This document shows positions 1 through 64,000 of a stretch of DNA of 64,000 nucleotides, one piece after another. Each line of letters begins with the position of its first letter. The stretch's first letter is position 1. Origin of the DNA: an uncultured archaeon (GTDB taxonomy: Archaea > Asgardarchaeota > Lokiarchaeia > Sigyniarchaeales > SOKP01); the NCBI GenBank assembly GCA_964486045.1, contig CAZALK010000012.1:1-64000 (forward strand). Direction: 5' to 3'. The notes beneath the pieces are model-generated. The model was not told the origin of the DNA. It searched no databases and saw only the letters and a list, made by a program, of their open reading frames with translations. A program made the translations under genes and the position numbers.

Positions 1-246
1 GTATAGATAAAAAGAACAATTTTGTCGGGGGTGAAGATTAGTTTAAAAATATATGAAAAAAAACAATTTTGTCTTATGTAATAATGGAAAATACTTAATA
101 TCAAGCAAATTTAAATTAATACTTAGTAGATATGGATGTGATTTAAGGTAGGATATCCAAATAAAGTAATAAAAATAATTAAACAACTCCCAGAGGGGTA
201 TAAAGGGTTAGAAAAGTTAATAAAAAAAAATTATCAAAGAATTAAT

Positions 247-2004
247 TTGGATAAATTAATAGTTTTTAATCTCAAAAGTGATTTAACGCAGGTACAAAAT
301 TTTTATAAGCAAATTATTGAAGAGATTCTCTTATCGAATCGAGAAGCATTAGAATTGCTTAAGATATTGTCTGTACTAAATACAAATATAGATACTAATA
401 TTAATAGAAAATTTATTGAAACCTGTTGTAAATTCTCAAATGTAGAGAAATCTCTCAAAGAATTATTTGATACTGGTATAATAAAGATGAAAAATGGTAA
501 AGGAGAGACATTTGAGTTCTCAGTTCAAGAGATTAAAGATGTTTTAAATTCACTAGCTGATAAAAAGTCTCATAAAAAAGCATTACAATATTATGAAAAA
601 AAGGATGAGAAATTTAGAGGTGAACTTCTTGATGAAATTGAAGTTCTTTTTCATAAGGCAAAATTAAATCCATCTGAGGAATTAGTTAACGAATTTTTAG
701 CTGTGGCCAACAGTGTAGAACAGTTTGACTATGAACACAAAAGATTAATTGATGTTGCGGGAGAGTTACTGATACTTGAAGATAAATATAAAGCACCGAT
801 TTTAATCGTGCTTGGAAATATTTTCTCTGTTATAGGAAATTCTGAGGAAGCAGAGAGAATCTACCTTAAATGTTTGGATCTATACAAAAATTTGGCTAAA
901 AAATATTACAGAATCTATTTACCCTATATCGCTGCGACTCAAAAAAACCTCGGAACATTATATATAGATTTAAAAAGATTCGAAGAGGCAGAAAAGATAT
1001 ATAGCGATGCATTAAGTTCATATAAAATGTTAAAAAGAAAGTATGATAATGTTCATTCACCTGATTTTCATTTAAGAGAGTATAATGGTCTAGAAAAGTC
1101 ATATGTTGATGATTTAAAAGCATATAATGAGATGTTAAAAAGATCTTTTGATATATATCTACCTGAGGAGCCCTCGATTACAAGTGAATTTGGAAATTTA
1201 GGTGTTGATTTAGACTTATTAGAGGACATTCAAGATGGTTCTATTGATTCTATTGATAATTACAAAAAATTAGCAAAAATAAGTTATGATATGTATTTAA
1301 TTGAGATTGCTAAGGCTCAGAGTAAACTTGGAATTGTCTACAGTGAATTATTGAAATTTGAAGATGCGGAACGGATGCACCTTAAAGCATTAAAAATTCA
1401 CAGAAAAATAGTGGAACATTACCCTGATCAAGTTTTACCCGAATTGGTCCTTACACTCTTAGATCTCGGAGATTTGTATGCTAGTATGGATAAATTTGAA
1501 GACGCAAAACCGATGTTCAATGAAGCATTAAAGATTTCTAAACGATTAGCAGAAGAAAATCCAGATATTTACCTCTATAATGTTGCTCTTATTCAGAGTT
1601 CTCTTGGAACTGTATACACTAGATTACAGAAGTTTGAAAAGGCTGAAGAAATCTTCCTTGATTCTTTAAAAATCTTTAAACGATTTGCAAAAAAGGATCC
1701 TAAAACCTATTCATACAACGTTAGTGGTGTTCAAAACAACCTTGGGAACTTATTTTTGATTTTAAGAAATCTTGATAAAGCTGAGTTATTTCTTAATAAA
1801 GCGATTAAGAAAGATTTTTCAAACATTGAGATATTATACAATCTCGCCTGTCTTGAATCACTTAGAAATAACCAACCAAAAGCCCTGGAATTATTGACAA
1901 TAGTAATTAAGTTTGATAGCAATTATATTGAAAGAGTATTATCAGATGACAGATTTGATAATATTAGAGAGTTAAGGGAATTTAAAGGGTTAACTAGGAA
2001 ATAA
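247..2004 (+). CDS. Tetratricopeptide-repeat protein (TPR_12-like repeats, C-terminal YNLAC-type TPR)
   Basis: 585-aa ORF, TTG start; repeated LG.LY..L..FEEAE..Y..AL motifs; C-terminal YNLACLES...ALELL...D..FDNIR. Confidence 0.85.
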   Translation: MDKLIVFNLKSDLTQVQNFYKQIIEEILLSNREALELLKILSVLNTNIDTNINRKFIETCCKFSNVEKSLKELFDTGIIKMKNGKGETFEFSVQEIKDVLNSLADKKSHKKALQYYEKKDEKFRGELLDEIEVLFHKAKLNPSEELVNEFLAVANSVEQFDYEHKRLIDVAGELLILEDKYKAPILIVLGNIFSVIGNSEEAERIYLKCLDLYKNLAKKYYRIYLPYIAATQKNLGTLYIDLKRFEEAEKIYSDALSSYKMLKRKYDNVHSPDFHLREYNGLEKSYVDDLKAYNEMLKRSFDIYLPEEPSITSEFGNLGVDLDLLEDIQDGSIDSIDNYKKLAKISYDMYLIEIAKAQSKLGIVYSELLKFEDAERMHLKALKIHRKIVEHYPDQVLPELVLTLLDLGDLYASMDKFEDAKPMFNEALKISKRLAEENPDIYLYNVALIQSSLGTVYTRLQKFEKAEEIFLDSLKIFKRFAKKDPKTYSYNVSGVQNNLGNLFLILRNLDKAELFLNKAIKKDFSNIEILYNLACLESLRNNQPKALELLTIVIKFDSNYIERVLSDDRFDNIRELREFKGLTRK

Positions 2005-2009
2005 AACTG

Positions 2010-2146
2010 ATATTAATAATCCATCCATGGTTCTTTAATATGAACTAATATTAAATCCAATAACAACATGGCTCTTGGAGCAATTTTTGAATGGTCTTAG
2101 GGTTGGAATCTAAATATAGTCTAAGAGTTCATTAAGAGTTGCTATT
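2010..2146. repeat. 137-bp diverged direct repeat, copy 1 (copy 2 at 3838-3974)
   Basis: Ungapped manual alignment, about 107/137 identical; shared blocks atgaactaatattaaatccaataa, gttggaatctaaa, atagtctaagagt. Confidence 0.85.
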
Positions 2147-2246
2147 AATAGTTATTTTTTTTTAAAACTTATACTTTTATTAGAAACATTTTTATAAATC
2201 TTAGATTAATTAATATTACTCCCGAATTAGTTTGAGATGAAAATAG

Positions 2247-3641
2247 ATGAATGATGAAGTTAAATTAAAAGAGAAAAAACCAGCTACAAGTAAGAAAATG
2301 CTCTCATTTGCTTTAGGGGCAATTATTTTTCAAACTATAGCAATTAGTCTCACCCAGTTAGTTTTTTATTATTATGAAGTCGAGGTTGGCTTGCCAGTCG
2401 TCTTTGTCATGGTTGCACTCATTTCTTTTGCTATTTGGAACATGATAAATGATCCATATTTAGGGTACTTGACAGATAGACCTATGAAATGGACAAAAAA
2501 ATGGGGTTGGAGGTTTCCCTGGATCATTATAAGTGTATTCCCATTATTATTGTTTTATGTTCTTTTATTTGCTATTCCTAATGATCTAGTTATTAATGGT
2601 AATACAGGGATTATTTTTTTCTACTTCATTGTTATAATGTTTTTATTAGACACTTTCAGCTCTCTGTTTAGTGTTCATTACGACGGAGGCATAGCAAAGC
2701 ATTTTCCGACTGAGAAAGAACGTCGAAAATACAGCGCAATTAGAGCTCTCGCTGTTGGCATCATACTTATTCCTCTTGGTCTGATTGGACCTTCTATCAT
2801 AAAAACTGGAGATAGAAGCACCTATCTAACTGCATCAATTGTATTAGTCATCTTTTTAATTGTTTTGGCAATTGCACTTATTCCAGGTATTCGAGAGAGC
2901 AAGGAGTTAACAGATCTTTATATTCGAGGATATGAGGCTGGAGAAAAAAAGAACTTTTTTCAGATAATGAAAGTTGCTCTCAAACATAAAAATTTCCTCA
3001 TAATTATACTAGCAAACCTCCTAGCTACAACAGGTGCGGCTTTATACTTAGCTTCGCAGATATACTTTTTGGTAGATGTTTTAGGTGTACCTTTTGAAAA
3101 TGCACGACAACTTAATTTACTAGCTTTCCTCGGAATGTTAATAGGTGTCCCTATATGGACGTTTCTTTCAAAGAAGTATGGATTTAAGAAAACGTATATG
3201 ATTGGTTTACTGTTGCTATCAATTGTGTTTTTACCAATTTTAATGATTACAAACTTGGAGCAAATGTATTTTATCTCGTTGATAAGCGGGATTATTATTT
3301 CCTGTACTTCTATCATGTTCTATTCAATAATACAAGATACCTATGATGAAGTAGCAATAACTATGAAAAAACGACAAGACTCAACTCTTACTGGTATCGA
3401 AAACTTTTTTGAAAGATCTTCAATTATTTTACAAGCGCTTATCATAGGAATTGTGCATATTATTACTGCATATACACCTAGTACTATAACACCGATAGCA
3501 ATATTGGGTATACGGCTACATATGGGATTAATACCTACAATTTTGGCAGTAATTGGTTTTCTTATCGTATTCAAATGGTATGATATAGAAGGAAAGAAGA
3601 AGGAAGAGCTCATTTCTAAACTGAATGAAATGAAGCTCTAA
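2247..3641 (+). CDS. MFS transporter, GPH (MelB-like sugar/cation symporter) family
   Basis: About 12 hydrophobic segments; N-terminal WNMINDPYLGYLTDR...KWGWRFPWI signature typical of the GPH/MFS_2 family. Confidence 0.9.
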   Translation: MNDEVKLKEKKPATSKKMLSFALGAIIFQTIAISLTQLVFYYYEVEVGLPVVFVMVALISFAIWNMINDPYLGYLTDRPMKWTKKWGWRFPWIIISVFPLLLFYVLLFAIPNDLVINGNTGIIFFYFIVIMFLLDTFSSLFSVHYDGGIAKHFPTEKERRKYSAIRALAVGIILIPLGLIGPSIIKTGDRSTYLTASIVLVIFLIVLAIALIPGIRESKELTDLYIRGYEAGEKKNFFQIMKVALKHKNFLIIILANLLATTGAALYLASQIYFLVDVLGVPFENARQLNLLAFLGMLIGVPIWTFLSKKYGFKKTYMIGLLLLSIVFLPILMITNLEQMYFISLISGIIISCTSIMFYSIIQDTYDEVAITMKKRQDSTLTGIENFFERSSIILQALIIGIVHIITAYTPSTITPIAILGIRLHMGLIPTILAVIGFLIVFKWYDIEGKKKEELISKLNEMKL

Positions 3642-3837
3642 TAATATTTATTTTTGCTTTTTTATCTTTAACGATAATTATATTGAAAGAATATTATCAG
3701 ATGACAGACTCGATTATATTAGAGTATTTAGAGAATTTAAAGAGATAATTACTAAATAAAGTATCTTATTATTATGATATTAGTTTAGTATATGCATAAT
3801 TCTTGGATTTGCGGAATAGTTCTACTAATATAAGTTA

Positions 3838-3974
3838 ATATCAAAAATCCAATCATAGTTTTTCTTAATGAACTAATATTAAATCCAATAATAGTGTGGT
3901 TCTCGAAGCTATTTTAAAATGACATTAAAGTTGGAATCTAAACATAGTCTAAGAGTCCACTAAGAGTTTCCATT
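3838..3974. repeat. 137-bp diverged direct repeat, copy 2
   Basis: Aligns without gaps to 2010-2146. Confidence 0.85.
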
Positions 3975-4448
3975 GCTAAACTATATATTAAATCCTATCA
4001 ATATTATAATTATAAAAAATCAAAAAAAGTGAAAAAAAAAAATGATCAAAGCTTATGAAGAAGGAATGGAAATGGATGAAGTGAAAGAAAAAATTCGAGC
4101 ATCTACAAGTTATTCTAATTTTAGCTTCAATACTTATGGATTTTAATTATTTTTTTTCTAATATCTATTATTTTTTAATAAAAAAACGTGAGGAAAATTA
4201 AAAATGTCAAAAAAGAATGGAAAAGAGTTGGAAGCAACTTTCGAGGATTATCTTTTACATCCAAAAAAGTACAGTTTTGGATGGAAAGACCTAAAATAAA
4301 ATCTTTTTATTTTTTATTATTTTCTTTTATTTTCAATATATTTAAAATTCCAGTTAGATTTTTGTTAATCTATTAATTTTTTTAACCTACTTAGAATATT
4401 TACAAGAAATAATTAGCTTTTTCTAAAATATGATTTAATCTACAATTG

Positions 4449-4820
4449 TTAGGTGATATTTAATTTTTTTCTGTTCTCATCTATATCCTTATAAAGCCGT
4501 CAATTAACAAGAAGATCATTTTCAATTGTCGCTGTCCAGATATAATGATCTTCTTCTTTAGAATCCTTCGACCATAAGCAATAACCAATCATAATTACCA
4601 AATTCTCTCGAGATTCAACTCTGGTAAAAATATTTTTATAAGTAGGGTTATCATTGAAAAATCTTTTCCAACCATTAATCATGTCACTACTCCAAACTGG
4701 TTCTTTCGTAACTTTTACCCAAAAACCTTCTGTCATTAGACTTGAAAGCCCTTTGATATCTTGATTGTTGATATATTCATTAAATTGAAGAGCTGTTAAT
4801 TTCGGATCTCTTTTATTCAT
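4449..4820 (-). pseudogene. SnoaL/NTF2-like protein interrupted near its C-terminus by an in-frame TGA (4500-4502)
   Basis: N-terminus FNEYINNQDIKGLSSLM is SnoaL-like. Reading through the TGA gives ...ENDLLVN*RLYKDIDENRKKLNIT, where a Trp (TGG) fits the usual W-R-x-Y end of this family. Confidence 0.6.
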
Positions 4821-5037
4821 AAAAACACCTCCAAAAAATACTGCAAAGCAATTATTATTAGATGATATTTATTTTTTGTCTTATCTTATTTTTAACAAGT
4901 TTTAGATACCATGAAAAGGCAATAATGAGTTACTAAAACCCTTTCAATATAAATATCTCTTTTTAAACATTCCAGCGTTCTGTGGAATAATTTTTGAACT
5001 ATAAATTTATAATACTACACTTATTCAATTCGCATCT

Positions 5038-5104
5038 ATACTCATAACTTGAGAGTAAATAAATTCCACGTAAATTTAGCTGTCTACTCTCAACTCACGA
5101 GCAT
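5038..5104 (-). other. Long stem-loop downstream of the 5135-6535 gene (terminator or other structured element)
   Basis: ttgagagta (5049-5057) / tactctcaa (5085-5093) is a perfect 9-bp inverted repeat, plus a 10-bp outer arm whose 3 mismatches are all G.U pairs on the minus strand. Confidence 0.6.
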
Positions 5105-5134
5105 GTGGTCATCGTAAACTTTTGAAGATTTTTT

Positions 5135-6535
5135 TTATTTTATTGTTTTTCTTTTTAAAAAAATAATTGACACTAACGAAATAATTAACACAAGGCTTGT
5201 TACGATTCCAATATTGTATGATGAGATAGAAGAAATTACAGGAGGACCTTTTCTTACAATTACTTCCTTGAAGTCTTCATTTTCTGGAAGATCAATCCCA
5301 AAAAACCTTATTTTGACATTTCCATCAGGTAAAGCATCCCATATAGCTTCATCAATCGAACCATTCTCTGTAAAGTAATGTTTCGTAGTACCCTCATTGA
5401 GTGTATACCACATTTCGTCTAAATATCTATCTGTGATCATTACATTAAAACTAGGAATTATCTCTTCCAAAATTTCATTTGATAGTGGTGAATTTATAGT
5501 AATGTTAGGTGCATCATTATCTACGATCGGTAGCCAATCATAAACTCCATTATCTACAACATACTCCGAATCACCTATTCCGTCATTATCAATGTCTTCA
5601 CCTGTATATTGATCATAATAGTTACCTATCCTAGAATTATTCCACGTATTATTTGCAGCAGCAAAACCCCCACTATAAACAGAATAAGTCCCTTCTCTTA
5701 CGATAAAATTCTCATAAACAGTATTGTTTTCACAAAAACTAATACCAATCCCATACCATGAGTTATTAGAAATCTTATTCAACGTAAATGTGTTAAAATC
5801 ACTGTATGAAAGCACTTCTATACCGTTATAATTATCTCTAACTCTATTCTCTTTAATGATATTGTAGTTAGAAAATTCAAGAATTTCAATCCCCCTCCAA
5901 GAGTTTTGTTCTATTATATTGTTAGAAATTGTGTTGTTATCACTGTGGTCGCGTACATATATACCAAATCTAGTATTTCCTTTTATCATGTTTCCAGATA
6001 TTGTGTGATTATAACTATTGGGTTGTAAAGTTATTCCGCTTCCATAATTGTTTGAAAGGTTATTGTTAATTATTCTTCCATTATCTGTTTCATGTAATTT
6101 AATAGCTGCATTATTATGGTAAGGTGATGATCCAATATCACTGTGATAAATAGTACTGTTTCTTATGATAAAGAAAACACTAGAATATTCAATTAACACA
6201 CCGTTACTCGAATTTTGAGCATCTATAATAACATTTTCAATAACATAAGGATCAGACCATGTTCCTGAACCAGAACACCAATCATTATTAGATGCCGTAT
6301 ATGCCCAATTTTTAGTTGGGTTAAGCTCATTAATCAATATCGGATTTCCTGTAAGATTCCAATATCCTGAATTTTTGAGAGAGAATTGTTTTTCACTTTC
6401 TAAATTATTTTCGTTGCCATTCTGTTTAGATTTATTTGTCACTTCAGATTTTAATGGGTTCAAAGAACCAAAATTAATGCAAAATGATATAAAAATCAAA
6501 AAGGCAACTAATTGAATCTTATATTCTTTTTTCAC
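5135..6535 (-). CDS. Surface protein: NosD-like right-handed beta-helix + Ig-like domain + C-terminal TM anchor (Loki-CTERM-like)
   Basis: Signal/TM N-terminus; WCSGSGTWSDPYVIEN motif; Asn-ladder repeats (N.I.NN...GI); GNYYD...D.D.DGIGD..Y; C-terminal ISSYN + hydrophobic helix + basic tail. Confidence 0.85.
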   Translation of the reverse strand: MKKEYKIQLVAFLIFISFCINFGSLNPLKSEVTNKSKQNGNENNLESEKQFSLKNSGYWNLTGNPILINELNPTKNWAYTASNNDWCSGSGTWSDPYVIENVIIDAQNSSNGVLIEYSSVFFIIRNSTIYHSDIGSSPYHNNAAIKLHETDNGRIINNNLSNNYGSGITLQPNSYNHTISGNMIKGNTRFGIYVRDHSDNNTISNNIIEQNSWRGIEILEFSNYNIIKENRVRDNYNGIEVLSYSDFNTFTLNKISNNSWYGIGISFCENNTVYENFIVREGTYSVYSGGFAAANNTWNNSRIGNYYDQYTGEDIDNDGIGDSEYVVDNGVYDWLPIVDNDAPNITINSPLSNEILEEIIPSFNVMITDRYLDEMWYTLNEGTTKHYFTENGSIDEAIWDALPDGNVKIRFFGIDLPENEDFKEVIVRKGPPVISSISSYNIGIVTSLVLIISLVSIIFLKRKTIK

Positions 6536-6632
6536 CAGGAATCATCGTTCTTTCTGTTTTTTTATCTCATTAATTAATTTAGTTCCAAAGCATTTAAAAG
6601 TTGTTAGTAGAGACAAAAGATCAATAAAAATG

Positions 6633-6650
6633 TAAGACAATTAAGTCTTA
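6633..6650. promoter_or_regulatory. Palindromic site TAAGAC-N6-GTCTTA between divergent genes
   Basis: Perfect 6+6 inverted repeat; extra AGACAA half-sites at about 6611 and 6674. Confidence 0.4.
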
Positions 6651-6798
6651 ATTTTCAAATTAATAGGAAATCAAGACAAAGAGGCAGATCTCTTTTAACT
6701 ATAAATTTTAACCATAAAACACTCTGAATTTAAATAGCTCTTCTTCAACATTTGAATGATATCTTCAAAAATTTTTGAATTCTTAATGTAAAATAATT

Positions 6799-7383
6799 AT
6801 GTTAGATTCTTCTTCAATTCCAGATTTAAGCAACATATTCGATCCATTTATGGAATTTTTTAACGGATTTAATTACATCTTTTACGTGCTCTTAAAAAAT
6901 GGGAATATCTTGTTCTTTTTCCTCTTTTTCCTAATGGGAGTAATTTTATTCCTTAATGCTAGAGAAATTGAATATAACGAAAAAATTCATGGAAAAGTTG
7001 AATTAGTAAAAAGAAGAGGTAGAATTGGGGCTATTCTTCTGTTCTTATTTGCTTTTAGCTTTCTATCAAAAGATCTTTTTGGTTTCCTATTCGGTATTTT
7101 CAATCTTTTACCAGAACCAAAATTTTTATTTAAATTTCTGGATGAAATAGATCAATATTCATTGATAAATATTCACACCTTAGATCTAGGGCAGAGAACC
7201 TTTTTCTTTTTTATGAGTTCAATTTCATTAATTTCCCTCTTACTAATGATTATAGGGATTTATCTAATGTTATTCAATAAGTTCATACTGCGATCTAAGC
7301 TGAAAACTTTTGCATTTCTCGGAGTAGGATTTTTTTTTTGGCTCTTAGTTGGATTTAATTTGTCACTAAAGCTAATGATATAA
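6799..7383 (+). CDS. Hypothetical integral membrane protein (about 4 TM)
   Basis: 194-aa Phe/Leu-rich ORF convergent with the membrane ATPase gene. Confidence 0.75.
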   Translation: MLDSSSIPDLSNIFDPFMEFFNGFNYIFYVLLKNGNILFFFLFFLMGVILFLNAREIEYNEKIHGKVELVKRRGRIGAILLFLFAFSFLSKDLFGFLFGIFNLLPEPKFLFKFLDEIDQYSLINIHTLDLGQRTFFFFMSSISLISLLLMIIGIYLMLFNKFILRSKLKTFAFLGVGFFFWLLVGFNLSLKLMI

Positions 7384-7409
7384 TTAAATAAATTTAGGAA
7401 TTTGGTTGG

Positions 7410-9206
7410 CTATTTAAGGTTTTCCTCTTTTGTGGCTAATTCATCAATAAATTTATGTAATCTCTTAAAATTGTTACTTTCCTTTTCGTCGATATCATCG
7501 TCTTCATCAGACATTAGTAGATCATTGTCAAAACTAGAGTCTGGCACAAATATGGAATAATTATCTGGTTGATTCTTCTTTTTTTTCTTGAATTTAGTTA
7601 TAATTTCTTTAGTTTTGTCCTTAATTTTTCTTAAAATTTTTAAACACCTCTGGGTTAAATTTGTAACCTTTCTTAAAAATCTTGAGTTAGGTGGTTCTAT
7701 ATTCTCACTTTCTAATTGTTTATAACTTTCTAATATTTTTTTATTATTTCTCTTGATTTCTGAATTTTCTAACCATGATCTTCTTATGAATGGTACTTTA
7801 AGTAGGAAGGGTCTTTTAATTGAGTTTACTCGAATAATACATTGCCCCTCTTCTAAAATTGATAAATAATCTTCATGTTCTACATTTAGATTTAACAGTT
7901 TACACAAAAACTCCTTTTCCATATGAGATTTAAAACAAATTAAAACTCCACAATTCGCCAAAATCTCTTGACTAATATCAGGATGAGTCGCTAATGAAAT
8001 TAAACACTCACCTGTACCTCTTTGAAGTAGAGCGATATCCTCTAAATAAGTTGTAAGTTTATTTTGACGGCTAAGATCTTTTGGAGCAAAGTATTGAGTA
8101 TCCTCAACAATCGTTAAGTGTTTTATACCCTTAAAATTGAAAGCTCCACGGGTGAGATTTTTATCCCATAAATATTTTAGAAGCATATTCAAAAAGAAAA
8201 GTGCATCCTCTTTTTCTCCCCCTAAACGGATTATAGAACTTAAGTCGATTAATATGTTTCTTTCAAATATGTTTTCTAACTTAATTTCGTGGTCTGTATC
8301 AAATAATGCCTTTAATGAGCCCAAAGAAAACCGTCTTATTCTGTTCTTAATACTTATAAGAGTTTGACTTAACATTGGAATTTCTCTCTTCTTATCCTTG
8401 GCATATCCTTTACAGTATTCATAAAACCCTTTCCAGCTCTGAAGATTTTTGTTCTCACAGACCTTTGTTAATATTTCAACCAGCACCTTTTCCATTTGCG
8501 GAGAAAACTCAGCATTCTCATCCAAGAATTTTCCACTCTTTAGTATATCAAAAATTCGTTCAGCATGAACTTCTGGAGGGGTATCTCCTGGATTAAAGAT
8601 ATTTATTGAAAAATTCTCTCCAGGTCTTATTATTAATAAATTCTCTATTTTTTTCTGCAAAAAATGATATTCACCTTTAAACTCCACCAGCATAAAAGGA
8701 ATTTTAAAGCGCTTTTTAAAATTTATTAGAAAATTCTGAAGAAAAGTAGTTTTTCCCGTACCGGTGGCACCGCAGATAAACATGTGCTTTTCTAGATCCT
8801 TAAGGGAAATAAGAAACTTATGTTTCTTGTTTTTTCCTTTTACTACTTTACCGATTTTTATCGTTCCTTTCCTTGATTTGAGAAATGAAGGTTCTTCCAA
8901 GTCTACAATATCATCATCAGCATTGTGTATCGAATAAATAAATAGCGCTGTTGAAAAACAGAGTAAAAAGAAAGGAATATTACTAATTATTATATTTTCA
9001 GAAAAAATTAATGATTCTGCTGTAGTTGTTAGAGTTAACAAAGACTTTAATATGAAAATAATTAGGCAGATTCCTAAGAGCAGGATGATAAGAATTTTTA
9101 ACTTAATGGGTGAGTTCTCTCGTTTCCGGGCTAGGAAAAATATGATGCAGAAACCTGTTAAACTAAGGGTTAAAACCAGATATAGTAATTCCATAATATT
9201 AGACAT
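7410..9206 (-). CDS. Membrane-anchored HerA/VirB4/TraG-like (DUF87) P-loop ATPase
   Basis: 3 N-terminal TM helices; HMFICGATGTGKTT Walker A; EFKGEY; degenerate Walker B IVEDTQ. Confidence 0.85.
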   Translation of the reverse strand: MSNIMELLYLVLTLSLTGFCIIFFLARKRENSPIKLKILIILLLGICLIIFILKSLLTLTTTAESLIFSENIIISNIPFFLLCFSTALFIYSIHNADDDIVDLEEPSFLKSRKGTIKIGKVVKGKNKKHKFLISLKDLEKHMFICGATGTGKTTFLQNFLINFKKRFKIPFMLVEFKGEYHFLQKKIENLLIIRPGENFSINIFNPGDTPPEVHAERIFDILKSGKFLDENAEFSPQMEKVLVEILTKVCENKNLQSWKGFYEYCKGYAKDKKREIPMLSQTLISIKNRIRRFSLGSLKALFDTDHEIKLENIFERNILIDLSSIIRLGGEKEDALFFLNMLLKYLWDKNLTRGAFNFKGIKHLTIVEDTQYFAPKDLSRQNKLTTYLEDIALLQRGTGECLISLATHPDISQEILANCGVLICFKSHMEKEFLCKLLNLNVEHEDYLSILEEGQCIIRVNSIKRPFLLKVPFIRRSWLENSEIKRNNKKILESYKQLESENIEPPNSRFLRKVTNLTQRCLKILRKIKDKTKEIITKFKKKKKNQPDNYSIFVPDSSFDNDLLMSDEDDDIDEKESNNFKRLHKFIDELATKEENLK

Positions 9207-9334
9207 TGATTCTTATTTTGGTAAGAATCTTAAAAACCACACCTAATTCGATTATATTTATATTATAAAAAATATTTAGTTAGATTTAAAGAATAAATAA
9301 TCAGGAATTTCAATCAAAAATTTGATGAGAAATT

Positions 9335-11041
9335 ATGAAAAGAACAGCTTCAATTACAGTAGCAATTATAGTAGGGATAGGGATAGGAATAGCAAGTGTG
9401 TCAACTATTTTTTGGATAATAGCAAGTCAAAATGGAGAAATTACAGATGGGAATGGTATTAATGAAGCTCCTATTATTGTTAATTATTATCCATTGATAA
9501 ATCCTAGCATCTATGATACAGAAATACAAGAGTTCAACATTACAGTTACTGATCCCGATGGTGATGCTCTTACCTATAGCTGGTATCTTAACGGAACGAA
9601 TGTTGGTGGGAATTTATCAACCTATATATTCATTGCCAACACCACCCTTATCGGTACATCTGTGGTTATTGTTAATATAACTGACGGGGATCTTATATCT
9701 ACTCATTCTTGGAATTTAACAGTTATAGCTTTTAAATATGATTGGGGTTTTGCTGATGCTCCCGGGGCACCATCTAATGTAACCGAAAGTCAAATAATTA
9801 GAGTAGGAGTAATCGGGGATACACAGCGAATACATGGTCAAGGATCAGAGAACGGAGCATGGCTTGCAGCATACGAAATAAATTCTGCAGGTGGAATTAC
9901 TGTAGATGGTAAGGTATACTATATAGGAATAACAAGTGAAAATTCAGATGAAGAAAATCCTGTATTAGATACAGCAGTTGCAGTCTCTGCAGCAAATACG
10001 CTTATTAATTACAAAAAAGTTCAATTCGCAACGGGAGGATTTAGAACCGAAGCAGGATTGGCATATCAAGACCTGTGGATGCAAAAGAAAATTATTTACT
10101 TTAACACAGGAGCCGCTACTTCTGCTCTTACTGGAAAAGTTCTTAGTGATTATGCCACCTATAAATACTTTTTCCAACCTAGTCCTATAAACACAACTGC
10201 TTTAGCATTAGAATTAATTGCGTTAATAATCTCTACAGCAGCGTCACAATCTGTCATTACAGGTCATAGTATTACAAGATTTTCGTTTTTGAGGGAAGAT
10301 TATACGTGGACTGCTGGCTTTGCAGCCCTCATGATAGGTACTTTAGAAAACAATCCTACATGGAACATGACTTTTACCGGTTCAAGCATTGCCTTTGCTC
10401 CAGATGCCACCGCGTTACAAATGGAAGCACATTGGAATACTATCCAAGCTACCAATACCCAAATAGTAATTCCTTTGGTTTCTGGCCCAATAGGATTGAC
10501 TTATATGAATTCATATGCTTCAGTTCAGCCAAATTGTATCCCAATTGGGATTAACGATGTAGCACAAGACACTGACTTCTATGTTGACTCGAGCGGAGAT
10601 GCTGCATATGGGGTTACTCTAGAATCTGTGTTTGATACAAATAAAACCTCATTAACTAGGCCATTTTGGTCCAACTACATCTCTAATTTTTCAACAACGC
10701 CAATATATACTGCAACAGGTTCTTATGATGCGATCTACCAATTAGCATGGGCACTTGAAACGGCTGATTCGTTTGATCCTGACGATCTTGTCACACAATT
10801 AGAGACACTAACGCCGGGGGCTTATCTTGAAGGAGCTGGTGGAAATGGTGCGTATGACGCGAGTCATAGTCCTTGGTATGGCTTCCCATATGGTATCAGT
10901 CTTGCCATTCAATGGCAAAATGATACAACGAAGCGTTTAATTCCCGCACCGGGTATTTATCCTAGTGGAGTTTATGAACCAGCACTTCAAAACATGGATC
11001 CCCTCCAATTGCCACACTGGGGTCTATACTATTACGATTAA
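9335..11041 (+). CDS. Branched-chain amino-acid-type ABC substrate-binding protein with an N-terminal Ig-like domain
   Basis: N-terminal TM; DPDGDALTYSW Ig/PKD-like segment; GAWLAAYEINSAGGI, GGFRTE, YDAIY (LivJ/K-like). Confidence 0.85.
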   Translation: MKRTASITVAIIVGIGIGIASVSTIFWIIASQNGEITDGNGINEAPIIVNYYPLINPSIYDTEIQEFNITVTDPDGDALTYSWYLNGTNVGGNLSTYIFIANTTLIGTSVVIVNITDGDLISTHSWNLTVIAFKYDWGFADAPGAPSNVTESQIIRVGVIGDTQRIHGQGSENGAWLAAYEINSAGGITVDGKVYYIGITSENSDEENPVLDTAVAVSAANTLINYKKVQFATGGFRTEAGLAYQDLWMQKKIIYFNTGAATSALTGKVLSDYATYKYFFQPSPINTTALALELIALIISTAASQSVITGHSITRFSFLREDYTWTAGFAALMIGTLENNPTWNMTFTGSSIAFAPDATALQMEAHWNTIQATNTQIVIPLVSGPIGLTYMNSYASVQPNCIPIGINDVAQDTDFYVDSSGDAAYGVTLESVFDTNKTSLTRPFWSNYISNFSTTPIYTATGSYDAIYQLAWALETADSFDPDDLVTQLETLTPGAYLEGAGGNGAYDASHSPWYGFPYGISLAIQWQNDTTKRLIPAPGIYPSGVYEPALQNMDPLQLPHWGLYYYD

Positions 11042-11109
11042 ACAATAACCAAAGAAGAATTTTAAATTATAATTAATTTCCATTTTTTTGTTAGTTTTTT
11101 ATAATATAC

Positions 11110-11376
11110 TCATCTCTGATAAATAACCTCAATTAGAGCTTCAAAAACAGTATGTAACTCCACCTCATTTTCGCTCCAAAGCTTACATTGCTTGCCATCA
11201 CTATGTAGATGCACATCTGGATACGCGACTGGCAATAACTCAGATAAATTTTCAATATATTGAGCAATCTCATCAGATCTTATAAAATTTATCGAATACT
11301 CCTGCTTCCCATTAAACTCAATCTCAAATTTTACATTGAAGGGAATATTTTTAACACTTAATTTGCTTGTTTTCAT
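11110..11376 (-). CDS. Hypothetical protein
   Basis: 88-aa ORF with ATG start and globular composition. Confidence 0.55.
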   Translation of the reverse strand: MKTSKLSVKNIPFNVKFEIEFNGKQEYSINFIRSDEIAQYIENLSELLPVAYPDVHLHSDGKQCKLWSENEVELHTVFEALIEVIYQR

Positions 11377-11444
11377 CTTTTACCATTGTTTATGCTTCAA
11401 TATACCTCTTTATATTTAAAGAAAAAATTGAAGCTCCATGAGAA

Positions 11445-11538
11445 TTTCTCTTGCCATTTAAATACTCAAATCTTAACACTGGCGTGATTACTATTTTTTG
11501 AATACTATTGTATTTTAAGGTGAACAAAAAACATAAAA
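11445..11538. repeat. 94-bp direct repeat, copy 1 (copy 2 at 18270-18363)
   Basis: 85/94 identical, ungapped; first 33 bp identical. Confidence 0.9.
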
Positions 11539-11799
11539 TATTTTGCCATAGAAAAGTATCTATTAAACCGAGTAAAGATTAGTTTATTCCTTGATTCATC
11601 AGAAAATTATGGATATTTGATAATTTTATATTTAAAAAAGTAATATAATATTTATAAAAATCTTATAAGTATTTTTAAACAAAAGTAACTAAAAATGATT
11701 GGAAAAAAATATCTTGCAATAATCATTACATCTTTCTTAATAGTGAGTGGTTTAGTGTTTGGTTTACTATTTTTGGGACCTAAGGGAGAGGTAAAGAAT

Positions 11800-13790
11800 G
11801 ATACAACAGCTCCAACTGTTGAAATTATAAGCCTCACCAATAATATTTATACTAATACCGAGTAGTTATTGAATATCACCGCAACAGATGAAAACGGAAT
11901 CGAATCAGTGTGGTACAACTGGGATGGAAACAATGTGACTTATTCGGGACCACAAAGTATTAATTTCAGCGAAGGTCTAAACAAGATATATGCATGGGCA
12001 AAAGATTCAGAGGAGAATATAGGATCAACTTCTGTCGCATTTACAATTGATACAACAGCTCCAATTGTTGAAGTTACGAGCCCTATCGATACAATTTATC
12101 CTGATTCCGAACATTTATTAAGTATCACTGCCACAGATGATAATGGAATTGACACAGTCTGGTACAATTGGGAGGGAAGCAACAGGACTTATACAATTCC
12201 ACAAAATATTATGTTTAGCGAAGGTCTAAACACGATATATGCATGGGCTAATGACTCGGTGGGAAACATAGGGTTAACTTCAGTTGCATTTATCATTGAT
12301 ACAACAGCTCCAAATGTTAAAATAACGAGTCTTATAAATACAACTTATTCTGATGCCCAACAATTATTAAATATCACCGCAACAGATGACAACGGAATCG
12401 ACACAATCTGGTATAACTGGGAAGGAAACAACTTGACTTACGCGATTCCACAGATCATTACGTTCAGCGAAAATCTAAACACATTGTATGCATGGGCAAA
12501 TGATTCAGAGGGGAACGTAGGATCAACTTCTGTCGCATTTAACATTGATATAATAGTTCCAACTGTTGAAATTACGAGCCCTACCAATACAATTTATCTT
12601 AGTGCCGAACAGTTATTGAACATCACCGCAACAGATAATAAGGGAATTGATACAGTCTGGTACAATTGGGAGGGAAGCAACGAGACTTACACTGTTCCCC
12701 AAAACATTACATTCAGCGAAGGTCTAAATACGATATATGCTTGGGCAAATGATTCTGGTGGAAATGTAGGATTAACTTTAGTCATATTTACCATTGATAC
12801 GACAGGCCCAATTGTCGAAATAACAAGTCCCACCAATATAACTTATTCTGATGCCCAACAATTATTAAATATCACCGCAACAGATGACAACGGAATCGAC
12901 ACAATCTGGTATAACTGGGAAGGAAACAACTTGACTTACGCGATTCCACAGATCATTACGTTCAGCGAAAATCTAAACACATTATATGCATGGGCAAATG
13001 ATTCGCAGGGGAACGTCGGTTCAACTTCTGTCGTATTTACCATTGATACAATAGTTCCAACTCTTGAAATTACTACCCCTACAAATAAAATTTATACTAA
13101 TGCTGAACAACTATTGAATATCACCCCAACAGATGATAACGAAATCAACACAGTCTGGTACAACTGGGAGGGAAGCAATATGACTTACACCGTTCCGCAA
13201 AACATTACGTTCAGCGAAGGTCTAAACACGATATATGCCTGGGTAAATGATTCGGGGGGGAACGTAGGATTAACTTCAGTTGTATTTATCATTGATACAA
13301 CAGCTCCAACTGTTGAAATAATGAGTCCTACAAATACTATTTATACAAATGCCGAACAGTTATTGAATATTACCGCAGCAGATAATAACGGAATCAGCAC
13401 TGTCTGGTATAACTGGGAGGGGAGCAACGTGACTTACACGGTTCCACATAACATCACGTTCACCGAAGGTCCAAACACGATATATATATGGGCAAATGAT
13501 TCGGGGGGGAACGTAAGATTAACTTCAGTTGATTTTATCATTGATACAACAGCTCCAACTGTTGAAATAACTAGTCCTACAAATATTATTTATATAAATG
13601 CCGAACAGTTATTGAATATAACCGCAACAGATACTAACGGAATCAGCACAATCTGGTATAACTGGGAGGGAAGCAACGAGACTTACACGGTTCCACAAAA
13701 TATTACGTTCAGCGAAGGTCTAAACACGATATATGTATGGGCAAATGATTCGGGGGGGAACGTAGGATCAACTTCAATCACATTTCCCAT
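11800..13790 (+). repeat. 8 tandem 249-bp (83-aa) Ig-like coding repeats
   Basis: The WYNW codon block recurs about every 249 bp from about 11911 to about 13654. Confidence 0.9.
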
Positions 13791-14219
13791 AATAACCAAT
13801 TCGTTTTTATCTGTATGGAATACTACAAAACCAGGGTCAAGTGGAACCAATGAGGTTAAATTAGCCTTAACACCGAGTGGAACATATAATTTTGATATAT
13901 ATTGGGGTGATGGGATTAATAACACAATTACGAGCTGGAACCAAGCTGAAGTGACTCACACGTATGATTCACCAGACGAATATACTATCCATATAACCGG
14001 AACAATTATTGGCTGGAGTTTTAATAATGGGGGAGATAAAGAGAAGTTGGTTGAAATCAAAAGATGGGGCACATTACGATTAGGTAATTCAGGAGGATAT
14101 TTTTATGGGTGCAAAAACCTTGACATTACAGCTAGTGATATTTTGAATTTAACGGGAACAACTACATTAATAAATGCTTTTCACGGTTGTACCAATATTG
14201 TTGAGATAGAAAAAATGAA

Positions 14220-14925
14220 TGAATGGAATGTCTCAAGTGTTACCAGTATGCAGAATATGTTCTGGGCTGCATCTTCTTTCAACCAAAATATTAGCAGCTG
14301 GGATGTCTCAAGCGTTACAAATATGGGGTATATGTTCTCTGGTGCGTTTTCTTTCAATCAACCTATTGGTGGCTGGAATGTCTCAAGTGTTACAAACATG
14401 TTTTATTTGTTCTCTCATGCCCGTTCTTTCAATCATCCTATTGGTAGCTGGGATGTTTCAAGCGTTACTAACATGTGGGGGATGTTCAATAATGCCCGTT
14501 CTTTCAATCATCCTATTGGTAGCTGGGATGTCTCAAGTGTTACACACATGATGGGGATGTTCATTAGTGCATTTGATTTCAATCAAGATATTGGTGATTG
14601 GGATGTCTCAAATGTTATATATATGGCCCATATGTTCTCTGGTGCTTCTTCTTTCAACCAAAATATTAGCAGCTGGGATGTCTCGAGTGTTACAAACATG
14701 ATGGGGATGTTCAAAGGTGCCCGTTCTTTCAATCAACCCATTGGTAGCTGGGATGTCTCAAGCGTTACAAACATGAGGGCGATGTTCTTTGCTATTTTTT
14801 CTCTTCCCCTTTCTTTCAACCAAAATATAAGTAGCTGGGATGTTCTCTGGTGCTTCTTCTTTCAACCAAAATATAAGCAACTGGGATGTCTCGAGCGTTA
14901 CAATCATGATGGGGATGTTCTCGGG
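14220..14925 (+). repeat. About 10 tandem 75-bp (25-aa) DUF285/BspA-type repeats
   Basis: Units of [25 protein letters not shown]. Confidence 0.9.
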
Positions 14926-15169
14926 AGTTACATTATCAACACCGAATTATGATAGTCTGCTAATTGGATGGTCGAGTTTACCGTTGCAAAACAACGTCGA
15001 CTTTCATGGGGGTAATTCACAATATAGTTTAGATGCTGTCGATGAGAGACAATATCTTATCAATAATTTTTCTTGGTCGATTACTGATGGTGGACAAGCC
15101 TAGTCTTTTTGACATAAAATTGAAGATACAATGATTACACGCAAATTTCTCATTTTTAATAACTGTTAA

Positions 15170-15426
15170 TTCACTACTACTTAATCTTTTTCAGCTACAA
15201 CGGACCAATCGATTAAGACGCATTTAATGTCGCACTTGAAGGACAGATTACTATTAAATTTTATGCTCAAGACATAGCAAGGAATATAGGAACTAAGACT
15301 ATTATTGTTATAAAAAGAATACCATCCCATCCATCTATTCCTGGGATTATAAATATCTTGTATTTGACATTGGATTCATTGGTCTTATTATTACCTTACA
15401 AAAGAAACGTACATCGTGAAAATTAA
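15170..15426 (+). pseudogene. Remnant of the C-terminal Ig-like/anchor module of a surface protein
   Basis: Translates ID*DAFNVALEGQITIKFYAQDIARNIGTKTIIVIKRIPSHPSIPG, similar to the C-termini of 5135-6535 and 15473-18106; no start codon, internal stop. Confidence 0.6.
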
Positions 15427-15472
15427 ATCAAATCTATATCCGATTATTTATTGATCAATAAAGTACACCATT

Positions 15473-18106
15473 TTAAGATATTCTTCTTTTTTTAAATATT
15501 GCAATCAAAATAATACCGAAAAGAGTGCTTACAATTATTAGATTATACCCCGAAATTTTCGACTCTTGATCATTGATGGTCGATTTTATTATTATTATAT
15601 TATTTTCTGCTAAATTTCCTGCTTTATCTTGAACATAGAATCTAATTGTAATTAGCCCATTTGGGGCAGACTCCCAGGCTTGATAGTAGATATTACCTGT
15701 TAATTCCGTGATAGTTATGTTTGTGTTTCCATTGTCAATAGTGTACCATATTGTTTCTAAATTAGGTTCAAGTATGGTTATATTATAAAAAGGAGCGTCG
15801 ATATAAAATTCTTGATTTTCAATAGGATTATGAATTAATATTAAAGGTGAAATGACATCCTTTCTAAGGTTAACTTCTGAATTCCCTATTAATCCATAAG
15901 AGTTATTTACGTATAGGTTGAAACTTAAAGACCCATTTCCTATAGAATTCCAAGTACTTTGATTAATTTCCCCAATGAAAGTGTAGTTAATTGTTGAATA
16001 AGTTTCATTGGTTAGAGAATACCAAATTGTATCAATATTTAGACCAGTAATGGTAAGATTTATTTCTGGGGGATTATATCCATATAGATCATTGATGTTC
16101 GGATTCTCTATAATAATTTGAGGTGGTTTTTTAATAATTTGTGGAAATCTATCAACACTTTTAGCTAAGCCAGAGATGTTATACTGAGTGTCTCCTATTC
16201 CATTACTATCTAAATCGTTTCCTGTATAATCATCCCAGAAATTTCCTATAATCCCGTTATCCCATTGATTATTAGTTCCATTATCTTGGGCATTTAGGGT
16301 ATTACTTATAAATGTATTATTGTATATTTTATGTTGAGCGGAAATAACATCAAGTCCTAGGCCTACTTTACTACTATTTTTAATAATATTCCTAGATATT
16401 AAATTATAAGAACTACCTATTATACGAAACCCATTCCAGCTACTATTGACAATATCATTAAAAAGAAAACTATTGTTATTACCAAGAGAATTAATCACAA
16501 TTCCGATGAGACTATTGTGAATGGAATTTTTTAATATCTTGTTTTCATTAGAATAAGATATTACTAATCCACCCAGGTTGTCTCTAACTTTATTTTCAAT
16601 CAAAGAATTATTATGACTAAGGAATAACTCAATTCCTAAATAATTATTAAATACAAAGTTTTTGGTAATATTGCAATCATCACTTTGGAGTAAATCAATC
16701 CCCCCCCATAGGCTATCAAAGATTGTGTTGTTATTGACAGTAATGTTATAACTATTCACTATACTCAATCCATAATTGTATCCTTGAATAGAATTATCTG
16801 ACATTGTTAAATTATAACAATATAAGGTAGTGATTCCGCCACCTAGTACTTCTAATTTTGATAATATTGAATTATTAACATTATACAAAATTATTTGCCC
16901 TGGTGACGAGAAATTACTTGACGTTAGACCGAGTTCATTTGAGTAAAAAACAATAGATCTCCCGTTAACTAAGTTAGATCTTGTTATATTATATGAAGAG
17001 ATCTGTTCATTCGGCGATATTAAACGTATAACGCTATTGGTTAAGTTATTTCTTGTAATAGTAATATTATTACCAAAAACCTCTATACCACTACTACAAT
17101 TTATTATTTTATTTTCCAAAATGGTTACATTATTACTGCCCCAAATTGTAATACCTGGATTACTGGACATTATAGTGTTGTTTCTTACAAGAAATTTCTT
17201 GCCTCTACCTAACCAAATTCCCGAGTAACTGTTATTAAATATAATATTATTTAGGAATTTGTTATTATCATTATCACTGAATTGCATTCCTATCCCATCT
17301 TTTTTATTAGAATTTATTGTATTTCCCATAATGGTATTATTAGCACTTTGAGTTAAATAAATCCCGTAGGTGTTATTCAATATGTTATTATTAGTAATTG
17401 ACATATTTTGACTAAAGTAAATACCAATCCCTACAGAGTTTGTGAGGTCGCTAGAGTGTCCATATACGTAATTGTTTTCGACAATATTTTGTGCCACAGA
17501 ATTGCTTATTCGTATTCCTCGATGATTATTCATGACAGTATTATTCCTAATAGTATTATTTGCAGAATATCTTAAAAAAATACCTTCCCAAGTATTATTT
17601 TGGGCAATGTTCTGCAGTATTGTATTATTAAAAGAACTCATTAAGCGAATTCCATGCCCATTATTATGGGAGATATTGTTTTTAAATATTAATGAATTAT
17701 TTACATTTTCTAGCGAGATTCCAGCAAAATCATGACCGACACTACTGTTGTATAATGTACTATTTTTTATGATAAAATATTTGTTTGAATTTTGTATTTC
17801 GATACTATTTGATAAACCATTTCCATTCACAATTATGTTTTTAATAACATATGGATCACTAAAAGATCCAGTTCCTGAGCACCAATCGTTATCGGTAGCA
17901 GTTTTACTCCAATTATAAACAGGATCCGTATCATTTATAAAAATAGGATTCACAAAATTGATATCTGATAAGTGAATATCATCAAATTTACCCTTTTTTA
18001 AATTAAAATCTGATTGATTTGGAATTTTATTTACTATAACAATAATTAATGTTATACTTAGAAATAGGCTTATCTTTGTCTTAAAATGAAATGGTTTTAT
18101 TTGCAT
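15473..18106 (-). CDS. Surface protein: long NosD-like beta-helix + 2 Ig-like domains + C-terminal anchor
   Basis: WCSGTGSFSDPYVIKN motif shared with 5135-6535; many Asn-ladder repeats; GNFWDDY...D.NGIGD; ISGYN + TM + KKRR. Confidence 0.85.
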   Translation of the reverse strand: MQIKPFHFKTKISLFLSITLIIVIVNKIPNQSDFNLKKGKFDDIHLSDINFVNPIFINDTDPVYNWSKTATDNDWCSGTGSFSDPYVIKNIIVNGNGLSNSIEIQNSNKYFIIKNSTLYNSSVGHDFAGISLENVNNSLIFKNNISHNNGHGIRLMSSFNNTILQNIAQNNTWEGIFLRYSANNTIRNNTVMNNHRGIRISNSVAQNIVENNYVYGHSSDLTNSVGIGIYFSQNMSITNNNILNNTYGIYLTQSANNTIMGNTINSNKKDGIGMQFSDNDNNKFLNNIIFNNSYSGIWLGRGKKFLVRNNTIMSSNPGITIWGSNNVTILENKIINCSSGIEVFGNNITITRNNLTNSVIRLISPNEQISSYNITRSNLVNGRSIVFYSNELGLTSSNFSSPGQIILYNVNNSILSKLEVLGGGITTLYCYNLTMSDNSIQGYNYGLSIVNSYNITVNNNTIFDSLWGGIDLLQSDDCNITKNFVFNNYLGIELFLSHNNSLIENKVRDNLGGLVISYSNENKILKNSIHNSLIGIVINSLGNNNSFLFNDIVNSSWNGFRIIGSSYNLISRNIIKNSSKVGLGLDVISAQHKIYNNTFISNTLNAQDNGTNNQWDNGIIGNFWDDYTGNDLDSNGIGDTQYNISGLAKSVDRFPQIIKKPPQIIIENPNINDLYGYNPPEINLTITGLNIDTIWYSLTNETYSTINYTFIGEINQSTWNSIGNGSLSFNLYVNNSYGLIGNSEVNLRKDVISPLILIHNPIENQEFYIDAPFYNITILEPNLETIWYTIDNGNTNITITELTGNIYYQAWESAPNGLITIRFYVQDKAGNLAENNIIIIKSTINDQESKISGYNLIIVSTLFGIILIAIFKKRRIS

Positions 18107-18269
18107 ATAATATTTCTTTTCTATAATTTTTGCCTTGTGAGGATCATCATGACCGTAACTATTTAAGCTTTTTAATTAGTTTACAAATAAAAATTATTTT
18201 AATTCTTTGACTGCTGAATTTTTCTGAAATTTTGATGATAAGATAAAAAACCTAAACATGCTTCCTACT

Positions 18270-18363
18270 TTTCTCTTGCCATTTAAATACTCAAATCTTA
18301 ACCTTAGTGTGATCGCTATTTTTCGAATACTTTTGTTTTTTAAGGTGAACAAAAAACATAAAA
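18270..18363. repeat. 94-bp direct repeat, copy 2
   Basis: Aligns to 11445-11538. Confidence 0.9.
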
Positions 18364-18371
18364 CGTTTCGC

Positions 18372-18393
18372 AGGAGTAATGAAAATTACTCCT
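18372..18393. terminator. Perfect 9-bp hairpin AGGAGTAAT-GAAA-ATTACTCCT
   Basis: Seen directly; 35 bp downstream of the stop of 18428-19540 and adjacent to the 94-bp repeat. Confidence 0.5.
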
Positions 18394-18427
18394 CTCCTTC
18401 TATCTTTTAAAAAAAATTACAGAAGTG

Positions 18428-19540
18428 TTAATTTGTAGAAATCTCCAAGTTCGAAAACTTTCCGAAATGAATTTCAACGTCATTTTTACCGTAGAAAATA
18501 TTGAGTTTGCTATAGGCATTCACAATTTTGACCTGTTTCCCAACAGCAAAATTTTTTTGACTGAGGACTGAACATTTGTTATCCCATAGAACAATTCTGA
18601 TGGTTCCTGTCTCATCTGATACGCTAAAAGAGCCCACTCGTCCATGTGAACCGTCCTTTCTTATAAAATCACGAATCTTATTAATGTTTTCTACTTTACC
18701 ATGAATGGATATATTTCTCATGTTTTCAGTTATGTCTTTTATCTGAGTTTTGTTGTCATTAAGACTAATAGTTTTCGCTATACTAACAGATTTTGTGTAT
18801 TGAGGGCTTGGAGCACTTAAAGGTTTTTTAAATAGGAAGTTTTTCACTTTTCTAATCTTAAGTTTCATTTTCTTCTTGTTTTTTAATGTATAAGTACCTG
18901 TAATTACACTAGCAACGATAACAGAACTCCCAACACCAATCCCAACATAAGCTGCTGTAAAATCCGGTTGGGAAGGATTTGGTGTAGGGGACGGATCATC
19001 TTGGGGTGGGGGATCTGGAGGTGGGGGATCTGGAGGTGGAGGATCTGGAGGGGGGCTCGATTGATAATTTACATACAAGGTCCAGCTATACGGATCAAAT
19101 TCATTGTTAGTAAAATTATTTATCACTGCATGACCAGCAACTAACATCGCTTTATTTACATTTTTTAAATGAGTATCATTATAATAAACATATATCACCG
19201 CTACCCACCGATCATATGGATCTTTACCAGTTATATCATCTATATCAACATAAACGGTTTTTTGATGGATAAGAGAGCTAATATGTTGAGACGCTGCTGC
19301 ATATCCTGATTCATTCAGTTCTGGGCAATCGATGTCAGCAAGACGAATTCTTCCCACTGACGTTACATCAACAGTATCACCGTCAACAATATTAGATACC
19401 GTGCCTGTTTGGTCAATCTCCCAAGAATACACTGGTATTGTAAATAAGGTCAATGAAATAATGATGAAACTGATTGAAAGAACTACAAGATTGACGTGAT
19501 TGCCCTTTTTACTCATTTTTCTGTTCGAATATTTATCCAA
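18428..19540 (-). CDS. Thermonuclease (SNase) - Pro-rich linker - TM - OB-fold (RPA/SSB-like) fusion
   Basis: IVDGDTV, IRLADIDCPE and DPYDR SNase motifs; (PPPDP)n linker; TM AAYVGIGVGSSVIVASVI; C-terminal F.RKDGS.GRV...VSDETGTIRIVLWD archaeal RPA OB-fold. Confidence 0.85.
   Translation of the reverse strand: MDKYSNRKMSKKGNHVNLVVLSISFIIISLTLFTIPVYSWEIDQTGTVSNIVDGDTVDVTSVGRIRLADIDCPELNESGYAAASQHISSLIHQKTVYVDIDDITGKDPYDRWVAVIYVYYNDTHLKNVNKAMLVAGHAVINNFTNNEFDPYSWTLYVNYQSSPPPDPPPPDPPPPDPPPQDDPSPTPNPSQPDFTAAYVGIGVGSSVIVASVITGTYTLKNKKKMKLKIRKVKNFLFKKPLSAPSPQYTKSVSIAKTISLNDNKTQIKDITENMRNISIHGKVENINKIRDFIRKDGSHGRVGSFSVSDETGTIRIVLWDNKCSVLSQKNFAVGKQVKIVNAYSKLNIFYGKNDVEIHFGKFSNLEISTN
19003..19055 (-). 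repeat. 15-bp tandem repeat encoding the Pro/Asp linker
   Basis: ggatctggagg at 19011, 19026, 19041. Confidence 0.85.
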
Positions 19541-19726
19541 TATTCTTAATTACACTTGGGATGCTTAAGGAAATAAATATTTCTAATAAACAAAAAATTA
19601 AAAAAAATTTAGATTTTTATGATTTTATCTCCTAAGCTTACAATCACCGTAGAAGCACCTTGCAGTAAATATACAAAAAATCATTTATTAGTAAAGGGGG
19701 GGATATAATAAAACTTATAATTCACA

Positions 19727-21010
19727 TTAAATGTACCCATAACCCTTATCCGCTGGATTTTGATAAAATTTAGTAATCTTGGTTTTGATTGAGTCAACGA
19801 ATTCATTTATTTTATTATATTCAAAAAACTCCCGAATAATTATATCCTTTTTAACACCCAAATACTTCTTATAACTTGGTAATCCACCAAATTGAAAAAA
19901 GGTTCTTCTTTCCCCATTGTATATCATATTAGGTAAGATTAATTCTAATGAAAATGATTCTGTTGGTATCTTTACAATATTTATTCTGCATTCTGTATGA
20001 AATAAAAAACAAATTACTTCTAGTAATGATTCTAATGTCCTCCGTTTAATGGTTGAAAAAGGAGCATTATACTTTTCTTGATAGTTCTCAACATTTAATA
20101 TTTCGTAAGATTCACCCTCTAAATACCCCAAGGAAAATTCAGGTTTTTCTGGATTAATAAAATTGTAATTCAAACAAAAGTATATAATACCATTAGGATA
20201 AATCAAAATATCCTCACCAATGTGTGGCTCATATTGACGTGCAAATTCAGGGATTATATAAGTCTGTGACATTTTAATGGTAGAATAATTATCAATGTAA
20301 TTCTTTAGGAAATCTGAATTAAAATCAACTAAATCATCAGAGAGAGAACGAGGGACAATACAACCAAAAATATAATCATATATTAATCCATCTTGATTAT
20401 CTTTATTGACTTTCAAGTCAAGATTCTCATCGAGTTTCTCTTTAACCCAATTCTGGAATTCATCAGAAATCTTATCTAGATTTTCTTGTCTTAATTCTTC
20501 AATTGGTGATATTTTTCTTAGTTCTAAATCGAGTAAAGGTTTTAGATTGTTTTTCAGATTATTCATATTATATTTTTGGATATGTTTACTCCCAACATCA
20601 AATGGGAGTTTTTCTAATTGTTCTTCTTCACAAATAACAATCTGAGTTTTACCTAATCCTGCAGCATATCCATACTCCCAGTACACATTTAAACTTGGAT
20701 TATAATCTGCAATTTCATGTTCTTCACATTATACTTTTACTGGTGCGGAAATATCGTTGATAATTAACCGAGAACCTCTAACATTTGAACAAATATTTTC
20801 GCAAAACGCATCCAGATTATTATTTTCTTCGAGTCTTTCAGCAAATATAGGTTCCATATCATATTCCCGAATAAGGTCACTAATAGCATCTATACATATC
20901 TCCCTACTTGAATCACAAGATCCGATTATAAATACTTTATCCTGATCTTCAAAGAGTTCTTTGTTACAAAATCTTACATTAGACCATATACAAGGAAGGT
21001 TTTTAGTCAT
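19727..21010 (-). pseudogene. Nucleoside 2-deoxyribosyltransferase/TIR-like domain protein split by one in-frame TAA (20729-20731)
   Basis: ORFs 20729-21010 and 19727-20686 share a frame. Read-through gives ICSNVRGSRLIINDIS...NPSLNVYWEYGYAAGLGKTQIVI...LPFDV, a continuous NDT-like signature. Confidence 0.7.
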
Positions 21011-21143
21011 TTCCTATCATCTTAGTTCTTAAAATAAATTATTTAAGGATCTATTCATATTTAGTGAGTATATTTGTTTCTACCTAATTTTTAATATTTA
21101 ATTATTTGGTTATATTCTCATCAATCATTATGGTGCAAATTTT

Positions 21144-21848
21144 TTACCTATTTTGAATTACCTCTATCAAAATATTATCCTTTGTAATTTCGCAAAACCT
21201 TAGCGGATAACCAAGTAAATTTCCATAATTTAAAGAGGTATGTGAAAAATTTTGAATTCTAATCGCAGTTTCCATCAAAAATATTAGAAACTCTTTTGCT
21301 TGTGTTCTGTTAAACTCGTTATAAACTATTTGATCATTAAAAATTCCTATTAAATTTACAAATAAGTTTGGAATTTTATTATCCCCATTGAATAAAATAG
21401 GATATTCAATGAATCGCTCTCTATCTTGAAATTCTTGTTTACTATCCTCATTTTTAAAATGATTGTTTTCAAATCCCTTAAGATGATGTACATGATGAAC
21501 ATGAGCTTGATCACCAATATATCCACAAATATGAAAACCTAGATTATCAATATCGTCTAAAATAGCTAATTCTTCGAAATAATTTTTAATCTTTTCTGAG
21601 ACAGTTAAAACATTATCATCCTCTGTTAGAGTATTTTCAAAATGTCTTAATTCATCGATTAAATTAAAATTATTAGTGGGGTTTTCTGTTATGCCCCAAA
21701 ATGATAAAGCAACATTAATATTGGCAACCCTGTCAAGTTTTTCAATTCTTCCTGCAGCGGTTACTCCCCCTTCTATATTTTCAACTACTAAACTATCTGC
21801 AATCATGAAAATACCAAATTGAGTTGCCATTGTAATCAATAAAGTTAT
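21144..21848 (-). CDS. Ntn-hydrolase / proteasome-beta-like protein
   Basis: Extending to the ATA at 21848 (AGGTGA SD 6 nt upstream) gives (M)TLLITMATQFGIFMIADS, matching the MT-hhh-x-GIxhxADS start of proteasome-type proteases; also EKL and GFHICGY. Confidence 0.6.
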   Translation of the reverse strand: MTLLITMATQFGIFMIADSLVVENIEGGVTAAGRIEKLDRVANINVALSFWGITENPTNNFNLIDELRHFENTLTEDDNVLTVSEKIKNYFEELAILDDIDNLGFHICGYIGDQAHVHHVHHLKGFENNHFKNEDSKQEFQDRERFIEYPILFNGDNKIPNLFVNLIGIFNDQIVYNEFNRTQAKEFLIFLMETAIRIQNFSHTSLNYGNLLGYPLRFCEITKDNILIEVIQNR

Positions 21849-22705
21849 AATAAATCACCTAGATATTTGACATTCATCTTTAAATTAAAATCTATCTTTT
21901 GTTTGAGGTAATTTAAAAATTCAGTATATATCTTTTCATTCCCAAAGTTGTCTGGTTTATCTTTAAACCGATTATTCTCTTTTGTATTTAATTTAAGTAT
22001 TTCAAAGTTTCCAAATCCCGGGATTCCTGGACCATAAATTATAACCCAATATAATTCGTTTCTAAGACGGACCATATCTCCACTATCACTAAATTCTAAG
22101 TCTAAATATTTATTCGTGTTATGTTTTCCAATTTCTCTTACTAAGGTAATTAATTCCCCTTTTGTAAATACTATATCATGGGAGATCATTTGATAAAATC
22201 TAATTAAAATCTTTTTATCATTAATTTCTGAATTTTTGGATTCATCAAAATCCTTCTCTTTCCCAAAAAAATCTGTAGATATTATTTTAGTATTACTATC
22301 AATTATACCTGTTTTTAATAGAATCTTTTCTGTAAGTACAATATAATCAAGAGCATATTGCTGGTTAAAATGGTGATCAATAGCAAATGAATCGTGTTGA
22401 TATATGTTTCTTTGATTATGTAATCTTTCAATGAGAGAAAAATCTGGTACGGTAGGATAAACTTTATGCAAAATTTCTTCATACAACCATTTAAAATCTT
22501 TTGTACGTATTTTACCCGATCTAGTAGTAAATTCGAATTCGATCCCAGTTTCTTGCCCAACTAACATTGAGATTTTAGATATTAAATTATCTGTTAAATA
22601 ATGACCTAATTCATATAATTGAGGTATCTTTGACACAGTCAATTCTTTTGCAAGCCGAAACAATTCAAAAAGAATTTTCCTTTTAGTCATATCTATACTT
22701 GTCAT
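21845..22705 (-). CDS. HEPN-like domain protein
   Basis: LHNQRNIYQH (Rx4H) within a helical N-terminal domain. Confidence 0.55.
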   Translation of the reverse strand: MTSIDMTKRKILFELFRLAKELTVSKIPQLYELGHYLTDNLISKISMLVGQETGIEFEFTTRSGKIRTKDFKWLYEEILHKVYPTVPDFSLIERLHNQRNIYQHDSFAIDHHFNQQYALDYIVLTEKILLKTGIIDSNTKIISTDFFGKEKDFDESKNSEINDKKILIRFYQMISHDIVFTKGELITLVREIGKHNTNKYLDLEFSDSGDMVRLRNELYWVIIYGPGIPGFGNFEILKLNTKENNRFKDKPDNFGNEKIYTEFLNYLKQKIDFNLKMNVKYLGDLL

Positions 22706-22916
22706 TCAAATTCACTTAGTGTTAAATAATTTAATGTATACATTTCATTACCGTAGACTTCTATTCTTATATGATATGCATTATTTTCAAGGTATTATAA
22801 ATAATTCCATATATTTAAGCTCAAGATACCTTTTTATTAACCTTTAAATATTTTTAAATTATTCAGGAGTTTCAATATTTTTCCTTGTAATCTAAAACAA
22901 CACTTCGGTTGTATAT

Positions 22917-24614
22917 CTAATCTCCAAACTGCCCTGAGTCTATAAAATTACGAATTTGGGCTAATAATCCTTGAAATCCTTTTAGACTTAGAATTCTGTC
23001 GGAAGCAAAAATTCCTTCGGTCTGGATATGGTAGGGTATAAAGTGTTTTATACCTTGTAAGAAAAGTTCATTAAAATAACTATTTTTACTGTTTGTTTTG
23101 ATTAACATCCCTTTCCAATTAAGAGATTTAATGTTTTTATTATAGTTTTCAATCCATAATAGGAAGTTATCTTGAGTTCCCCTGTAGGTAGCAGTTCCCT
23201 TACATTCAAAAAGAAAGATGTATTCATTAGCTTTAATCGCCAAGTCAACTTCCTCATAGGAAGATTTGGATCCATCAGGAAAATTAGCATTAACCTCTAA
23301 AGGAGGATTCGGAAAATCTTTAATTTGTTCCTTCATCTCGAAATATTTTTCGGATGGATCCAATTTTGGGTTACGAAATATAAGTTTTTCAACAGGGAGT
23401 CTAAACTCCACAGCTTTATTAAAACACCAATTTTCTAACATTTTCCCCTTTTTATCTTGGAATTCTTCTGTTTTTTGGATGCTTTCTAAATATTTTATCA
23501 ATCCTCTCCAAATAACTAATAACCCAGTATAAACTACGCCCGAAATGTTGTACATGCAGTATGATAAAAATTTATTGTATTCCCAAAGAAAGTATCGTGG
23601 TTTGAAATAGTAAAAATCATCTGGGAACTTGATTTTTTTAGAGTTTAGACAAAATTTCTCAAAAAAAACAGTATACTTGTTTTTGGACACTTTTTCCTTT
23701 AATCTATTGATAATATTACCCTTACGAAGCTTTACGTACAGCTTTCCCTCAACAAGCTTTAATAATTCCCCGAAGCATGTTAGATTCAAGATTATTTTAT
23801 CTTTTTGAGAGGGGATTCTATTTGTATAGTATTTCATAAATACACTTATAATCTCATCTATCTGAACTTTAGAACCGAGTATAGAGATACCTGCATAATT
23901 GAAAAATTCACGTGTAAACTTTGAAATACCTAAACTTGAATCAATTTTAAATATTCTTTTAAAACGGTTAGTTTTTTGATATTTTTCAAATAAATGTCTC
24001 TCGGGGGGAAATTTCAGCCCTTTTGGTGGTTTAGAATCTAAAAAATCTGTAATGATGCTTGTATCGTAAATCTGTTTTAAGGCTTCACAGTCTAACACTG
24101 ATCTATAAGCAGGATCAAATTCTAAATCTGGAAGAAGGCTGTTTATTCTACTGTATGGTTTTACTTTATTTAATATTTCAATAAGTTCAAGATCATAATT
24201 ATCAGGGTCAATTGTATTAAAGATAAAAAATCGATTAATTAAAGGTCCCCATGAAGTTAATTCATCAATTTTTTGATCGGTTTCTTCAAGATTAAGCATA
24301 ATATTTAGGTTGTACTTCATAGACAAAAGAAGAATAATTCCAAATGCTCTTTCAGAGCCAATTAAGAATTCATCCATTGATCCAGGGTTATCCAAATTAG
24401 GTTGCATCTCTGGAATCTCCCTAAATAAAGTTTTAAGCGAGTCAAAATAATTAATATGTATGTAATAGTTTAAAAAGTAGGTACATACTTCAACTGCTCT
24501 TATTTTATGTAGATTTAAAACCCCCTTTATTAGCTCATAAAACTTGGGATTGTTTTCATCAAGTAGATTTTGAATTAATTGACCTTTTAAGTCATTTAAA
24601 GGATCTTCAGCCAT
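22917..24614 (-). CDS. Large protein with a C-terminal PD-(D/E)xK (NERD-like) nuclease domain
   Basis: KGKMLE...EEVDLAIKANEYIFLFECKG. Confidence 0.65.
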   Translation of the reverse strand: MAEDPLNDLKGQLIQNLLDENNPKFYELIKGVLNLHKIRAVEVCTYFLNYYIHINYFDSLKTLFREIPEMQPNLDNPGSMDEFLIGSERAFGIILLLSMKYNLNIMLNLEETDQKIDELTSWGPLINRFFIFNTIDPDNYDLELIEILNKVKPYSRINSLLPDLEFDPAYRSVLDCEALKQIYDTSIITDFLDSKPPKGLKFPPERHLFEKYQKTNRFKRIFKIDSSLGISKFTREFFNYAGISILGSKVQIDEIISVFMKYYTNRIPSQKDKIILNLTCFGELLKLVEGKLYVKLRKGNIINRLKEKVSKNKYTVFFEKFCLNSKKIKFPDDFYYFKPRYFLWEYNKFLSYCMYNISGVVYTGLLVIWRGLIKYLESIQKTEEFQDKKGKMLENWCFNKAVEFRLPVEKLIFRNPKLDPSEKYFEMKEQIKDFPNPPLEVNANFPDGSKSSYEEVDLAIKANEYIFLFECKGTATYRGTQDNFLLWIENYNKNIKSLNWKGMLIKTNSKNSYFNELFLQGIKHFIPYHIQTEGIFASDRILSLKGFQGLLAQIRNFIDSGQFGD

Positions 24615-24644
24615 GATAATGTTATTTATTTTCTGTATTTTAAA

Positions 24645-24676
24645 AATCAGATGGTGATTTGGGTTTTTTAATTCAT
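24645..24676. repeat. 32-bp direct repeat, copy 1
   Basis: aatcagatggtgatttgggttttttaattcat; 31/32 identical to 25503-25534. Confidence 0.95.
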
Positions 24677-25498
24677 TATTTTTTTTTTTTTAAATAGAAG
24701 ATCTTTCATTTGTTGTTCTCTTATTGGAATGTGTAGATCTTTCATATGATAAGGTAGAAACAATTGGTTACAAATATCTGCATATGCTATCGCTTTAGCT
24801 TCTTTTTTCTTTAGCCCCGCACCTTTTCCATAGTAGTTTTCTTTTGGAAAAAATTTAAGAGATTTTACCCAAACTTCACAATTAAATGGTGATGTAATCT
24901 TTTCGGGCGCTTTATAGATTATTTCAATGAAATCCTTATCTTCTAATTCTTTAAGGGTGTTTATAGGATTATTTGGTATTAACCCTAGCTCCTTATAAAT
25001 TTCTTGGAACTTATTCCTTAATCTAATCTCATCAGGATTTTCTAGGTCATTAAACAATTCATAATAAGGTCGTTCCTTTTCACTTATTTCTATATCCCAA
25101 TAGCTCGATCCATGAGAAACTAAATCCCATCCTTCTTTATATACAGCCATACCAATTATTGATTTTATATTTCTTTGAATCTCTTCGAATAATTTCATAT
25201 ATTTTATAGTTTGTTGCCTTACTTCTTGTGGGTTCTTGTTTTTGCACTCAACAATTAAAAACTTGTTATTTCCATCGGTAAAAATTAAATCTCCTTTGCC
25301 TTTATTGGATAAACCAGATTCAACCTCCCATTCATAATCATAAATAAATTTGAATTTCCTCAGTTCAGGCTTTTTCTTTGTTAGATCTTGGACAACTTTT
25401 CTAACTAGAAGAAATTCAGGATTTTTATCCCAAGTTCTTGATAAAATATAAGACCGGATTGCCTTATCTCTTCGCTTTATTTCCTTATCAACTTTCAT
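24668..25498 (-). CDS. PD-(D/E)xK nuclease fused to a double-stranded-RNA-binding domain (dsRBD)
   Basis: N-terminal E56..GKGD70LIF..E84CK..Q96xxxY100. C-terminal aa about 177-247 NPINTLKEL...FNCEVWV...GKGAGLKKKEAKAIAY matches the dsRBD alpha-beta-beta-beta-alpha pattern with KKxAK. Confidence 0.7.
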   Translation of the reverse strand: MKVDKEIKRRDKAIRSYILSRTWDKNPEFLLVRKVVQDLTKKKPELRKFKFIYDYEWEVESGLSNKGKGDLIFTDGNNKFLIVECKNKNPQEVRQQTIKYMKLFEEIQRNIKSIIGMAVYKEGWDLVSHGSSYWDIEISEKERPYYELFNDLENPDEIRLRNKFQEIYKELGLIPNNPINTLKELEDKDFIEIIYKAPEKITSPFNCEVWVKSLKFFPKENYYGKGAGLKKKEAKAIAYADICNQLFLPYHMKDLHIPIREQQMKDLLFKKKKIMN

Positions 25499-25502
25499 TA
25501 AG

Positions 25503-25534
25503 AATCAGATGGTGGTTTGGGTTTTTTAATTCAT
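25503..25534. repeat. 32-bp direct repeat, copy 2
   Basis: aatcagatggtggtttgggttttttaattcat. Confidence 0.95.
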
Positions 25535-25561
25535 CAGGAATAAAGTTAATTCAGTAATAAT

Positions 25562-26305
25562 TTATATTCTTAGATCGAGCAATCTGCCATTTATTCGAAG
25601 CCATTCTTTCCATTTTTTATAGTTTGGGAAAAGAGATTCGATTAAATCCCAGAATTTAGAAGAATGTGGGGGTTCTTTCAGATGACATAATTCATGAACA
25701 ATAATGTAATCGATTGCGGAAATTGGAGCCATGATAATTCTCCAATTAAAAATTAGTCTTCCATCTTTAGTACAAGACCCCCATCGAATTTTTTGGTCTC
25801 GCACTTTAATTTCTTGAGGTCTATAATCTATTACATTCAAATATTTCTCAATTCTATTAGAAATAATACTAAGAGCTTTTTCTTTATACCATTCAATTAA
25901 AACTCTTTTTATCTCATCTTCTTTTAGGGCTTCTGATAAATTTTCATTAACATAAATATGAAGTGTTTTAAAGGCATAAGTTATTTTAGAACGCTTGTTT
26001 GGGTAATTATAGATTTTTAGCCTAATTAATCTATTTTTTAATAGAAGTTTTTCTCCACTAACTAATTCATGCTTAACAGGGATTGGTTTTTTAATCTCTT
26101 CGGTAAGTTTTAATTTTTCTACAATCCATTTTCTTTTTTTGTAGATTATATCTTGGATTTTTTCGCGCTCTATATTTAAGGGGGCTTTAACTATTACTTT
26201 TCCATCAGGTTCTACCACTATTCCAATAGTCTTACGTTCTGTACGATCTATTGAATAACTGATCTCTTTCTCTCCAAACTTTACCGATTGTATTTCAGAA
26301 ACCAT
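25562..26305 (-). CDS. M48/YgjP (DUF45) zinc metallopeptidase associated with type I R-M
   Basis: RWGSC and DYIIVHELCH motifs; likely start MVSEIQ at 26305 (ORF track start 26374 overlaps hsdR). Confidence 0.9.
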   Translation of the reverse strand: MVSEIQSVKFGEKEISYSIDRTERKTIGIVVEPDGKVIVKAPLNIEREKIQDIIYKKRKWIVEKLKLTEEIKKPIPVKHELVSGEKLLLKNRLIRLKIYNYPNKRSKITYAFKTLHIYVNENLSEALKEDEIKRVLIEWYKEKALSIISNRIEKYLNVIDYRPQEIKVRDQKIRWGSCTKDGRLIFNWRIIMAPISAIDYIIVHELCHLKEPPHSSKFWDLIESLFPNYKKWKEWLRINGRLLDLRI

Positions 26306-26345
26306 CTTAAAACTATTCTCTTCAAATATTTTATTTTTTGATTTT

Positions 26346-29300
26346 TTATCTTGATGGGAAATGCACTTTGGCAAGATCTTCTATTTGATGTGCTAATAGA
26401 TTTTTTCGATTCTCATCAATATTTTTCTTGCGGAAAACTTCTTTACTGGCTTTTCTTATTTTTCGTAAATTATCAGATTTATGTTCCCAATCGATTAATA
26501 TTATAAATTCTTCAATCGCTTCTAGTACCTCATACGTAAATTTTACAATTTCTCGCTCATCTTCAATTCCCGCTTCATTTGCATCTACTTGTAATAGATT
26601 GAAAAATGCCAATTCAGCACTATTAAGCCCCATTTTTTGGGCTAGGTTTGGTCTTTCTTTAATTTCATTATAAAGGGCTTTTAACCTCTTGATTTTCTCA
26701 GCGAGATCGATCCTATTTTGGGTATACATCTCTATTATTTCTTCTAACCGTTCTTTTAAACTCCTATAAAAAACAGGATCCTCCTCTATTTTAACACTTA
26801 TCTCGTGTTGAACAGCATGTTGCATTTCACTCGCTTTTGATTTATCTGATTTTAGGCTATCTAAAGCTTCTTGGAACTTTTCTGAAAGAATAGGCACGGG
26901 CTCAACTAAAATTTTAATATTGGTAGATCTTATATGTTCATCTATAATTTTTTGAACTTTCGCACCACAACCTGCAAGATCTAATATTTCTTCACGATAT
27001 CGATTTTTTGCAGCTCTTAAAATCATACCAAATCGTTTTAAATCCATTAAATAAGGCTGAGCACGGGGATCTGGCAAAACTACATCCATACTCTGTGCAA
27101 ATTTTTTGAAATCGTTATGAAAATCTGCTCTAACGCTTTCAGATTCCAATACTAAAATACAAGCCTCTAAATCATTAATGTCCATACCATCAAAATAAGA
27201 TAATACCGCTTTATGATATTGTTCTAAGGGATATAACTCACTTTCAATAGATTTCATAAAACCTTCGATGTCAGGCTTATCAAAAATTTCTAAAGCTCTT
27301 TCTAAATGATTAGAAACACCATAATAATCAACAATTAGACCGTAATTTTTGTTTTCATGTATTCTATTAACCCTGGCAATAGCTTGTAATAAATTGTGTT
27401 CTTTTAACTTTTTATCAAGGTACATTACCTGCTCGATTGGTGCATCAAAGCCCGTGATAAGCATATCACACACTATTAGAAATTTAAGAGAATCATTATC
27501 ATCTTTAAAACGATCAATCACTTCTTGTCGTTTTAATTTATCTGTTATGAAATCCGCTCCAAGTTGTCTTAATTCATCATCATAACGAGGATTTGCCGAA
27601 ATGATAACTACAGATTCAGGAGCATTCAAATCATCTAAATATTTTTTATACATAACAGCTACTTTTCGAGATGAAGTTACGTTTTGGGCTTTAAAACCAT
27701 TTGGTTCGATATGATCTTCATAGTGCTTTATAATATCTAACACCACTTTTTTAATCCTTTCTGGAGCGGCTAGAATTGCATCCTCAGTAGCATATTTTGC
27801 CTTTATCTTCTCTCGAATTTCTGGTTCTTTATCAGAAAACACACGATTAAAAATCTCATCTATAGATTCTCCTTCTACCCTTAATTCTGGTAACCTATTT
27901 TCATAAAGAATCTTTACTGTAGATCCATCTTCAACCGATTGGCGTAAATCATAAGAATCAATAAGCTGGCCAAATTTACTAACAGTCTTACCTCTACCTA
28001 CTGAAATTGTTTCATTTTTCTCATTTCTCGCTAATGGGGTCCCTGTATATGCGAGATAACAAGCATTTGGTATTCCCATTCGCATATTCATACCGAAGAC
28101 CTTGTACTGTGAACGATGAGCTTCATCAACAAGAACAAATATATTTTGATCATCATTGAGTTTAGGAAATTCTGCTCCCTTCCTTGATATACCTGTTTGC
28201 GAATCCGCGCCTTTAGTACGAAATTTTTGAATGGTAGTAAATATGGTGACCCCTTGTCCTATTTGTACAAGCTCTTGCAGGTGATCAACACTTCTCGCTT
28301 CGACAGGATTAGAAAATCCACATCTTTCGAATGTACTATTTAACTGATTCACTAAATCAATTCTATCACACACAAATACTAATAATGGATTACTTAGCTT
28401 CGTTTCTCTTCTCAATTTTATTGATGTGAATAGCATAGTAAGAGATTTACCCGAACCTTGTGTATGCCAAATTGTGCCACCTCGTAGGTGATAATCTTTT
28501 TCCTCTAGGATACGAGTCAATGTCTTATTTGTTGCCCTGAATTGTTGATAACGAGCAATCTTTTTAAGCAACTTTCCTCTTGAAGTTTCAAAAATAATAA
28601 AATTACGAATTAAATCTAAAATATTTCTTTTTTCTAATAATCCATAAAGTAAAACATCTTGTGGTGTCGGTTCTGGAGTTGAACGCCCCGCTCTTTTAAT
28701 AATATTTTCAAGTTGGTCTTTAGTAATAGGATATGGTTCCTTCCAAATTTGAAAGCTTTCATAGGAATTACCTAAAACCCCATAAACAGCTGATTGACTA
28801 CTGGTTACTATTATAATCTGATTAAGATGAAAAAGTTTAGGTATAGTTTCTTGGTATTCTAAAACCTGTCGAATACCTTGCTGTAAAGGATTCGTCAGTA
28901 GGGGACTTTTGCATTCAATAACTACTAATGGTAAGCCATTAATAAAAACAACAATATCAGGGATTCGATTCCCCTTGGAAGCATTAACTTTATATTGATT
29001 TACAGCTAAAAACTCGTTATTTTCGATATTATCCCAATCTATAAGCTTAACCCAATGATTCCGCCGACCTTTCCCATCATGAAGATCTTGTTCTACTGCT
29101 AAATTACTTGGTTTTGTTAAATATTCCCACACTTGCTCATTAAAATCAATTTGACTGGAAGTTGTGGGAATTGTTAACTTTCGGAAAACCATTTTAATGC
29201 TAGTTTCATTAACCCAAGGATTAAATTCTTTAATCTTTTTTGTTAGCGTTGCTGTGAGGATTACTTCTCTAAGGCTGGAACGCTCTGTAGTATTATATTG

Positions 29301-29405
29301 AGGACTGACTTCTTTTCTTTCTTTAAATTTATAACCAAGCTCTTGTAATAATTTCAAGGCTGGCTTTTCTGTCTGATTATATTCACTCCAATCAAAAAGA
29401 CTCAT
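26346..29405 (-). CDS. hsdR: Type I restriction endonuclease subunit R
   Basis: PDIVVFINGLPLVVIECK nuclease motif; WHTQGSGKS Walker A; DEAHR; TGTP; TGFDAP; QAIARVNR. Confidence 0.97.
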   Translation of the reverse strand: MSLFDWSEYNQTEKPALKLLQELGYKFKERKEVSPQYNTTERSSLREVILTATLTKKIKEFNPWVNETSIKMVFRKLTIPTTSSQIDFNEQVWEYLTKPSNLAVEQDLHDGKGRRNHWVKLIDWDNIENNEFLAVNQYKVNASKGNRIPDIVVFINGLPLVVIECKSPLLTNPLQQGIRQVLEYQETIPKLFHLNQIIIVTSSQSAVYGVLGNSYESFQIWKEPYPITKDQLENIIKRAGRSTPEPTPQDVLLYGLLEKRNILDLIRNFIIFETSRGKLLKKIARYQQFRATNKTLTRILEEKDYHLRGGTIWHTQGSGKSLTMLFTSIKLRRETKLSNPLLVFVCDRIDLVNQLNSTFERCGFSNPVEARSVDHLQELVQIGQGVTIFTTIQKFRTKGADSQTGISRKGAEFPKLNDDQNIFVLVDEAHRSQYKVFGMNMRMGIPNACYLAYTGTPLARNEKNETISVGRGKTVSKFGQLIDSYDLRQSVEDGSTVKILYENRLPELRVEGESIDEIFNRVFSDKEPEIREKIKAKYATEDAILAAPERIKKVVLDIIKHYEDHIEPNGFKAQNVTSSRKVAVMYKKYLDDLNAPESVVIISANPRYDDELRQLGADFITDKLKRQEVIDRFKDDNDSLKFLIVCDMLITGFDAPIEQVMYLDKKLKEHNLLQAIARVNRIHENKNYGLIVDYYGVSNHLERALEIFDKPDIEGFMKSIESELYPLEQYHKAVLSYFDGMDINDLEACILVLESESVRADFHNDFKKFAQSMDVVLPDPRAQPYLMDLKRFGMILRAAKNRYREEILDLAGCGAKVQKIIDEHIRSTNIKILVEPVPILSEKFQEALDSLKSDKSKASEMQHAVQHEISVKIEEDPVFYRSLKERLEEIIEMYTQNRIDLAEKIKRLKALYNEIKERPNLAQKMGLNSAELAFFNLLQVDANEAGIEDEREIVKFTYEVLEAIEEFIILIDWEHKSDNLRKIRKASKEVFRKKNIDENRKNLLAHQIEDLAKVHFPSR

Positions 29406-29413
29406 TTTCTCGC

Positions 29414-30634
29414 TTAATCGTATTTAATATTTACTCTCTTTTTTCCAGTTAATAAGCCTTGCATTAATCCTTTCTTTATCGTTTTTAATCTATTTTGATA
29501 TTCTTCTTCAATTTCAATATTATTATCAATAGATAATAATATGTTTGATATCGACTTCTGTTCCTCTATTGTTGGTGGGACAGGAATTCTAAATAATTTG
29601 AATAAAGATTTTTTTACAATTGGAACAGCAGCAACTCCTGCATATGTTTTTAAATATTTTGATCTATTTGAAATGGCATAACAAATATAATGGGGATCAT
29701 TAGTCTCATCACAAATCAATGAGTTAATTTGTTGATTCATAATTGAATCCTTTACTGCTAAAGCAACTTTTCCTATAGTTGATCCTATGCAAACAGTACA
29801 TATACCATTTTCTGGTATTAACTTTGATTGATTTGCTCCAAGAAACGATACGAATCTTTCGGTTTTTCTTATATAATGTTTATTTGTTATATCTCCTGGT
29901 GTAATAAAAGGAATATCATCTCCCCAGTAGTCATCAACTAATGTTGATGGTGTTTTTCCAGTAAAAATTCTTCCTATTTTTTTTAGTTGTAGAACATTCC
30001 AACTTTTTGGAATTTTCCCCACTCTCGTCTCTTTAAATTCGGTATGTTCGATCCCCTTCGTAAACAGGCGTTGCATCAGCCCTTTTTTTAAAATTTGTAA
30101 ATATTTAATGAGATCTTGTGTTTTAAAAATTAATTCATCAACATTATATATCATGGAGCTAATTTGTTTTTGTTCTTTAAGATTTCCTGGTAATAATACA
30201 GGAAAATTAATCAATTCTTCTTTAGTAATCGCTTCAAAAGTAGATCCTTGTTTGAGACGGCTAAAGACTTTATTAAAGTGGTTTAACAAATAATAAATGT
30301 ATTTCGTATCATATCCATTTTTAACTCTCACTGCAGAAAGCCCGCGTCCTATGCAAGATTCCACATCAGCAATGTTTATAGCTCCTACAGGTGCTCTAAC
30401 ACTAACTAAGATATCATTTGGGTCAGCAATTTTTTTAGGGGAATTACACCATGTTTTTACATCAGGATGATAATAACCAAAATCTGCATTACCCTGAAAA
30501 AAAGGTAAACCCTCAGAATCGGTATTATAAGTAGATGATGGGGGAGATTGCCCCATGATTATAAGAGAGATTTCTTTTAATTTTTTAATTTCCCATAAAT
30601 CTGGAACATTAATATTTAACAATCTATTGGTCAT
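29414..30634 (-). CDS. hsdS: Type I R-M specificity subunit S
   Basis: Two TRDs with conserved P...EQ..I and KKGLMQ.L.T repeats. Confidence 0.95.
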   Translation of the reverse strand: MTNRLLNINVPDLWEIKKLKEISLIIMGQSPPSSTYNTDSEGLPFFQGNADFGYYHPDVKTWCNSPKKIADPNDILVSVRAPVGAINIADVESCIGRGLSAVRVKNGYDTKYIYYLLNHFNKVFSRLKQGSTFEAITKEELINFPVLLPGNLKEQKQISSMIYNVDELIFKTQDLIKYLQILKKGLMQRLFTKGIEHTEFKETRVGKIPKSWNVLQLKKIGRIFTGKTPSTLVDDYWGDDIPFITPGDITNKHYIRKTERFVSFLGANQSKLIPENGICTVCIGSTIGKVALAVKDSIMNQQINSLICDETNDPHYICYAISNRSKYLKTYAGVAAVPIVKKSLFKLFRIPVPPTIEEQKSISNILLSIDNNIEIEEEYQNRLKTIKKGLMQGLLTGKKRVNIKYD

Positions 30635-32135
30635 ATCCTAATTCTCTCATATTTTTTTCAAACTCCTTCTCTAATTCCATCCGTTCAGTTTGTAGTTTTC
30701 TCAATTCCACAATACATTCAGCAACATTTACAGGTTCCTCCTCAGGCAAAATATCAATATATCGAGATACATTCAAATTAAAATCGTTTTCTTGGATTTC
30801 TTCAAGATTGATTAAAGCTGAAAATTTTTCTATTTCTTCCTTTTTTCGATAGGTATTGGAAATCTTTTGGATATGTGCAGCTCTTAGAAAATTTTGTGCT
30901 TTTCCCTCTTCAAACTCATTTTCAGCGTGGATAAAGAAAACTTTATTTTTCAATGCTTCTGATTTTTGCCTATTTATTATGATTAAACACCCTGGAGCAC
31001 CCGTATTATAAAATAGGTTAGAGGGTAATGCTACAACACCTTCAATGAAATCTGCTTCAACAATAGCTTTTCTTACTTTTCCTTCACTCTGCCCACGAAA
31101 TAACGCACCATTATCCAATACTACTCCCATTCTGCCGTTATGATTCAACGTCGCCAACATATGTTGTATCCACATCCAATCACCAGAACTTTTTGGTGGT
31201 ATGCCATACTTAACTCTTCCATAAGGATCGCCCCTCTCAAATAGTTCACGACTCCACTCTTTCTGGTTCCACATAGGGTTTGCGATAACGATATCAAACA
31301 ACATTAAAAGATTATCTTCTTTTAATTTCGGATCCGCCATTGTATCCCCATGTTCAAGTCTGTGATCAAGAACATTATGAAGCAAGAAATTCATTTTCGC
31401 AATAGCCCATGTATTCAGATTTTTTTCTTGCCCAAAAATAGAAATGTTATTAGGATTTTTTCCTTGCTCTTTCAAATATTTTACACTTTCTATGAGCATT
31501 CCACCACTACCACAGGCAGGATCGCAAATTCTCATACCTTCTTGAGGATCTAAAAGCCTAACTAAGAGTTTTACAACCCCCTGAGGAGTGTAAAATTCAC
31601 CACCTTTTTTACCCGAATCATCGGCAAACTGCTTAATTAAGTATTCATAAGCTCTTCCCAACATGTCTGGTTCGCTTAAATTTGAATTTGCCAGATTAAA
31701 CTCTGGTTGACTAAAATGAGTAATAAGTTTATTTAAAGCTGCATCAGGTAAGCGCTTTGTGTCTTCAAATTGAATGGGTGTTAAAACGCCTTCCAAGAGA
31801 GGATTACCTTCTTCTAATGCTTCAAAAGCTTTATCTATAGCATTTCCGATTCCTTCTGATATCCTGCGAATGCTTCTCCAACGTGCCCGTTCTGGCACAA
31901 AAAATTGATAATTATCAGGATCCTCTCGGTCTCCTGTCACTTGTCGACGCTCCTCATCAAACTGATCAGATAATCTTTTCAAGAATAACAGACCAAATAT
32001 ATAGTGTTTGTATTCTGAGGAGTCTATGCTACCGCGTAAAATATCGGCTGCGGTCCATAAAAATGATTCTAACTTATCGAGGGCTAATTTCGGCATTTTT
32101 CGACCCGACCATTTGTCTAATTCTTTTTGAGGCAT
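30624..32135 (-). CDS. hsdM: Type I R-M methyltransferase subunit M
   Basis: LWTAADILRG, GEFYTP, DPACGSGG, catalytic motif IV NPMW; probable start 32096. Confidence 0.97.
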   Translation of the reverse strand: MPQKELDKWSGRKMPKLALDKLESFLWTAADILRGSIDSSEYKHYIFGLLFLKRLSDQFDEERRQVTGDREDPDNYQFFVPERARWRSIRRISEGIGNAIDKAFEALEEGNPLLEGVLTPIQFEDTKRLPDAALNKLITHFSQPEFNLANSNLSEPDMLGRAYEYLIKQFADDSGKKGGEFYTPQGVVKLLVRLLDPQEGMRICDPACGSGGMLIESVKYLKEQGKNPNNISIFGQEKNLNTWAIAKMNFLLHNVLDHRLEHGDTMADPKLKEDNLLMLFDIVIANPMWNQKEWSRELFERGDPYGRVKYGIPPKSSGDWMWIQHMLATLNHNGRMGVVLDNGALFRGQSEGKVRKAIVEADFIEGVVALPSNLFYNTGAPGCLIIINRQKSEALKNKVFFIHAENEFEEGKAQNFLRAAHIQKISNTYRKKEEIEKFSALINLEEIQENDFNLNVSRYIDILPEEEPVNVAECIVELRKLQTERMELEKEFEKNMRELGYDQ

Positions 32136-32489
32136 TTTTCTACATTCACTCTAAATATAAAAATCATTATATTATTTACAATTTTCAGTTTTTTTATTAG
32201 TTTCTCTTAGTGAATTAATAACTGGGGTCTTAATCTTAAAATTAATTGGATAATAGGAAAAACAAAATCAGATATTATCTTCTTTAGATGGATTTTCAAT
32301 TATCAAGAAGTGTTAATCTCTTATCCCCCATCCATTTTATATTAGTAAGAAGTAATAATTAAGTAGAATAAGTCAACAATTTTGGATTAAATATAGTAAA
32401 TTCTAAATTTTTTGAGAAAAATGAATATTAAGTCTAGATTAGCATTATTTAGCTTGATTAAAAAATTTCCAAATTAAAGAGGAGAGTTA

Positions 32490-34883
32490 ATGGAATATGT
32501 AAACTATAATGGTAAAAAATATCTAGTTAACAACTTTAAGTTAGATTTAAGTGGAGAAGGCATCAAGGATATAGCTCAAATTAAGAATTTAAAAAATCTT
32601 ACAACTGTTAAATCATTAGATCTTTGGAACAATTCTATTTCAAATATCAGCGGGTTTGGAGAAATACCACAATTACAAGAATTAAATTTACGAGATAACA
32701 ATATAGTTGAAGTCTGCGGTTTAGATAACCTTGAGAATCTTGAGGTACTAAATATTGCAAATAATAAGATTAAAAACCTTTCAGGTTTAAAAACCTTAAA
32801 AAAATTGAAAAACCTAGAAATACACGGCAATCAAATTGAAGATATAAATGGCTTAAACAAATTAACTAATCTTGAAAAATTAGGACTAAGTAGTAATAAA
32901 ATAAGTAAGATATCAGGATTAGATTCATTAGAAAAATTAAAAGATTTATATTTAAACAATAATCAGATTGAAAAAATAGAAAATATTAATCATTTATCAT
33001 CTCTTTCTTACATAGATCTTAGCTCAAATCCAATTGACGAAATCGCTGGTTTTGAAAACCTAACAAACTTAAAAAACATCAAGTTAAATAACACGTTAAT
33101 TAAAGAGGAATTGTTCACAAAGTTAGGAGGTCTTAAAGCTGATTTATCCAGCAGCTATACAGTTAAGGAGCCACAGAACCTTGTGAAATATTGTCGAGGG
33201 GATTATGTTGAGTATCAAGATAAGTATTTTTTCTTGAATGGCAAAACGCTTGAATTGAACAAACTAAGAATTAAAGATATCAGTGATATTAAACGGTTAA
33301 AGGAATTAGATTTTTTGGAACATTTAAAATTAGCTAACAATCAAATAAAAGAAATTAAAAATCTAAACGCTCTTGTCAATTTGAAAAGTCTAGCCCTTAG
33401 TAGTAATCAAATAGAGAAAATTAAAAATCTTGATTCCTTAAGTAACTTAGAAATACTCGCACTTAATGATAATCAAATACTGGAAATCAATGGACTCGAT
33501 AAATTAGAAAAACTCCAAAAACTAAATATGAGTAATAATAATATCACTAAAATTAAGGGTCTTAAAAATCTACAACATCTAAAACAATTAATATTATCTG
33601 GAAATAGCATTAATTCAATTGAAGACCTACAAATGCTTAAAAATTTGGAGTATTTGCATATAGCAAGTAATAATATCAATAAATTTCAAGGACTAGATAT
33701 ACAAATAAATTTAAAATGGTTATATTTAGAAAATAATAATTTAACTTCCGTAAAGGGGATTGAAAAGTTAAGTCGTTTAGAGATTTTGAATTTAAATAAT
33801 AATTCAATTAATGACATTGAATACATTACTGAGTGTATAACTTTAAAAAAATTATATCTGGGGAATAATAAAATAGCCAAATTTGAGGATTTAGGAAATT
33901 TGGTTAATTTAATCTTTCTTAACATCGAAAACAATAAGATTGATGCCAATTTATATGAAATTTTAAAATTAACAGACAACAGCCCTCGATTGTTTGTGAG
34001 TTATTGCCTTCTAAGGCAATTAATAGAAAATATGGAAAAGAAAATTATATGGTCTGATTCTATAAGGAAATATCCTTACTTAAAAGGTATAAATTATGAT
34101 GAACTTAGAAAAATTTCGTCTAGATTTAGATATGTGGAAATTCTAATAAATAATAATTATGAGATTCAGGCTATTGTGACTCCTGAATGTTTAGTAGTCG
34201 AACTTGATACAATATTAGAACCTTTCCCTGAAAATGAAGATTTAAGTTATACTTTTTTAAGAGAAAAATTAAAATTAATAACTGATAAGGCTGCTAAAGA
34301 ATTTAGTCTATATATAAAAGAAAAAAGATTATCAAAGTATCCCATATATGAAACTGAAAAAGGAATAAGAAAATTAGGAAAAGAACAATTAACACATCAA
34401 CTAGTTATTTATGATGCACCAAATCAAAGATTTTTTCTCAACAGAAGTCAATTTGAGTTTAGACTAAAGCAGATTGACAAATTTCTTACATTTAATAAGA
34501 AACAATCTTCCCAAATTTATAAATATGCATTTATCACTGATGAGATAATTAAAAATAATAGTGCAGCAATTAACTTTTTAGAACAAAAATTAAATTGGCA
34601 TTTGATCTATGTCTCTAAAGATGAAAAAACCACAGATATCGATGCTAAGATTACAACTTTTGTTAACGATCTAAATAACCTTTATTCAAGAAGATGGGAT
34701 ACAATTCATCTAATAACAGCTGACCACCAATTAATAAATTTCTTTTTAAATACTTTTAAAACCACTCCTTTAACGAATCTCTTCTTTATTACTAATCCTG
34801 ATGAAGATCTCCTTACATCTATAGGTGAACTGAAAAAATATGATAATGACAACCTAAATTTAAATATTTATCATAGAGCTTGA
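32490..34883 (+). CDS. Leucine-rich-repeat protein (SDS22-like, two LRR blocks) with a C-terminal NYN/PIN-like domain
   Basis: About 20 LxxLxLxxNxIxxIxGL repeats; C-terminal LVIYDAPN...KTTDIDAKI...DTIHLITADHQL resembles NYN/LabA motifs. Confidence 0.7.
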   Translation: MEYVNYNGKKYLVNNFKLDLSGEGIKDIAQIKNLKNLTTVKSLDLWNNSISNISGFGEIPQLQELNLRDNNIVEVCGLDNLENLEVLNIANNKIKNLSGLKTLKKLKNLEIHGNQIEDINGLNKLTNLEKLGLSSNKISKISGLDSLEKLKDLYLNNNQIEKIENINHLSSLSYIDLSSNPIDEIAGFENLTNLKNIKLNNTLIKEELFTKLGGLKADLSSSYTVKEPQNLVKYCRGDYVEYQDKYFFLNGKTLELNKLRIKDISDIKRLKELDFLEHLKLANNQIKEIKNLNALVNLKSLALSSNQIEKIKNLDSLSNLEILALNDNQILEINGLDKLEKLQKLNMSNNNITKIKGLKNLQHLKQLILSGNSINSIEDLQMLKNLEYLHIASNNINKFQGLDIQINLKWLYLENNNLTSVKGIEKLSRLEILNLNNNSINDIEYITECITLKKLYLGNNKIAKFEDLGNLVNLIFLNIENNKIDANLYEILKLTDNSPRLFVSYCLLRQLIENMEKKIIWSDSIRKYPYLKGINYDELRKISSRFRYVEILINNNYEIQAIVTPECLVVELDTILEPFPENEDLSYTFLREKLKLITDKAAKEFSLYIKEKRLSKYPIYETEKGIRKLGKEQLTHQLVIYDAPNQRFFLNRSQFEFRLKQIDKFLTFNKKQSSQIYKYAFITDEIIKNNSAAINFLEQKLNWHLIYVSKDEKTTDIDAKITTFVNDLNNLYSRRWDTIHLITADHQLINFFLNTFKTTPLTNLFFITNPDEDLLTSIGELKKYDNDNLNLNIYHRA

Positions 34884-35021
34884 AAATATTGATATGTATT
34901 AAGCCTTTTAGTCGCTGTAAATATTAAACTCTAGATAATTTTCTATTCATAATTTAAATAAGAAAAGACAATTTCGTATAATATCATCAATTGATTTATC
35001 CCCATAAGAAAACTCAAAAAA

Positions 35022-36020
35022 ATGATTGATAAAATCGAGAAAATTGGACAAAAGTTATTAGGAGATATGTATTCTCATGGTTTTTCGACATCTTATGATA
35101 AAGACTTAATACAATTATTTCCAGAACAGAAAGAAAGGGACATTAAAGATGCTGTGAAGTTTCTTTCCAAAAAAGGATTTATTAAAGTTATAGGTATGGA
35201 TTATATTTCCCATAACTTTTTCCTTAAAGATTTTTCTGGTAACATTACTGATATAGGTGTTTTAAACATAGAAGACAATGATTTTAATGATCAGGATAAA
35301 TATAGTGTTGAAATAATTAGATTTTTACAAATAATTGATGACTCAAATGAAGAATCTTTATTTATTGATAAAATAATCCCAAGAATAATACAGAAAGGTT
35401 CAAAAAAAACAGAGGAGGATTTAAGGTTTTTCATTTGTACTTGTATAGAATATTCTTGTAATGTACAAAAAACATGGTCTGGAAGTGGTATAATTAGTCA
35501 ATTATATGTAAATAACAATACTTCTCCAATTACAGATATAGGTATGAATATCCTACAAGATTTTATCAACAAAACTGAAATTTTAACAAGTCCTTTAATA
35601 ACAAATAGAGATATGATAATAGAAGAATACAATTCTCTTGTATTTTTAATAAAAAACAAGTTATGGAAAGATGCATGCATTAAAATGGGTTCAATTTTAG
35701 AGTATCTTTTAACAAAATGGTTAGAATCTAAAAAAATTGCACAAATTAATCATATACAGGATAAGAAGCTAAAATCCTTGGATAAAGCCTGGTTTTATGA
35801 TAAAATAATGTATTACATTGAAACAGCTCGATATGATTATAACAATGAAATTGGGAATGGTCCTCAATGGGAAATTGTTAACAAAGTAATTCGGGGATAC
35901 AGAAATTACATTCATCTGCAAAAATATGAAAAAAGAATTGCAAAAGATGGATATTTAGAAAAAAATGATTATGAGTTATTAAACATACCATTTAATCAAA
36001 TTATAAACTATTTTAAGTAA
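35022..36020 (+). CDS. Protein with a C-terminal HEPN-like (DUF4145-type) domain and a wHTH-like N-terminus
   Basis: ACIKMGSILEYLL...IRGYRNYIH. Confidence 0.55.
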   Translation: MIDKIEKIGQKLLGDMYSHGFSTSYDKDLIQLFPEQKERDIKDAVKFLSKKGFIKVIGMDYISHNFFLKDFSGNITDIGVLNIEDNDFNDQDKYSVEIIRFLQIIDDSNEESLFIDKIIPRIIQKGSKKTEEDLRFFICTCIEYSCNVQKTWSGSGIISQLYVNNNTSPITDIGMNILQDFINKTEILTSPLITNRDMIIEEYNSLVFLIKNKLWKDACIKMGSILEYLLTKWLESKKIAQINHIQDKKLKSLDKAWFYDKIMYYIETARYDYNNEIGNGPQWEIVNKVIRGYRNYIHLQKYEKRIAKDGYLEKNDYELLNIPFNQIINYFK

Positions 36021-38028
36021 TCTCTTGAAGTGCACGATCAAGTTTATGGTTTAATGTTTTGATTAAGTATTTCTCACCTGTAGCACCATTGATTACCAAT
36101 GCAAGTCTATTTTCTAATTGCGTTAAAATTTGCCTTTCGACAGGATCTTCAGAAAAAAGGAGATTATTAGGATAATCCTCCCTGAATATAACCTTAATGC
36201 TTGGTTGGGACACCACATCATCAAATAAACGAGCTGGAGATTGGTCTGCAATAATAAATCCAACACCACGGCTTCGATATTCCTTTAATAATTCCGAAAA
36301 AATTTTAGCCATTTGTTCTTTCATAATAAAATCAGCGTCATCACTATTTGTAGTAATGGGTTTTTCTGTAATAGCATGGGCTTCATCAATAACAATTAGG
36401 TATTTTAACTCCTCTGCTTCGCTATCTTTTGTCACAGTTCTTACAAGCTGAAATATCGAATTTACAATTAACATCTTTATAAATTTACTACACATAGACA
36501 AATCAAGAAATATTTTACTGCCGTTCAACCAATCTTCAACCCATTTAGGCAGTGATTCTGTGATTTTTAATACATCTTGAACTTTGTTTTCGTCAAAAGT
36601 GTTCATTCGATTTCTGAAAACCTGCAATAAATTAGCCTGCTCTTCAGGACCGTAAGGATTATTTCTAATGTACGTTTCTACACCCCTTAGTAAACCTATA
36701 AAGAATTCTGGCAGCTGACCCTTTAACTCTAAGAAACCCACTTCAGTACGATAAATAATCTTTTCAAACACATTCTTTAACCCTAAAGATGCGCAAATAT
36801 AGGTGGCGGTTTCCTGCAACCTTTTTTTTAGAGTTTCTTTCTCAGCGTCTATAAAATAAGGGATACTAAAATCCTCATCAGAATATTTTACTTTGCTAAA
36901 GTCTCGATAAAATATCTCCTGAGATTCTTTCGCCACATTAAGAACAAGGATGCCAACATTTTTAGCTTTAGTAGTAAGTTCTGCTATAAAACGAGCAAGA
37001 AAATAGGTTTTCCCACTGCCAGATTTCCCAAATATCGCCAAGTCTTGAGGAAGCTTATTAATTGGTATAAATGTTTCATGATCCGTTATAACACCGTCTT
37101 TAATATGGTTTCCGACACTTATGGCTTTTCTCTTGAATTCATCGTGAATGTCGATGTATCTGACGTTTTCATTTTCTAAAATGGGCAATCTGGGCAACGG
37201 AAGAGTCTCTGGAAAATCGAAATTAACATCTTCTTGAACATAATTTCTCAACGATTCTTTATTGTTGTTAAACACATCCCCTTTTAGTATATCTAAGTGT
37301 GAAATTTCTGAAGGAGTAATAATCCTCGCCCGATCACCCAATTGATTTTCAATATCCATAGATAAAAATTGGAGTATGCCTTCCAACTTTAATTTATCCT
37401 CAACCTCCGAGTTTTTTAAATGAAATTCTACAAAAATTCTTAAGTTGAATAAGTTTGACTGCTCTTGAGATTTTTCAGAACGAGGTTCTCTGCGCCATAG
37501 AATGAATAGCTGGACCGTATGTTTTGTAGTGTAATAAAAGGCACTAATAAATCTCTCAATGATGTTAATTTTATTCTTGATAAAACCTTGTGGCAGGATT
37601 ATTTCTAGTAAATGACCTTCCTTCTGGGTTTCGTGGTCTTGTTTCAGAATAGATTTTGCCTTAACTGTTCCGTCTAATCCCCTAAATTTATATTTTAAGT
37701 TTGAAAGCCAGGCATATCCCTTTTTAATTGCATCAGATTTCGAGTCTGACTTTGTAAAAAATACTACCTCTACATTGTCTTTTGCTGTGAGTTCGAGACC
37801 ATAACTACCTGGAGGATTGTAGCCAAAAGGATCATACAGAAAAGACCTAATGTCCTCATGCCTTTGATAAAAAGGGACTGCAGTTTCTGGAATAATATCC
37901 GGGATAAAAAGTTCTGGGGCTTGCGTTATCTGAATCCGAGTCTGCCAAAATGACTCATCCTCTTCTTTATTGGCTATTTGTTTAGGGCTCTCCGCCACTC
38001 TCAACCCCTGCCTTAGGATATTCCTCAT
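36013..38028 (-). CDS. HerA/VirB4/TraG-like (DUF87) P-loop ATPase with an unknown N-terminal domain
   Basis: DLAIFGKSGSGKT Walker A; IVIDEAH Walker B; EYRSRGVG..IADQSP. Confidence 0.9.
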   Translation of the reverse strand: MRNILRQGLRVAESPKQIANKEEDESFWQTRIQITQAPELFIPDIIPETAVPFYQRHEDIRSFLYDPFGYNPPGSYGLELTAKDNVEVVFFTKSDSKSDAIKKGYAWLSNLKYKFRGLDGTVKAKSILKQDHETQKEGHLLEIILPQGFIKNKINIIERFISAFYYTTKHTVQLFILWRREPRSEKSQEQSNLFNLRIFVEFHLKNSEVEDKLKLEGILQFLSMDIENQLGDRARIITPSEISHLDILKGDVFNNNKESLRNYVQEDVNFDFPETLPLPRLPILENENVRYIDIHDEFKRKAISVGNHIKDGVITDHETFIPINKLPQDLAIFGKSGSGKTYFLARFIAELTTKAKNVGILVLNVAKESQEIFYRDFSKVKYSDEDFSIPYFIDAEKETLKKRLQETATYICASLGLKNVFEKIIYRTEVGFLELKGQLPEFFIGLLRGVETYIRNNPYGPEEQANLLQVFRNRMNTFDENKVQDVLKITESLPKWVEDWLNGSKIFLDLSMCSKFIKMLIVNSIFQLVRTVTKDSEAEELKYLIVIDEAHAITEKPITTNSDDADFIMKEQMAKIFSELLKEYRSRGVGFIIADQSPARLFDDVVSQPSIKVIFREDYPNNLLFSEDPVERQILTQLENRLALVINGATGEKYLIKTLNHKLDRALQEIT

Positions 38029-39886
38029 CTATATCATCATAATCCTTATCCCCTTTCTCTTGAGGACTGTCAATTCCATCGAAATCACTACCTTTTTCTG
38101 TGATAGTGTCATCTAATCCATGATAATCAATATGAGATTCACCGTCATACTTATCGATTCCCTTGAAATCCTCTCCCTTATCCCCCCTGGTTTGATCAAT
38201 ACCTTCATAATCGTTAGATTGTTTCTCACCAGAAGCATCATGTACATGTCCGGAAGTAAACTTAGGTTTTTCGTCTCTTTTATCTCTACTCTTATCCAAA
38301 TCTGTTCTCTCTTTCGACTTTTCTTCATCTGATGAGACGAGTTCAAGAGGACCAATAATTATCCCCTTAGGAGGTTTTCTAGAAAATTCATTTGAGAGAT
38401 TATCAGAAGACTTTTCAAACTGATTTTCTTGTTGATCATCCGACTCATCGGTTGGGGCAACCATAGGGGATTCTTCAACGTCAATAATCTCTTCCTCTGA
38501 TGGGTCATCACTCTTCTCATCTTTTTGTTCTTCTGTAGACTTTTCTTTTTCCCCCTCAACTTCCTCTTCTTGATCTTTCTCAACTATTTCATCATCTTTT
38601 TTTTTTCTTGAATTTTTATCATCTAAAGAACCTTTATCTGTGTTTTTCGGAGTTGAATCCTTCCCTTCTAACTTTTCCTCGCTTGTTGTGTCCTCAGATT
38701 TTTCAGAATTATCTATGGATTCCTCATTATTTCCTTGCTCTTCTGCCTGTTTTTCCTGGATATCCTTCAACACATCATTTATATCTTTTCCTTGTAAGTA
38801 ATCCTTCAATTCTGTATAATTTTTTGGTCCATTGGGTCCAAACATTTCCTTGATTCTTTTAGTAAATGCAGTTTTCCCAATATCATACTTTTCAAGCATC
38901 TCCTTCTTAGGCATATTGTTTTTGATATCATTCAAAAATTGTCGTTTGTCACTTATCTCCTTCTTAGTTTTTTTTCCAATTTCACGCATTTTATTGATAA
39001 AATTAGGATCTTTTGCTCTCTCTTTCCTCTCATCCTCCTGTTTTTTTCTATATTCCGAATCATTACCCCATTTTTTTGTTATAGTTTTACTCATTTTCTC
39101 ACTATACCCTGGCCTTTGGGTAATCTCACGATTAATTTTTGTAATCTTTTCTCTCCATTCTGGATTCTTAGCCCTTTCTTGATTTATTTTTGTCATCTTC
39201 TCTCTCCATTCTGGATCCTTAGCCCTTTCTTGATTTATTTTTGTCATCTTCTCTCTCCATTCTGGATCCTTAGCCCTTTCTTGATTTATTTTTGTCATTT
39301 TCTCTCTCCATTCTGGATTCTTAGCCCTTTCTTGATTTATTTTTGTCATTTTCTCTCTCCATTCTGGATCCTTAGCCCTTTCTTGATTTATTTTTGTCAT
39401 TTTTTCAAGAAAATCTTTATTTTGTGTCAATTCCTTTCTAGCATTCATTTGCTTTTCGATATATTGTGGATCTTTATGCCATTTTTCGGACGAAATATTA
39501 CTTAATTTTTCTCTTACTTCTTGACTTGGTCTACCCCCCATTCCACCTTCAGTCATATTATAGCCTTTAGGAACCATTGAGTCATAATCCTTAATGTACT
39601 GAGTTTCTTTTTTATCTAATTCTTCTTGATTAGAAGCTACATCTTGTTCTATCAATTTAAAATTCTCTGGACCGTATTTAATAATGGCACTTTCTATAGA
39701 ACGAAGATTTTCTCCTCTTCTTTGTTTCGCATAAGCTTCTCGGACTTCTTCGTTCCAATGTTCTTTAATTGGAATTTTGTCATCTCCCCAACGACTTGTA
39801 ACAGTCTGTCCTAGATAATTCTTTCCATTCTCGTCATTATTTGCTCGATAAATATAACCAAAAGGAGCTTTTTCACTCTTAACCAT
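37982..39886 (-). CDS. GIY-YIG endonuclease-domain protein with 17-aa tandem repeats and an acidic tail
   Basis: GYIY...NGKNYLGQT, AIIKYG.ENF, LDKKE..YI, GYNMTEGG; (EKMTKINQERAK[DN]PEWR)n; C-terminal 5x D[YF]x[GD][IL]D; likely start MVKSEK at 39886. Confidence 0.85.
   Translation of the reverse strand: MVKSEKAPFGYIYRANNDENGKNYLGQTVTSRWGDDKIPIKEHWNEEVREAYAKQRRGENLRSIESAIIKYGPENFKLIEQDVASNQEELDKKETQYIKDYDSMVPKGYNMTEGGMGGRPSQEVREKLSNISSEKWHKDPQYIEKQMNARKELTQNKDFLEKMTKINQERAKDPEWREKMTKINQERAKNPEWREKMTKINQERAKDPEWREKMTKINQERAKDPEWREKMTKINQERAKNPEWREKITKINREITQRPGYSEKMSKTITKKWGNDSEYRKKQEDERKERAKDPNFINKMREIGKKTKKEISDKRQFLNDIKNNMPKKEMLEKYDIGKTAFTKRIKEMFGPNGPKNYTELKDYLQGKDINDVLKDIQEKQAEEQGNNEESIDNSEKSEDTTSEEKLEGKDSTPKNTDKGSLDDKNSRKKKDDEIVEKDQEEEVEGEKEKSTEEQKDEKSDDPSEEEIIDVEESPMVAPTDESDDQQENQFEKSSDNLSNEFSRKPPKGIIIGPLELVSSDEEKSKERTDLDKSRDKRDEKPKFTSGHVHDASGEKQSNDYEGIDQTRGDKGEDFKGIDKYDGESHIDYHGLDDTITEKGSDFDGIDSPQEKGDKDYDDIDEEYPKAGVESGGEP
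39130..39406 (-). repeat. 51-bp tandem coding repeat, 5 full copies plus partial ones
   Basis: ccattctgga at 39155, 39206, 39257, 39308, 39359; no spacers. Confidence 0.95.
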
Positions 39887-40262
39887 TTTTATATTTTTGT
39901 CTGTTTTCAATACTGTTTTAAAACAAGTATTTAAACTACAAACTTGGGAAGAGTAGGTAATTAACACATAGAAATGACATTTTTGATTCAATAGAACTCT
40001 CTGAAAAATAAGTTAGCTTTATTTTTCATTTAAAAATAATCAACACTAGTATATGTAAAAATATTATAGAATCCGAGAAATAATGAAAATGTCATTTCAA
40101 ATATTTAAACTGCTAAAATGAGAGAAAAAACCTAATGATGATGTGAATTGAAGAAGATTTTGTTTAAAAAGATATATCCACAAACAAGCTAAACAATAAT
40201 TAAAATTTAGGAATTTAATTTTCTTTAAATACCTCTATTTTAAATTTGCATAAAAAAAAGTT

Positions 40263-40667
40263 GTGAAACTTATGAAGGAAGAAGTATATGAGAAAATAAA
40301 AGATGATCTCCCAGAACAGTTAAGGCAAGATATAAAGAAATACGGATTAGAAAATTTTGATTTTGAGATATTAGACTCCGCTTCTAGCAAGGAAGAGCTA
40401 GATAGAAAACAAAAAGAGTATATTAAGAAATACAATTCACTTGAGCCCCAGGGATACAATTTACCTGAAGAAAAAAAAAAGTATGAAGATATGAGCATTG
40501 ATGAAATTATTGAATTGCTCGTAGAAGTTAGAGTAGATTTGGATTTATTAAAAAAATCAATCACCTCAAAAGAAATAATAGAACAGCTAAAATGGGCAAT
40601 GAATGGAATTGACATCGTTGGGTGCGAACTCTCTCAAAATATTGCTAAAAAACTAAAAGGAAAGTAA
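40263..40667 (+). CDS. Truncated GIY-YIG-derived protein (C-terminal half of the domain only) + helical tail
   Basis: DIKKYGLENFDFEILD.ASSKEELDRKQKEYIKKYNSLEPQGYNL aligns with the neighbouring GIY-YIG protein; lacks the GIY/YIG strands. Confidence 0.7.
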   Translation: MKLMKEEVYEKIKDDLPEQLRQDIKKYGLENFDFEILDSASSKEELDRKQKEYIKKYNSLEPQGYNLPEEKKKYEDMSIDEIIELLVEVRVDLDLLKKSITSKEIIEQLKWAMNGIDIVGCELSQNIAKKLKGK

Positions 40668-40824
40668 ATTTTTTATATTTTTTTTTTGAGAAATTTCTCA
40701 TTTGGTATAATTTACGAAATTCGAGAAAATAAAGTAGAACTCTTCATGGATCTAATCCAGATTTGCACTAAACGAAAAGATAAAAAAGAAAAATAAAAAA
40801 GTTTTGATAATATTTACATAATGC

Positions 40825-42534
40825 TTACATCATTCCCGGCATACCACCCATTCCACCTGGTGGCATACCGCCCATACCTCCCATCCCACCAGGGCCACCA
40901 GGGCCACCAGGGCCACCAGGGCCACCCATTCCAGGTGGAGGTCCAGCACTTCGTGCAGATGCAATTACGTCATCTATACGAAGAATCATTGAGGTTGCTT
41001 CGGTAGAGCTTTTAATAGCTTGAACTTTTACTGCAGTTGGTTCAACAACACCAACGGACATCATATCATTAATGACATCTCCAGTATCTAAATCAGTTCC
41101 AGCGAATTTATTGCCTTGTTGATGCGCAGCTCTCAGTTTCATGAGGGTATCAATTTGGTCTAATCCTGCATTTTCAGCTAAAGTTTTCGGGATGATATCA
41201 AGCGAGTCAGCAAAAATCTCTACAGCGAGTTGTTCACGACCCCCTAATGTAGAGGCATATTCTCGTAATTGAATCGCAGTCTCGATTTCTGGAGCCCCGC
41301 CACCGCCAACAATTTTTTGGTCTTCAACAACGTCTCTAACAACGCAAAGACCATCATGAATTGCCCTCTCCGCTTCATCTATGACAAGATCAGTACCGCC
41401 TCTTATAAGAATTACAACTGATTTTGGATCTTTACATTCTTCGATAAAAATCCAACTATCGTTCATAATTTTGCGTTCTTCTACTAAACCAGCAAATCCA
41501 AGTTTATCTTCAGTGATATCTTCGAGACCTGTAAAGATCCCTCCACCAGTAGCTTTCGCGAGTTTTTCGATGTCAGATTTTTTAACTCGTCGAATCGCCA
41601 TAATTCCTGCTCTTGAAATGAAATGTTGAGCAAGATCATCAATTCCTTTTTGGCATATGACCACGTTTGCTCCAGAATTTTTAATTTTCTCGACCATTGT
41701 TCTGATCATTTTTTCTTCTTCGTCGAGAAACTCTTGAATTTGCTCGGGTCTTGTAATTTGAAGTTTAGTATCAAATTCGGTTTTTTCAATTTCAATTGCG
41801 CTCTGTAAGAGTAAGATTTTAGCATTGTTGATAATTTTTGGCATACCTGGGCTTACAACTTCTTTATCTAGGATAATGCCTTTAATTAGTTTTGTATCGT
41901 CTATAGATTCTCCAGCTTTTTTCTGGATTTGAACCTTATCGATATCTGCTACCCAATTTCCCTCATCATTTTTTTCAGCAACAGCTTTAATTGCATCCAT
42001 ACATATAACAGCTAGACTCTCTTTTGATTCTGAAACGATTTTACTGGACATGCAAGTCATTGCACTATTTTTTAGACCTTCTTCATCATCGATGCCACTT
42101 TTAACTGACATTTTTTCAAGGATATCAATTGCTTTATCTGCAGCTTTACGAAAACCTTCAGTAATAACTGTTGGATGGATTTTTTGTTCAATCAATTTTT
42201 TCGCTCGTTTTAAAAGCTCACCTGCGAGAACAACTGAAGTTGTGGTACCATCTCCCACTTCAGAGTCTTGGGTTTTAGCGACTTCTACCATCATCTTAGC
42301 TGCAGGATGTTGTACGTCTATTTCTTTTAGAATAGTTGCTCCGTCGTTGGTTATGACAACATCACCAAACTGGTCTACAAGCATTTTATCCATGCCACGG
42401 GGACCTAATGAAGTCCTGACTGCTTCTGCGATAACGATTGCCGCAGCAATGTTATTCGACATTGCGTCTCTTCCCCTTGTTCTCTCAGTGCCTTCGCGCA
42501 TTATTAATACGGGTGTTCCGCCTAATTGTGCCAT
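40825..42534 (-). CDS. ths: Thermosome (group II chaperonin) subunit
   Basis: SLGPRGMDKML, TNDGATIL, GDGTTT, GGGAPE; GGM/GGP-rich tail (9-bp ccaccaggg x4 at 40886-40921). Confidence 0.98.
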   Translation of the reverse strand: MAQLGGTPVLIMREGTERTRGRDAMSNNIAAAIVIAEAVRTSLGPRGMDKMLVDQFGDVVITNDGATILKEIDVQHPAAKMMVEVAKTQDSEVGDGTTTSVVLAGELLKRAKKLIEQKIHPTVITEGFRKAADKAIDILEKMSVKSGIDDEEGLKNSAMTCMSSKIVSESKESLAVICMDAIKAVAEKNDEGNWVADIDKVQIQKKAGESIDDTKLIKGIILDKEVVSPGMPKIINNAKILLLQSAIEIEKTEFDTKLQITRPEQIQEFLDEEEKMIRTMVEKIKNSGANVVICQKGIDDLAQHFISRAGIMAIRRVKKSDIEKLAKATGGGIFTGLEDITEDKLGFAGLVEERKIMNDSWIFIEECKDPKSVVILIRGGTDLVIDEAERAIHDGLCVVRDVVEDQKIVGGGGAPEIETAIQLREYASTLGGREQLAVEIFADSLDIIPKTLAENAGLDQIDTLMKLRAAHQQGNKFAGTDLDTGDVINDMMSVGVVEPTAVKVQAIKSSTEATSMILRIDDVIASARSAGPPPGMGGPGGPGGPGGPGGMGGMGGMPPGGMGGMPGMM

Positions 42535-42749
42535 TTTTTTTCACTTTTAGTTAATTTAATTATTGAGTAAATTTTTTGATAACTATTTTATTTATATAGA
42601 TCTCTAAGTCATAAAATTAAAAAAGTTTACGAATTTACATGAAAGATATTATGATTTAATAAATACCAGTAGAGATATAATAAAAATAACCCAAAAAATG
42701 GGAATTCTTTAACTATAGGCCAAGAATTAGGTAAGATTTAATGGTTGTT

Positions 42750-42911
42750 TTATTTAGTAAGTTCTTTTTTCTTAGGTCTTAGATCCTTACTATGGCATCT
42801 TCTACATTTCTTAGCTTTAGGAGGGTTTAAGGACCCACATTTACGGCACACACTTTTCTCCAATAAATGGTATCGGGCAATTCTTCGTTTCACTGGATCG
42901 TCAATCGGCAT
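42750..42911 (-). CDS. rpl40e: 50S ribosomal protein eL40 (not in the ORF track)
   Basis: 53 aa [53 protein letters not shown]; CxxC...CRRC...LRPKK zinc-finger signature. Confidence 0.95.
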
Positions 42912-43103
42912 TTTTTCTCAGTTTTACTTTTCTTTTAGCTCCTTAGGATCTAATGTAGAATAAATCACTATAAGGGTGATTTCAAAAAGGTGTGATTCAA
43001 AATAAAATTTTTGATTAAAATTAAGTGAAATATAATAAAATTAAAATTTTATGATGAATAGATCTATTTAATAATTACATAATGAATGCTTAGATGAATT
43101 ATT

Positions 43104-43298
43104 GTGCCTAGGGAAATATTTGATGAAGAGAAGTTTATCGAGTTAGCAGAATATGCGGTCCATTGTCGTGTTAAGCGTTTAAGAGACGTAGTAAAGCTAA
43201 AGTTAAGAACTAAAAAATTTCTTTACACTTATAAAGCTGATCCTGCTACTGCAGAAAGAATTTTGAGAAATATTACCTGTGATGTAATAGAATTATAG
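43104..43298 (+). CDS. rpl38e: 50S ribosomal protein eL38
   Basis: MPREI.D..KF......VKLKLRTKKFLYT matches eL38. Confidence 0.9.
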   Translation: MPREIFDEEKFIELAEYAVHCRVKRLRDVVKLKLRTKKFLYTYKADPATAERILRNITCDVIEL

Positions 43299-43482
43299 GT
43301 ATCGAGTATTTTAGGTCAACTAATTTGAATCCTTAGTTTTTATCAAAACACGATCTATTAATATACTTTTAAACTATTAATGAAAAGTATAATTATAAAT
43401 TTTGAAATTTCATTAATTAATAAAGCTGTATTCAATTATTTTGAATAGAAACTTTTGAATTTAACTAACTATCCGAAATAAG

Positions 43483-44403
43483 ATGATCCAATCATTATAC
43501 ATTTTTCAGAGTAATTCTAAGAATTTACTCTACAATAAAAAATTTCAAAGCGACGAAAAATTAGAGATGTTTAGTTCTTTTTTCTCTGCTCTTCAAACTT
43601 TTGTATCTGAATTAACAGCAAGTAACACGGAATCATTAAGTACAATTGAGTTGGGGGAATTTTTTGTTCTTATTTCAAGAATTTCAGAAGCTTCATCTGA
43701 TCTGGTAATAATAATTGACCGGGAAGATATAAAAGAAGCTGAGAAAATGATCCCAATGATAATTGAGACTATAATAAGTCATATTGATTTGTTTATAAAC
43801 TGGGATGGTGATCCAGAAAAGCTTGAAATGTTTGATCTAAAAATCATACAATTAATTTTATCTAATAAAAAATTAATTTCTGAATCATCTTTAACAGCTA
43901 ATCAGAGTTCTATTCTGAAATCAATTTGGGACCAAAAAGGTGCTTTATCTGAGCAGATAAGAGAGAATTTATTGACAGAAAGAGAGAATTTAATTAATGA
44001 GTATTTAGGAGAGGAAAACTATCTCAAAAAATATGGGATATCTAAGAAATTAATAGAAATCTCAGAAAAACTTCATGATGATGAGAAATTTATCGAATAT
44101 CAAACTGAGGCAAAATCTCTAAGAGATGAAATAAGGGATCGAAAACTTAGGTTACAATACTATTTAGATAGAGTTATTGAGTCTATTTCCTATTCGAAAT
44201 TTGCAGAAACATATTCATACCTCTATTCATTTTGCTTAAAACTTAAAAATTTTACTGAGTCTGAGATAATTGAAAAATATAAATCGCTTGCTAAAACAAT
44301 TTTGAATAGAAAAAAAGTATCTAAACAAGAATTTAGAGACGCAATAAAAGAGGCGTCTATGATTGAAGATGAAATTAACAGATATCTGACTTTAGATGCA
44401 TAA
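43483..44403 (+). CDS. Longin-like domain protein with a helical C-terminus
   Basis: N-terminal MIQSLYIF...LLY..F....FSSFFSALQTFVSEL...LSTIEL pattern typical of Asgard longin-like proteins. Confidence 0.6.
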   Translation: MIQSLYIFQSNSKNLLYNKKFQSDEKLEMFSSFFSALQTFVSELTASNTESLSTIELGEFFVLISRISEASSDLVIIIDREDIKEAEKMIPMIIETIISHIDLFINWDGDPEKLEMFDLKIIQLILSNKKLISESSLTANQSSILKSIWDQKGALSEQIRENLLTERENLINEYLGEENYLKKYGISKKLIEISEKLHDDEKFIEYQTEAKSLRDEIRDRKLRLQYYLDRVIESISYSKFAETYSYLYSFCLKLKNFTESEIIEKYKSLAKTILNRKKVSKQEFRDAIKEASMIEDEINRYLTLDA

Positions 44404-44597
44404 TACTTTTAATTTTTTCTGAATGTAAAACTTCTGGCACAATCTATTGGGTAAAATCTTTTTTATAAAAACAAGTTATGAATCTTTATCATAAAATTAA
44501 TTAAATATTTTTAATAGATATCAATTACATTAGACTCTACTAAAACTATTTGATGGAATAATTATAAAATTAATTCGTTCAATTTTGTAAAAATATT

Positions 44598-45110
44598 ATG
44601 AAGGTTCTTCCTGCTGATAAAACATGTATAAATTCGGGATTCTTATGTAATAACTGTCAGGCTAGACTTGATGCGGGAGAAATATCAGAATTCGAGATTG
44701 ACTTAGCTAAAGATCTTATTAAGCTAGAGGAGGGAAATGAAGAATTTGCCTTTTTAAAAGGTATATCATTCCATAAAGCGATAGATTTTGAAGACGTTGT
44801 AATAATTGTTGTAGGGAAGAGAGATAAACTAAGATTTACTCCAAGTCTAAAGAATTGGATAAAAGAAACGTATGAAATAGATGAAATACTGCTGGTCCAA
44901 AATACTAAAAAACCACGACCAGTTGTGGAAGCATTAATCAATCCATATAAGATAAAATCTTTGAATGAGATTTTTTTAGCTACTGGAGATGTTCAATTTA
45001 GAGCAGTTCTTTGGGAAGATGATAAAGATAATTTATTATTTACTAAGGAAGAACTTGAAGATTTGATACTCGAGCTAACAGGAAACATTACAAGAATTGA
45101 ATTTCAATAA
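44598..45110 (+). CDS. Archaeal NusA-like (KH, Zn-finger) protein
   Basis: CINSGFLCNNCQARLDAGEISEFE N-terminus; position just upstream of pth2-truD. Confidence 0.7.
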   Translation: MKVLPADKTCINSGFLCNNCQARLDAGEISEFEIDLAKDLIKLEEGNEEFAFLKGISFHKAIDFEDVVIIVVGKRDKLRFTPSLKNWIKETYEIDEILLVQNTKKPRPVVEALINPYKIKSLNEIFLATGDVQFRAVLWEDDKDNLLFTKEELEDLILELTGNITRIEFQ

Positions 45111-45157
45111 TCAATAAGATTTAATTTACCTCTTTCTTAATATTAAATAGATTTACT

Positions 45158-45514
45158 GTGGAAGAATTCAAACAAGTTATTTTAATTAGAAAGGATTTAA
45201 GTATGGGCACTGGGAAGAAATGTGTTCAATCATGTCATGCAAGTGTTTCGGCTTCAGATTTAGTTCGAGTACAAAATAAAAATGCTTGGAAAATATGGAA
45301 GAATACTGGACAGAAGAAAGTAGTGATTAAATTAAAAGATATGGAAGAATTGATAGAAATAACAAGGAAATTAGAATCTAAAAATATCCTGTTTTTTATT
45401 GTAAAAGATGCCGGGCTTACTCAACTACCTCCTGGTACTACAACGGCTGTGGGTATTGGACCAGTAGAATCCGCAAAAATAGATAAAATTACAGGAAATC
45501 TTAAATTATTGTAA
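45158..45514 (+). CDS. pth2: Peptidyl-tRNA hydrolase Pth2
   Basis: [34 protein letters not shown]. Confidence 0.95.
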
Positions 45515-45538
45515 GATTAATAGCAAGGGACATAGAAA

Positions 45539-46924
45539 TTGCTCGATCGAGATACAGATCTTTATATTTTTAAAGAAAATAGTGAAAAAGAAGTAGAAGA
45601 ATTTGTAGGGATTCAAAATTACGCTACAGATGGGCTTGATGGAATTGGGGGAGTGTATAAAACTCATCTTAAAGATTTTATTGTGAAAGAAATTGTGGAA
45701 AATGGAAGAATTCTAGACATAAAAGAAGATTATCCGAACCCAAATTTTTCAGAAGAATTGAATGATAGATTTACTACATTTAATTTAACAAAAGTCAATA
45801 TGGATACATTTGAAGCTGTAAATAAAATTAGTAAATCTCTGAAAATCTCAAATAAGTCAATTTCTTATTCTGGTTTAAAGGATAAGCGATCAATTTCCGT
45901 TCAGAGAATCTCAATTAAGGGTAATTATATCGAAAAATTACGGAATCTAAAATTACATGATATTTTTATTAGAAATGTCAATCCCACAAGAAAACCAGCT
46001 AAATTGGGAAGCCACTTGGGTAATAATTTCACAGTAATAATTAGAAATATCAAAAATACAAAAAATTTGAGATCAAATTCTCAAAAAATCTTAAAATTTT
46101 TGAAAGATTACGGTTTTCCTAACTATTTCGGGCTTCAGAGGTTTGGTAATGTTAGGCCTAATTCACATATAGTTGGATATTTTCTCTTAAATCACGATTA
46201 TGAGAATGCCTTTATGCAGTATGTATTAAAAACTTATTCTACTGAACCTGATCAATCAAGGAAAGCTAGAAATTATTTGAAAAGTGGGGTAGATTTCAAG
46301 GAGGTGTTGAAAAAATTTCCAGCAGGGCTATATTATGAACGAAAGATGATTGAATTTTTAATAGACAATCCTGGAGATTATCGTGGTGCCATATATACCT
46401 TATCCCATGATTTAAGGAGATTATTAATTAGTTCATTCCAATCATACATCTTTAATAAAATGCTCTCAACTCGAATACAAAAAGGTATATCTCTATTTAA
46501 ACCAATCTCGGGGGATGTTATTAATATTCTAGATGATTTTAATGGAAATAAATCATCGGTTACCTATATTTATGGTGGTTCATATGATAAATATCTGGAA
46601 CAAGCGCTTGAACTGAATCGAGCATCTATAGTTATACCGATTATTGGTAAGTTTACTAATTTAGATGAGTTTCCTTTGATGAGTGCAATTTTTAAAGAAA
46701 TAGCCAAGAAAGAAAAGATTAAGGATAATATTTTTAAATCGGGATTTGTAAATGAAGACGAATTTAAAGGTTCGATTAGGGCAATAACAGCTAAACCTCA
46801 GGATTTAGAAATGATAGAATTAACTGAGGATGATTTAAACAATGATGGGATGAAGATTAAAATTGAGTTTTCGCTTCAAAAAGGAAGTTATGCTACAATG
46901 TTAATTCGAGAATTGATCAAATAA
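45539..46924 (+). CDS. truD: tRNA pseudouridine(13) synthase TruD
   Basis: DFIVKE, GLKDKRS, GNNF, PNYFGLQRFG, FSLQKGSYATMLIRE. Confidence 0.95.
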   Translation: MLDRDTDLYIFKENSEKEVEEFVGIQNYATDGLDGIGGVYKTHLKDFIVKEIVENGRILDIKEDYPNPNFSEELNDRFTTFNLTKVNMDTFEAVNKISKSLKISNKSISYSGLKDKRSISVQRISIKGNYIEKLRNLKLHDIFIRNVNPTRKPAKLGSHLGNNFTVIIRNIKNTKNLRSNSQKILKFLKDYGFPNYFGLQRFGNVRPNSHIVGYFLLNHDYENAFMQYVLKTYSTEPDQSRKARNYLKSGVDFKEVLKKFPAGLYYERKMIEFLIDNPGDYRGAIYTLSHDLRRLLISSFQSYIFNKMLSTRIQKGISLFKPISGDVINILDDFNGNKSSVTYIYGGSYDKYLEQALELNRASIVIPIIGKFTNLDEFPLMSAIFKEIAKKEKIKDNIFKSGFVNEDEFKGSIRAITAKPQDLEMIELTEDDLNNDGMKIKIEFSLQKGSYATMLIRELIK

Positions 46925-46926
46925 AA

Positions 46927-48354
46927 TTAAACCTTAATTTTACATGATTTTACTATCTGTGTTCCAAAAATGTCAATCATTTTGACTGACAAATTAAAAA
47001 TTCCTGGTTTTTGATATACGTGTGGTTCAGATGTTAACTTCAATCTCCTTTTCTTCGGAGTCCTAAAGGAAATCCACATATTAGTAAAATAACGATCTTT
47101 TCTATCATAATCAATAGCCCAATAGTCTATCCAATCTGAAAAAGTTATGATTTTTTCTTTTATTTTTAGAGGAGTAATTTTATTTTTAGGAACTACGTAG
47201 TTTGACAACTGAACAGTTACAACATTACCATCCTGTTGAATATCTAATATTAGGTTTGAAGACTTTTGATTCTGGTCTGAATTTCCATTCATTACAGAAA
47301 TCTGAAAAGAATGAGGATGTTTATTATATTCTTGTTTCCAATTCAATATATCATTACTTGCTTTTATATTAAGAACTCGCTTTTTGGACATGTGGATAGC
47401 TTGATAATTTGAATCACATCCCATCCATCGTCTACCAAGTTTTTCTGCAACTGATAAAGTTGTACCAGAACCGCAAAAGAAATCTGCTAAAAGATCTCCC
47501 TCATTAGTTGATGCTAAAATAATTCTCTTTAAAAGTCGTTCTGGTTTTTGAGTAGAAAAACCTTGATACTCATTGACATTTGCCCTAATATAAGGAATAT
47601 CATTCCAGACATCCCTTGGGAAAATTCCCTCATGTTTTATATAAACCTTCCGAGATAATTTTTTTCCATTATGGCTACCTCCTCGATAGTAGAATATTCC
47701 ATGCTCATCTTTTTTTAAAGCATTCTTTACTCGATTTGAGTACTCCATATATATATTTGGATCATCATTAAAAACAAAATCATCTGATTTAGTATAGAAA
47801 AGGATAGTATCATAGGATCTAATAAAAAATCGTCTAGTTTTAGCTGAAGCAGCGGGATAAGCCCATACTATCTCATTTCTGAAATTGTCAATGCCAAATA
47901 TTTCATCCATTATCAATTTTATGTAATGAGAGATATGCCAGTCTAAATGAACATAAATAGATCCATTAGTAGTTAGAAGTTTTTTCATTAGAACTAATCT
48001 TTCTTGTAAAAATCTTAAGTAAGAGTCTATTCCCTTTTCCCATTTATCTATATAGGCAATTTCATTAATAAATTCTCCATTTTCACCTATTTGAATCTTA
48101 AGGTTGAAGTCTCCACCAGTTGCAAAGGGAGGATCGATGTAAATAAGAGCTATTTTATCGTTAAATTTACTCAGTAGAGAACTCATTACAGCTTTATTTT
48201 CTCCCCAAATCAATAAATTTTTCCATTTTTCTTCTGAATTGAGGTCAGTTCTAATTGAAGGGAAAAGATCAAGAATATGGAATGGTTTTTTATCATATTT
48301 TTTTGAATAAATTTCTTCTTTTTCCACTTTTCCATTCCATTTCAAATTTACCAT
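46927..48354 (-). CDS. Orphan beta-class (Mod-like) adenine/N4-cytosine DNA methyltransferase
   Basis: YIDPPF precedes DFFCGSGTT; TQKPERLL; C-terminal DYWAID domain; likely start 48354. Confidence 0.9.
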   Translation of the reverse strand: MVNLKWNGKVEKEEIYSKKYDKKPFHILDLFPSIRTDLNSEEKWKNLLIWGENKAVMSSLLSKFNDKIALIYIDPPFATGGDFNLKIQIGENGEFINEIAYIDKWEKGIDSYLRFLQERLVLMKKLLTTNGSIYVHLDWHISHYIKLIMDEIFGIDNFRNEIVWAYPAASAKTRRFFIRSYDTILFYTKSDDFVFNDDPNIYMEYSNRVKNALKKDEHGIFYYRGGSHNGKKLSRKVYIKHEGIFPRDVWNDIPYIRANVNEYQGFSTQKPERLLKRIILASTNEGDLLADFFCGSGTTLSVAEKLGRRWMGCDSNYQAIHMSKKRVLNIKASNDILNWKQEYNKHPHSFQISVMNGNSDQNQKSSNLILDIQQDGNVVTVQLSNYVVPKNKITPLKIKEKIITFSDWIDYWAIDYDRKDRYFTNMWISFRTPKKRRLKLTSEPHVYQKPGIFNLSVKMIDIFGTQIVKSCKIKV

Positions 48355-48445
48355 AAATATAAGATAAGAAGGCAAAAATTTTATTTTTACTTTAACTATA
48401 AAAATTATATTTTTTTTTAAAAATAAGACAAGTTGATTCAAATTT

Positions 48446-49765
48446 ATGCTTAATGAATTAGGAGATTGGAGAAAGACTCATTTTACTAAGGATGTAACTG
48501 AAGAATTAGTTGGTGAAGTAGTTACATTAGGAGGTTGGGTTCGAAATTATAGAGATCTGGGAGGCTTAAAGTTTATCAGCCTTCAGGATATTTACGGAGA
48601 ACGTCAGATCACACTGAAAAAAGGTGTAGTTTCTGATGAAATATTTGAAACTACAAAAGTTGGATACCAATATTGTATTATGATACGAGGTAAAGTTGAG
48701 AAGTTTGAAAAGGCACCCGGTGGAATTGAAATCATCCCTTCAGAAATAAAAATTTTGAACAAAACTCCAGAAAAGCTTCCAATCGATATGACCGGTGAAA
48801 CAACTTCTGAGTTAGATTTAAGGTTAAATAATCGAGCGTTAGACTTGAGATCTGTAAGAAATCAAGCAGTTTTTTCAATTAGGGGAGAAATCTTAAAATC
48901 TACAAGAGATTTTTTGTTTAAACATGATTTTAAAGAGATCTACACTCCAAAAATAATTGGATCAGCAACAGAAGGAGGAACCGAACTTTTTCCAATAATG
49001 TATTTTGATAGAGAAGCATTTCTTACACAATCTGCGCAACTATATAAGGAGCAATTGAGCGGGGTATTTGAGAGGGTTTTTGAGATCGGTCCGAGTTTTC
49101 GAGCTGAAAAATCCCATACAAAAAGGCATCTATGTGAAATTGTTCAGTTAGATATTGAAATGGCATTCGTAACGATGGGTGACGTACTTAAATTATTAGA
49201 AGAACTTGTACATTATGTAATTACTATCATCAGAAAAAATCAATTCAATGCTATGAAGATCTTAAGAGTGGAAGAAAAAACAGTAATTCCTGAACTCCCT
49301 TTCCCGAGATATACCTATAGCGAGATCATTGATATTCTCAAATCAAAATGTAGGATTGATCTTGAATGGGGGGAAGATCTATCCACAGAAGCTAACCGAA
49401 AGCTTGGTGAAGAATTACCTGGATATTATTATATTACTCATTGGCCAATGATAATAAAACCTTTTTATATTATGCCATCAAAAGACCCAAAGTATAGCGA
49501 ATCCTTTGACTTACAAAAGGGATGGTTGGAACTAACTTCGGGAGGAACTAGAGTACATAATAAGAATCAGTTAACGGCAGCCATTGAGAGTAAGGGGTTA
49601 AACCCAATCTCATTTGAATCTCATCTTAAAACTTTTGATTATGGAATGCCCCCGCATGCAGGACTTGGTTTAGGAATAGCTCGTTGGTTAACAATATTAT
49701 GTGATCTAGATGATATTAGAGAAGCAGTCATGTATCCTCGAACACCTGAACGATTAACACCTTAG
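48446..49765 (+). CDS. aspS: Aspartate-tRNA ligase (archaeal type)
   Basis: N-terminal OB-fold; EGGTELF, QSAQLYK, FRAEKSHT.RHL, GMPPHAG.GLG. Confidence 0.97.
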   Translation: MLNELGDWRKTHFTKDVTEELVGEVVTLGGWVRNYRDLGGLKFISLQDIYGERQITLKKGVVSDEIFETTKVGYQYCIMIRGKVEKFEKAPGGIEIIPSEIKILNKTPEKLPIDMTGETTSELDLRLNNRALDLRSVRNQAVFSIRGEILKSTRDFLFKHDFKEIYTPKIIGSATEGGTELFPIMYFDREAFLTQSAQLYKEQLSGVFERVFEIGPSFRAEKSHTKRHLCEIVQLDIEMAFVTMGDVLKLLEELVHYVITIIRKNQFNAMKILRVEEKTVIPELPFPRYTYSEIIDILKSKCRIDLEWGEDLSTEANRKLGEELPGYYYITHWPMIIKPFYIMPSKDPKYSESFDLQKGWLELTSGGTRVHNKNQLTAAIESKGLNPISFESHLKTFDYGMPPHAGLGLGIARWLTILCDLDDIREAVMYPRTPERLTP

Positions 49766-49798
49766 TAAGATATTAATGATGTTGAAAACTATTTAAAA

Positions 49799-50716
49799 AT
49801 GAATGACTCAAATATTCAAGACTATATTAAAGCCGGAAAAGGAGTTATTGCTGCTAAAAAACTAGCAAAAAAGATTATTAAGCCAGGAGTAACTTTATTA
49901 GAAATTGCTAATAGATGCGAAGCAGAAGTCATCAAAAATGGGTGCGAATTATCATTTCCTATTAATTTATCATTAAATGAAATTGCTGCTCATTATAGTC
50001 CACCAATAGGAGATCGAACGATTGTTCCTGAAAATGGACTTTTAAAAATTGATATTGGCTCTCATTTTAATGGTTATATTGCGGATTCAGCTTTTACTAT
50101 TAATATTGATGAAGATCCGATCTTACAAAACTATGTTGATGCTGCAAAGGAAGCTCTTGATGCTGCTATAGAATTATTTACCCCCGGAATCAAATTATAC
50201 GAACTGGGAGAAAGAATTGCTCAAAAAATTATTAATCGTGGACTTAGGCCTATCACAAATCTTGGTGGTCATGAATTGAAGCAGTTTACTTTACATGCTG
50301 GACCTTTTATTCCAAATTATAAAGAGAGATTACATAATCAGTTATTAAAACCAGGAGATGCTTATGCGTGTGAACCATTTGCTACCTCTGGTGTTGGTAA
50401 AGTTGAAAATGGAAACATATCTTATATTTTCCGATTTGTAAGAAAAGTTAAGAGAAATGTGTCCTATGAGCATCAAGGATATATGAATAAAATTCAAAAA
50501 AATTTTGGTAATCTCCCCTTTTCTCCACGCTGGATAAATAATAACAAGATTATACCAAATGATAAAATCACTAGAACGATTGAATCATTTATTGGAAAGA
50601 AAATTTTGGATAAATATCCTATCTTACTAGAAAGAGCTAGAGAACCTGTAGCTCAAGAAGAACATACAATTATATTGGATAAAGATGGAAATAAAATTGT
50701 CACTACTAAAGAGTAA
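49799..50716 (+). CDS. map: Methionine aminopeptidase type II
   Basis: FP.NLS.NEIAAHY, KIDIG.H..GYIADSA, NLGGH, EPFAT, AQEEHT. Confidence 0.95.
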   Translation: MNDSNIQDYIKAGKGVIAAKKLAKKIIKPGVTLLEIANRCEAEVIKNGCELSFPINLSLNEIAAHYSPPIGDRTIVPENGLLKIDIGSHFNGYIADSAFTINIDEDPILQNYVDAAKEALDAAIELFTPGIKLYELGERIAQKIINRGLRPITNLGGHELKQFTLHAGPFIPNYKERLHNQLLKPGDAYACEPFATSGVGKVENGNISYIFRFVRKVKRNVSYEHQGYMNKIQKNFGNLPFSPRWINNNKIIPNDKITRTIESFIGKKILDKYPILLERAREPVAQEEHTIILDKDGNKIVTTKE

Positions 50717-51539
50717 TTTTATAGATACCATAAAAACTATAATTCTTTGTGCTGGAGAAGGAACCCGCATTAGGAATTTTTTTCCTAATATACCAAAACC
50801 ATTAATAAAAATAAATCATGAACCAATTCTTTGGTCCTTGATCTCCAATTTAATAAAATCATACATTACTTCAATTATAGTAGTAACTGGGCATTTAAAT
50901 GAACAAATTGAAAGCTATTTAAAACTAATCATACAAAAAGACGAGTCACTTAAAAGCAAGATTTTGATCATTAATTCAGGAGATGATTATAAAAAAGGAC
51001 CATTATATTCCTTCCTATCAACTACAAGAGAAAAAGGAATTCTAAAAAAAGATTTAATATATCTCGTTTTTCCAGGTGACACTTATTTTGAATCCAATTT
51101 AATTAAAGAATTAATCACATCCATTGATAATGACTCTAATTTTATCAAAAACAACTCGGTTATCTTCTATCAGGAATTACCGGGAAAGAGCCTAAAAAAT
51201 ACCACTAATTTGAATAAATCAATCTCAATTATTAAAACTGAAGAACTAGATTCATTGGAAATAGTAAAAGAAATCAGTCAATTAGATGTTACTTCAATTA
51301 GTGAAAGTGCATATTATAAACAGATCATACCTTTATTTGTATTTAATTATAAATTCATTGAAAAGATAATTGAAACCGAAACTAAAGCTTCTGTAAAAAC
51401 TATAAGAGAAATTATCAATATATTAATCCAAGGAAAACAGATACTTTATACATACTGCCTAAAATCAGACAATAGATTTTTTGATATTGATACTAGATCC
51501 GATTATTTAAGGATAAATCAAGAAAAAAGAGGACAATAG
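50685..51539 (+). CDS. NTP-transferase (sugar-phosphate nucleotidyltransferase-like)
   Basis: ILCAGEGTRI...PKPLI; FFDIDT..D. Confidence 0.85.
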   Translation: MEIKLSLLKSNFIDTIKTIILCAGEGTRIRNFFPNIPKPLIKINHEPILWSLISNLIKSYITSIIVVTGHLNEQIESYLKLIIQKDESLKSKILIINSGDDYKKGPLYSFLSTTREKGILKKDLIYLVFPGDTYFESNLIKELITSIDNDSNFIKNNSVIFYQELPGKSLKNTTNLNKSISIIKTEELDSLEIVKEISQLDVTSISESAYYKQIIPLFVFNYKFIEKIIETETKASVKTIREIINILIQGKQILYTYCLKSDNRFFDIDTRSDYLRINQEKRGQ

Positions 51540-51974
51540 GTGCCCCGATTATTCCAGAGTAACTTTGATTCAATGGAAAACTATAAATATTTATCCTATG
51601 AAGCAACGAGGTAATCAAAGCTCCTATCTTAAATTTTAAATTCGTCAGAGTTCTTGGTGATTGGGGGTCTCGAGTATCAAGAAGAACCTGCCATCAACAG
51701 CATTCAATTTTTCAGTTGACTATAAGCCGAATACGAATTCAAAAACAAACTCATGTACTAATTGAAAAACTTATCATTTTTCTCCAAAGTGCTAATTCTA
51801 GGGATTCTATAACAGAATTATTGTAAAAAATCAAATATTAATATTCCGTATTTTTGTATCAAAAACAAATTTCCGCTAATAAGGAATAAGTAAATGTTAA
51901 TTATGTGATTAAATCGGTGCTAAACCCGTAGTTTAGTATAAAAATCCAATGCTAAACTAACCTATTGTTCCTCT
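51523..51974 (-). ncRNA. Candidate ~450-nt structured non-coding RNA of unknown class
   Basis: Ends pair (51528-51540 with 51961-51974); several internal helices; TATA box about 26 nt upstream and T6 tract at the 3' end on the minus strand; no ORF in the track. The strand rests on the promoter and T-tract, since G.U pairs occur on both strands. Confidence 0.65.
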
Positions 51975-51983
51975 AACTAATAG

Positions 51984-52004
51984 ATACCAATTTTGGTATT
52001 TAAA
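51984..52004 (-). promoter_or_regulatory. TATA box (TTTAAATA, 52004-51997) overlapped by the palindrome ATACCAA-TT-TTGGTAT (51984-51999)
   Basis: Seen directly; spacing to 51974 fits an archaeal TATA-to-TSS distance. Confidence 0.55.
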
Positions 52005-52109
52005 TCTTGCTATATTAAAATTTTTATTACGGCAGAGTGTTTCTTTGAAAAAAGATTTATGAGGTTTTCAAAATAATATAAATATCTGCATTTATATTAT
52101 TTATAAGAC

Positions 52110-52502
52110 ATGAATAGTGATGCTGGTTTAGTCACAATCAGAATAAATTTATTCGGAATAGGTATATTAGAAGCATATCTCATTAGACATATTGCCCCAC
52201 TAACCACAGATGCGATAATTGATAAAATCCCATTTTCTATGAGAGGTAGATTCAGTTTTGGATCAAAAAAATATTGGATTCTTCCCGGATTAGGAATATA
52301 TAAAGGAACTAATAGTAAATCCGTTAAGGATGTAGATAAAGGTGATATTGTTTATAACCCAAAGACAGACGAGATGATAATAATTATAGAACGTCTTCAG
52401 ATGCCAAATAAAGTGAACAAGGTGGGCAAAGTGAATTCAAACTTAGAATTAGTACTAAATGCTAGGAATGGATTAAAGACGAAAATATCTAAGATATCCT
52501 AA
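52110..52502 (+). CDS. Cyclophilin-like fold protein (DUF369/DUF3830-like)
   Basis: L.RHIAPLT.DAI...IPF; V.KGDIVY.P; N.VGKV. Confidence 0.65.
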   Translation: MNSDAGLVTIRINLFGIGILEAYLIRHIAPLTTDAIIDKIPFSMRGRFSFGSKKYWILPGLGIYKGTNSKSVKDVDKGDIVYNPKTDEMIIIIERLQMPNKVNKVGKVNSNLELVLNARNGLKTKISKIS

Positions 52503-52508
52503 TATAAA

Positions 52509-53345
52509 ATGGTAGTTTCGAAGAAATTAACTGTAATTTTTGCTAGTTTTTATATATGTGTTATTATTTATATCCTATTATTTTTATTTGTACCCAATAT
52601 TCAAAATGCTATCATTCAGTCGAGAGAGAATTTAACTGTTTTTACTGAAGGATCTAATTATTTATGGGCTCTACTAGTCTCTCTTGGGATATGTTTTTTA
52701 GGTTCTGCATCAATAGGGTTTCCAATTCCTTTTCCATTTGTATTGTTTTCTCTTTCAAACTCAATAATTCTTAGATATTCAAATTCTGGATTAAACATTA
52801 ACCAAATATTACAAATTGGAAGTTTTTGGGGAGAAATTATTGGTATTACATTGATAGGTGGTTTAGGGAGTGCTCTGGGGGAGTTTACTGGCTATGCTGT
52901 GGGGTACGGAACTAATAAAATTACTGAAGAGTGGAATTCTGAATTACTTAGTAATGTAGATAGATTTGGAAGGATAATTTTAGAAAATAAGAAACGGACT
53001 CCATTATATATTTTTTTATTTGCTCTAACTCCACTACCGGATGATATTTTATTCTTACCCTTAGGAATGATAAAGTACAGTTTTTGGAAATGTATTATTC
53101 CTGGTTGGTTAGGTAAGAATTTTACTACACTTTTTTATTGTTGCTGGCCTATCTTAATCGCGCTAGGATTTACTTCTCAGGGCATTCAATCCAATAGTAA
53201 ATCAAGTATAATAACAGAAGCGATATTATTATTAGTAACAATTACTGTAATGTTTTTTATTATGTCTTTTGATTGGACTAAATATCTTGAAAAACGAAAG
53301 CTAAAAAAGTTAAAAAGAGATGGAGATGAAACAATTTTCCAATAA
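52509..53345 (+). CDS. DedA/VTT-domain membrane protein
   Basis: GGLGSALGEFTGYAVG; FLFALTPLPDD. Confidence 0.85.
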   Translation: MVVSKKLTVIFASFYICVIIYILLFLFVPNIQNAIIQSRENLTVFTEGSNYLWALLVSLGICFLGSASIGFPIPFPFVLFSLSNSIILRYSNSGLNINQILQIGSFWGEIIGITLIGGLGSALGEFTGYAVGYGTNKITEEWNSELLSNVDRFGRIILENKKRTPLYIFLFALTPLPDDILFLPLGMIKYSFWKCIIPGWLGKNFTTLFYCCWPILIALGFTSQGIQSNSKSSIITEAILLLVTITVMFFIMSFDWTKYLEKRKLKKLKRDGDETIFQ

Positions 53346-53526
53346 ATCAATTTTAAGGATTATTTTTTAAACAATTTTTACAAACAAAAACAATTTTTTG
53401 TTTCTCATTAGAATTTTCATCATAATAGACACGCTTATATATAAAATTGTTACAGAGAACACAAACTTCAGCAGTTCGAGTTTCATTTAATAATGGACCT
53501 AAATTTTTAAAATTAGACTTCATAAA

Positions 53527-53877
53527 TTACTGAAATGATTTCGTTTGTAGCGTAATTTCTATATTAGAAATAAGATTTTTTTTGTTTCCGTTATTATTTC
53601 TTGAATTTCTGTTATTATATCTTCCATTTCTATTATTATATCGTCGATTTTTATTCTCAAAAAAAGGACGGCTACCTAGAGAGACGTTTCCGATCTCTAA
53701 TCGAGGATACATACGGTTCTTTATGATCTCAGCAACTTCCACGGCCGTACTTATCTCTTCCCCCTCTCCGCGAATAAGCAAACTTTTCTTTCCGCCGCTA
53801 ATAGCAAATATTGCGTCTTTGATAGATTTTTCTTTGTCACTTCTATTTTTAATTACAATAGTGGTTTCATAAACCAT
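53527..53877 (-). CDS. Alba-family nucleic-acid-binding protein with an Asn/Arg-rich insertion
   Basis: IRGEGEEISTAVEVAEIIKNR and ISNIEITL are Alba signatures; insertion RRYNNRNGRYNNRNSRNNNGN. Confidence 0.8.
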   Translation of the reverse strand: MVYETTIVIKNRSDKEKSIKDAIFAISGGKKSLLIRGEGEEISTAVEVAEIIKNRMYPRLEIGNVSLGSRPFFENKNRRYNNRNGRYNNRNSRNNNGNKKNLISNIEITLQTKSFQ

Positions 53878-54050
53878 GAAAGAACCTCTTTCGAAGAAAA
53901 AACTTACGTTTTACTTACGTTTTAATAAAAAGTAGCTTTATTCTTAGTTTTTAATAATTTAGTATCTTTATAAAATTTTTCTATACTTCTTAAGTGTAAA
54001 TATTTTCTCATATTTTTAAACTTTAATAAAAATATATTTGAATTTTTATG

Positions 54051-55178
54051 CTAAATATTTTCTATGTTTAATACTGCCCGGTCATTAAGGTTATCTAAAA
54101 CCCTACAATACTCAGAAATCCGTTCTTCAAAATGTTCAATAACTTTTCTTTCATTTGTGTCTAAATATATGAAAAAAGAACTTATAATCTCAATTCTTTT
54201 TGAGAAATCAACCATAATTTTATCATACCACTCATTTGGTTTCTTTAAAATAGATTGAATTTTTTTAGCTAGCTTTTTTCTTTTAATTTCATAACCTCCA
54301 GTTGTTTTTTCCTCTGGGAATTTATCTAGCTCATCATAGGCTTCAGAAATAGCCTTCTCGATTTTTTCTCTAAACTTAGGTATTCGGTATGTTTTTTTGT
54401 AAATATCAGGATCCCATTCATATAGAAACCTCTCATCCTCTTCAGCTTCTTCTTCATTTTCTGTTATTACGATGTCCTCTTTTGGTACAAGGATTAATCC
54501 GTAATTTCTCTGTAATTGAGCGAGGTTTTTTTTCCTTAGAACTTCATCTATGTATTCAATTTCTTTCAATATCTTACTCATGTTTTTGCTAACTTTTTTA
54601 ACTACCTTATTAGCATTTTTCATCATTGTTTCTTGATCAAATTCAAACTCCAAATCAATTAATGTAAATGGTGATCTCATGCCAAAATCAGGATCTTTTA
54701 ACCTTAATCCTGCAATCCCTAAATATTTATCTTCTGATTCTCTTTTACAATGATCGAAAATTAACCCCACAGCATAAGGATTTGGAATTTGGTATCCCAG
54801 TTGAGTCATACGATCCACAATACTATAGAAGAAACCCATATTTGGATGTGTGTGCCACCAACCTATAATAAAATCATTTTTCTTATCTTGAATAGAATGT
54901 TCAAAAATTGAGGTGTCAATTTGTGCCGTATCTACGTATTGTTTATTTTCAAATGCAACCCCCGCACGTTCTCCTGCCATAATTGGTATTGCATCCTTTA
55001 TTATCACTCTAGCACTATTTTCCACGGTTCCAATTAAGATACCATAAACTTCACGCCATTTTCCCGCATCTATTATGTCACTAGCATATCTAATAGCATA
55101 ACCAATGATTCTTTCATACGCTTTTAATGAAAGCAAAACCGGTGCATATGAAGGATTCACACTTTTTTTTTTCTTCAT
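54051..55178 (-). CDS. JAB1/MPN (JAMM) metalloprotease, Rpn11-like, with a helical C-terminal extension
   Basis: EVYGILIG...IGWWHTHPNMGFFYSIVD (E...HxH-x7-S-x2-D). Confidence 0.85.
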   Translation of the reverse strand: MKKKKSVNPSYAPVLLSLKAYERIIGYAIRYASDIIDAGKWREVYGILIGTVENSARVIIKDAIPIMAGERAGVAFENKQYVDTAQIDTSIFEHSIQDKKNDFIIGWWHTHPNMGFFYSIVDRMTQLGYQIPNPYAVGLIFDHCKRESEDKYLGIAGLRLKDPDFGMRSPFTLIDLEFEFDQETMMKNANKVVKKVSKNMSKILKEIEYIDEVLRKKNLAQLQRNYGLILVPKEDIVITENEEEAEEDERFLYEWDPDIYKKTYRIPKFREKIEKAISEAYDELDKFPEEKTTGGYEIKRKKLAKKIQSILKKPNEWYDKIMVDFSKRIEIISSFFIYLDTNERKVIEHFEERISEYCRVLDNLNDRAVLNIENI

Positions 55179-55288
55179 TTTTTCGTTAGCTATGCCTTTT
55201 ACATGTATATTTTAAAAACTTAATTTCTTATTCTATATAGAATCTAAACAAATTCTAGATATTTAAATTATATTAGAAAAATAATCAT

Positions 55289-55831
55289 ATGAAAATACTA
55301 GCAATAGTGGGACTTCCCGGTTCTGGAAAAACTACAGCAATAGAGGCAATACGTGACCTAGGGATTGTTGTCACAATGGGTGATGTTGTTCGGAATGAAG
55401 CTAAAAGAAGGAACATCGAACCTTCTGGAAATAATCTTGGAAAAATAGCAAAAGAATTGCGAGAGAATCAAGGTCCGGGAATTATTGCAAAAAAATGCAT
55501 GGATCTAATCATGAAAAAGAAGAATGAAGTGATTATTGTAGATGGTATAAGATCCCTAGTAGAAGTTAGGATTTTTAGAACAAATTGGAAATTTCCTATT
55601 ATTGCCATTATTGTTGATGAAAAAAATAGACTAAAAAGACTTTTCAACAGATTTCGAAGTGATGATCCAAAAGACTTAGAGGAATTAAAAGAAAGAGATC
55701 GAAGAGAGCTTAAATTTGGACTTGATAAAGTAATAGAAAAAGCTGATTATAATATTAGTAATAATTCCACGATAGATGACTTAAAAATAACGACGAAAGA
55801 TGTAGTCTTGAAGATAATTCAAAATTATTAG
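55289..55831 (+). CDS. P-loop nucleotide-kinase-like protein (UPF0200 / dephospho-CoA-kinase-like)
   Basis: GLPGSGKT, MGDVVR, VDGIRS, R.R.DD, RDRREL.FG. Confidence 0.85.
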   Translation: MKILAIVGLPGSGKTTAIEAIRDLGIVVTMGDVVRNEAKRRNIEPSGNNLGKIAKELRENQGPGIIAKKCMDLIMKKKNEVIIVDGIRSLVEVRIFRTNWKFPIIAIIVDEKNRLKRLFNRFRSDDPKDLEELKERDRRELKFGLDKVIEKADYNISNNSTIDDLKITTKDVVLKIIQNY

Positions 55832-55846
55832 GTTTTACAACGCAAT

Positions 55847-56749
55847 CTATTTTAAATAGTCTGCAATTATTTTTGCTAGTGAAACTTTACATGCTTCATT
55901 ATCAATTGAATCTGTACCAATTATTTCATCTGCTCCAGCTTTTAATATTCGATATTTTGCTTGATCCAACAATAGAGCGTGAGTTGCGACGGCATAAATT
56001 TTATTCGCTCCACTTTCTCTTGCAAGTTTTATTGCTGTTGCCATTGTTCCTCCTGTGGCAATAATATCATCTGCAATCACGACATCTTTGTCTTTTAAGC
56101 TTAATTCTCCTACCATTATTATTTTCCCTGTTTTAACATCTCGTTGTTTATCAAAAACATCAACAGGAACATTTTCACCAAAATATCTAGCAAAGGCTTT
56201 GGATCTATCGATCGCTCCTTTATCTGGGGACACGACAACTATATCTTTTGCTCCTAAAGTTTTAATGTAATCCGCTAACAGTTTCATCGAGTCAATATTT
56301 ACCGTTTTACATGTAAATTCTTTCAATACTTGTTGAGCATGAATGTCTACGGTATAAAATTCATCTATTCCTAATAAATTAATAAAACTAAATACTAAAT
56401 TAGAAACTAGACTTTCTCCTGGCCTAAATACTTTATCTTGTCGAGCATAAGCGATGTAAGGGGCAACTACTATCACATAGGCAGCTCCCATCCTTTTAAC
56501 TGAATCAATCATCATGAAAAGCTCCATTAAACGGCTATTTTGGTTTCCATTCGAACTTGGCCCCGTCGATTGCACTATAATAACTTTTTTATCCGCTATT
56601 AGGGTCTCATCTTCAATATTAATTCTTAAATAATTTTCCCCATCTGGGAACAATTTTGTGTCCGTGTTTATCGATTCAATTCCTAACTCATCTGCAATCC
56701 TTACACCCAGTATTTGGGAGGAAGGTCCTGCTATAAGTATTTTTTTCAT
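55847..56749 (-). CDS. prs: Ribose-phosphate pyrophosphokinase
   Basis: FPDGE, PYIAYARQD, SPDKGA, DDIIATGGT. Confidence 0.95.
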   Translation of the reverse strand: MKKILIAGPSSQILGVRIADELGIESINTDTKLFPDGENYLRINIEDETLIADKKVIIVQSTGPSSNGNQNSRLMELFMMIDSVKRMGAAYVIVVAPYIAYARQDKVFRPGESLVSNLVFSFINLLGIDEFYTVDIHAQQVLKEFTCKTVNIDSMKLLADYIKTLGAKDIVVVSPDKGAIDRSKAFARYFGENVPVDVFDKQRDVKTGKIIMVGELSLKDKDVVIADDIIATGGTMATAIKLARESGANKIYAVATHALLLDQAKYRILKAGADEIIGTDSIDNEACKVSLAKIIADYLK

Positions 56750-56793
56750 TATGATTCCACTAAATAATAATAATTCATAATAATTTTTCTTTT

Positions 56794-57543
56794 CTAAAAT
56801 GTATTTAACTTTTCTAAAAATTTAAGTGAGCTCTTAAAAATCTCCTCTCTATGCCCAGAAAAAGTGTGCCCTCCAGTATCAAACTCTATAGTATTTTCAT
56901 CATTTAATCCAAGATTCTTCTGAATATGAGTTAAATTTTCAAACGGGACTCTATCATCATCTTTACAATGTGCAATTAAGATTCTTTCATTGTTTATTGG
57001 ATCATTTTTAAGGAAATATTTAGGACTTATTTTTTTTATAATATCTTCTCCACCATGTTCTTCGACTGTTTGATATCTTCCTCTAATTGTATAATAGTCA
57101 TATCTTGCACTGAGTGCTATTAGTAATTTTGCCCTTTTATCTATAAATCCATGAGATAATATAATAGCACCTCCTAAACTCCTTCCAAATAACACAACCT
57201 TATTTTCTAAAAGGTTATCATCTCGATTTTGAATGATCCAATCGATAACAATATGTATGTCCGAAAATATTTGCGATATCATCTTATCCCATCTAGAACC
57301 AGTTTGTTTTTGGGTTTCTCCATGACCACGATAATCATAAGACAGGACATAATACCCAGCATTTGCAAATTTTTCAGAGAAGAATTTTACAAGATAATTT
57401 TCCCTGTGATTCATAAATCCAGGTAAATTTATTATAAAAGGGGCTTTAACGGGTGTTTTTGAGGTGTAATAGATAGATCCTTTGAGATCTATGTTGTCTG
57501 ATTTTATATGAATATCAATATTTTCTGTAATTAAATCTGTCAT
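56794..57543 (-). CDS. Alpha/beta hydrolase
   Basis: DYRGHG, GRSLGG nucleophile elbow, DDRV, GGH. Confidence 0.9.
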   Translation of the reverse strand: MTDLITENIDIHIKSDNIDLKGSIYYTSKTPVKAPFIINLPGFMNHRENYLVKFFSEKFANAGYYVLSYDYRGHGETQKQTGSRWDKMISQIFSDIHIVIDWIIQNRDDNLLENKVVLFGRSLGGAIILSHGFIDKRAKLLIALSARYDYYTIRGRYQTVEEHGGEDIIKKISPKYFLKNDPINNERILIAHCKDDDRVPFENLTHIQKNLGLNDENTIEFDTGGHTFSGHREEIFKSSLKFLEKLNTF

Positions 57544-57550
57544 TATAAAT

Positions 57551-58024
57551 TTAATTTAATATTTTTGTTTTATATTTTTCAATTGCACTTCTGAGTGTTT
57601 TAATAGCCAAATCTAAGCAATGTTTCTCATTTTCAGGTAAATCCATTAGAGCTTTATCAATATCTTCAGCCTTTAAATTTTCAGCGAATTCTATTGTTGT
57701 ACCTTCAATCAAGATTGTAGTTTGACTCCCTGTGGCAATCATCACTCCGCAACCATCAGTTAAGAAGCTAATTTTTTTTATAATATTATTTTCAATATTT
57801 AGATAAAACCCTAAAAAATAGTTTTTAGGACCTCCTTTGCACTCCCCAAAGCATGTAATTTCATTTTTGAAGAGTTTCCCCCAATTTTGTGGATTATAGC
57901 ATAAAGATACAATTTTTTCATTATAATCTTTAATTTCCAACTTTATGATTTCTTTTTGAAGGTTTTCAACAAATTCATCAAAGATTTCAGGCATTTTATC
58001 CCCTTTGAAAGGTTCATACATCAT
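57551..58024 (-). CDS. NifU/IscU-like Fe-S scaffold protein
   Basis: NPQNWG, GECKG, F.TDGCG, EKHC; true start perhaps 57994. Confidence 0.8.
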   Translation of the reverse strand: MMYEPFKGDKMPEIFDEFVENLQKEIIKLEIKDYNEKIVSLCYNPQNWGKLFKNEITCFGECKGGPKNYFLGFYLNIENNIIKKISFLTDGCGVMIATGSQTTILIEGTTIEFAENLKAEDIDKALMDLPENEKHCLDLAIKTLRSAIEKYKTKILN

Positions 58025-58283
58025 TTTGTTTTAATACGTGTGATGCTAATCCTGCTAAATTCTTTGGTGATCTTTGATATTTTTTTAAAATTTCTGTTAT
58101 CTTTTGGTTTAGGTGGTTATTTTCAGCGGAAGAGGATGTTTTATTAAGGAATTCTTCACCATGACGAATAATAGCAGTGTTTTCTGTTACTTTTATTAAC
58201 TGTGTTGCCACTATTCCATTGATATAAATTAAATCTGCTAGCATATTTTTAATGTAAACCAAAATTTTAATTTGTTCAGACAT
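58014..58283 (-). CDS. Hypothetical protein
   Basis: Likely start MSEQIK; overlaps the start of the NifU-like gene. Confidence 0.6.
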   Translation of the reverse strand: MSEQIKILVYIKNMLADLIYINGIVATQLIKVTENTAIIRHGEEFLNKTSSSAENNHLNQKITEILKKYQRSPKNLAGLASHVLKQNDV

Positions 58284-58455
58284 AATTAAGAAAAGATTGC
58301 TATGAATAAAAATGACAATAATTTTTATATAGGATTCATAAAAAACAATCAAATTAATTTTAAATCTATATTTTATTTAGATTATTTAGATTTTGTTGAA
58401 ATCAAAACAGCAAAGGTGAAAAACCTTAGATTATAGAGATTTTCATGATGGACTT

Positions 58456-58929
58456 TTGTCTACATTGTTAATTTTATTTATTTTTTCATTTACTTTTATG
58501 CTCGGGTCAATTTTTTTAAATTCTTATATCGCACTTACTATCCAAGAGAGAAATTATATTGTAGCTTTATGTGTAGTTAATCTTCTATTCTGTGCATATT
58601 ATTTGCTGGAAGTGTTAAAGTTAGAATATACATTCAGATTGGAAAAGAAAAGTACTTTCAAATTTGGGAAAAGAATTGGTGTTATTACTCTCTTGTATCT
58701 TCCCCATTTATTCTTGTTTGCAACTCTTTTTTTATGGGAACTTCATAACTTAGAATTAATAATGGTCGGTTTAATAATTATTGTTGAGCTTACCCTAATC
58801 GTTCTTGTGTTAAAAGAGGTTTATGATTTGTTATTTTTGGAAGAAGTTCGTAAAAATTTTGAAATAAATGAAAATCGCAAAAAATATCTTGAGAAAGAGA
58901 AGAGAGGTTTACAAGAGGAAATATTTTAG
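58456..58929 (+). CDS. Hypothetical membrane protein (about 4 TM)
   Basis: Hydrophobic helices and a charged C-terminal tail. Confidence 0.7.
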   Translation: MSTLLILFIFSFTFMLGSIFLNSYIALTIQERNYIVALCVVNLLFCAYYLLEVLKLEYTFRLEKKSTFKFGKRIGVITLLYLPHLFLFATLFLWELHNLELIMVGLIIIVELTLIVLVLKEVYDLLFLEEVRKNFEINENRKKYLEKEKRGLQEEIF

Positions 58930-58946
58930 GGTTATTAACGAAATAT

Positions 58947-60182
58947 TTATTTTATTTTTGCTAATTTCTCAATAGCAGAGTCAATCATCTTTAATTTAGT
59001 TGAGTATTTTTCCATTAGCTCTGCGAATTTTTCGACTTCGATTTCATTATTTTCTTTTAATAATTTTAATTCATTTATAGTTCGAATAACACCTGCTTTT
59101 TGATCTATTAATCTTTCTTTTTTACTGTAAGGTATTTTTTCTTCCAGTTTCCTTCTTTGATAAACTTTAAATCTTTTAACGTTTAAGTCCTTAGGCACAA
59201 ATTTTGTTAAATATATAATATTTTTGGGTACAAAAGGAGCCAAATTTTCAGGTATAATAATGATTGGTTCTGGATCTTGAATTTTTTTTATTTCTTCATA
59301 ATTTAATTGTTCAAATTCATTTTCTTTAATATCTTCTCCTACTATGGATAAATTTAGATCAACATGTTCTATCTCTTCTTTTGAAAGGGTAAGAGTTCCA
59401 TGCATTTCCTCCCAAATGTCTTTTGCTTTAATATAATACCAAAGAGCTTTTTGGTTTAGCTTTTGGACCTTCTCTTTGTTTATATTTGTTATCGATGATT
59501 CTAAAGAGGCTCGAGCCTTAAGAGAGCAAGATTTTCCCATATCATAATGAAATTGAGCTCTTATTTGCTGTTTCTTTTTCTCTTCATGCTGTCTTAAATA
59601 GAATAATCTTTTTGATAATACACTAAGCCCTGCATACAATTTCGAGGCAAAATATATATTATTATTTGTTTCTTCACGTAGTGCAGCAATACTTTGAGCT
59701 AAAATCCTTGATTCTTCCGAGTTTAATTCTAAATTTTCAGACTTAAATGTATTTCCTAAATTATTTTGATTTATCGCAGCTGCACTAAAATACGCAGATG
59801 TTTTATAAATTTTGCTGCATTCCGTCATTGATATAATTGCATTTTCCCATTCATTATCTTCCTCATATTTCTCGGAAAGCTGAGCATAAGCTCTTGCCAT
59901 AACCCAAAGTACTCTAGCACATTCAAACATTATATCAGAAACTTCGATTTCTTTATCAGATTTAGGATCAAGGAAAATACTCGTAATGTCTAAATCTTCT
60001 AAGATTTCTTTATGATTTTCTAGCTGATAATTTCTGTTCAAGATTTTAGTATACTCTAAAATAAGATTTAGGTCATCGAGGTTAAAATGTTCATCATCTT
60101 TTTCAAGAGCATCTTCAATTTTTTTAATTTTGTAATGAAGATACCTAATTCGTTGCATTACTTCTTCGGTAAAAAAGGTCAT
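58947..60182 (-). CDS. Hypothetical alpha-helical protein
   Basis: 411-aa ORF with a helical-repeat-like pattern. Confidence 0.75.
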   Translation of the reverse strand: MTFFTEEVMQRIRYLHYKIKKIEDALEKDDEHFNLDDLNLILEYTKILNRNYQLENHKEILEDLDITSIFLDPKSDKEIEVSDIMFECARVLWVMARAYAQLSEKYEEDNEWENAIISMTECSKIYKTSAYFSAAAINQNNLGNTFKSENLELNSEESRILAQSIAALREETNNNIYFASKLYAGLSVLSKRLFYLRQHEEKKKQQIRAQFHYDMGKSCSLKARASLESSITNINKEKVQKLNQKALWYYIKAKDIWEEMHGTLTLSKEEIEHVDLNLSIVGEDIKENEFEQLNYEEIKKIQDPEPIIIIPENLAPFVPKNIIYLTKFVPKDLNVKRFKVYQRRKLEEKIPYSKKERLIDQKAGVIRTINELKLLKENNEIEVEKFAELMEKYSTKLKMIDSAIEKLAKIK

Positions 60183-60315
60183 AATCAGATCTTAACGTTT
60201 TTCGTTAAATTTAAGTTAATTAAAATTATTTATCCATCATTTTAAAACTAATCTATAATAATATTTTATGAACAAGTATTCCAAACAAATCTGATTACAC
60301 AGATTATAAGCTAAA

Positions 60316-61620
60316 ATGATGAAGAAAAGAATTTTTATTTTTGAGTTTGTTTCAGGTGGGGGTTTTAATAAAATAAAAATACCCATTTCACTTTTTTGCG
60401 AAGGTTATGGAATGTTAAGATCTATTATTATGGATTTTAAATCTCTTAATTTTGAGATTAGCACCATGTTAGACTATCGGATTCTCCAGCTTTCTAATTT
60501 TTTACATGCTGATGAATTAGGTATCGTACGGAAAATGGATAGCTTTCTAAGGAAATTCAAAACTAAGGTTAAGGAATGCAAATATGTCTTCATAATTGCT
60601 CCAGAATCTTCAAATCTGTTATATAAATTAACAAAAATAGTTAAAAAATCTAATTGTATTCTATTAAGTACCAATTTAGAAGGAATTAGATTAGGCATGT
60701 CAAAGTTCAACACATATTGCTTTTTTAAAGGCAATAAAACCACAGCACCAAGAACTTATTTAATACCTAGAAGAAAAAAACAATTAGATATAGATTTCAT
60801 ACTTCAAAAGTTTAAAATTTTGAAACAACCAATAGTTATTAAACCTGAGGATGGAGTAGGTGCTGAGTCAATCTATTACTTCGAGACTCAACATCAAATA
60901 AAGCATTTTTTTCAAGAATTTAGCTATAAAGTTGCATCTGGGAGAAATTTTATAATGCAGGAATTTATAGAGGGAAAAGATTTAAGTGTCTCAATGATTG
61001 GTACACCTTACTTTACAGATTCTCAAAATGAGAATCCCTTTCTATTAGGTATAAATGTTCAAGATGTCGACATTAAAAATTCAAATTATTCTTCTGAATA
61101 TCATGGTGGATACACTCCCATAGAGAATTATCAGAAAATACAGAATAATTTAAAGTCAGTGTTGGACAAAATTAATTTTTCAGAATTTTCGGGATATTTT
61201 GGAATTGATATAATTCGAACTACTGATTCAAAATTTTACTTTATTGAGATAAATCCTCGATTAACAACTTCATATATCGGTTTAAGAAATGTAATTAATC
61301 AAAATCCTGCCAAATTAATTTTTAATTCGAAATTAAATTGTTTGGAGTACTATGAAGTCAAACACGTATATCACTCTCTTTTTTCTAGGATAGAAATGGA
61401 TTTTAACGGGAAGATAAATAATGAAGAGATTAGTGAGGAATTAATAAAAAACTTAGTAGAGAAAAATCCAGAATTTGTTACTCCTCCTATTTCACTTAAT
61501 AGATCAAATCATTTTACGTGTTTTATCGCAACTAAATCAAGAAATTTATCTGAATCTAAAGAAAGAATGGTCGAAATAAAAAGGGCGTTAAAAAAACTTG
61601 GTTTTGAGAATATTAAATGA
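60316..61620 (+). CDS. ATP-grasp ligase, tyramine-L-glutamate ligase (MfnD)-like
   Basis: FIFEF..GG, EG.GML, IIAPE, KP.DG.G, GYFGID, IEINPRLTTSYIGL. Confidence 0.8.
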   Translation: MMKKRIFIFEFVSGGGFNKIKIPISLFCEGYGMLRSIIMDFKSLNFEISTMLDYRILQLSNFLHADELGIVRKMDSFLRKFKTKVKECKYVFIIAPESSNLLYKLTKIVKKSNCILLSTNLEGIRLGMSKFNTYCFFKGNKTTAPRTYLIPRRKKQLDIDFILQKFKILKQPIVIKPEDGVGAESIYYFETQHQIKHFFQEFSYKVASGRNFIMQEFIEGKDLSVSMIGTPYFTDSQNENPFLLGINVQDVDIKNSNYSSEYHGGYTPIENYQKIQNNLKSVLDKINFSEFSGYFGIDIIRTTDSKFYFIEINPRLTTSYIGLRNVINQNPAKLIFNSKLNCLEYYEVKHVYHSLFSRIEMDFNGKINNEEISEELIKNLVEKNPEFVTPPISLNRSNHFTCFIATKSRNLSESKERMVEIKRALKKLGFENIK

Positions 61621-62497
61621 ATGTAAGTAATATTAAGGTAAAACCACCATAATGTAGCAAGAGTGATATTATCAAACTATTCTCAATTTTTAATCCCTTC
61701 TTTACGCTCAAACTATAGGAAAGTAACCATAATGACCATACCTGGAAACTGATCATTAAAATTTGATCTATGAAATTCACAATGTTTATGCTGATGACTG
61801 CAGTATAATTAAAAATTGAATGAAGTACAAGATAAAAAATCATAGGAAATTGAATTAACGCAAAGGATGCAAGAAAATTTAAGGTATTTTCGGTCTTTTT
61901 GTAAAAAATACGAGATATCATTTCTATTATGACAAAAAAAGCAAAGAAGTTTAAAACAAAACTTGAATTTAATAGAATCTGAACTATTAAATCCAAATTC
62001 TCTGAATTAATTTCATTAAAAAATAAAAAAAAAGATGTAAAACCATTTAGAATACAAAAAATCGTACCAAGTACGATAATTCCAATTGATATGAAAATAG
62101 TATAGATCCTATCTTTCTTATTAAAAATTATGAACCTTTTTGAAGTTAATACCATCAGTTTATTTAAAAATAAAGATTTGAATTCCCTTTGAGGAGCTTT
62201 GATTGTTTCAATATTATCTTTTAAAGAATTATAAGCAAAAGTTCCCAATTCTTTTAAATAGTACTTTTTATCTTGTTTTTGCGCAATTAAATCTGACAAT
62301 GTATCTAAGTGATGATATATCGTCCCGGTACTTACTCCTAATTCGTTTTTAAGGTGAGTAAAGGAGGTAAATTTATTATCTCCAATAATCTTAATAATTT
62401 TTCTTCTGATTTCATGACTTAATGCATAATAGAAGCTTGATTCCAAATCTATATCTTTCTCTTTGAACTTCTGTTTTTTTTCCTTACTGATAATCAA
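61613..62497 (-). CDS. ArsR-like winged-helix regulator fused to a multi-TM (Yip1-like) domain
   Basis: ALSHEIRRKII...SFTHLKNELGVSTGTIYHHL followed by about 5 TM helices. Confidence 0.75.
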   Translation of the reverse strand: MIISKEKKQKFKEKDIDLESSFYYALSHEIRRKIIKIIGDNKFTSFTHLKNELGVSTGTIYHHLDTLSDLIAQKQDKKYYLKELGTFAYNSLKDNIETIKAPQREFKSLFLNKLMVLTSKRFIIFNKKDRIYTIFISIGIIVLGTIFCILNGFTSFFLFFNEINSENLDLIVQILLNSSFVLNFFAFFVIIEMISRIFYKKTENTLNFLASFALIQFPMIFYLVLHSIFNYTAVISINIVNFIDQILMISFQVWSLWLLSYSLSVKKGLKIENSLIISLLLHYGGFTLILLTFI

Positions 62498-62929
62498 TTA
62501 ACCTCCTGAATCTTTTACAACTCTAGTTAATATATTTATAATATTAATGATAATCAGTAAAAAACCAAATATCCCTAAATAAATCCCAACGCCAGGATTA
62601 GTGAGAAATTCTAGCTCATGGGAAATGTAGTCTATAAAAAAGATTAGTTGAAACCCCAACCCTACTAAAGATAAGATGACAGTTTTGATCCTAAATTCAA
62701 CATTATATAATACTAACATATTTGCTATCAAACATACAATCCCGCTTATTAATGGAAATAGGAATAGAAAGGAATTTTCAATTTCGGCAAAGGTTGTAAT
62801 TATAAATAACTCAACTAAATTATAACTTGAGAACCATGGAAAAAATTCAGATAATATAAGGAGAATAGGACCAATTAATCCTAATAATAAAAAACTAACA
62901 TTAATTTTGTTTAGTTTCATAAAAATCAA
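62498..62929 (-). CDS. Hypothetical membrane protein
   Basis: About 4 hydrophobic segments; FPWF and GVGIYL motifs. Confidence 0.7.
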   Translation of the reverse strand: MIFMKLNKINVSFLLLGLIGPILLILSEFFPWFSSYNLVELFIITTFAEIENSFLFLFPLISGIVCLIANMLVLYNVEFRIKTVILSLVGLGFQLIFFIDYISHELEFLTNPGVGIYLGIFGFLLIIINIINILTRVVKDSGG

Positions 62930-63050
62930 TTTATTTTTAACGTTATTTTTAAAAAACTATAAAAATTCAAAAAGAATAATAGTTAAATAAATTTTGATAA
63001 ATATTAATTTTTCTTAGATTTTAAATAACAAACAATAAAATAAAATTGAT

Positions 63051-64000
63051 ATGGCTTCTCAAATTGATACAGAAATAGATACGGAATCACCATCTCTCTT
63101 TAATTATTTAAAACAAGAGATTCCTCTAGAAGATATTAAAGATTATGCTTCACCTAGACGTATTCAATCAATAGATTTTGTAAAAGGGTTCGCAATCGTT
63201 TTCATTATATTAGCTCATACCGCAATGAGTTGGTTAGATTCTGAATCTAAATATATATATGGAATTCTTTTTGCATTTCTGGATATTCTAGGTCCATCCT
63301 TATTTGTATTCCTTTCGGCGTTAAGTGTAATATTTAGTATTAAAAGGAAGGAAGGAATATTACCTCAAAAAATTATCCGGAATCGAATTTTTACTCGTGG
63401 GCTCGTAATGATTATTATAGGAATTCTAACTAATGTTGATGTAACAACAGGAAACATCTTTGGTTGGAATATTATTACATTCTTAGGGTTTTCACAAATT
63501 TTCTCATTTTATATTTTAAAGCTTAGTAAATCTAGAAGAATAATAATTGGAATGTTAATTATCATTTTATCCCCAGTTTTGAGAGGTTTACTTTTTGAAG
63601 GAAAAAAATTAGGAATTTTAGTATTAAGCTTTTTTCATTACTTAGTAACCTCCCCAACGCCTCATTTAACTCTTTTACCATGGATTTCGATAAGTTTCAT
63701 TTCTACAATATTTGGTGAATATATTTTTGAAGCTATGAACAAGGGAACGAAAGATGCATACGTGGGTTTATTCAGAATATTTTTCATTTGGGGTTTAGTT
63801 CTTATTTTGTCAGGGATTTTTCTTATTTTTCCAATCGGATTAAATCTTACTGATTGGCAACCTGGTTGGGCTTTACAAACTTTAGAAACCATGGAAATAT
63901 CTGAATATCCACATCTCGAATTATTATCAATTGCTCAGACCGGGATACCAATAATTCCTGGTATGCCAACCTTCTTGATAAGGGGAACAAGTGCTAATAT
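63051..64000 (+). CDS. DUF1624 / heparan-alpha-glucosaminide N-acetyltransferase-like membrane protein (runs off the window end)
   Basis: ATG at 63051; RRIQSIDFVKGFAIVFIILAH and PSLFVFLSALS; frame appears open to the window end, so it is absent from the ORF track. Confidence 0.8.
   Translation, partial: MASQIDTEIDTESPSLFNYLKQEIPLEDIKDYASPRRIQSIDFVKGFAIVFIILAHTAMSWLDSESKYIYGILFAFLDILGPSLFVFLSALSVIFSIKRKEGILPQKIIRNRIFTRGLVMIIIGILTNVDVTTGNIFGWNIITFLGFSQIFSFYILKLSKSRRIIIGMLIIILSPVLRGLLFEGKKLGILVLSFFHYLVTSPTPHLTLLPWISISFISTIFGEYIFEAMNKGTKDAYVGLFRIFFIWGLVLILSGIFLIFPIGLNLTDWQPGWALQTLETMEISEYPHLELLSIAQTGIPIIPGMPTFLIRGTSAN

Follow-up and report, generated by a model that had tools for sequence, protein, structure and literature searches.

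[quoted passage not shown] Our best reading of this protein, to which we assign a probability of about one half, is a dimeric nuclease that is directed to A-form duplexes or activated by them and is probably conflict-related. Each domain is well known separately; the combination is absent from the libraries and papers searched, with no PD-(D/E)xK-dsRBD fusion found in that literature or in PADLOC, NCBIfam or Pfam. The fusion protein itself had zero matches in PADLOC and NCBIfam, a feature search of the ESM Atlas returned low scores only (0.79), and none of the structure matches in the PDB was a PD-(D/E)xK chain bearing a dsRBD, which speaks of absence only.

The product (P0001, 276 amino acids) is conserved, with the nuclease at its N-terminus and the dsRBD at its C-terminus. 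Given 24 homologues at 41-92% identity, we regard the ORF as a real gene under selection. Residue conservation was read from an alignment of 19 full-length fusion-family members (A1). AlphaFold2 (AF2) modelled the full protein as a single compact two-domain body (pTM 0.74), in which no occluding element was identified. The gene and its parts are:

24668..25498, minus strand: PD-(D/E)xK nuclease-dsRBD fusion gene, 276 codons plus stop (ORF list, translation, homologues, alignment A1).
25079..25498, minus strand: N-terminal helix and PD-(D/E)xK core, residues 1-140 (AF2 domain model, fold matches, alignment A5, dimer prediction).
25199..25417, minus strand: catalytic and motif residues E28 (25415-25417), D70 (25289-25291), E84 (25247-25249), K86 (25241-25243), Q96 (25211-25213) and Y100 (25199-25201), codons checked.
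24743..25042, minus strand: RNase III-derived module, residues 153-252, made up of a linker helix (Y.ELGL.P.NP), the dsRBD and a C-x2-(I/L)(F/Y)LPY tail (alignment, profile matches, tree).
24758..24973, minus strand: dsRBD core, alpha-beta-beta-beta-alpha, residues 176-247 (AF2, VIA-align, Foldseek, Pfam dsrm).
24794..24808, minus strand: KKxAK phosphate-binding motif, K231-K232-E-A-K235, at the start of helix 2 (A1 conservation).

By fold and motifs, residues 1-140 are a PD-(D/E)xK nuclease of the metal-dependent type, for which cleavage is predicted. The AF2 model of the isolated domain (pLDDT 90) consists of a helix at 5-20 followed by H27-42, E51-58, E68-74, E79-85, H90-107, E113-120 and E123-127. 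It has the alpha-beta-beta-beta-alpha-beta core, the catalytic D...(D/E)-x-K and the first-helix acidic residue of PD-(D/E)xK enzymes, with a motif set (E28 / D70 / E84-x-K86 / Q96-xxx-Y100) of the RecB/HsdR kind. E28, E58, D70, E84, K86 and Q96 occur in 19/19 fusion proteins and Y100 in 18/19; in the wider nuclease family (alignment A5, 38 sequences) E28, D70, E84 and K86 never vary, and conservation is at least 90% at Q96 and Y100. Nearly all of the top 50 structural matches were PD-(D/E)xK folds, including NucS (Z 7.4), the HsdR nuclease (7.2) and the Cas4-family ACE1 (7.1), together with BpuSI, Dna2, Cas4 and Hjc. The complete PD-(D/E)xK and QxxxY active site that the initial annotation had read from the letters is thus borne out. 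Pfam gave the domain family sub-threshold matches only, spread across members of the PD-(D/E)xK clan, and searching PDB sequences with a profile of the domain gave no match. A Foldseek likeness to bunyaviral cap-snatching endonucleases was weak (TM ~0.36, rmsd ~10 A) and was set aside.

NucS is an archaeal dimeric PD-(D/E)xK enzyme, and the C-terminal domain of NucS/EndoMS (PDB 2vld) was the best structure match of the N-domain (Z 7.4, rmsd 3.1 A, 92 residues), although this Z lies inside the noise band of other PD-(D/E)xK folds. Weak NucS_C matches in Pfam, far below threshold, were returned for 8/19 members, but the fusion has neither the N-terminal DNA-binding domain nor the PCNA-binding tail of NucS. 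With the HSDR_N nucleases (PDB 3h1t, 2w00) it shares the fold (Z 7.2-7.7) and the D...E-x-K...Q-x-x-x-Y order. It differs from them in having no translocase motor, a small domain with its own predicted N-terminal dimerisation helix, a fused RNA-binding domain and no significant Pfam match. The window's own HsdR N-terminus aligned weakly with the N-domain (27% over 79 amino acids, pairwise E 0.007). RecB/HsdR-type PD-(D/E)xK nucleases are DNases, so cutting of dsRNA is not the default expectation.

On sequence comparison, the N-domain belongs to an unnamed family that is found elsewhere as stand-alone proteins of 150-170 amino acids. Examples are P0106, P0099, an ORF of genome G140 (L066:4147-4644) and cyanobacterial and proteobacterial members, so that bacteria also carry the family. 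The N-domain is 30-46% identical to these proteins, shares their RD.(V/I)LR.Y...WD..EF N-terminal helix motif, and has the same invariant E28, G69, D70, E84 and K86. The stand-alone members have no dsRBD but carry, after the ExK, a basic loop of ~20 residues (SG.TARTRRTKKR), which is deleted in the fusion family; this deletion fits a dsRBD that replaced the nucleic-acid grip of the loop. One archaeal stand-alone relative overlaps a pVip viperin gene, with rnc and MoxR-vWA genes alongside, another adjoins SMODS (a CBASS-type nucleotidyltransferase) and JAB genes, and a third lies near Mrr_cat (Mrr-type restriction) and RNase HII genes.

A homodimer was predicted with an ipSAE of 0.53 against 0.01 for the best control, although one of the three runs differed and the agreement of contacts between runs was at least 0%. 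The 0.53 mark was reached by 20/30 proteins solved as one-chain pairs and by 1/23 solved as single chains. The predicted interface (partner pLDDT at least 75) is formed by the N-terminal helix, residues 6-26 and 54-58, and includes the conserved R10, Y17, W23 and D54.

The C-terminal part was modelled by AF2 as H178-187, E191-196, E205-213, E221-228 and H231-245, with pLDDT 82-93 over the block. In VIA-align its best structural match was Staufen dsRBD5 (Z 8.0, rmsd 2.2 A, 68/70 residues), after which dozens of other dsRBDs followed in VIA-align and Foldseek, RNase III included. The top three matches, Staufen dsRBD5, Loquacious dsRBD3 and TRBP dsRBD3, are protein-binding type-B dsRBDs; RNA-binding dsRBDs came within 1 Z unit of them. 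The hallmark positions proposed initially, residue numbers included, proved to be conserved in A1 (N177-P178...L182.E184-L185 and F205.x.E208), and the model has the alpha-beta-beta-beta-alpha fold. In the Pfam check that had been suggested, dsrm (PF00035) matched residues 190-246 of the single sequence at E 0.002 and 19.1 bits, below the 23-bit cut-off. The match to the domain family is nevertheless significant, since the family profile, run against 1.8 billion proteins, reached RNase III dsRBDs at E 1e-7 to ~6e-13. Among the family members 11/19 had dsrm matches (best 5.3e-5), eight Pfam-verified RNase III proteins were matched over query residues ~154-250, and a joint profile matched solved dsRBDs at E 1.8e-16.

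Two of the RNA-contact regions, 1 and 3, are kept and under selection, with E184 in 17/19 members, K231 and K235 in 19/19, K or R at position 232 in 16/19 and A234 in 15/19. RNA-contact region 2 is lost: four residues of the beta1-beta2 loop, with its GPxH, are deleted and the His is gone, so that RGPDH.P.F in the donor RNase III clade corresponds to ..SPF in the fusion family. In canonical dsRBDs it is the GPxH of this loop that reads the second minor groove, and its deletion means that the predicted RNA binding may be weakened or altered.

The module is RNase III-derived, and P0001 is not itself an RNase III: Pfam matched neither PF00636 nor PF14622 on it, and RNase III relatives score E 1e-15 to 1e-21. 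The module is 25-34% identical to archaeal RNase III C-termini and has the linker motif and tail in common with them; the Y.ELGL.P.NP motif and the C..(I/L)(F/Y)LPY tail are absent from the RNase III of other Asgard classes and families. Our tree unites the fusion dsRBDs in a single clade (100/99) that nests with the Loki-type RNase III dsRBDs (80/86), and the RNase III of other Asgard families stand apart (98/90). By alignment and phylogeny, then, linker, dsRBD and tail were copied once from a Loki-class Asgard RNase III. The genome's own RNase III (L001, 247 amino acids) was rejected as the donor, since it has no detectable similarity to the fusion dsRBD; it has no Pfam dsrm match, and in most genomes of the window's family the RNase III match is confined to the catalytic domain. 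The supposed rarity of dsRBDs in archaea fails for Asgard genomes: RNase III was found in 107/400 of them, in many copies with a complete dsRBD, and the published rnc adjoining HrAgo1 (PMC11217426) is an Asgard one that encodes a dsRBD.

Next to class-1 RNase III of the Loki class, such as the rnc product adjoining HrAgo1 and the proteins P0086, P0105 and P0118, the fusion thus has a homologous linker helix, dsRBD and C..IYLPY tail (25-34% identity), and it likewise carries one dsRBD C-terminal to a small nuclease domain in what is predicted to be a homodimer. By analogy, the same logic might be expected, in which two dsRBDs hold the duplex against a catalytic core that is itself a dimer. The fusion differs in its PD-(D/E)xK catalytic domain, its deleted GPxH, its predicted dimerisation through the N-terminal helix and its sporadic gene, as against a widespread lineage gene.

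All full-length homologues with a named record came from Promethearchaeota metagenome-assembled genomes, in agreement with the Asgard assignment made initially. When 400 Asgard genomes were scanned, copies or remnants of the fusion turned up in the window's genome and in five more genomes of its family but in no others; four further matches at that threshold, all from other families, were to RNase III genes or to a stand-alone nuclease. The fusion gene is thus present in 5/134 other genomes of the family (absent from 129/134) and absent from 52/53 other congeners. The window's copy is intact. Those in the five other genomes have a premature stop at codon 23 (G164), a frameshift at the domain boundary (G249) or a start ATG changed to CTG (G240), or are fragments (G177 and G146). 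The fusion is a sporadic accessory gene that is quick to decay, and its family is small, young and confined to some Lokiarchaeial genomes. No eukaryotic counterpart of the PD-(D/E)xK-dsRBD architecture was found. A viral origin was rejected, as there was no relative in IMG/VR contigs or GenBank phages.

At the locus, the gene forms an 858-bp single-gene cassette between 37-nt direct repeats and is insertion-like. The surrounding features are:

25498..25534, minus strand: upstream 37-nt direct-repeat copy, which ends on the A of the start codon and has TTAAAAAA ~27 nt before the ATG.
24640..24676, minus strand: downstream copy of the 37-nt direct repeat, starting with the gene's last two codons and stop (ATG AAT TAA).
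25562..26374, minus strand: YgjP-like (M48/WLM-type) metallopeptidase, upstream neighbour and last gene of the type I restriction-modification (R-M) unit (Pfam PF01863, E 4.2e-58).
26346-29405, minus strand: hsdR (Pfam; the type I unit at 26346..32135 has HSDR_N, SWI2_SNF2, Methylase_S, N6_Mtase and HsdM_N).
29414-30634, minus strand: hsdS, type I R-M unit (Pfam).
30624-32135, minus strand: hsdM, type I R-M unit (Pfam).
22917..24614, minus strand: 565-amino-acid accessory protein of an unnamed family, downstream neighbour (no Pfam match; weak PADLOC match of its C-terminal part to CARF_PDDEXK, E 0.0012).

The two repeat copies are identical at 35/37 positions and are the only two in the 5.18-Mb genome. 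They place the cassette between the type I R-M/YgjP unit and the 565-amino-acid accessory gene. A near-identical metagenome contig (L036) has the same layout with more diverged repeats, and in the congener G182 a convergent gene comes next after hsdR-YgjP and the cassette is absent. A search of 135 family genomes brought no empty insertion site to light, and at other homologue loci no flanking direct repeats scored at least 12 within 200 nt. As RNA elements, the repeats and spacers had no Rfam match at E <=0.1 and no structure beyond that of shuffled controls.

The position downstream of an hsdMSR-M48 cluster, which had been taken to point to an immune effector, holds at this locus, where the gene lies 63 bp downstream of the YgjP-like gene that follows hsdR, hsdS and hsdM, but it is not a property of the family. 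The R-M-adjoining arrangement was common to L036 alone among the loci compared; at five independent homologue loci (L002, L004, L006, L007 and L021) there was no R-M neighbour (0/5) and no common neighbour. The loci reveal no conserved linkage to R-M or another defence system, and 2/6 fusion loci sit among ordinary metabolic genes. The 565-amino-acid gene is linked to the fusion in the close relative L036, and in the congener G177 as scrambled remnants. An obligate partnership was rejected, as other homologues of the 565-amino-acid protein occur without the nuclease-dsRBD gene. ORFs of 364 and 373 amino acids upstream of two homologues were likewise rejected as a conserved partner, being unrelated to each other and to the window's 370-amino-acid SNase-OB gene.

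If the protein works as we propose, a homodimer held by the conserved N-terminal helix would let two dsRBDs clamp an A-form duplex (dsRNA or perhaps an RNA:DNA hybrid) next to a pair of restriction-type active sites. The architecture would be that of a class-1 RNase III with a different cutting domain, from which we infer that cleavage would be directed to, or conditional on, dsRNA; the strand cut could be RNA or DNA. The likeliest setting is a conflict with viruses or mobile elements, on account of the adjoining R-M unit here and the stand-alone relatives near viperin, SMODS/JAB and Mrr_cat genes. An immune-effector role is plausible, as the family is patchy and decaying and its nuclease relatives lie beside viperin, CBASS-type SMODS and Mrr-type genes. 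We offer more tentatively, and with the odds against it, the specific version in which an RNase III dsRBD moved onto a restriction-type nuclease made an Asgard single-gene antiviral effector, whose dimer would recognise viral dsRNA or hybrids of transcription or replication and then cut nucleic acid.

Other explanations divide over what the dsRBD does. It may have ceased to bind RNA and become a structural part or a type-B module for protein interaction or dimerisation, docking for instance on RNase III, a helicase or a further dsRBD protein, and the nuclease would then act on DNA in repair, recombination or a selfish element. The lost GPxH loop and the top matches to the protein-binding dsRBDs of Staufen, Loquacious and TRBP would suit this, as would the fold neighbours NucS, Hjc and HsdR, which are DNA enzymes; a cassette with direct repeats and scattered decaying copies would fit a selfish nuclease. 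Type-B dsRBDs, however, usually lose the KKxAK lysines and the helix-1 glutamate, and here both are nearly invariant across 41-92% identity. No conserved protein partner is encoded nearby, other homologue loci are without flanking repeats, and no viral or phage copies were found, and we consider this explanation unlikely. In another, the protein is a dsRNA-switched DNase of the abortive-infection type: the dsRBD would be the sensor, and viral dsRNA would release or assemble a nuclease that degrades viral or host DNA, which takes up the sensing side of the effector proposed initially. The D..ExK..QxxxY motifs are typical of DNases, the nuclease domain aligns weakly with that of the adjacent HsdR, and the gene lies in an accessory region adjoining type I R-M. 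The patchy distribution and frequent inactivation suit a costly effector, and nuclease relatives stand beside viperin and CBASS-type genes. But the sequence bears no sign of autoinhibition or of a switch, the AF2 body is compact with no occluding element identified, and there is neither a PADLOC match nor a conserved partner, which leaves a dsRNA-switched DNase about as unlikely.

Two explanations remain. A recently formed, functionless or decaying chimera could be hitch-hiking in variable regions, and the species-representative copies besides the window's are indeed damaged (G240, G249, G164, G177 and G146). Yet more than 20 intact full-length proteins at 41-92% identity, the window's among them, keep every catalytic and RNA-contact residue, which requires long purifying selection on both domains and makes a chimera without function very improbable. 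The fusion might otherwise serve housekeeping RNA processing, substituting for or complementing a resident RNase III with a degenerate dsRBD, given that L001 has no dsrm match and the family's RNase III proteins mostly match over the catalytic domain. Absence from 129/134 family genomes and 52/53 congeners, together with mostly broken copies, is not the behaviour of a core processing enzyme; the neighbourhood varies and the gene is insertion-like, and this explanation is close to refuted.

The fusion is a datable case in which an Asgard lineage put the dsRBD to new use, as a portable module on an enzyme other than RNase III. Reuse of this kind is commonplace among the antiviral and RNA-silencing proteins of eukaryotes but uncommon in prokaryotes. 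The initial annotation had seen possible relevance to the origin of eukaryotic dsRNA surveillance. The direct bearing is little, as the module is a local copy of the Loki-class RNase III one and the architecture occurs in only a few Lokiarchaeial genomes, with no eukaryotic or viral counterpart found. Its weight for eukaryogenesis is limited because the family is small and young and lacks a eukaryotic orthologue; what it illustrates is a capacity, and it is no ancestor of eukaryotic proteins. If dsRNA is cut or sensed, an RNA-duplex-directed nuclease would join the Asgard defence repertoire and the substrate range of the restriction fold would be widened. If the antiviral-effector reading is true, a dsRBD would for the first time be seen to target a PD-(D/E)xK enzyme, and the closest relatives of eukaryotes would have a prokaryotic analogue of PKR, ADAR, Dicer partners and other eukaryotic immune effectors that are wired to dsRBDs. 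Effector-dsRBD fusions are known in HEPN-dsRBD (CXorf38) and HEPN-RNase III-dsRBD proteins (PMC3710099), and bacterial RNB-dsrm proteins are further examples. HEPN-dsRBD, RNB-dsrm, PKR and ADAR all have a catalytic domain other than that of the fusion; the likeness, by analogy, would be that the dsRBD brings the catalytic domain to dsRNA or activates it there.

[quoted passage not shown]
24668..25498, reverse strand: nuclease-dsRBD fusion gene, an open reading frame of 276 residues.
The 24 relatives that a word-indexed search recovered from 5.8 billion proteins have 41-92% identity and are nearly all 250-300 aa long; the sole named record among them is a Promethearchaeota MAG. When GTDB genomes were scanned, full-length relatives likewise turned up in Promethearchaeota MAGs alone. 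Across 19 aligned full-length members, invariant residues occur in both the N-terminal half (E28, D54, E58, K68, D70, E84, K86 and Q96) and the C-terminal half (P178, L185, K231, K235, C243 and Y250), and Y100 is present in 18 of the 19. The range of identities and the invariant motif residues therefore show that this is a real gene under purifying selection. Every motif named in the initial annotation was recovered in this alignment at the residues it had assigned.

Modelled on its own together with 38 relatives, the N-terminal domain was predicted confidently (pLDDT 90) to have the alpha-beta-beta-beta-alpha-beta core of PD-(D/E)xK enzymes. Its best structural matches were NucS (Z 7.4), an HsdR nuclease domain (7.2) and the Cas4-family ACE1 (7.1), followed by CidB, BpuSI, Dna2 and Hjc, with no match outstanding. 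It also aligns weakly with the N-terminus of the window's own HsdR (27% over 79 aa, pairwise E 0.007). With this fold and all catalytic residues present, the PD-(D/E)xK plus QxxxY site first read from the sequence is borne out. The D..ExK..QxxxY motif order is that of RecB/HsdR-type nucleases. An exhaustive HMM search showed that the wider family consists of stand-alone proteins of 150-170 aa and some other fusions, and a GTDB genome scan placed it in Asgard archaea, cyanobacteria and proteobacteria; no Pfam model was found for the stand-alone family. Among 38 sequences of this wider family, E28, G69, D70, E84 and K86 never vary, and conservation is at least 90% at Q96 and Y100. Its stand-alone members share the motifs RD.VLR.Y..R.WD..EF, GKGDLVFTDG and VVEVK, then a basic SG.TARTRRTKKR loop, an Arg/Lys-rich stretch of about 20 residues straight after ExK. 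This loop has been lost from the fusion family, and we therefore infer that the dsRBD took over from the original basic-loop grip on nucleic acid.

The C-terminal domain is a true dsRBD. The Pfam dsrm profile does match residues 190-246, although at E 0.002 the match stays under the Pfam cut-off; 11 of the 19 family members match dsrm, the best at 5.3e-5. An AlphaFold2 model built on the family alignment has the alpha-beta-beta-beta-alpha fold at residues 178-245 (pLDDT 82-93). When the domain was compared with known structures by Foldseek and by exhaustive VIA-align over 48,161 PDB chains, the top-ranked matches were dsRBDs, led by Staufen dsRBD5 (Z 8.0, rmsd 2.2 A over 68 of 70 residues) and then Loquacious, TRBP, DCL3 and the E. 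coli and Aquifex RNase III. Thus the fold and its matches agree with the dsRBD of the initial annotation. The top three matches are protein-binding (type-B) dsRBDs, with RNA-binding ones tied within 1 Z unit. Two of the three canonical RNA-contact regions are kept across the family: the helix-1 glutamate E184 (17/19) and KKxAK (K231 19/19, K232 as K or R 16/19, A234 15/19, K235 19/19). The beta1-beta2 loop GPxH, which reads RGPDH.P.F in the donor clade, has lost four residues and its histidine in the fusion family. Binding of A-form duplexes has probably been kept in altered form.

This dsRBD descends from a Loki-type RNase III. When 1.8 billion cluster representatives were searched exhaustively with an HMM, residues ~154-250 matched proteins of 257-278 aa (E 1e-7 to about 6e-13) that Pfam identifies as RNase III plus dsrm, one of them annotated 'ribonuclease III family protein [archaeon]'. 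The alignment extends the homology beyond the dsRBD to a linker helix before it (Y.ELGL.P.NP) and, past helix 2, to a tail (C..(I/L)(F/Y)LPY). Both motifs are present in RNase III of the window's own class (families f1, in genome G186, f3 and f6) and absent from that of two other Asgard families, f13 and f16. In a maximum-likelihood tree of the linker-dsRBD-tail segment, the fusion proteins (n=11) form a single clade (100/99) that groups with some of the Loki-type RNase III dsRBDs (80/86); the f13/f16 sequences stand apart (98/90). The fusion therefore arose once, within the Loki class, and did so by taking over the C-terminal module of RNase III, with the joint near residue 150. The RNase III of the same genome was considered as the donor.
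L001 (own-genome RNase III locus), contig 6, 1357-2100: RNase III of 247 aa with a degenerate C-terminal dsRBD.
Its C-terminus has no Pfam dsrm match and no detectable similarity to the fusion dsRBD, and it was therefore rejected. In most genomes of the window's family, RNase III matches the Loki-type query over the catalytic domain only; a few genomes (G186, G196) also carry a long form with a full dsRBD.

Together, these results establish that the protein joins a restriction-fold active site, its catalytic residues all in place, to an RNase III-descended dsRBD that keeps two of three RNA-contact regions, both under selection. A homodimer is predicted (ipSAE 0.53 versus 0.01 for the best control, with one of three runs differing, contact agreement of at least 0% and partner pLDDT of at least 75). 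Of the proteins solved as one-chain pairs, 20 of 30 reached that ipSAE mark, against 1 of 23 among those solved as single chains. The predicted interface is the N-terminal helix RD.(T/V)(I/L)R.Y...WD..EF, which is conserved across the nuclease family. In such a dimer, one A-form duplex would face a pair of dsRBDs and a pair of active sites, as in class-1 RNase III, so that dsRNA or an RNA:DNA hybrid would be either the target of cutting or the trigger for it. As to the strand that is cut, the dsRBD points to RNA-containing duplexes and the RecB/HsdR-type motifs point to DNA; the two would be compatible if the substrate were an RNA:DNA hybrid or the enzyme a DNase gated by dsRNA.

The gene is sporadic and decays fast. 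Of 400 Asgard genomes, 10 match the family profile at E 1e-10, four of these matches being RNase III genes or a stand-alone nuclease from other families. The fusion gene is present in 5 of 134 other genomes of the window's own family, where the start codon has changed from ATG to CTG (G240), a stop replaces the invariant W23 (G164), a frameshift lies at the domain boundary near residue 173 (G249) or fragments are left (G177, G146); among other congeners even a fragment is found in only 1 of 53. In G177, adjacent scrambled fragments of the nuclease-dsRBD gene and of the 565-aa gene that follows it in the window lie at a contig end (L042/L045, G177:C36, about 190523-191166) and look like a decayed remnant of that two-gene arrangement. 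No copy was found in viral collections. The sporadic, fast-decaying occurrence excludes a housekeeping role; genes for defence, toxins or selfish elements typically behave this way.

The gene is also bracketed by a 37-nt direct repeat.
25498-25534: upstream copy, ending at the A of the start codon.
24640-24676: downstream copy, starting with the two final codons plus the stop.
The copies are 35/37 identical at a spacing of 858 nt, and no further copy, where none is expected by chance, was found in the 5.18-Mb genome. The layout recurs, its repeats more diverged, in L036, a near-identical metagenome contig whose protein is 92% identical, and the event therefore predates the split between the two; no such flanking repeats were found at the other homologue loci. 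The simplest interpretation is insertion of a single gene that duplicated its target or junction. The repeat has no RNA structure and no Rfam match; it contains TTAAAAAA about 27 nt ahead of the ATG, a position that would fit an archaeal TATA box for a leaderless transcript.

The surroundings bear on the claim that the gene lies within a defence island, directly downstream of hsdMSR-M48. In the window the downstream position is correct, the same-strand order being hsdM, hsdS, hsdR, a YgjP-like metallopeptidase gene, the fusion gene and a 565-aa gene, but the linkage to restriction-modification genes does not hold elsewhere.
22917-24614, reverse strand: gene for a 565-aa protein that falls in no Pfam or NCBIfam family.
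32490-34883, forward strand: gene for a protein of 797 aa that holds some 20 leucine-rich repeats (Pfam LRR_4, E 5e-65), just past hsdM on the opposite strand.
Five homologue loci (L002, L004, L006, L007, L021) have no restriction-modification genes and no neighbour in common with the window or each other, and two sit among ordinary metabolic genes; in the congener G182, hsdR-YgjP is followed directly by a convergent gene. The setting is thus not conserved. The 565-aa protein has a D...ECK motif in its C-terminal part, with a weak PADLOC CARF_PDDEXK match (E 0.0012), and belongs to a small Asgard family of 7 relatives, one a named Thorarchaeota, with homologues found without the nuclease-dsRBD gene. 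Such homologues lie near a DrmE_C-like gene in one contig and near GIY-YIG and HATPase genes in another.

Stand-alone relatives offer further associations. Genome G140, of the same order as the window's genome (family f3), carries five genes on one strand within 6.5 kb of a Promethearchaeota contig.
L066 (G140:C157), 1857-8249, one strand: rnc, pVip, stand-alone nuclease, bpMoxR and vWA genes.
The rnc gene is Loki-type (RNase III plus dsrm), the viperin gene is prokaryotic (PADLOC pVip, E 7.2e-78), the gene for the 165-aa nuclease-family protein overlaps the end of the viperin gene by 8 nt at its start, and a bpMoxR AAA+ ATPase and a vWA protein complete the set. Both parents of the fusion are therefore found 1.5 kb apart in a defence-type cluster, which may be a viperin-linked nuclease module. 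Other archaeal-type relatives lie beside SMODS plus Prok-JAB plus Ymh, near MazE and a RAMP-like gene, or near RNase HII and Mrr_cat; bacterial members have unremarkable or IS-rich surroundings. This handful of associations makes a conflict-related role likelier, not established.

The initial annotation had proposed a dsRNA immune effector, possibly relevant to the origin of eukaryotic dsRNA surveillance. This interpretation is partly supported: the gene is probably conflict-related, and it has modest weight for how dsRNA sensing began in eukaryotes. Asgard RNase III-dsRBD genes flanking HrAgo1 have been published (PMC11217426; also cited in PMC12624956), and bacterial RNB-dsrm clusters exist. 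Fusions of dsRBDs to HEPN and to HEPN-RNase III have been described (PMC3710099), whereas the present protein joins the dsRBD to PD-(D/E)xK. Searches of the open-access full-text literature found no description of such a protein, and PD-(D/E)xK-dsRBD is a new domain architecture of a narrow Asgard clade.

Among stand-alone members of the nuclease family (L051, L052, L053, L055), one lies beside an IS66 transposase gene and one beside aconitase B and DUF29 genes. In addition, P0039, a 671-aa protein with no Pfam family from the EukProt transcriptome of Stygiella incarcerata, has three tandem stretches matching the nuclease domain (E 4e-23); the transcript is assigned to a jakobid, and may represent either a genuine eukaryotic member or prokaryotic contamination.

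Follow-up and report, generated by a model that had tools for sequence, protein, structure and literature searches.

Our analysis indicates that the minus strand of the window (by which we mean the whole stretch of 64,000 nucleotides of Lokiarchaeial DNA that was analysed) carries an RNA gene of about 450 nt at 51523-51974. The preliminary description of this DNA had read a TATA box, complementary ends and a U-tract on that strand, and all three are confirmed where it placed them. The TATA box TTTAAATA (52004-51997), itself part of GATTTAAATA, lies about 30 nt 5' of AGAGGAACAAUAGG (51974-51961), and this in turn is complementary to CCUAUUGUCCUCU at 51540-51528. We place the transcription start at A51974/G51973 because of its distance from the TATA box. 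About 90 related genomes repeat this combination of TATA box, complementary ends and U-tract at unchanged spacing, far above chance, and the helix that joins the ends covaries.

A strong BRE/TATA promoter precedes the gene, and the signals at both of its ends are conserved. In 51 homologues from 10 genera the promoter block TTAATAAnAAGATTTAAATA is nearly invariant and its spacing to the RNA 5' end is constant. In all genera GATTTAAATA is 29-32 nt away from the first paired base, and the last one is succeeded by a U-tract; such a tract stands 3' of the helix in essentially all homologues. Most relatives have an internal U-tract as well, at which a short isoform of about 110 nt might end. The length of the RNA ranges over the family from 360 to 630 nt, the form of genus g17 being one of about 360 nt. 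The features of the locus, with the two protein-coding genes that enclose it, are collected in Table 1.

Table 1. Features of the RNA gene and its neighbours, in window coordinates.
Feature	Position	Strand	Remarks
Promoter	51997..52018	minus	TTAATA-type upstream element and GATTTAAATA (BRE/TATA)
RNA 5' end	A51974/G51973	minus	Probable start
P1, 5' strand AGAGGAACAAUAGGU	51960..51974	minus	Pairs with 51541-51528; covariation
Hairpin H1	51929..51959	minus	Stem UAGUUUAG/CUAAACUA; 15-nt loop holding CAUUGG
Hairpin H2	51915..51928	minus	CGGG...CACCG here; CGGU/ACCG in relatives
Variable central region	51705..51914	minus	Greatest divergence in length and sequence between genera (alignments)
UAUUCC/GGAAUA	51888-51883 with 51847-51842	minus	Within the central region
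Remnant GCACUUUGGAG	51792-51782	minus	Partner UGUUCC..AGUGC deleted in the source genome
Helix Hx (UGCUGU.. with ACUCGAG) and GAGAC (51671-51667)	51667..51702	minus	RNAalifold
3' domain	51536..51627	minus	Helix H-a enclosing an irregular hairpin
Helix H-a	AUAGGAGCUUUGAUU 51627-51613 with AAUCGGGGCACCUAU 51550-51536	minus	Encloses the hairpin
Irregular hairpin	about 51608-51563	minus	Holds UUCAUAGGA...UCCAUUGAA
P1, 3' strand ACCUAUUGUCCUCU	51528..51541	minus	Overlaps H-a by CCUAU
Oligo-U terminator (U6)	51523-51528	minus	Sequence
NTP_transferase family gene	50685..51539	plus	Convergent neighbour; TAG stop 51537-51539
Cyclophilin-like gene	52110..52502	plus	Divergent neighbour; other boundary of the conserved interval

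Conserved helices and a variable centre

The terminal helix P1, made by the outermost 10-15 nt of either end, is maintained by changes on both strands. One of its pairs occurs as C-G (69), U-G (13) or U-A (5), and as G-C in genus g22; another occurs as G-C (36), U-A (35) or A-U (11); and in genera g18 and g19 a G-C pair has become A-U. The outer extensions of the helix are compensatory too (GAAAA/UUUUC, GGAG/CUCU, GAU/AUC), and its core, GGAYAAUAG/CUAUURUCC, is invariant in sequence. Overall 78.5% of P1 cells are paired, against 71.2 ± 0.8 in shuffles (none of 500 reached the observed value) and 36-55% with the partner shifted out of register, with the reservation that such shuffle statistics, here and for the 3' domain, overstate significance because related genomes are non-independent samples. 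In genus g21 (G113) the 5' end is present and no convincing 3' partner was located.

The second well-defined part is the 3' domain, a hairpin or hairpin domain that immediately precedes the 3' strand of P1; its covariance model, R1, scores 116 bits at the source locus. Over 72 sequences 91.8% of its cells are paired and eight pairs are changed on both sides, a covariation score reached by none of 500 shuffles, again among genomes that are not independent. Within H-a, AAUCGGAGC of the relatives pairs with GCUUUGAUU (94.5% paired), where the window has GGGGC in place of the relatives' GGAGC. The preliminary description had instead paired GCUUUGAUU with AAUCAAAGU, a helix that turns out to be specific to the window; likewise its pairings CUGUU/GGCAG and UUCUUGAU/ACCAAGAA are shared by the window with its nearest relative alone. 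Just upstream of the domain, Hx is paired in 89-96% of cells in an RNAalifold analysis of 71 sequences, with C-G/U-G and U-A/U-G changes, all of the wobble type, and the GAGAC that follows it is kept in genera g1, g14, g16 and g23.

At the 5' side, CAUUGG (51951-51946) in the loop of H1 is a family-wide motif that every genus keeps with little or no change; the hairpin that carries it is missing from three species. The H1 stem had been proposed before, and it does have a counterpart in relatives, but its statistics are weak; 74% of its cells are paired, and a few of the changes are compensatory. H2, which occurs in genera g1, g23 and part of g14, is paired in 94% of cells with one-sided (wobble) changes only. 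The covariation of H1 and H2 in the alignment that covers them (A5) is not significant. In the central region, AUCCU/AGGAU of the relatives is a plausible counterpart of the window's UAUUCC/GGAAUA. Another central element, UGUUCC..AGUGC, is conserved elsewhere and has been lost from the source genome's own copy; because of this loss, and because three species do without the CAUUGG hairpin, we take parts of the RNA to be dispensable.

Could the RNA adopt more than one fold? The 3' tail has two rival pairings in several genera, and P1 has a competitor in the pairing AAUAG/CUAUU. A module AAUAG ... CAUUGGA is present twice in several genera, both copies competing for pairing with that tail, which suggests two functional conformations. 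A switch had also been read into the window itself, through the repeated GUUUAGCA; the second copy is specific to the window, and so this particular switch is unsupported.

Thermodynamic prediction does not bear out the earlier characterization of the RNA as highly structured. The minimum free energy has a z-score of -1.1 on the RNA strand, with 15 of 100 shuffles folding equally well, and of -3.2 on the opposite strand, where the signal is thus the stronger one, so that we regard these scores as uninformative about structure. Owing to misalignment of the central region, RNAalifold retrieved no more from the full-length alignment (A1) than small helices and portions of the 3' domain.

The non-significant z-score on the proposed strand would fit a conserved intergenic DNA element, for example a set of protein-binding sites, with no RNA gene at all. 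The compensatory changes, however, preserve pairing across distances of 350-600 nt, something that sites for DNA-binding proteins do not call for, and a canonical archaeal promoter and a U-tract flank the paired region exactly in all genera. Moreover, a marine metatranscriptome holds one contig over 51826-51929 (96% identity) and another over 51623-51830 (84%); these are assembled contigs from a single library, which carry no information on strand, ends or level and could reflect DNA carry-over. The contigs reach neither the flanking genes nor the two ends of the RNA, an absence that we do not count as evidence. We therefore give a pure DNA element very little credence. The predicted transcript shows no coding potential: among 87 homologues no ORF is conserved, the longest having a median of 33 aa at inconsistent positions.

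Distribution and genomic setting

The gene is single-copy in its 5.18-Mb genome. By blastn two conserved blocks of it are found in 22 of the 24 genomes of the same genus, and R1 matches 89 of the 151 genomes of the order, all within one family of Promethearchaeia, the Loki-type Asgard archaea, with one forward-strand match per genome except in G138, where there are matches on two contigs. A second model, R2, built on the promoter and 5' end, has strong matches in each of the 13 genera of the family that were sampled, and the partner 3' strand with its U-tract was verified in g12, g13, g15, g16, g17, g18, g19, g20 and g22.

Beyond the family, six other families of the class yielded no credible copy, though very divergent homologues may have escaped the search. 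Pattern matches in family f2 (L102-L104) come without a TATA box and without a 3' partner, and in a closed f2 genome the place upstream of the cyclophilin-like gene is taken by a different, coding gene. Among the best R2 matches outside the family, one covers an ABC-ATPase gene's promoter and 5' UTR (G038), and the others are coding sequence (G155) or promoter-only (G035, G028). Possible paralogues were indicated in G005, G097, G075 and G008; the matches checked, in G005 and G008, fall inside ORFs.

At every locus checked the RNA gene lies antisense between the NTP_transferase gene and the cyclophilin-like gene. The preliminary description had pointed to this syntenic interval as the place to look in relatives, and the RNA is indeed kept there, with P1 and the 3' domain covarying. 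We take the gene to be inherited vertically, with one copy per genome at a constant chromosomal site across the family.

These observations bear directly on the notion that the locus is a relic of a mobile element or a domesticated RNA derived from one, such as a MITE or an omega/bridge guide RNA. The ends of the gene do form an inverted repeat of 13-14 bp, as those of a MITE would. But we reject the MITE reading because the gene is single-copy, in the source genome and in its relatives alike, the additional pattern matches falling within ORFs. Its syntenic position is fixed across 13 genera, it has no transposase, TnpB or IscB gene beside it, and the wobble pairs are strand-specific: the U-G wobbles of P1, of Hx and of the invariant tandem U-G of H-a pair on the minus strand only. 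A mobile origin can, in our view, practically be dismissed.

A further question is whether the conserved position reflects a role in cis, the locus being an antisense or insulating element that regulates its neighbours. Position and orientation are strictly conserved, the terminator and the 3' strand of P1 take in the last codons and the TAG stop of the nucleotidyltransferase gene at all loci checked, and some 135 nt separate the promoter from the start codon of the cyclophilin-like gene, with whose own promoter it stands back-to-back. Against such a role, no more than about 17 nt of the coding region are overlapped, and the conserved features, which are the covarying terminal helix, the 3' domain and the CAUUGG loop, lie outside the overlap. 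The features of the RNA are far better conserved than the nucleotidyltransferase, whose protein identity within the genus is 34-63%, and interference by an antisense transcript needs no structured RNA of 360-630 nt with an end-to-end helix. We consider regulation in cis an unlikely reason for the conservation of the locus.

Comparison with known RNA families

A search of the window against Rfam 15 found no family match at the locus at gathering thresholds, and even at E<=10 neither the locus nor 19 diverse homologues from 10 genera matched any family, apart from matches at chance level (SNORD24, 21.6 bits; U7, 18.9 bits). Hence the preliminary description's own check for a known family came out in favour of novelty.

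That description had offered, as one of two readings, an RNA of the RNase P, MRP or SRP kind that has diverged very far; P1 and a long-range P4-like helix would then form the catalytic or targeting core. Several features do recall RNase P and MRP RNA, namely the similar size, the helix that brings the two ends together, and the resemblance of AAUCGGGGCA of the window to CR-V of MRP. In addition an Alba gene lies 1.5 kb away, and the eukaryotic P/MRP subunits Rpp20/25 have the Alba fold. This gene is present as had been noted, and it is syntenic in all three of the other genera checked, but beyond the synteny nothing was found that links it to the RNA.

The rest of the evidence speaks against this identification. 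The genome has a canonical, full-length RNase P RNA elsewhere (RF00373, C18:75104-75427, 147 bits), a whole-genome search at E<=10 giving besides it only a 9-bit match on C4, and an SRP RNA on another contig (RF01857), whose S-domain lies at C9:155907-156055 (47.6 bits, E 2e-9) with an Alu-like sequence upstream. The preliminary description had asked whether these two RNAs are encoded elsewhere, and both are. The RNase P, MRP and SRP models themselves, including the MRP model RF00030 with its CR-I/CR-V and P3 domain, gave no match at E<=10 on the locus and the 19 homologues. No conserved long-range P4 helix was found either: the candidate, GCACCGAUU/AAUCGGGGC, which had been likened to P4 and CR-V, is not kept in relatives and competes with the better-supported GCUUUGAUU/AAUCGGAGC. 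In relatives the CR-V-like motif reads AAUCGGAGC, and its partner is GCUUUGAUU rather than a 5' strand; the proposed 5' partner CACCGAUU, the candidate 5' strand of P4, is absent from g14, g16 and part of g1. Finally, the RNA is confined to one family, unlike a universal enzyme. The locus is not an RNase P, MRP or SRP RNA and should not be so annotated; that even a strongly diverged member of these classes is concealed here strikes us as very improbable.

Other known classes fit no better. As to a C/D-box sRNA, the SNORD24 match reaches 21.6 bits (E 0.87) where the gathering score is 41, and the boxes UGAUGG and CUGA (51641-51702) occur in the window and G013 only, other relatives having UUGAAK. 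As to an H/ACA sRNA, many relatives have GAGACA after Hx, while the window has GAGACC and others GAGACU or GAGACC, and the enclosed 25-35 nt leave no two-sided pseudouridylation pocket. ARAGORN found no tRNA-like or tmRNA gene in 51000-52600.

What the locus does show is what marks a stand-alone structured ncRNA: its own promoter and terminator, compensatory helices in P1 and the 3' domain, and no conserved ORF. With the lack of an Rfam family and the family-wide synteny, this upholds the second of the earlier readings, that of a new large Asgard ncRNA. The locus is very probably a genuine new ncRNA gene family. The gene is previously undescribed and no known family explains it, and full-text literature searches turned up no account of an RNA of this kind from Asgard or Loki archaea.

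Possible function and significance

How does this RNA compare with the large RNAs already known? With RNase P and MRP RNA (RF00373, RF00030) it shares a size class of 300-450 nt, a promoter of its own, a P1 joining the ends and modular lengths; it differs in having neither CR-I/CR-V nor a conserved P4 and in its restriction to one family. The archaeal SRP (7S) RNA is of similar size class, also with paired ends and its own promoter, whereas the Loki RNA lacks the helix-8 and helix-5 motifs and a model match. To guide sRNAs it is linked by the weak SNORD24-like match (UGAUGG ... CUGA) and by the GAGAC(A) after a helix, which resembles an ACA box, but it is 6-8 times longer than the archaeal ones, and the boxes are confined to the window copy and that of its nearest relative. 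It also resembles OLE, raiA, GOLLD and ROOL, large ncRNAs of bacteria whose functions are unknown, which are likewise lineage-restricted, several hundred nucleotides long and built of invariant blocks in covarying helices. Unlike these the Loki RNA is archaeal and has no similarity to them in sequence or model; unlike OLE, which shares an operon with oapA, it has no partner-protein operon; and compared with RNAs of the OLE type it is AU-rich, of modest predicted stability, and has a centre that evolves much faster.

Large conserved ncRNAs of bacteria have often proved catalytic or architecturally elaborate, and one may ask whether the Loki RNA is itself a catalyst, a new class of ribozyme rather than a passive scaffold. 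It is large, with short invariant blocks amid freely varying helices; H-a contains invariant tandem U-G pairs, of a kind known for metal-ion binding; and the rivalry of two pairings for the 3' tail would suit such a molecule. On the other hand, it matches no ribozyme family, it is AU-rich and of modest predicted stability, some species lack conserved elements, and we see nothing that could be its substrate or cleavage site. We think catalysis improbable.

The RNA is instead most likely stable and protein-bound. We tentatively propose that it acts in trans as a stable particle, in which P1 would protect the ends of the RNA, the variable middle would serve as a tolerant scaffold, and the P1 core, the CAUUGG loop, GAGAC and the GGAGC helix with its tandem U-G pairs are putative sites of protein binding or tertiary contact. 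No protein partner was identified, and no motif for a known RNA-binding protein (K-turn, Sm site) was established. Taken as a whole, the explanation of the locus as a stand-alone gene for a new large ncRNA family seems to us likely, our confidence in it being tempered by the mechanism proposed.

Large conserved structured ncRNAs are very few, and most of those known are ribozymes or the cores of ancient RNPs. To our knowledge the large structured RNAs of archaea beyond rRNA comprise essentially RNase P RNA and SRP RNA only. The promoter, the ends, P1 and the 3' domain of another are defined here, together with about 100 homologues and their coordinates. More speculatively still than for the particle just proposed, the Loki RNA may be the first representative of a large RNP RNA class new to archaea, possibly catalytic or switchable and apparently indispensable. 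Asgard archaea are the prokaryotes closest to eukaryotes, and a third large archaeal RNA, present in every sampled genus of a species-rich Asgard family and kept throughout it, thus suggests an RNP or RNA activity not yet known in this lineage.

Anatomy of the locus

The gap between two plus-strand genes, one of the NTP_transferase family and one cyclophilin-like, measures 570 nt, and on its minus strand we find the whole skeleton that the preliminary description had drawn: a promoter, a helix (P1) that joins the two ends of the RNA, and a U-tract, here U6 directly 3' of ACCUAUUGUCCUCU. The region holds no ORF of at least 40 aa on the plus strand and a sole one, of 41 aa, on the minus strand; among the homologues there is no conserved ORF, the longest having a median of 33 aa and lying at positions that differ between species. 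The inverted ends invite the reading of a MITE, which we dropped because the 5.18-Mb genome contains one copy of the sequence.

Positions of features, in window coordinates unless a contig is named
Feature	Position	Strand	Remark
NTP_transferase family gene	50685-51539	+	one flank of the gap
Its overlap with the RNA gene	51523-51539		TAG stop at 51537-51539
Cyclophilin-like gene	52110-52502	+	other flank of the gap
Promoter, GATTTAAATA	52006-51997	-
Conserved promoter region	51997-52018		columns 2-22 of alignment A6
5' strand of P1, AGAGGAACAAUAGGU	51974-51960	-	~30 nt downstream of GATTTAAATA
3' strand of P1, ACCUAUUGUCCUCU	51541-51528	-	complement of AGAGGAACAAUAGGU, ~420 nt beyond it
AAUAGG copies	51961-51966; 51622-51627
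CAU(U/A)GGA copies	51946-51951; 51594-51599		H1 loop; 3' hairpin
Site of internal U-tract	51861-51870		U5 only
Site of missing ~85 nt	~51860-51870		1400-1500 in locus L005
Partner strand GCACUUUGGAG	51792-51782
Inverted repeat	52064-52109		20 nt, 85% complementary, 6-nt spacer
56-aa ORF	53353-53523	-	adjoins the Alba gene
RNase P RNA	C18:75104-75427		147 bits, full model
SRP RNA	C9:155907-156055	-	locus L004 of the window's genome, G000

The convergent NTP_transferase gene terminates within the RNA gene: its stop codon is complementary to CUA in the 3' strand of P1 and its final codons to the terminator U-tract, an overlap found likewise in the other genera by tblastn. The inverted repeat sits in the divergent promoter region common to the RNA gene and the cyclophilin-like gene, and its end coincides with the latter's start codon. 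The 56-aa ORF has a weak Pfam match to SNAPC3 (E 0.0019, 18.3 bits, cut-off 23.8), which is probably chance.

Comparison with known RNA families

The preliminary description had offered two identities, a very divergent RNase P, MRP or SRP-like RNA and a new large Asgard ncRNA. At gathering thresholds Rfam 15 has no match in the whole 64-kb window; a permissive scan of the locus gave chance-level matches only (SNORD24 at 21.6 bits, E 0.87, and two weaker), a permissive scan of 20 loci from 10 genera gave no match on the RNA, and ARAGORN found no tRNA-like gene at the locus. The RNase P and SRP RNAs of the same genome lie on two other contigs. The SRP match covers the S domain (E 2e-9; 47.6 bits over model positions 109-263, the gathering score being 96.5) and is flanked by Alu-like sequence on the upstream side and a U-tract on the other, and the Rfam model seems to cover the SRP RNA of this lineage poorly. 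On the defining features tested, we reject RNase P/MRP/SRP membership. The pairing GCACCGAUU/AAUCGGGGC, proposed as a P4/CR-V counterpart, is unconserved and incompatible with helix H-a of the 3' domain. A full-text literature search returned no description of such an RNA, and the second identity is supported by what we find, a conserved single-copy gene that Rfam 15 does not match.

Conservation of the gene and of its structure

Searching 40 relatives with blastn picks out two stretches of conservation, the initial ~150 nt and the final ~115 nt, ~400-450 nt apart, both present in 22 of the 24 genomes of the genus and in no others of the 40. A covariance model of the 3' domain (R1) has one forward-strand match per genome in 89 of the order's 151 genomes, the exception being G138, with two contigs; the matches are confined to one family (genera g1, 47/52; g14, 35/42; g16, 5/8; g23, 1/1). 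Where R1 gave nothing, synteny was used to find the RNA. In all ~90 loci examined the order is M24 peptidase, NTP_transferase, RNA, cyclophilin-like and VTT-domain gene, with the RNA antisense in the same interval. In g12, g13 and g15 this interval has the same promoter and 5' end (GGAYAAUAG ... GCAUUGGUU), with a 3' hairpin, CUAUURUCC and a U-tract after them; their 3' domain has diverged past recognition.

The 5'-end pattern matches 102 of the family's 134 genomes. Promoter conservation extends well past the TATA box in 10 genera (TTAATAAnAAGATTTAAATA, with CAT(A) ~10 nt before the start), strongly enough that a sequence model of promoter and 5' end (R2) locates the gene, with strong matches, in 13 of 13 genera. 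The matching 3' strand and terminator were confirmed in g12, g13, g15, g16, g17, g18, g19, g20 and g22, and lengths range from ~360 nt (g17, g23) to ~630 nt (g13). Beyond this family, the best R2 or pattern matches are protein-gene promoters, 5' UTRs or coding sequence, with the 3' partner absent, and one closed genome of the sister family shows no synteny over the interval. Retention is complete across more than 100 species-level genomes. Two contigs of a small marine metatranscriptome lie inside the RNA (96% and 84% identity), which shows no more than presence in an RNA library, the contigs carrying no strand, ends or level.

Comparison among relatives favours P1: of the cells in 54 distinct strand pairs, 78.5% are paired, against 71.2 ± 0.8 in shuffles, 0/500 of which reach the observed value, and 36-55% when the partner strand is slid. 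With GGA...UCC as the anchor for 87 sequences, pairing in the core amounts to 98-100%; one core pair is C-G in 69, U-G in 13 and U-A in 5, and the pair following AUAG is G-C in 36, U-A in 35 and A-U in 11. Genera added later alter both sides of pairs invariant until then (GGAGAAUAG/CUAUUCUCC in g22, GAACAAUAG/CUAUUGUUC in g19, AGACAAUAG/CUAUUGUCU in g18), and the outer extension compensates too (GAAAAGG/CCUUUUC, GGAGG/CCUCU, GAUGG/CCAUC).

In the 3' domain, H-a (AUAGGAGCUUUGAUU with AAUCGGAGCnCCUAU), to which an invariant tandem U-G belongs, encloses an irregular hairpin. The cells of the domain are 91.8% paired in 72 model-aligned sequences, counts that lean towards structure because the alignment was fitted to the model; slid controls give 34-51%, two-sided changes occur at 8 pairs, and the covariation score is reached by 0/500 shuffles. 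Helix Hx, whose 3' strand terminates in a conserved GAGAC, shows wobble-type changes only, and covariation statistics are weak for two 5' hairpins, H1 (closing the CAUUGG loop) and H2 (CGG). Since every U-G pair would be an A-C mismatch on the opposite strand, the RNA strand is fixed, as it is by promoter and terminator.

The epithet "highly structured" holds on comparative evidence but not on thermodynamics, the predicted folding energy of this AU-rich RNA (~30% G+C) being no better than shuffles (z = -1.1). Several helices proposed from the window alone fall away: GCUUUGAUU/AAUCAAAGU is window-specific, relatives having AAUCAAUUA there with AAUCGGAGC as partner; CUGUU/GGCAG and UUCUUGAU/ACCAAGAA are confined to the window and its nearest relative; and the duplicated GUUUAGCA is again window-specific.

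Variable features and a possible role

The 3' hairpin repeats, in its 5' strand, the AAUAG(G) of the 5' end (g1, g14, g16, g17, g23), so that the 3' tail CUAUU (CCUAUU) can pair with either copy; at the 5' end and again in the 3' domain, CAU(U/A)GGA follows AAUAGG by ~10-30 nt. The two helices competing for the tail overlap by 7 nt in g17, an overlap absent from g15 and g20, and this may be a switch or mere branch migration at a coaxial junction. An internal run of U8-U11 stands ~100-120 nt into the RNA in most relatives (e.g. loci L013, L018, L008) and might act as an archaeal RNA polymerase terminator for part of the transcripts, a short 5' isoform of ~110 nt being possible. Missing from the window copy are ~85 nt that the nearest relative and most family members have, among them an otherwise conserved UGUUCC..AGUGC strand whose partner remains. 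Three species of the genus (L023, L048, L091; genomes G019, G076, G022) have shorter RNAs, 364-398 nt, in which H1 and H2 are missing and P1, GAGAC and the 3' domain are retained.

The locus is a vertically inherited, single-copy non-coding RNA gene. Both ends of the RNA would be protected by the helix that joins them, on whose 3' strand a hairpin stacks; the short invariant blocks, namely the P1 core, the loop with CAUUGG, GAGAC and the helix that contains GGAGC and the tandem U-G, would bind proteins or form tertiary contacts; and the centre, free to vary in length and sequence, would serve as a tolerant scaffold. From the terminal helix, the invariant blocks and the variable centre we therefore tentatively favour a stable trans-acting RNP RNA, its mechanism being inferred. 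The two serious rivals, a ribozyme and an RNA that acts mainly in cis or as an antisense towards its neighbours, both strike us as unlikely. That the RNA is confined to one family limits the weight of the gene; the size of the RNA, its retention across so many species and its Asgard host add to it.
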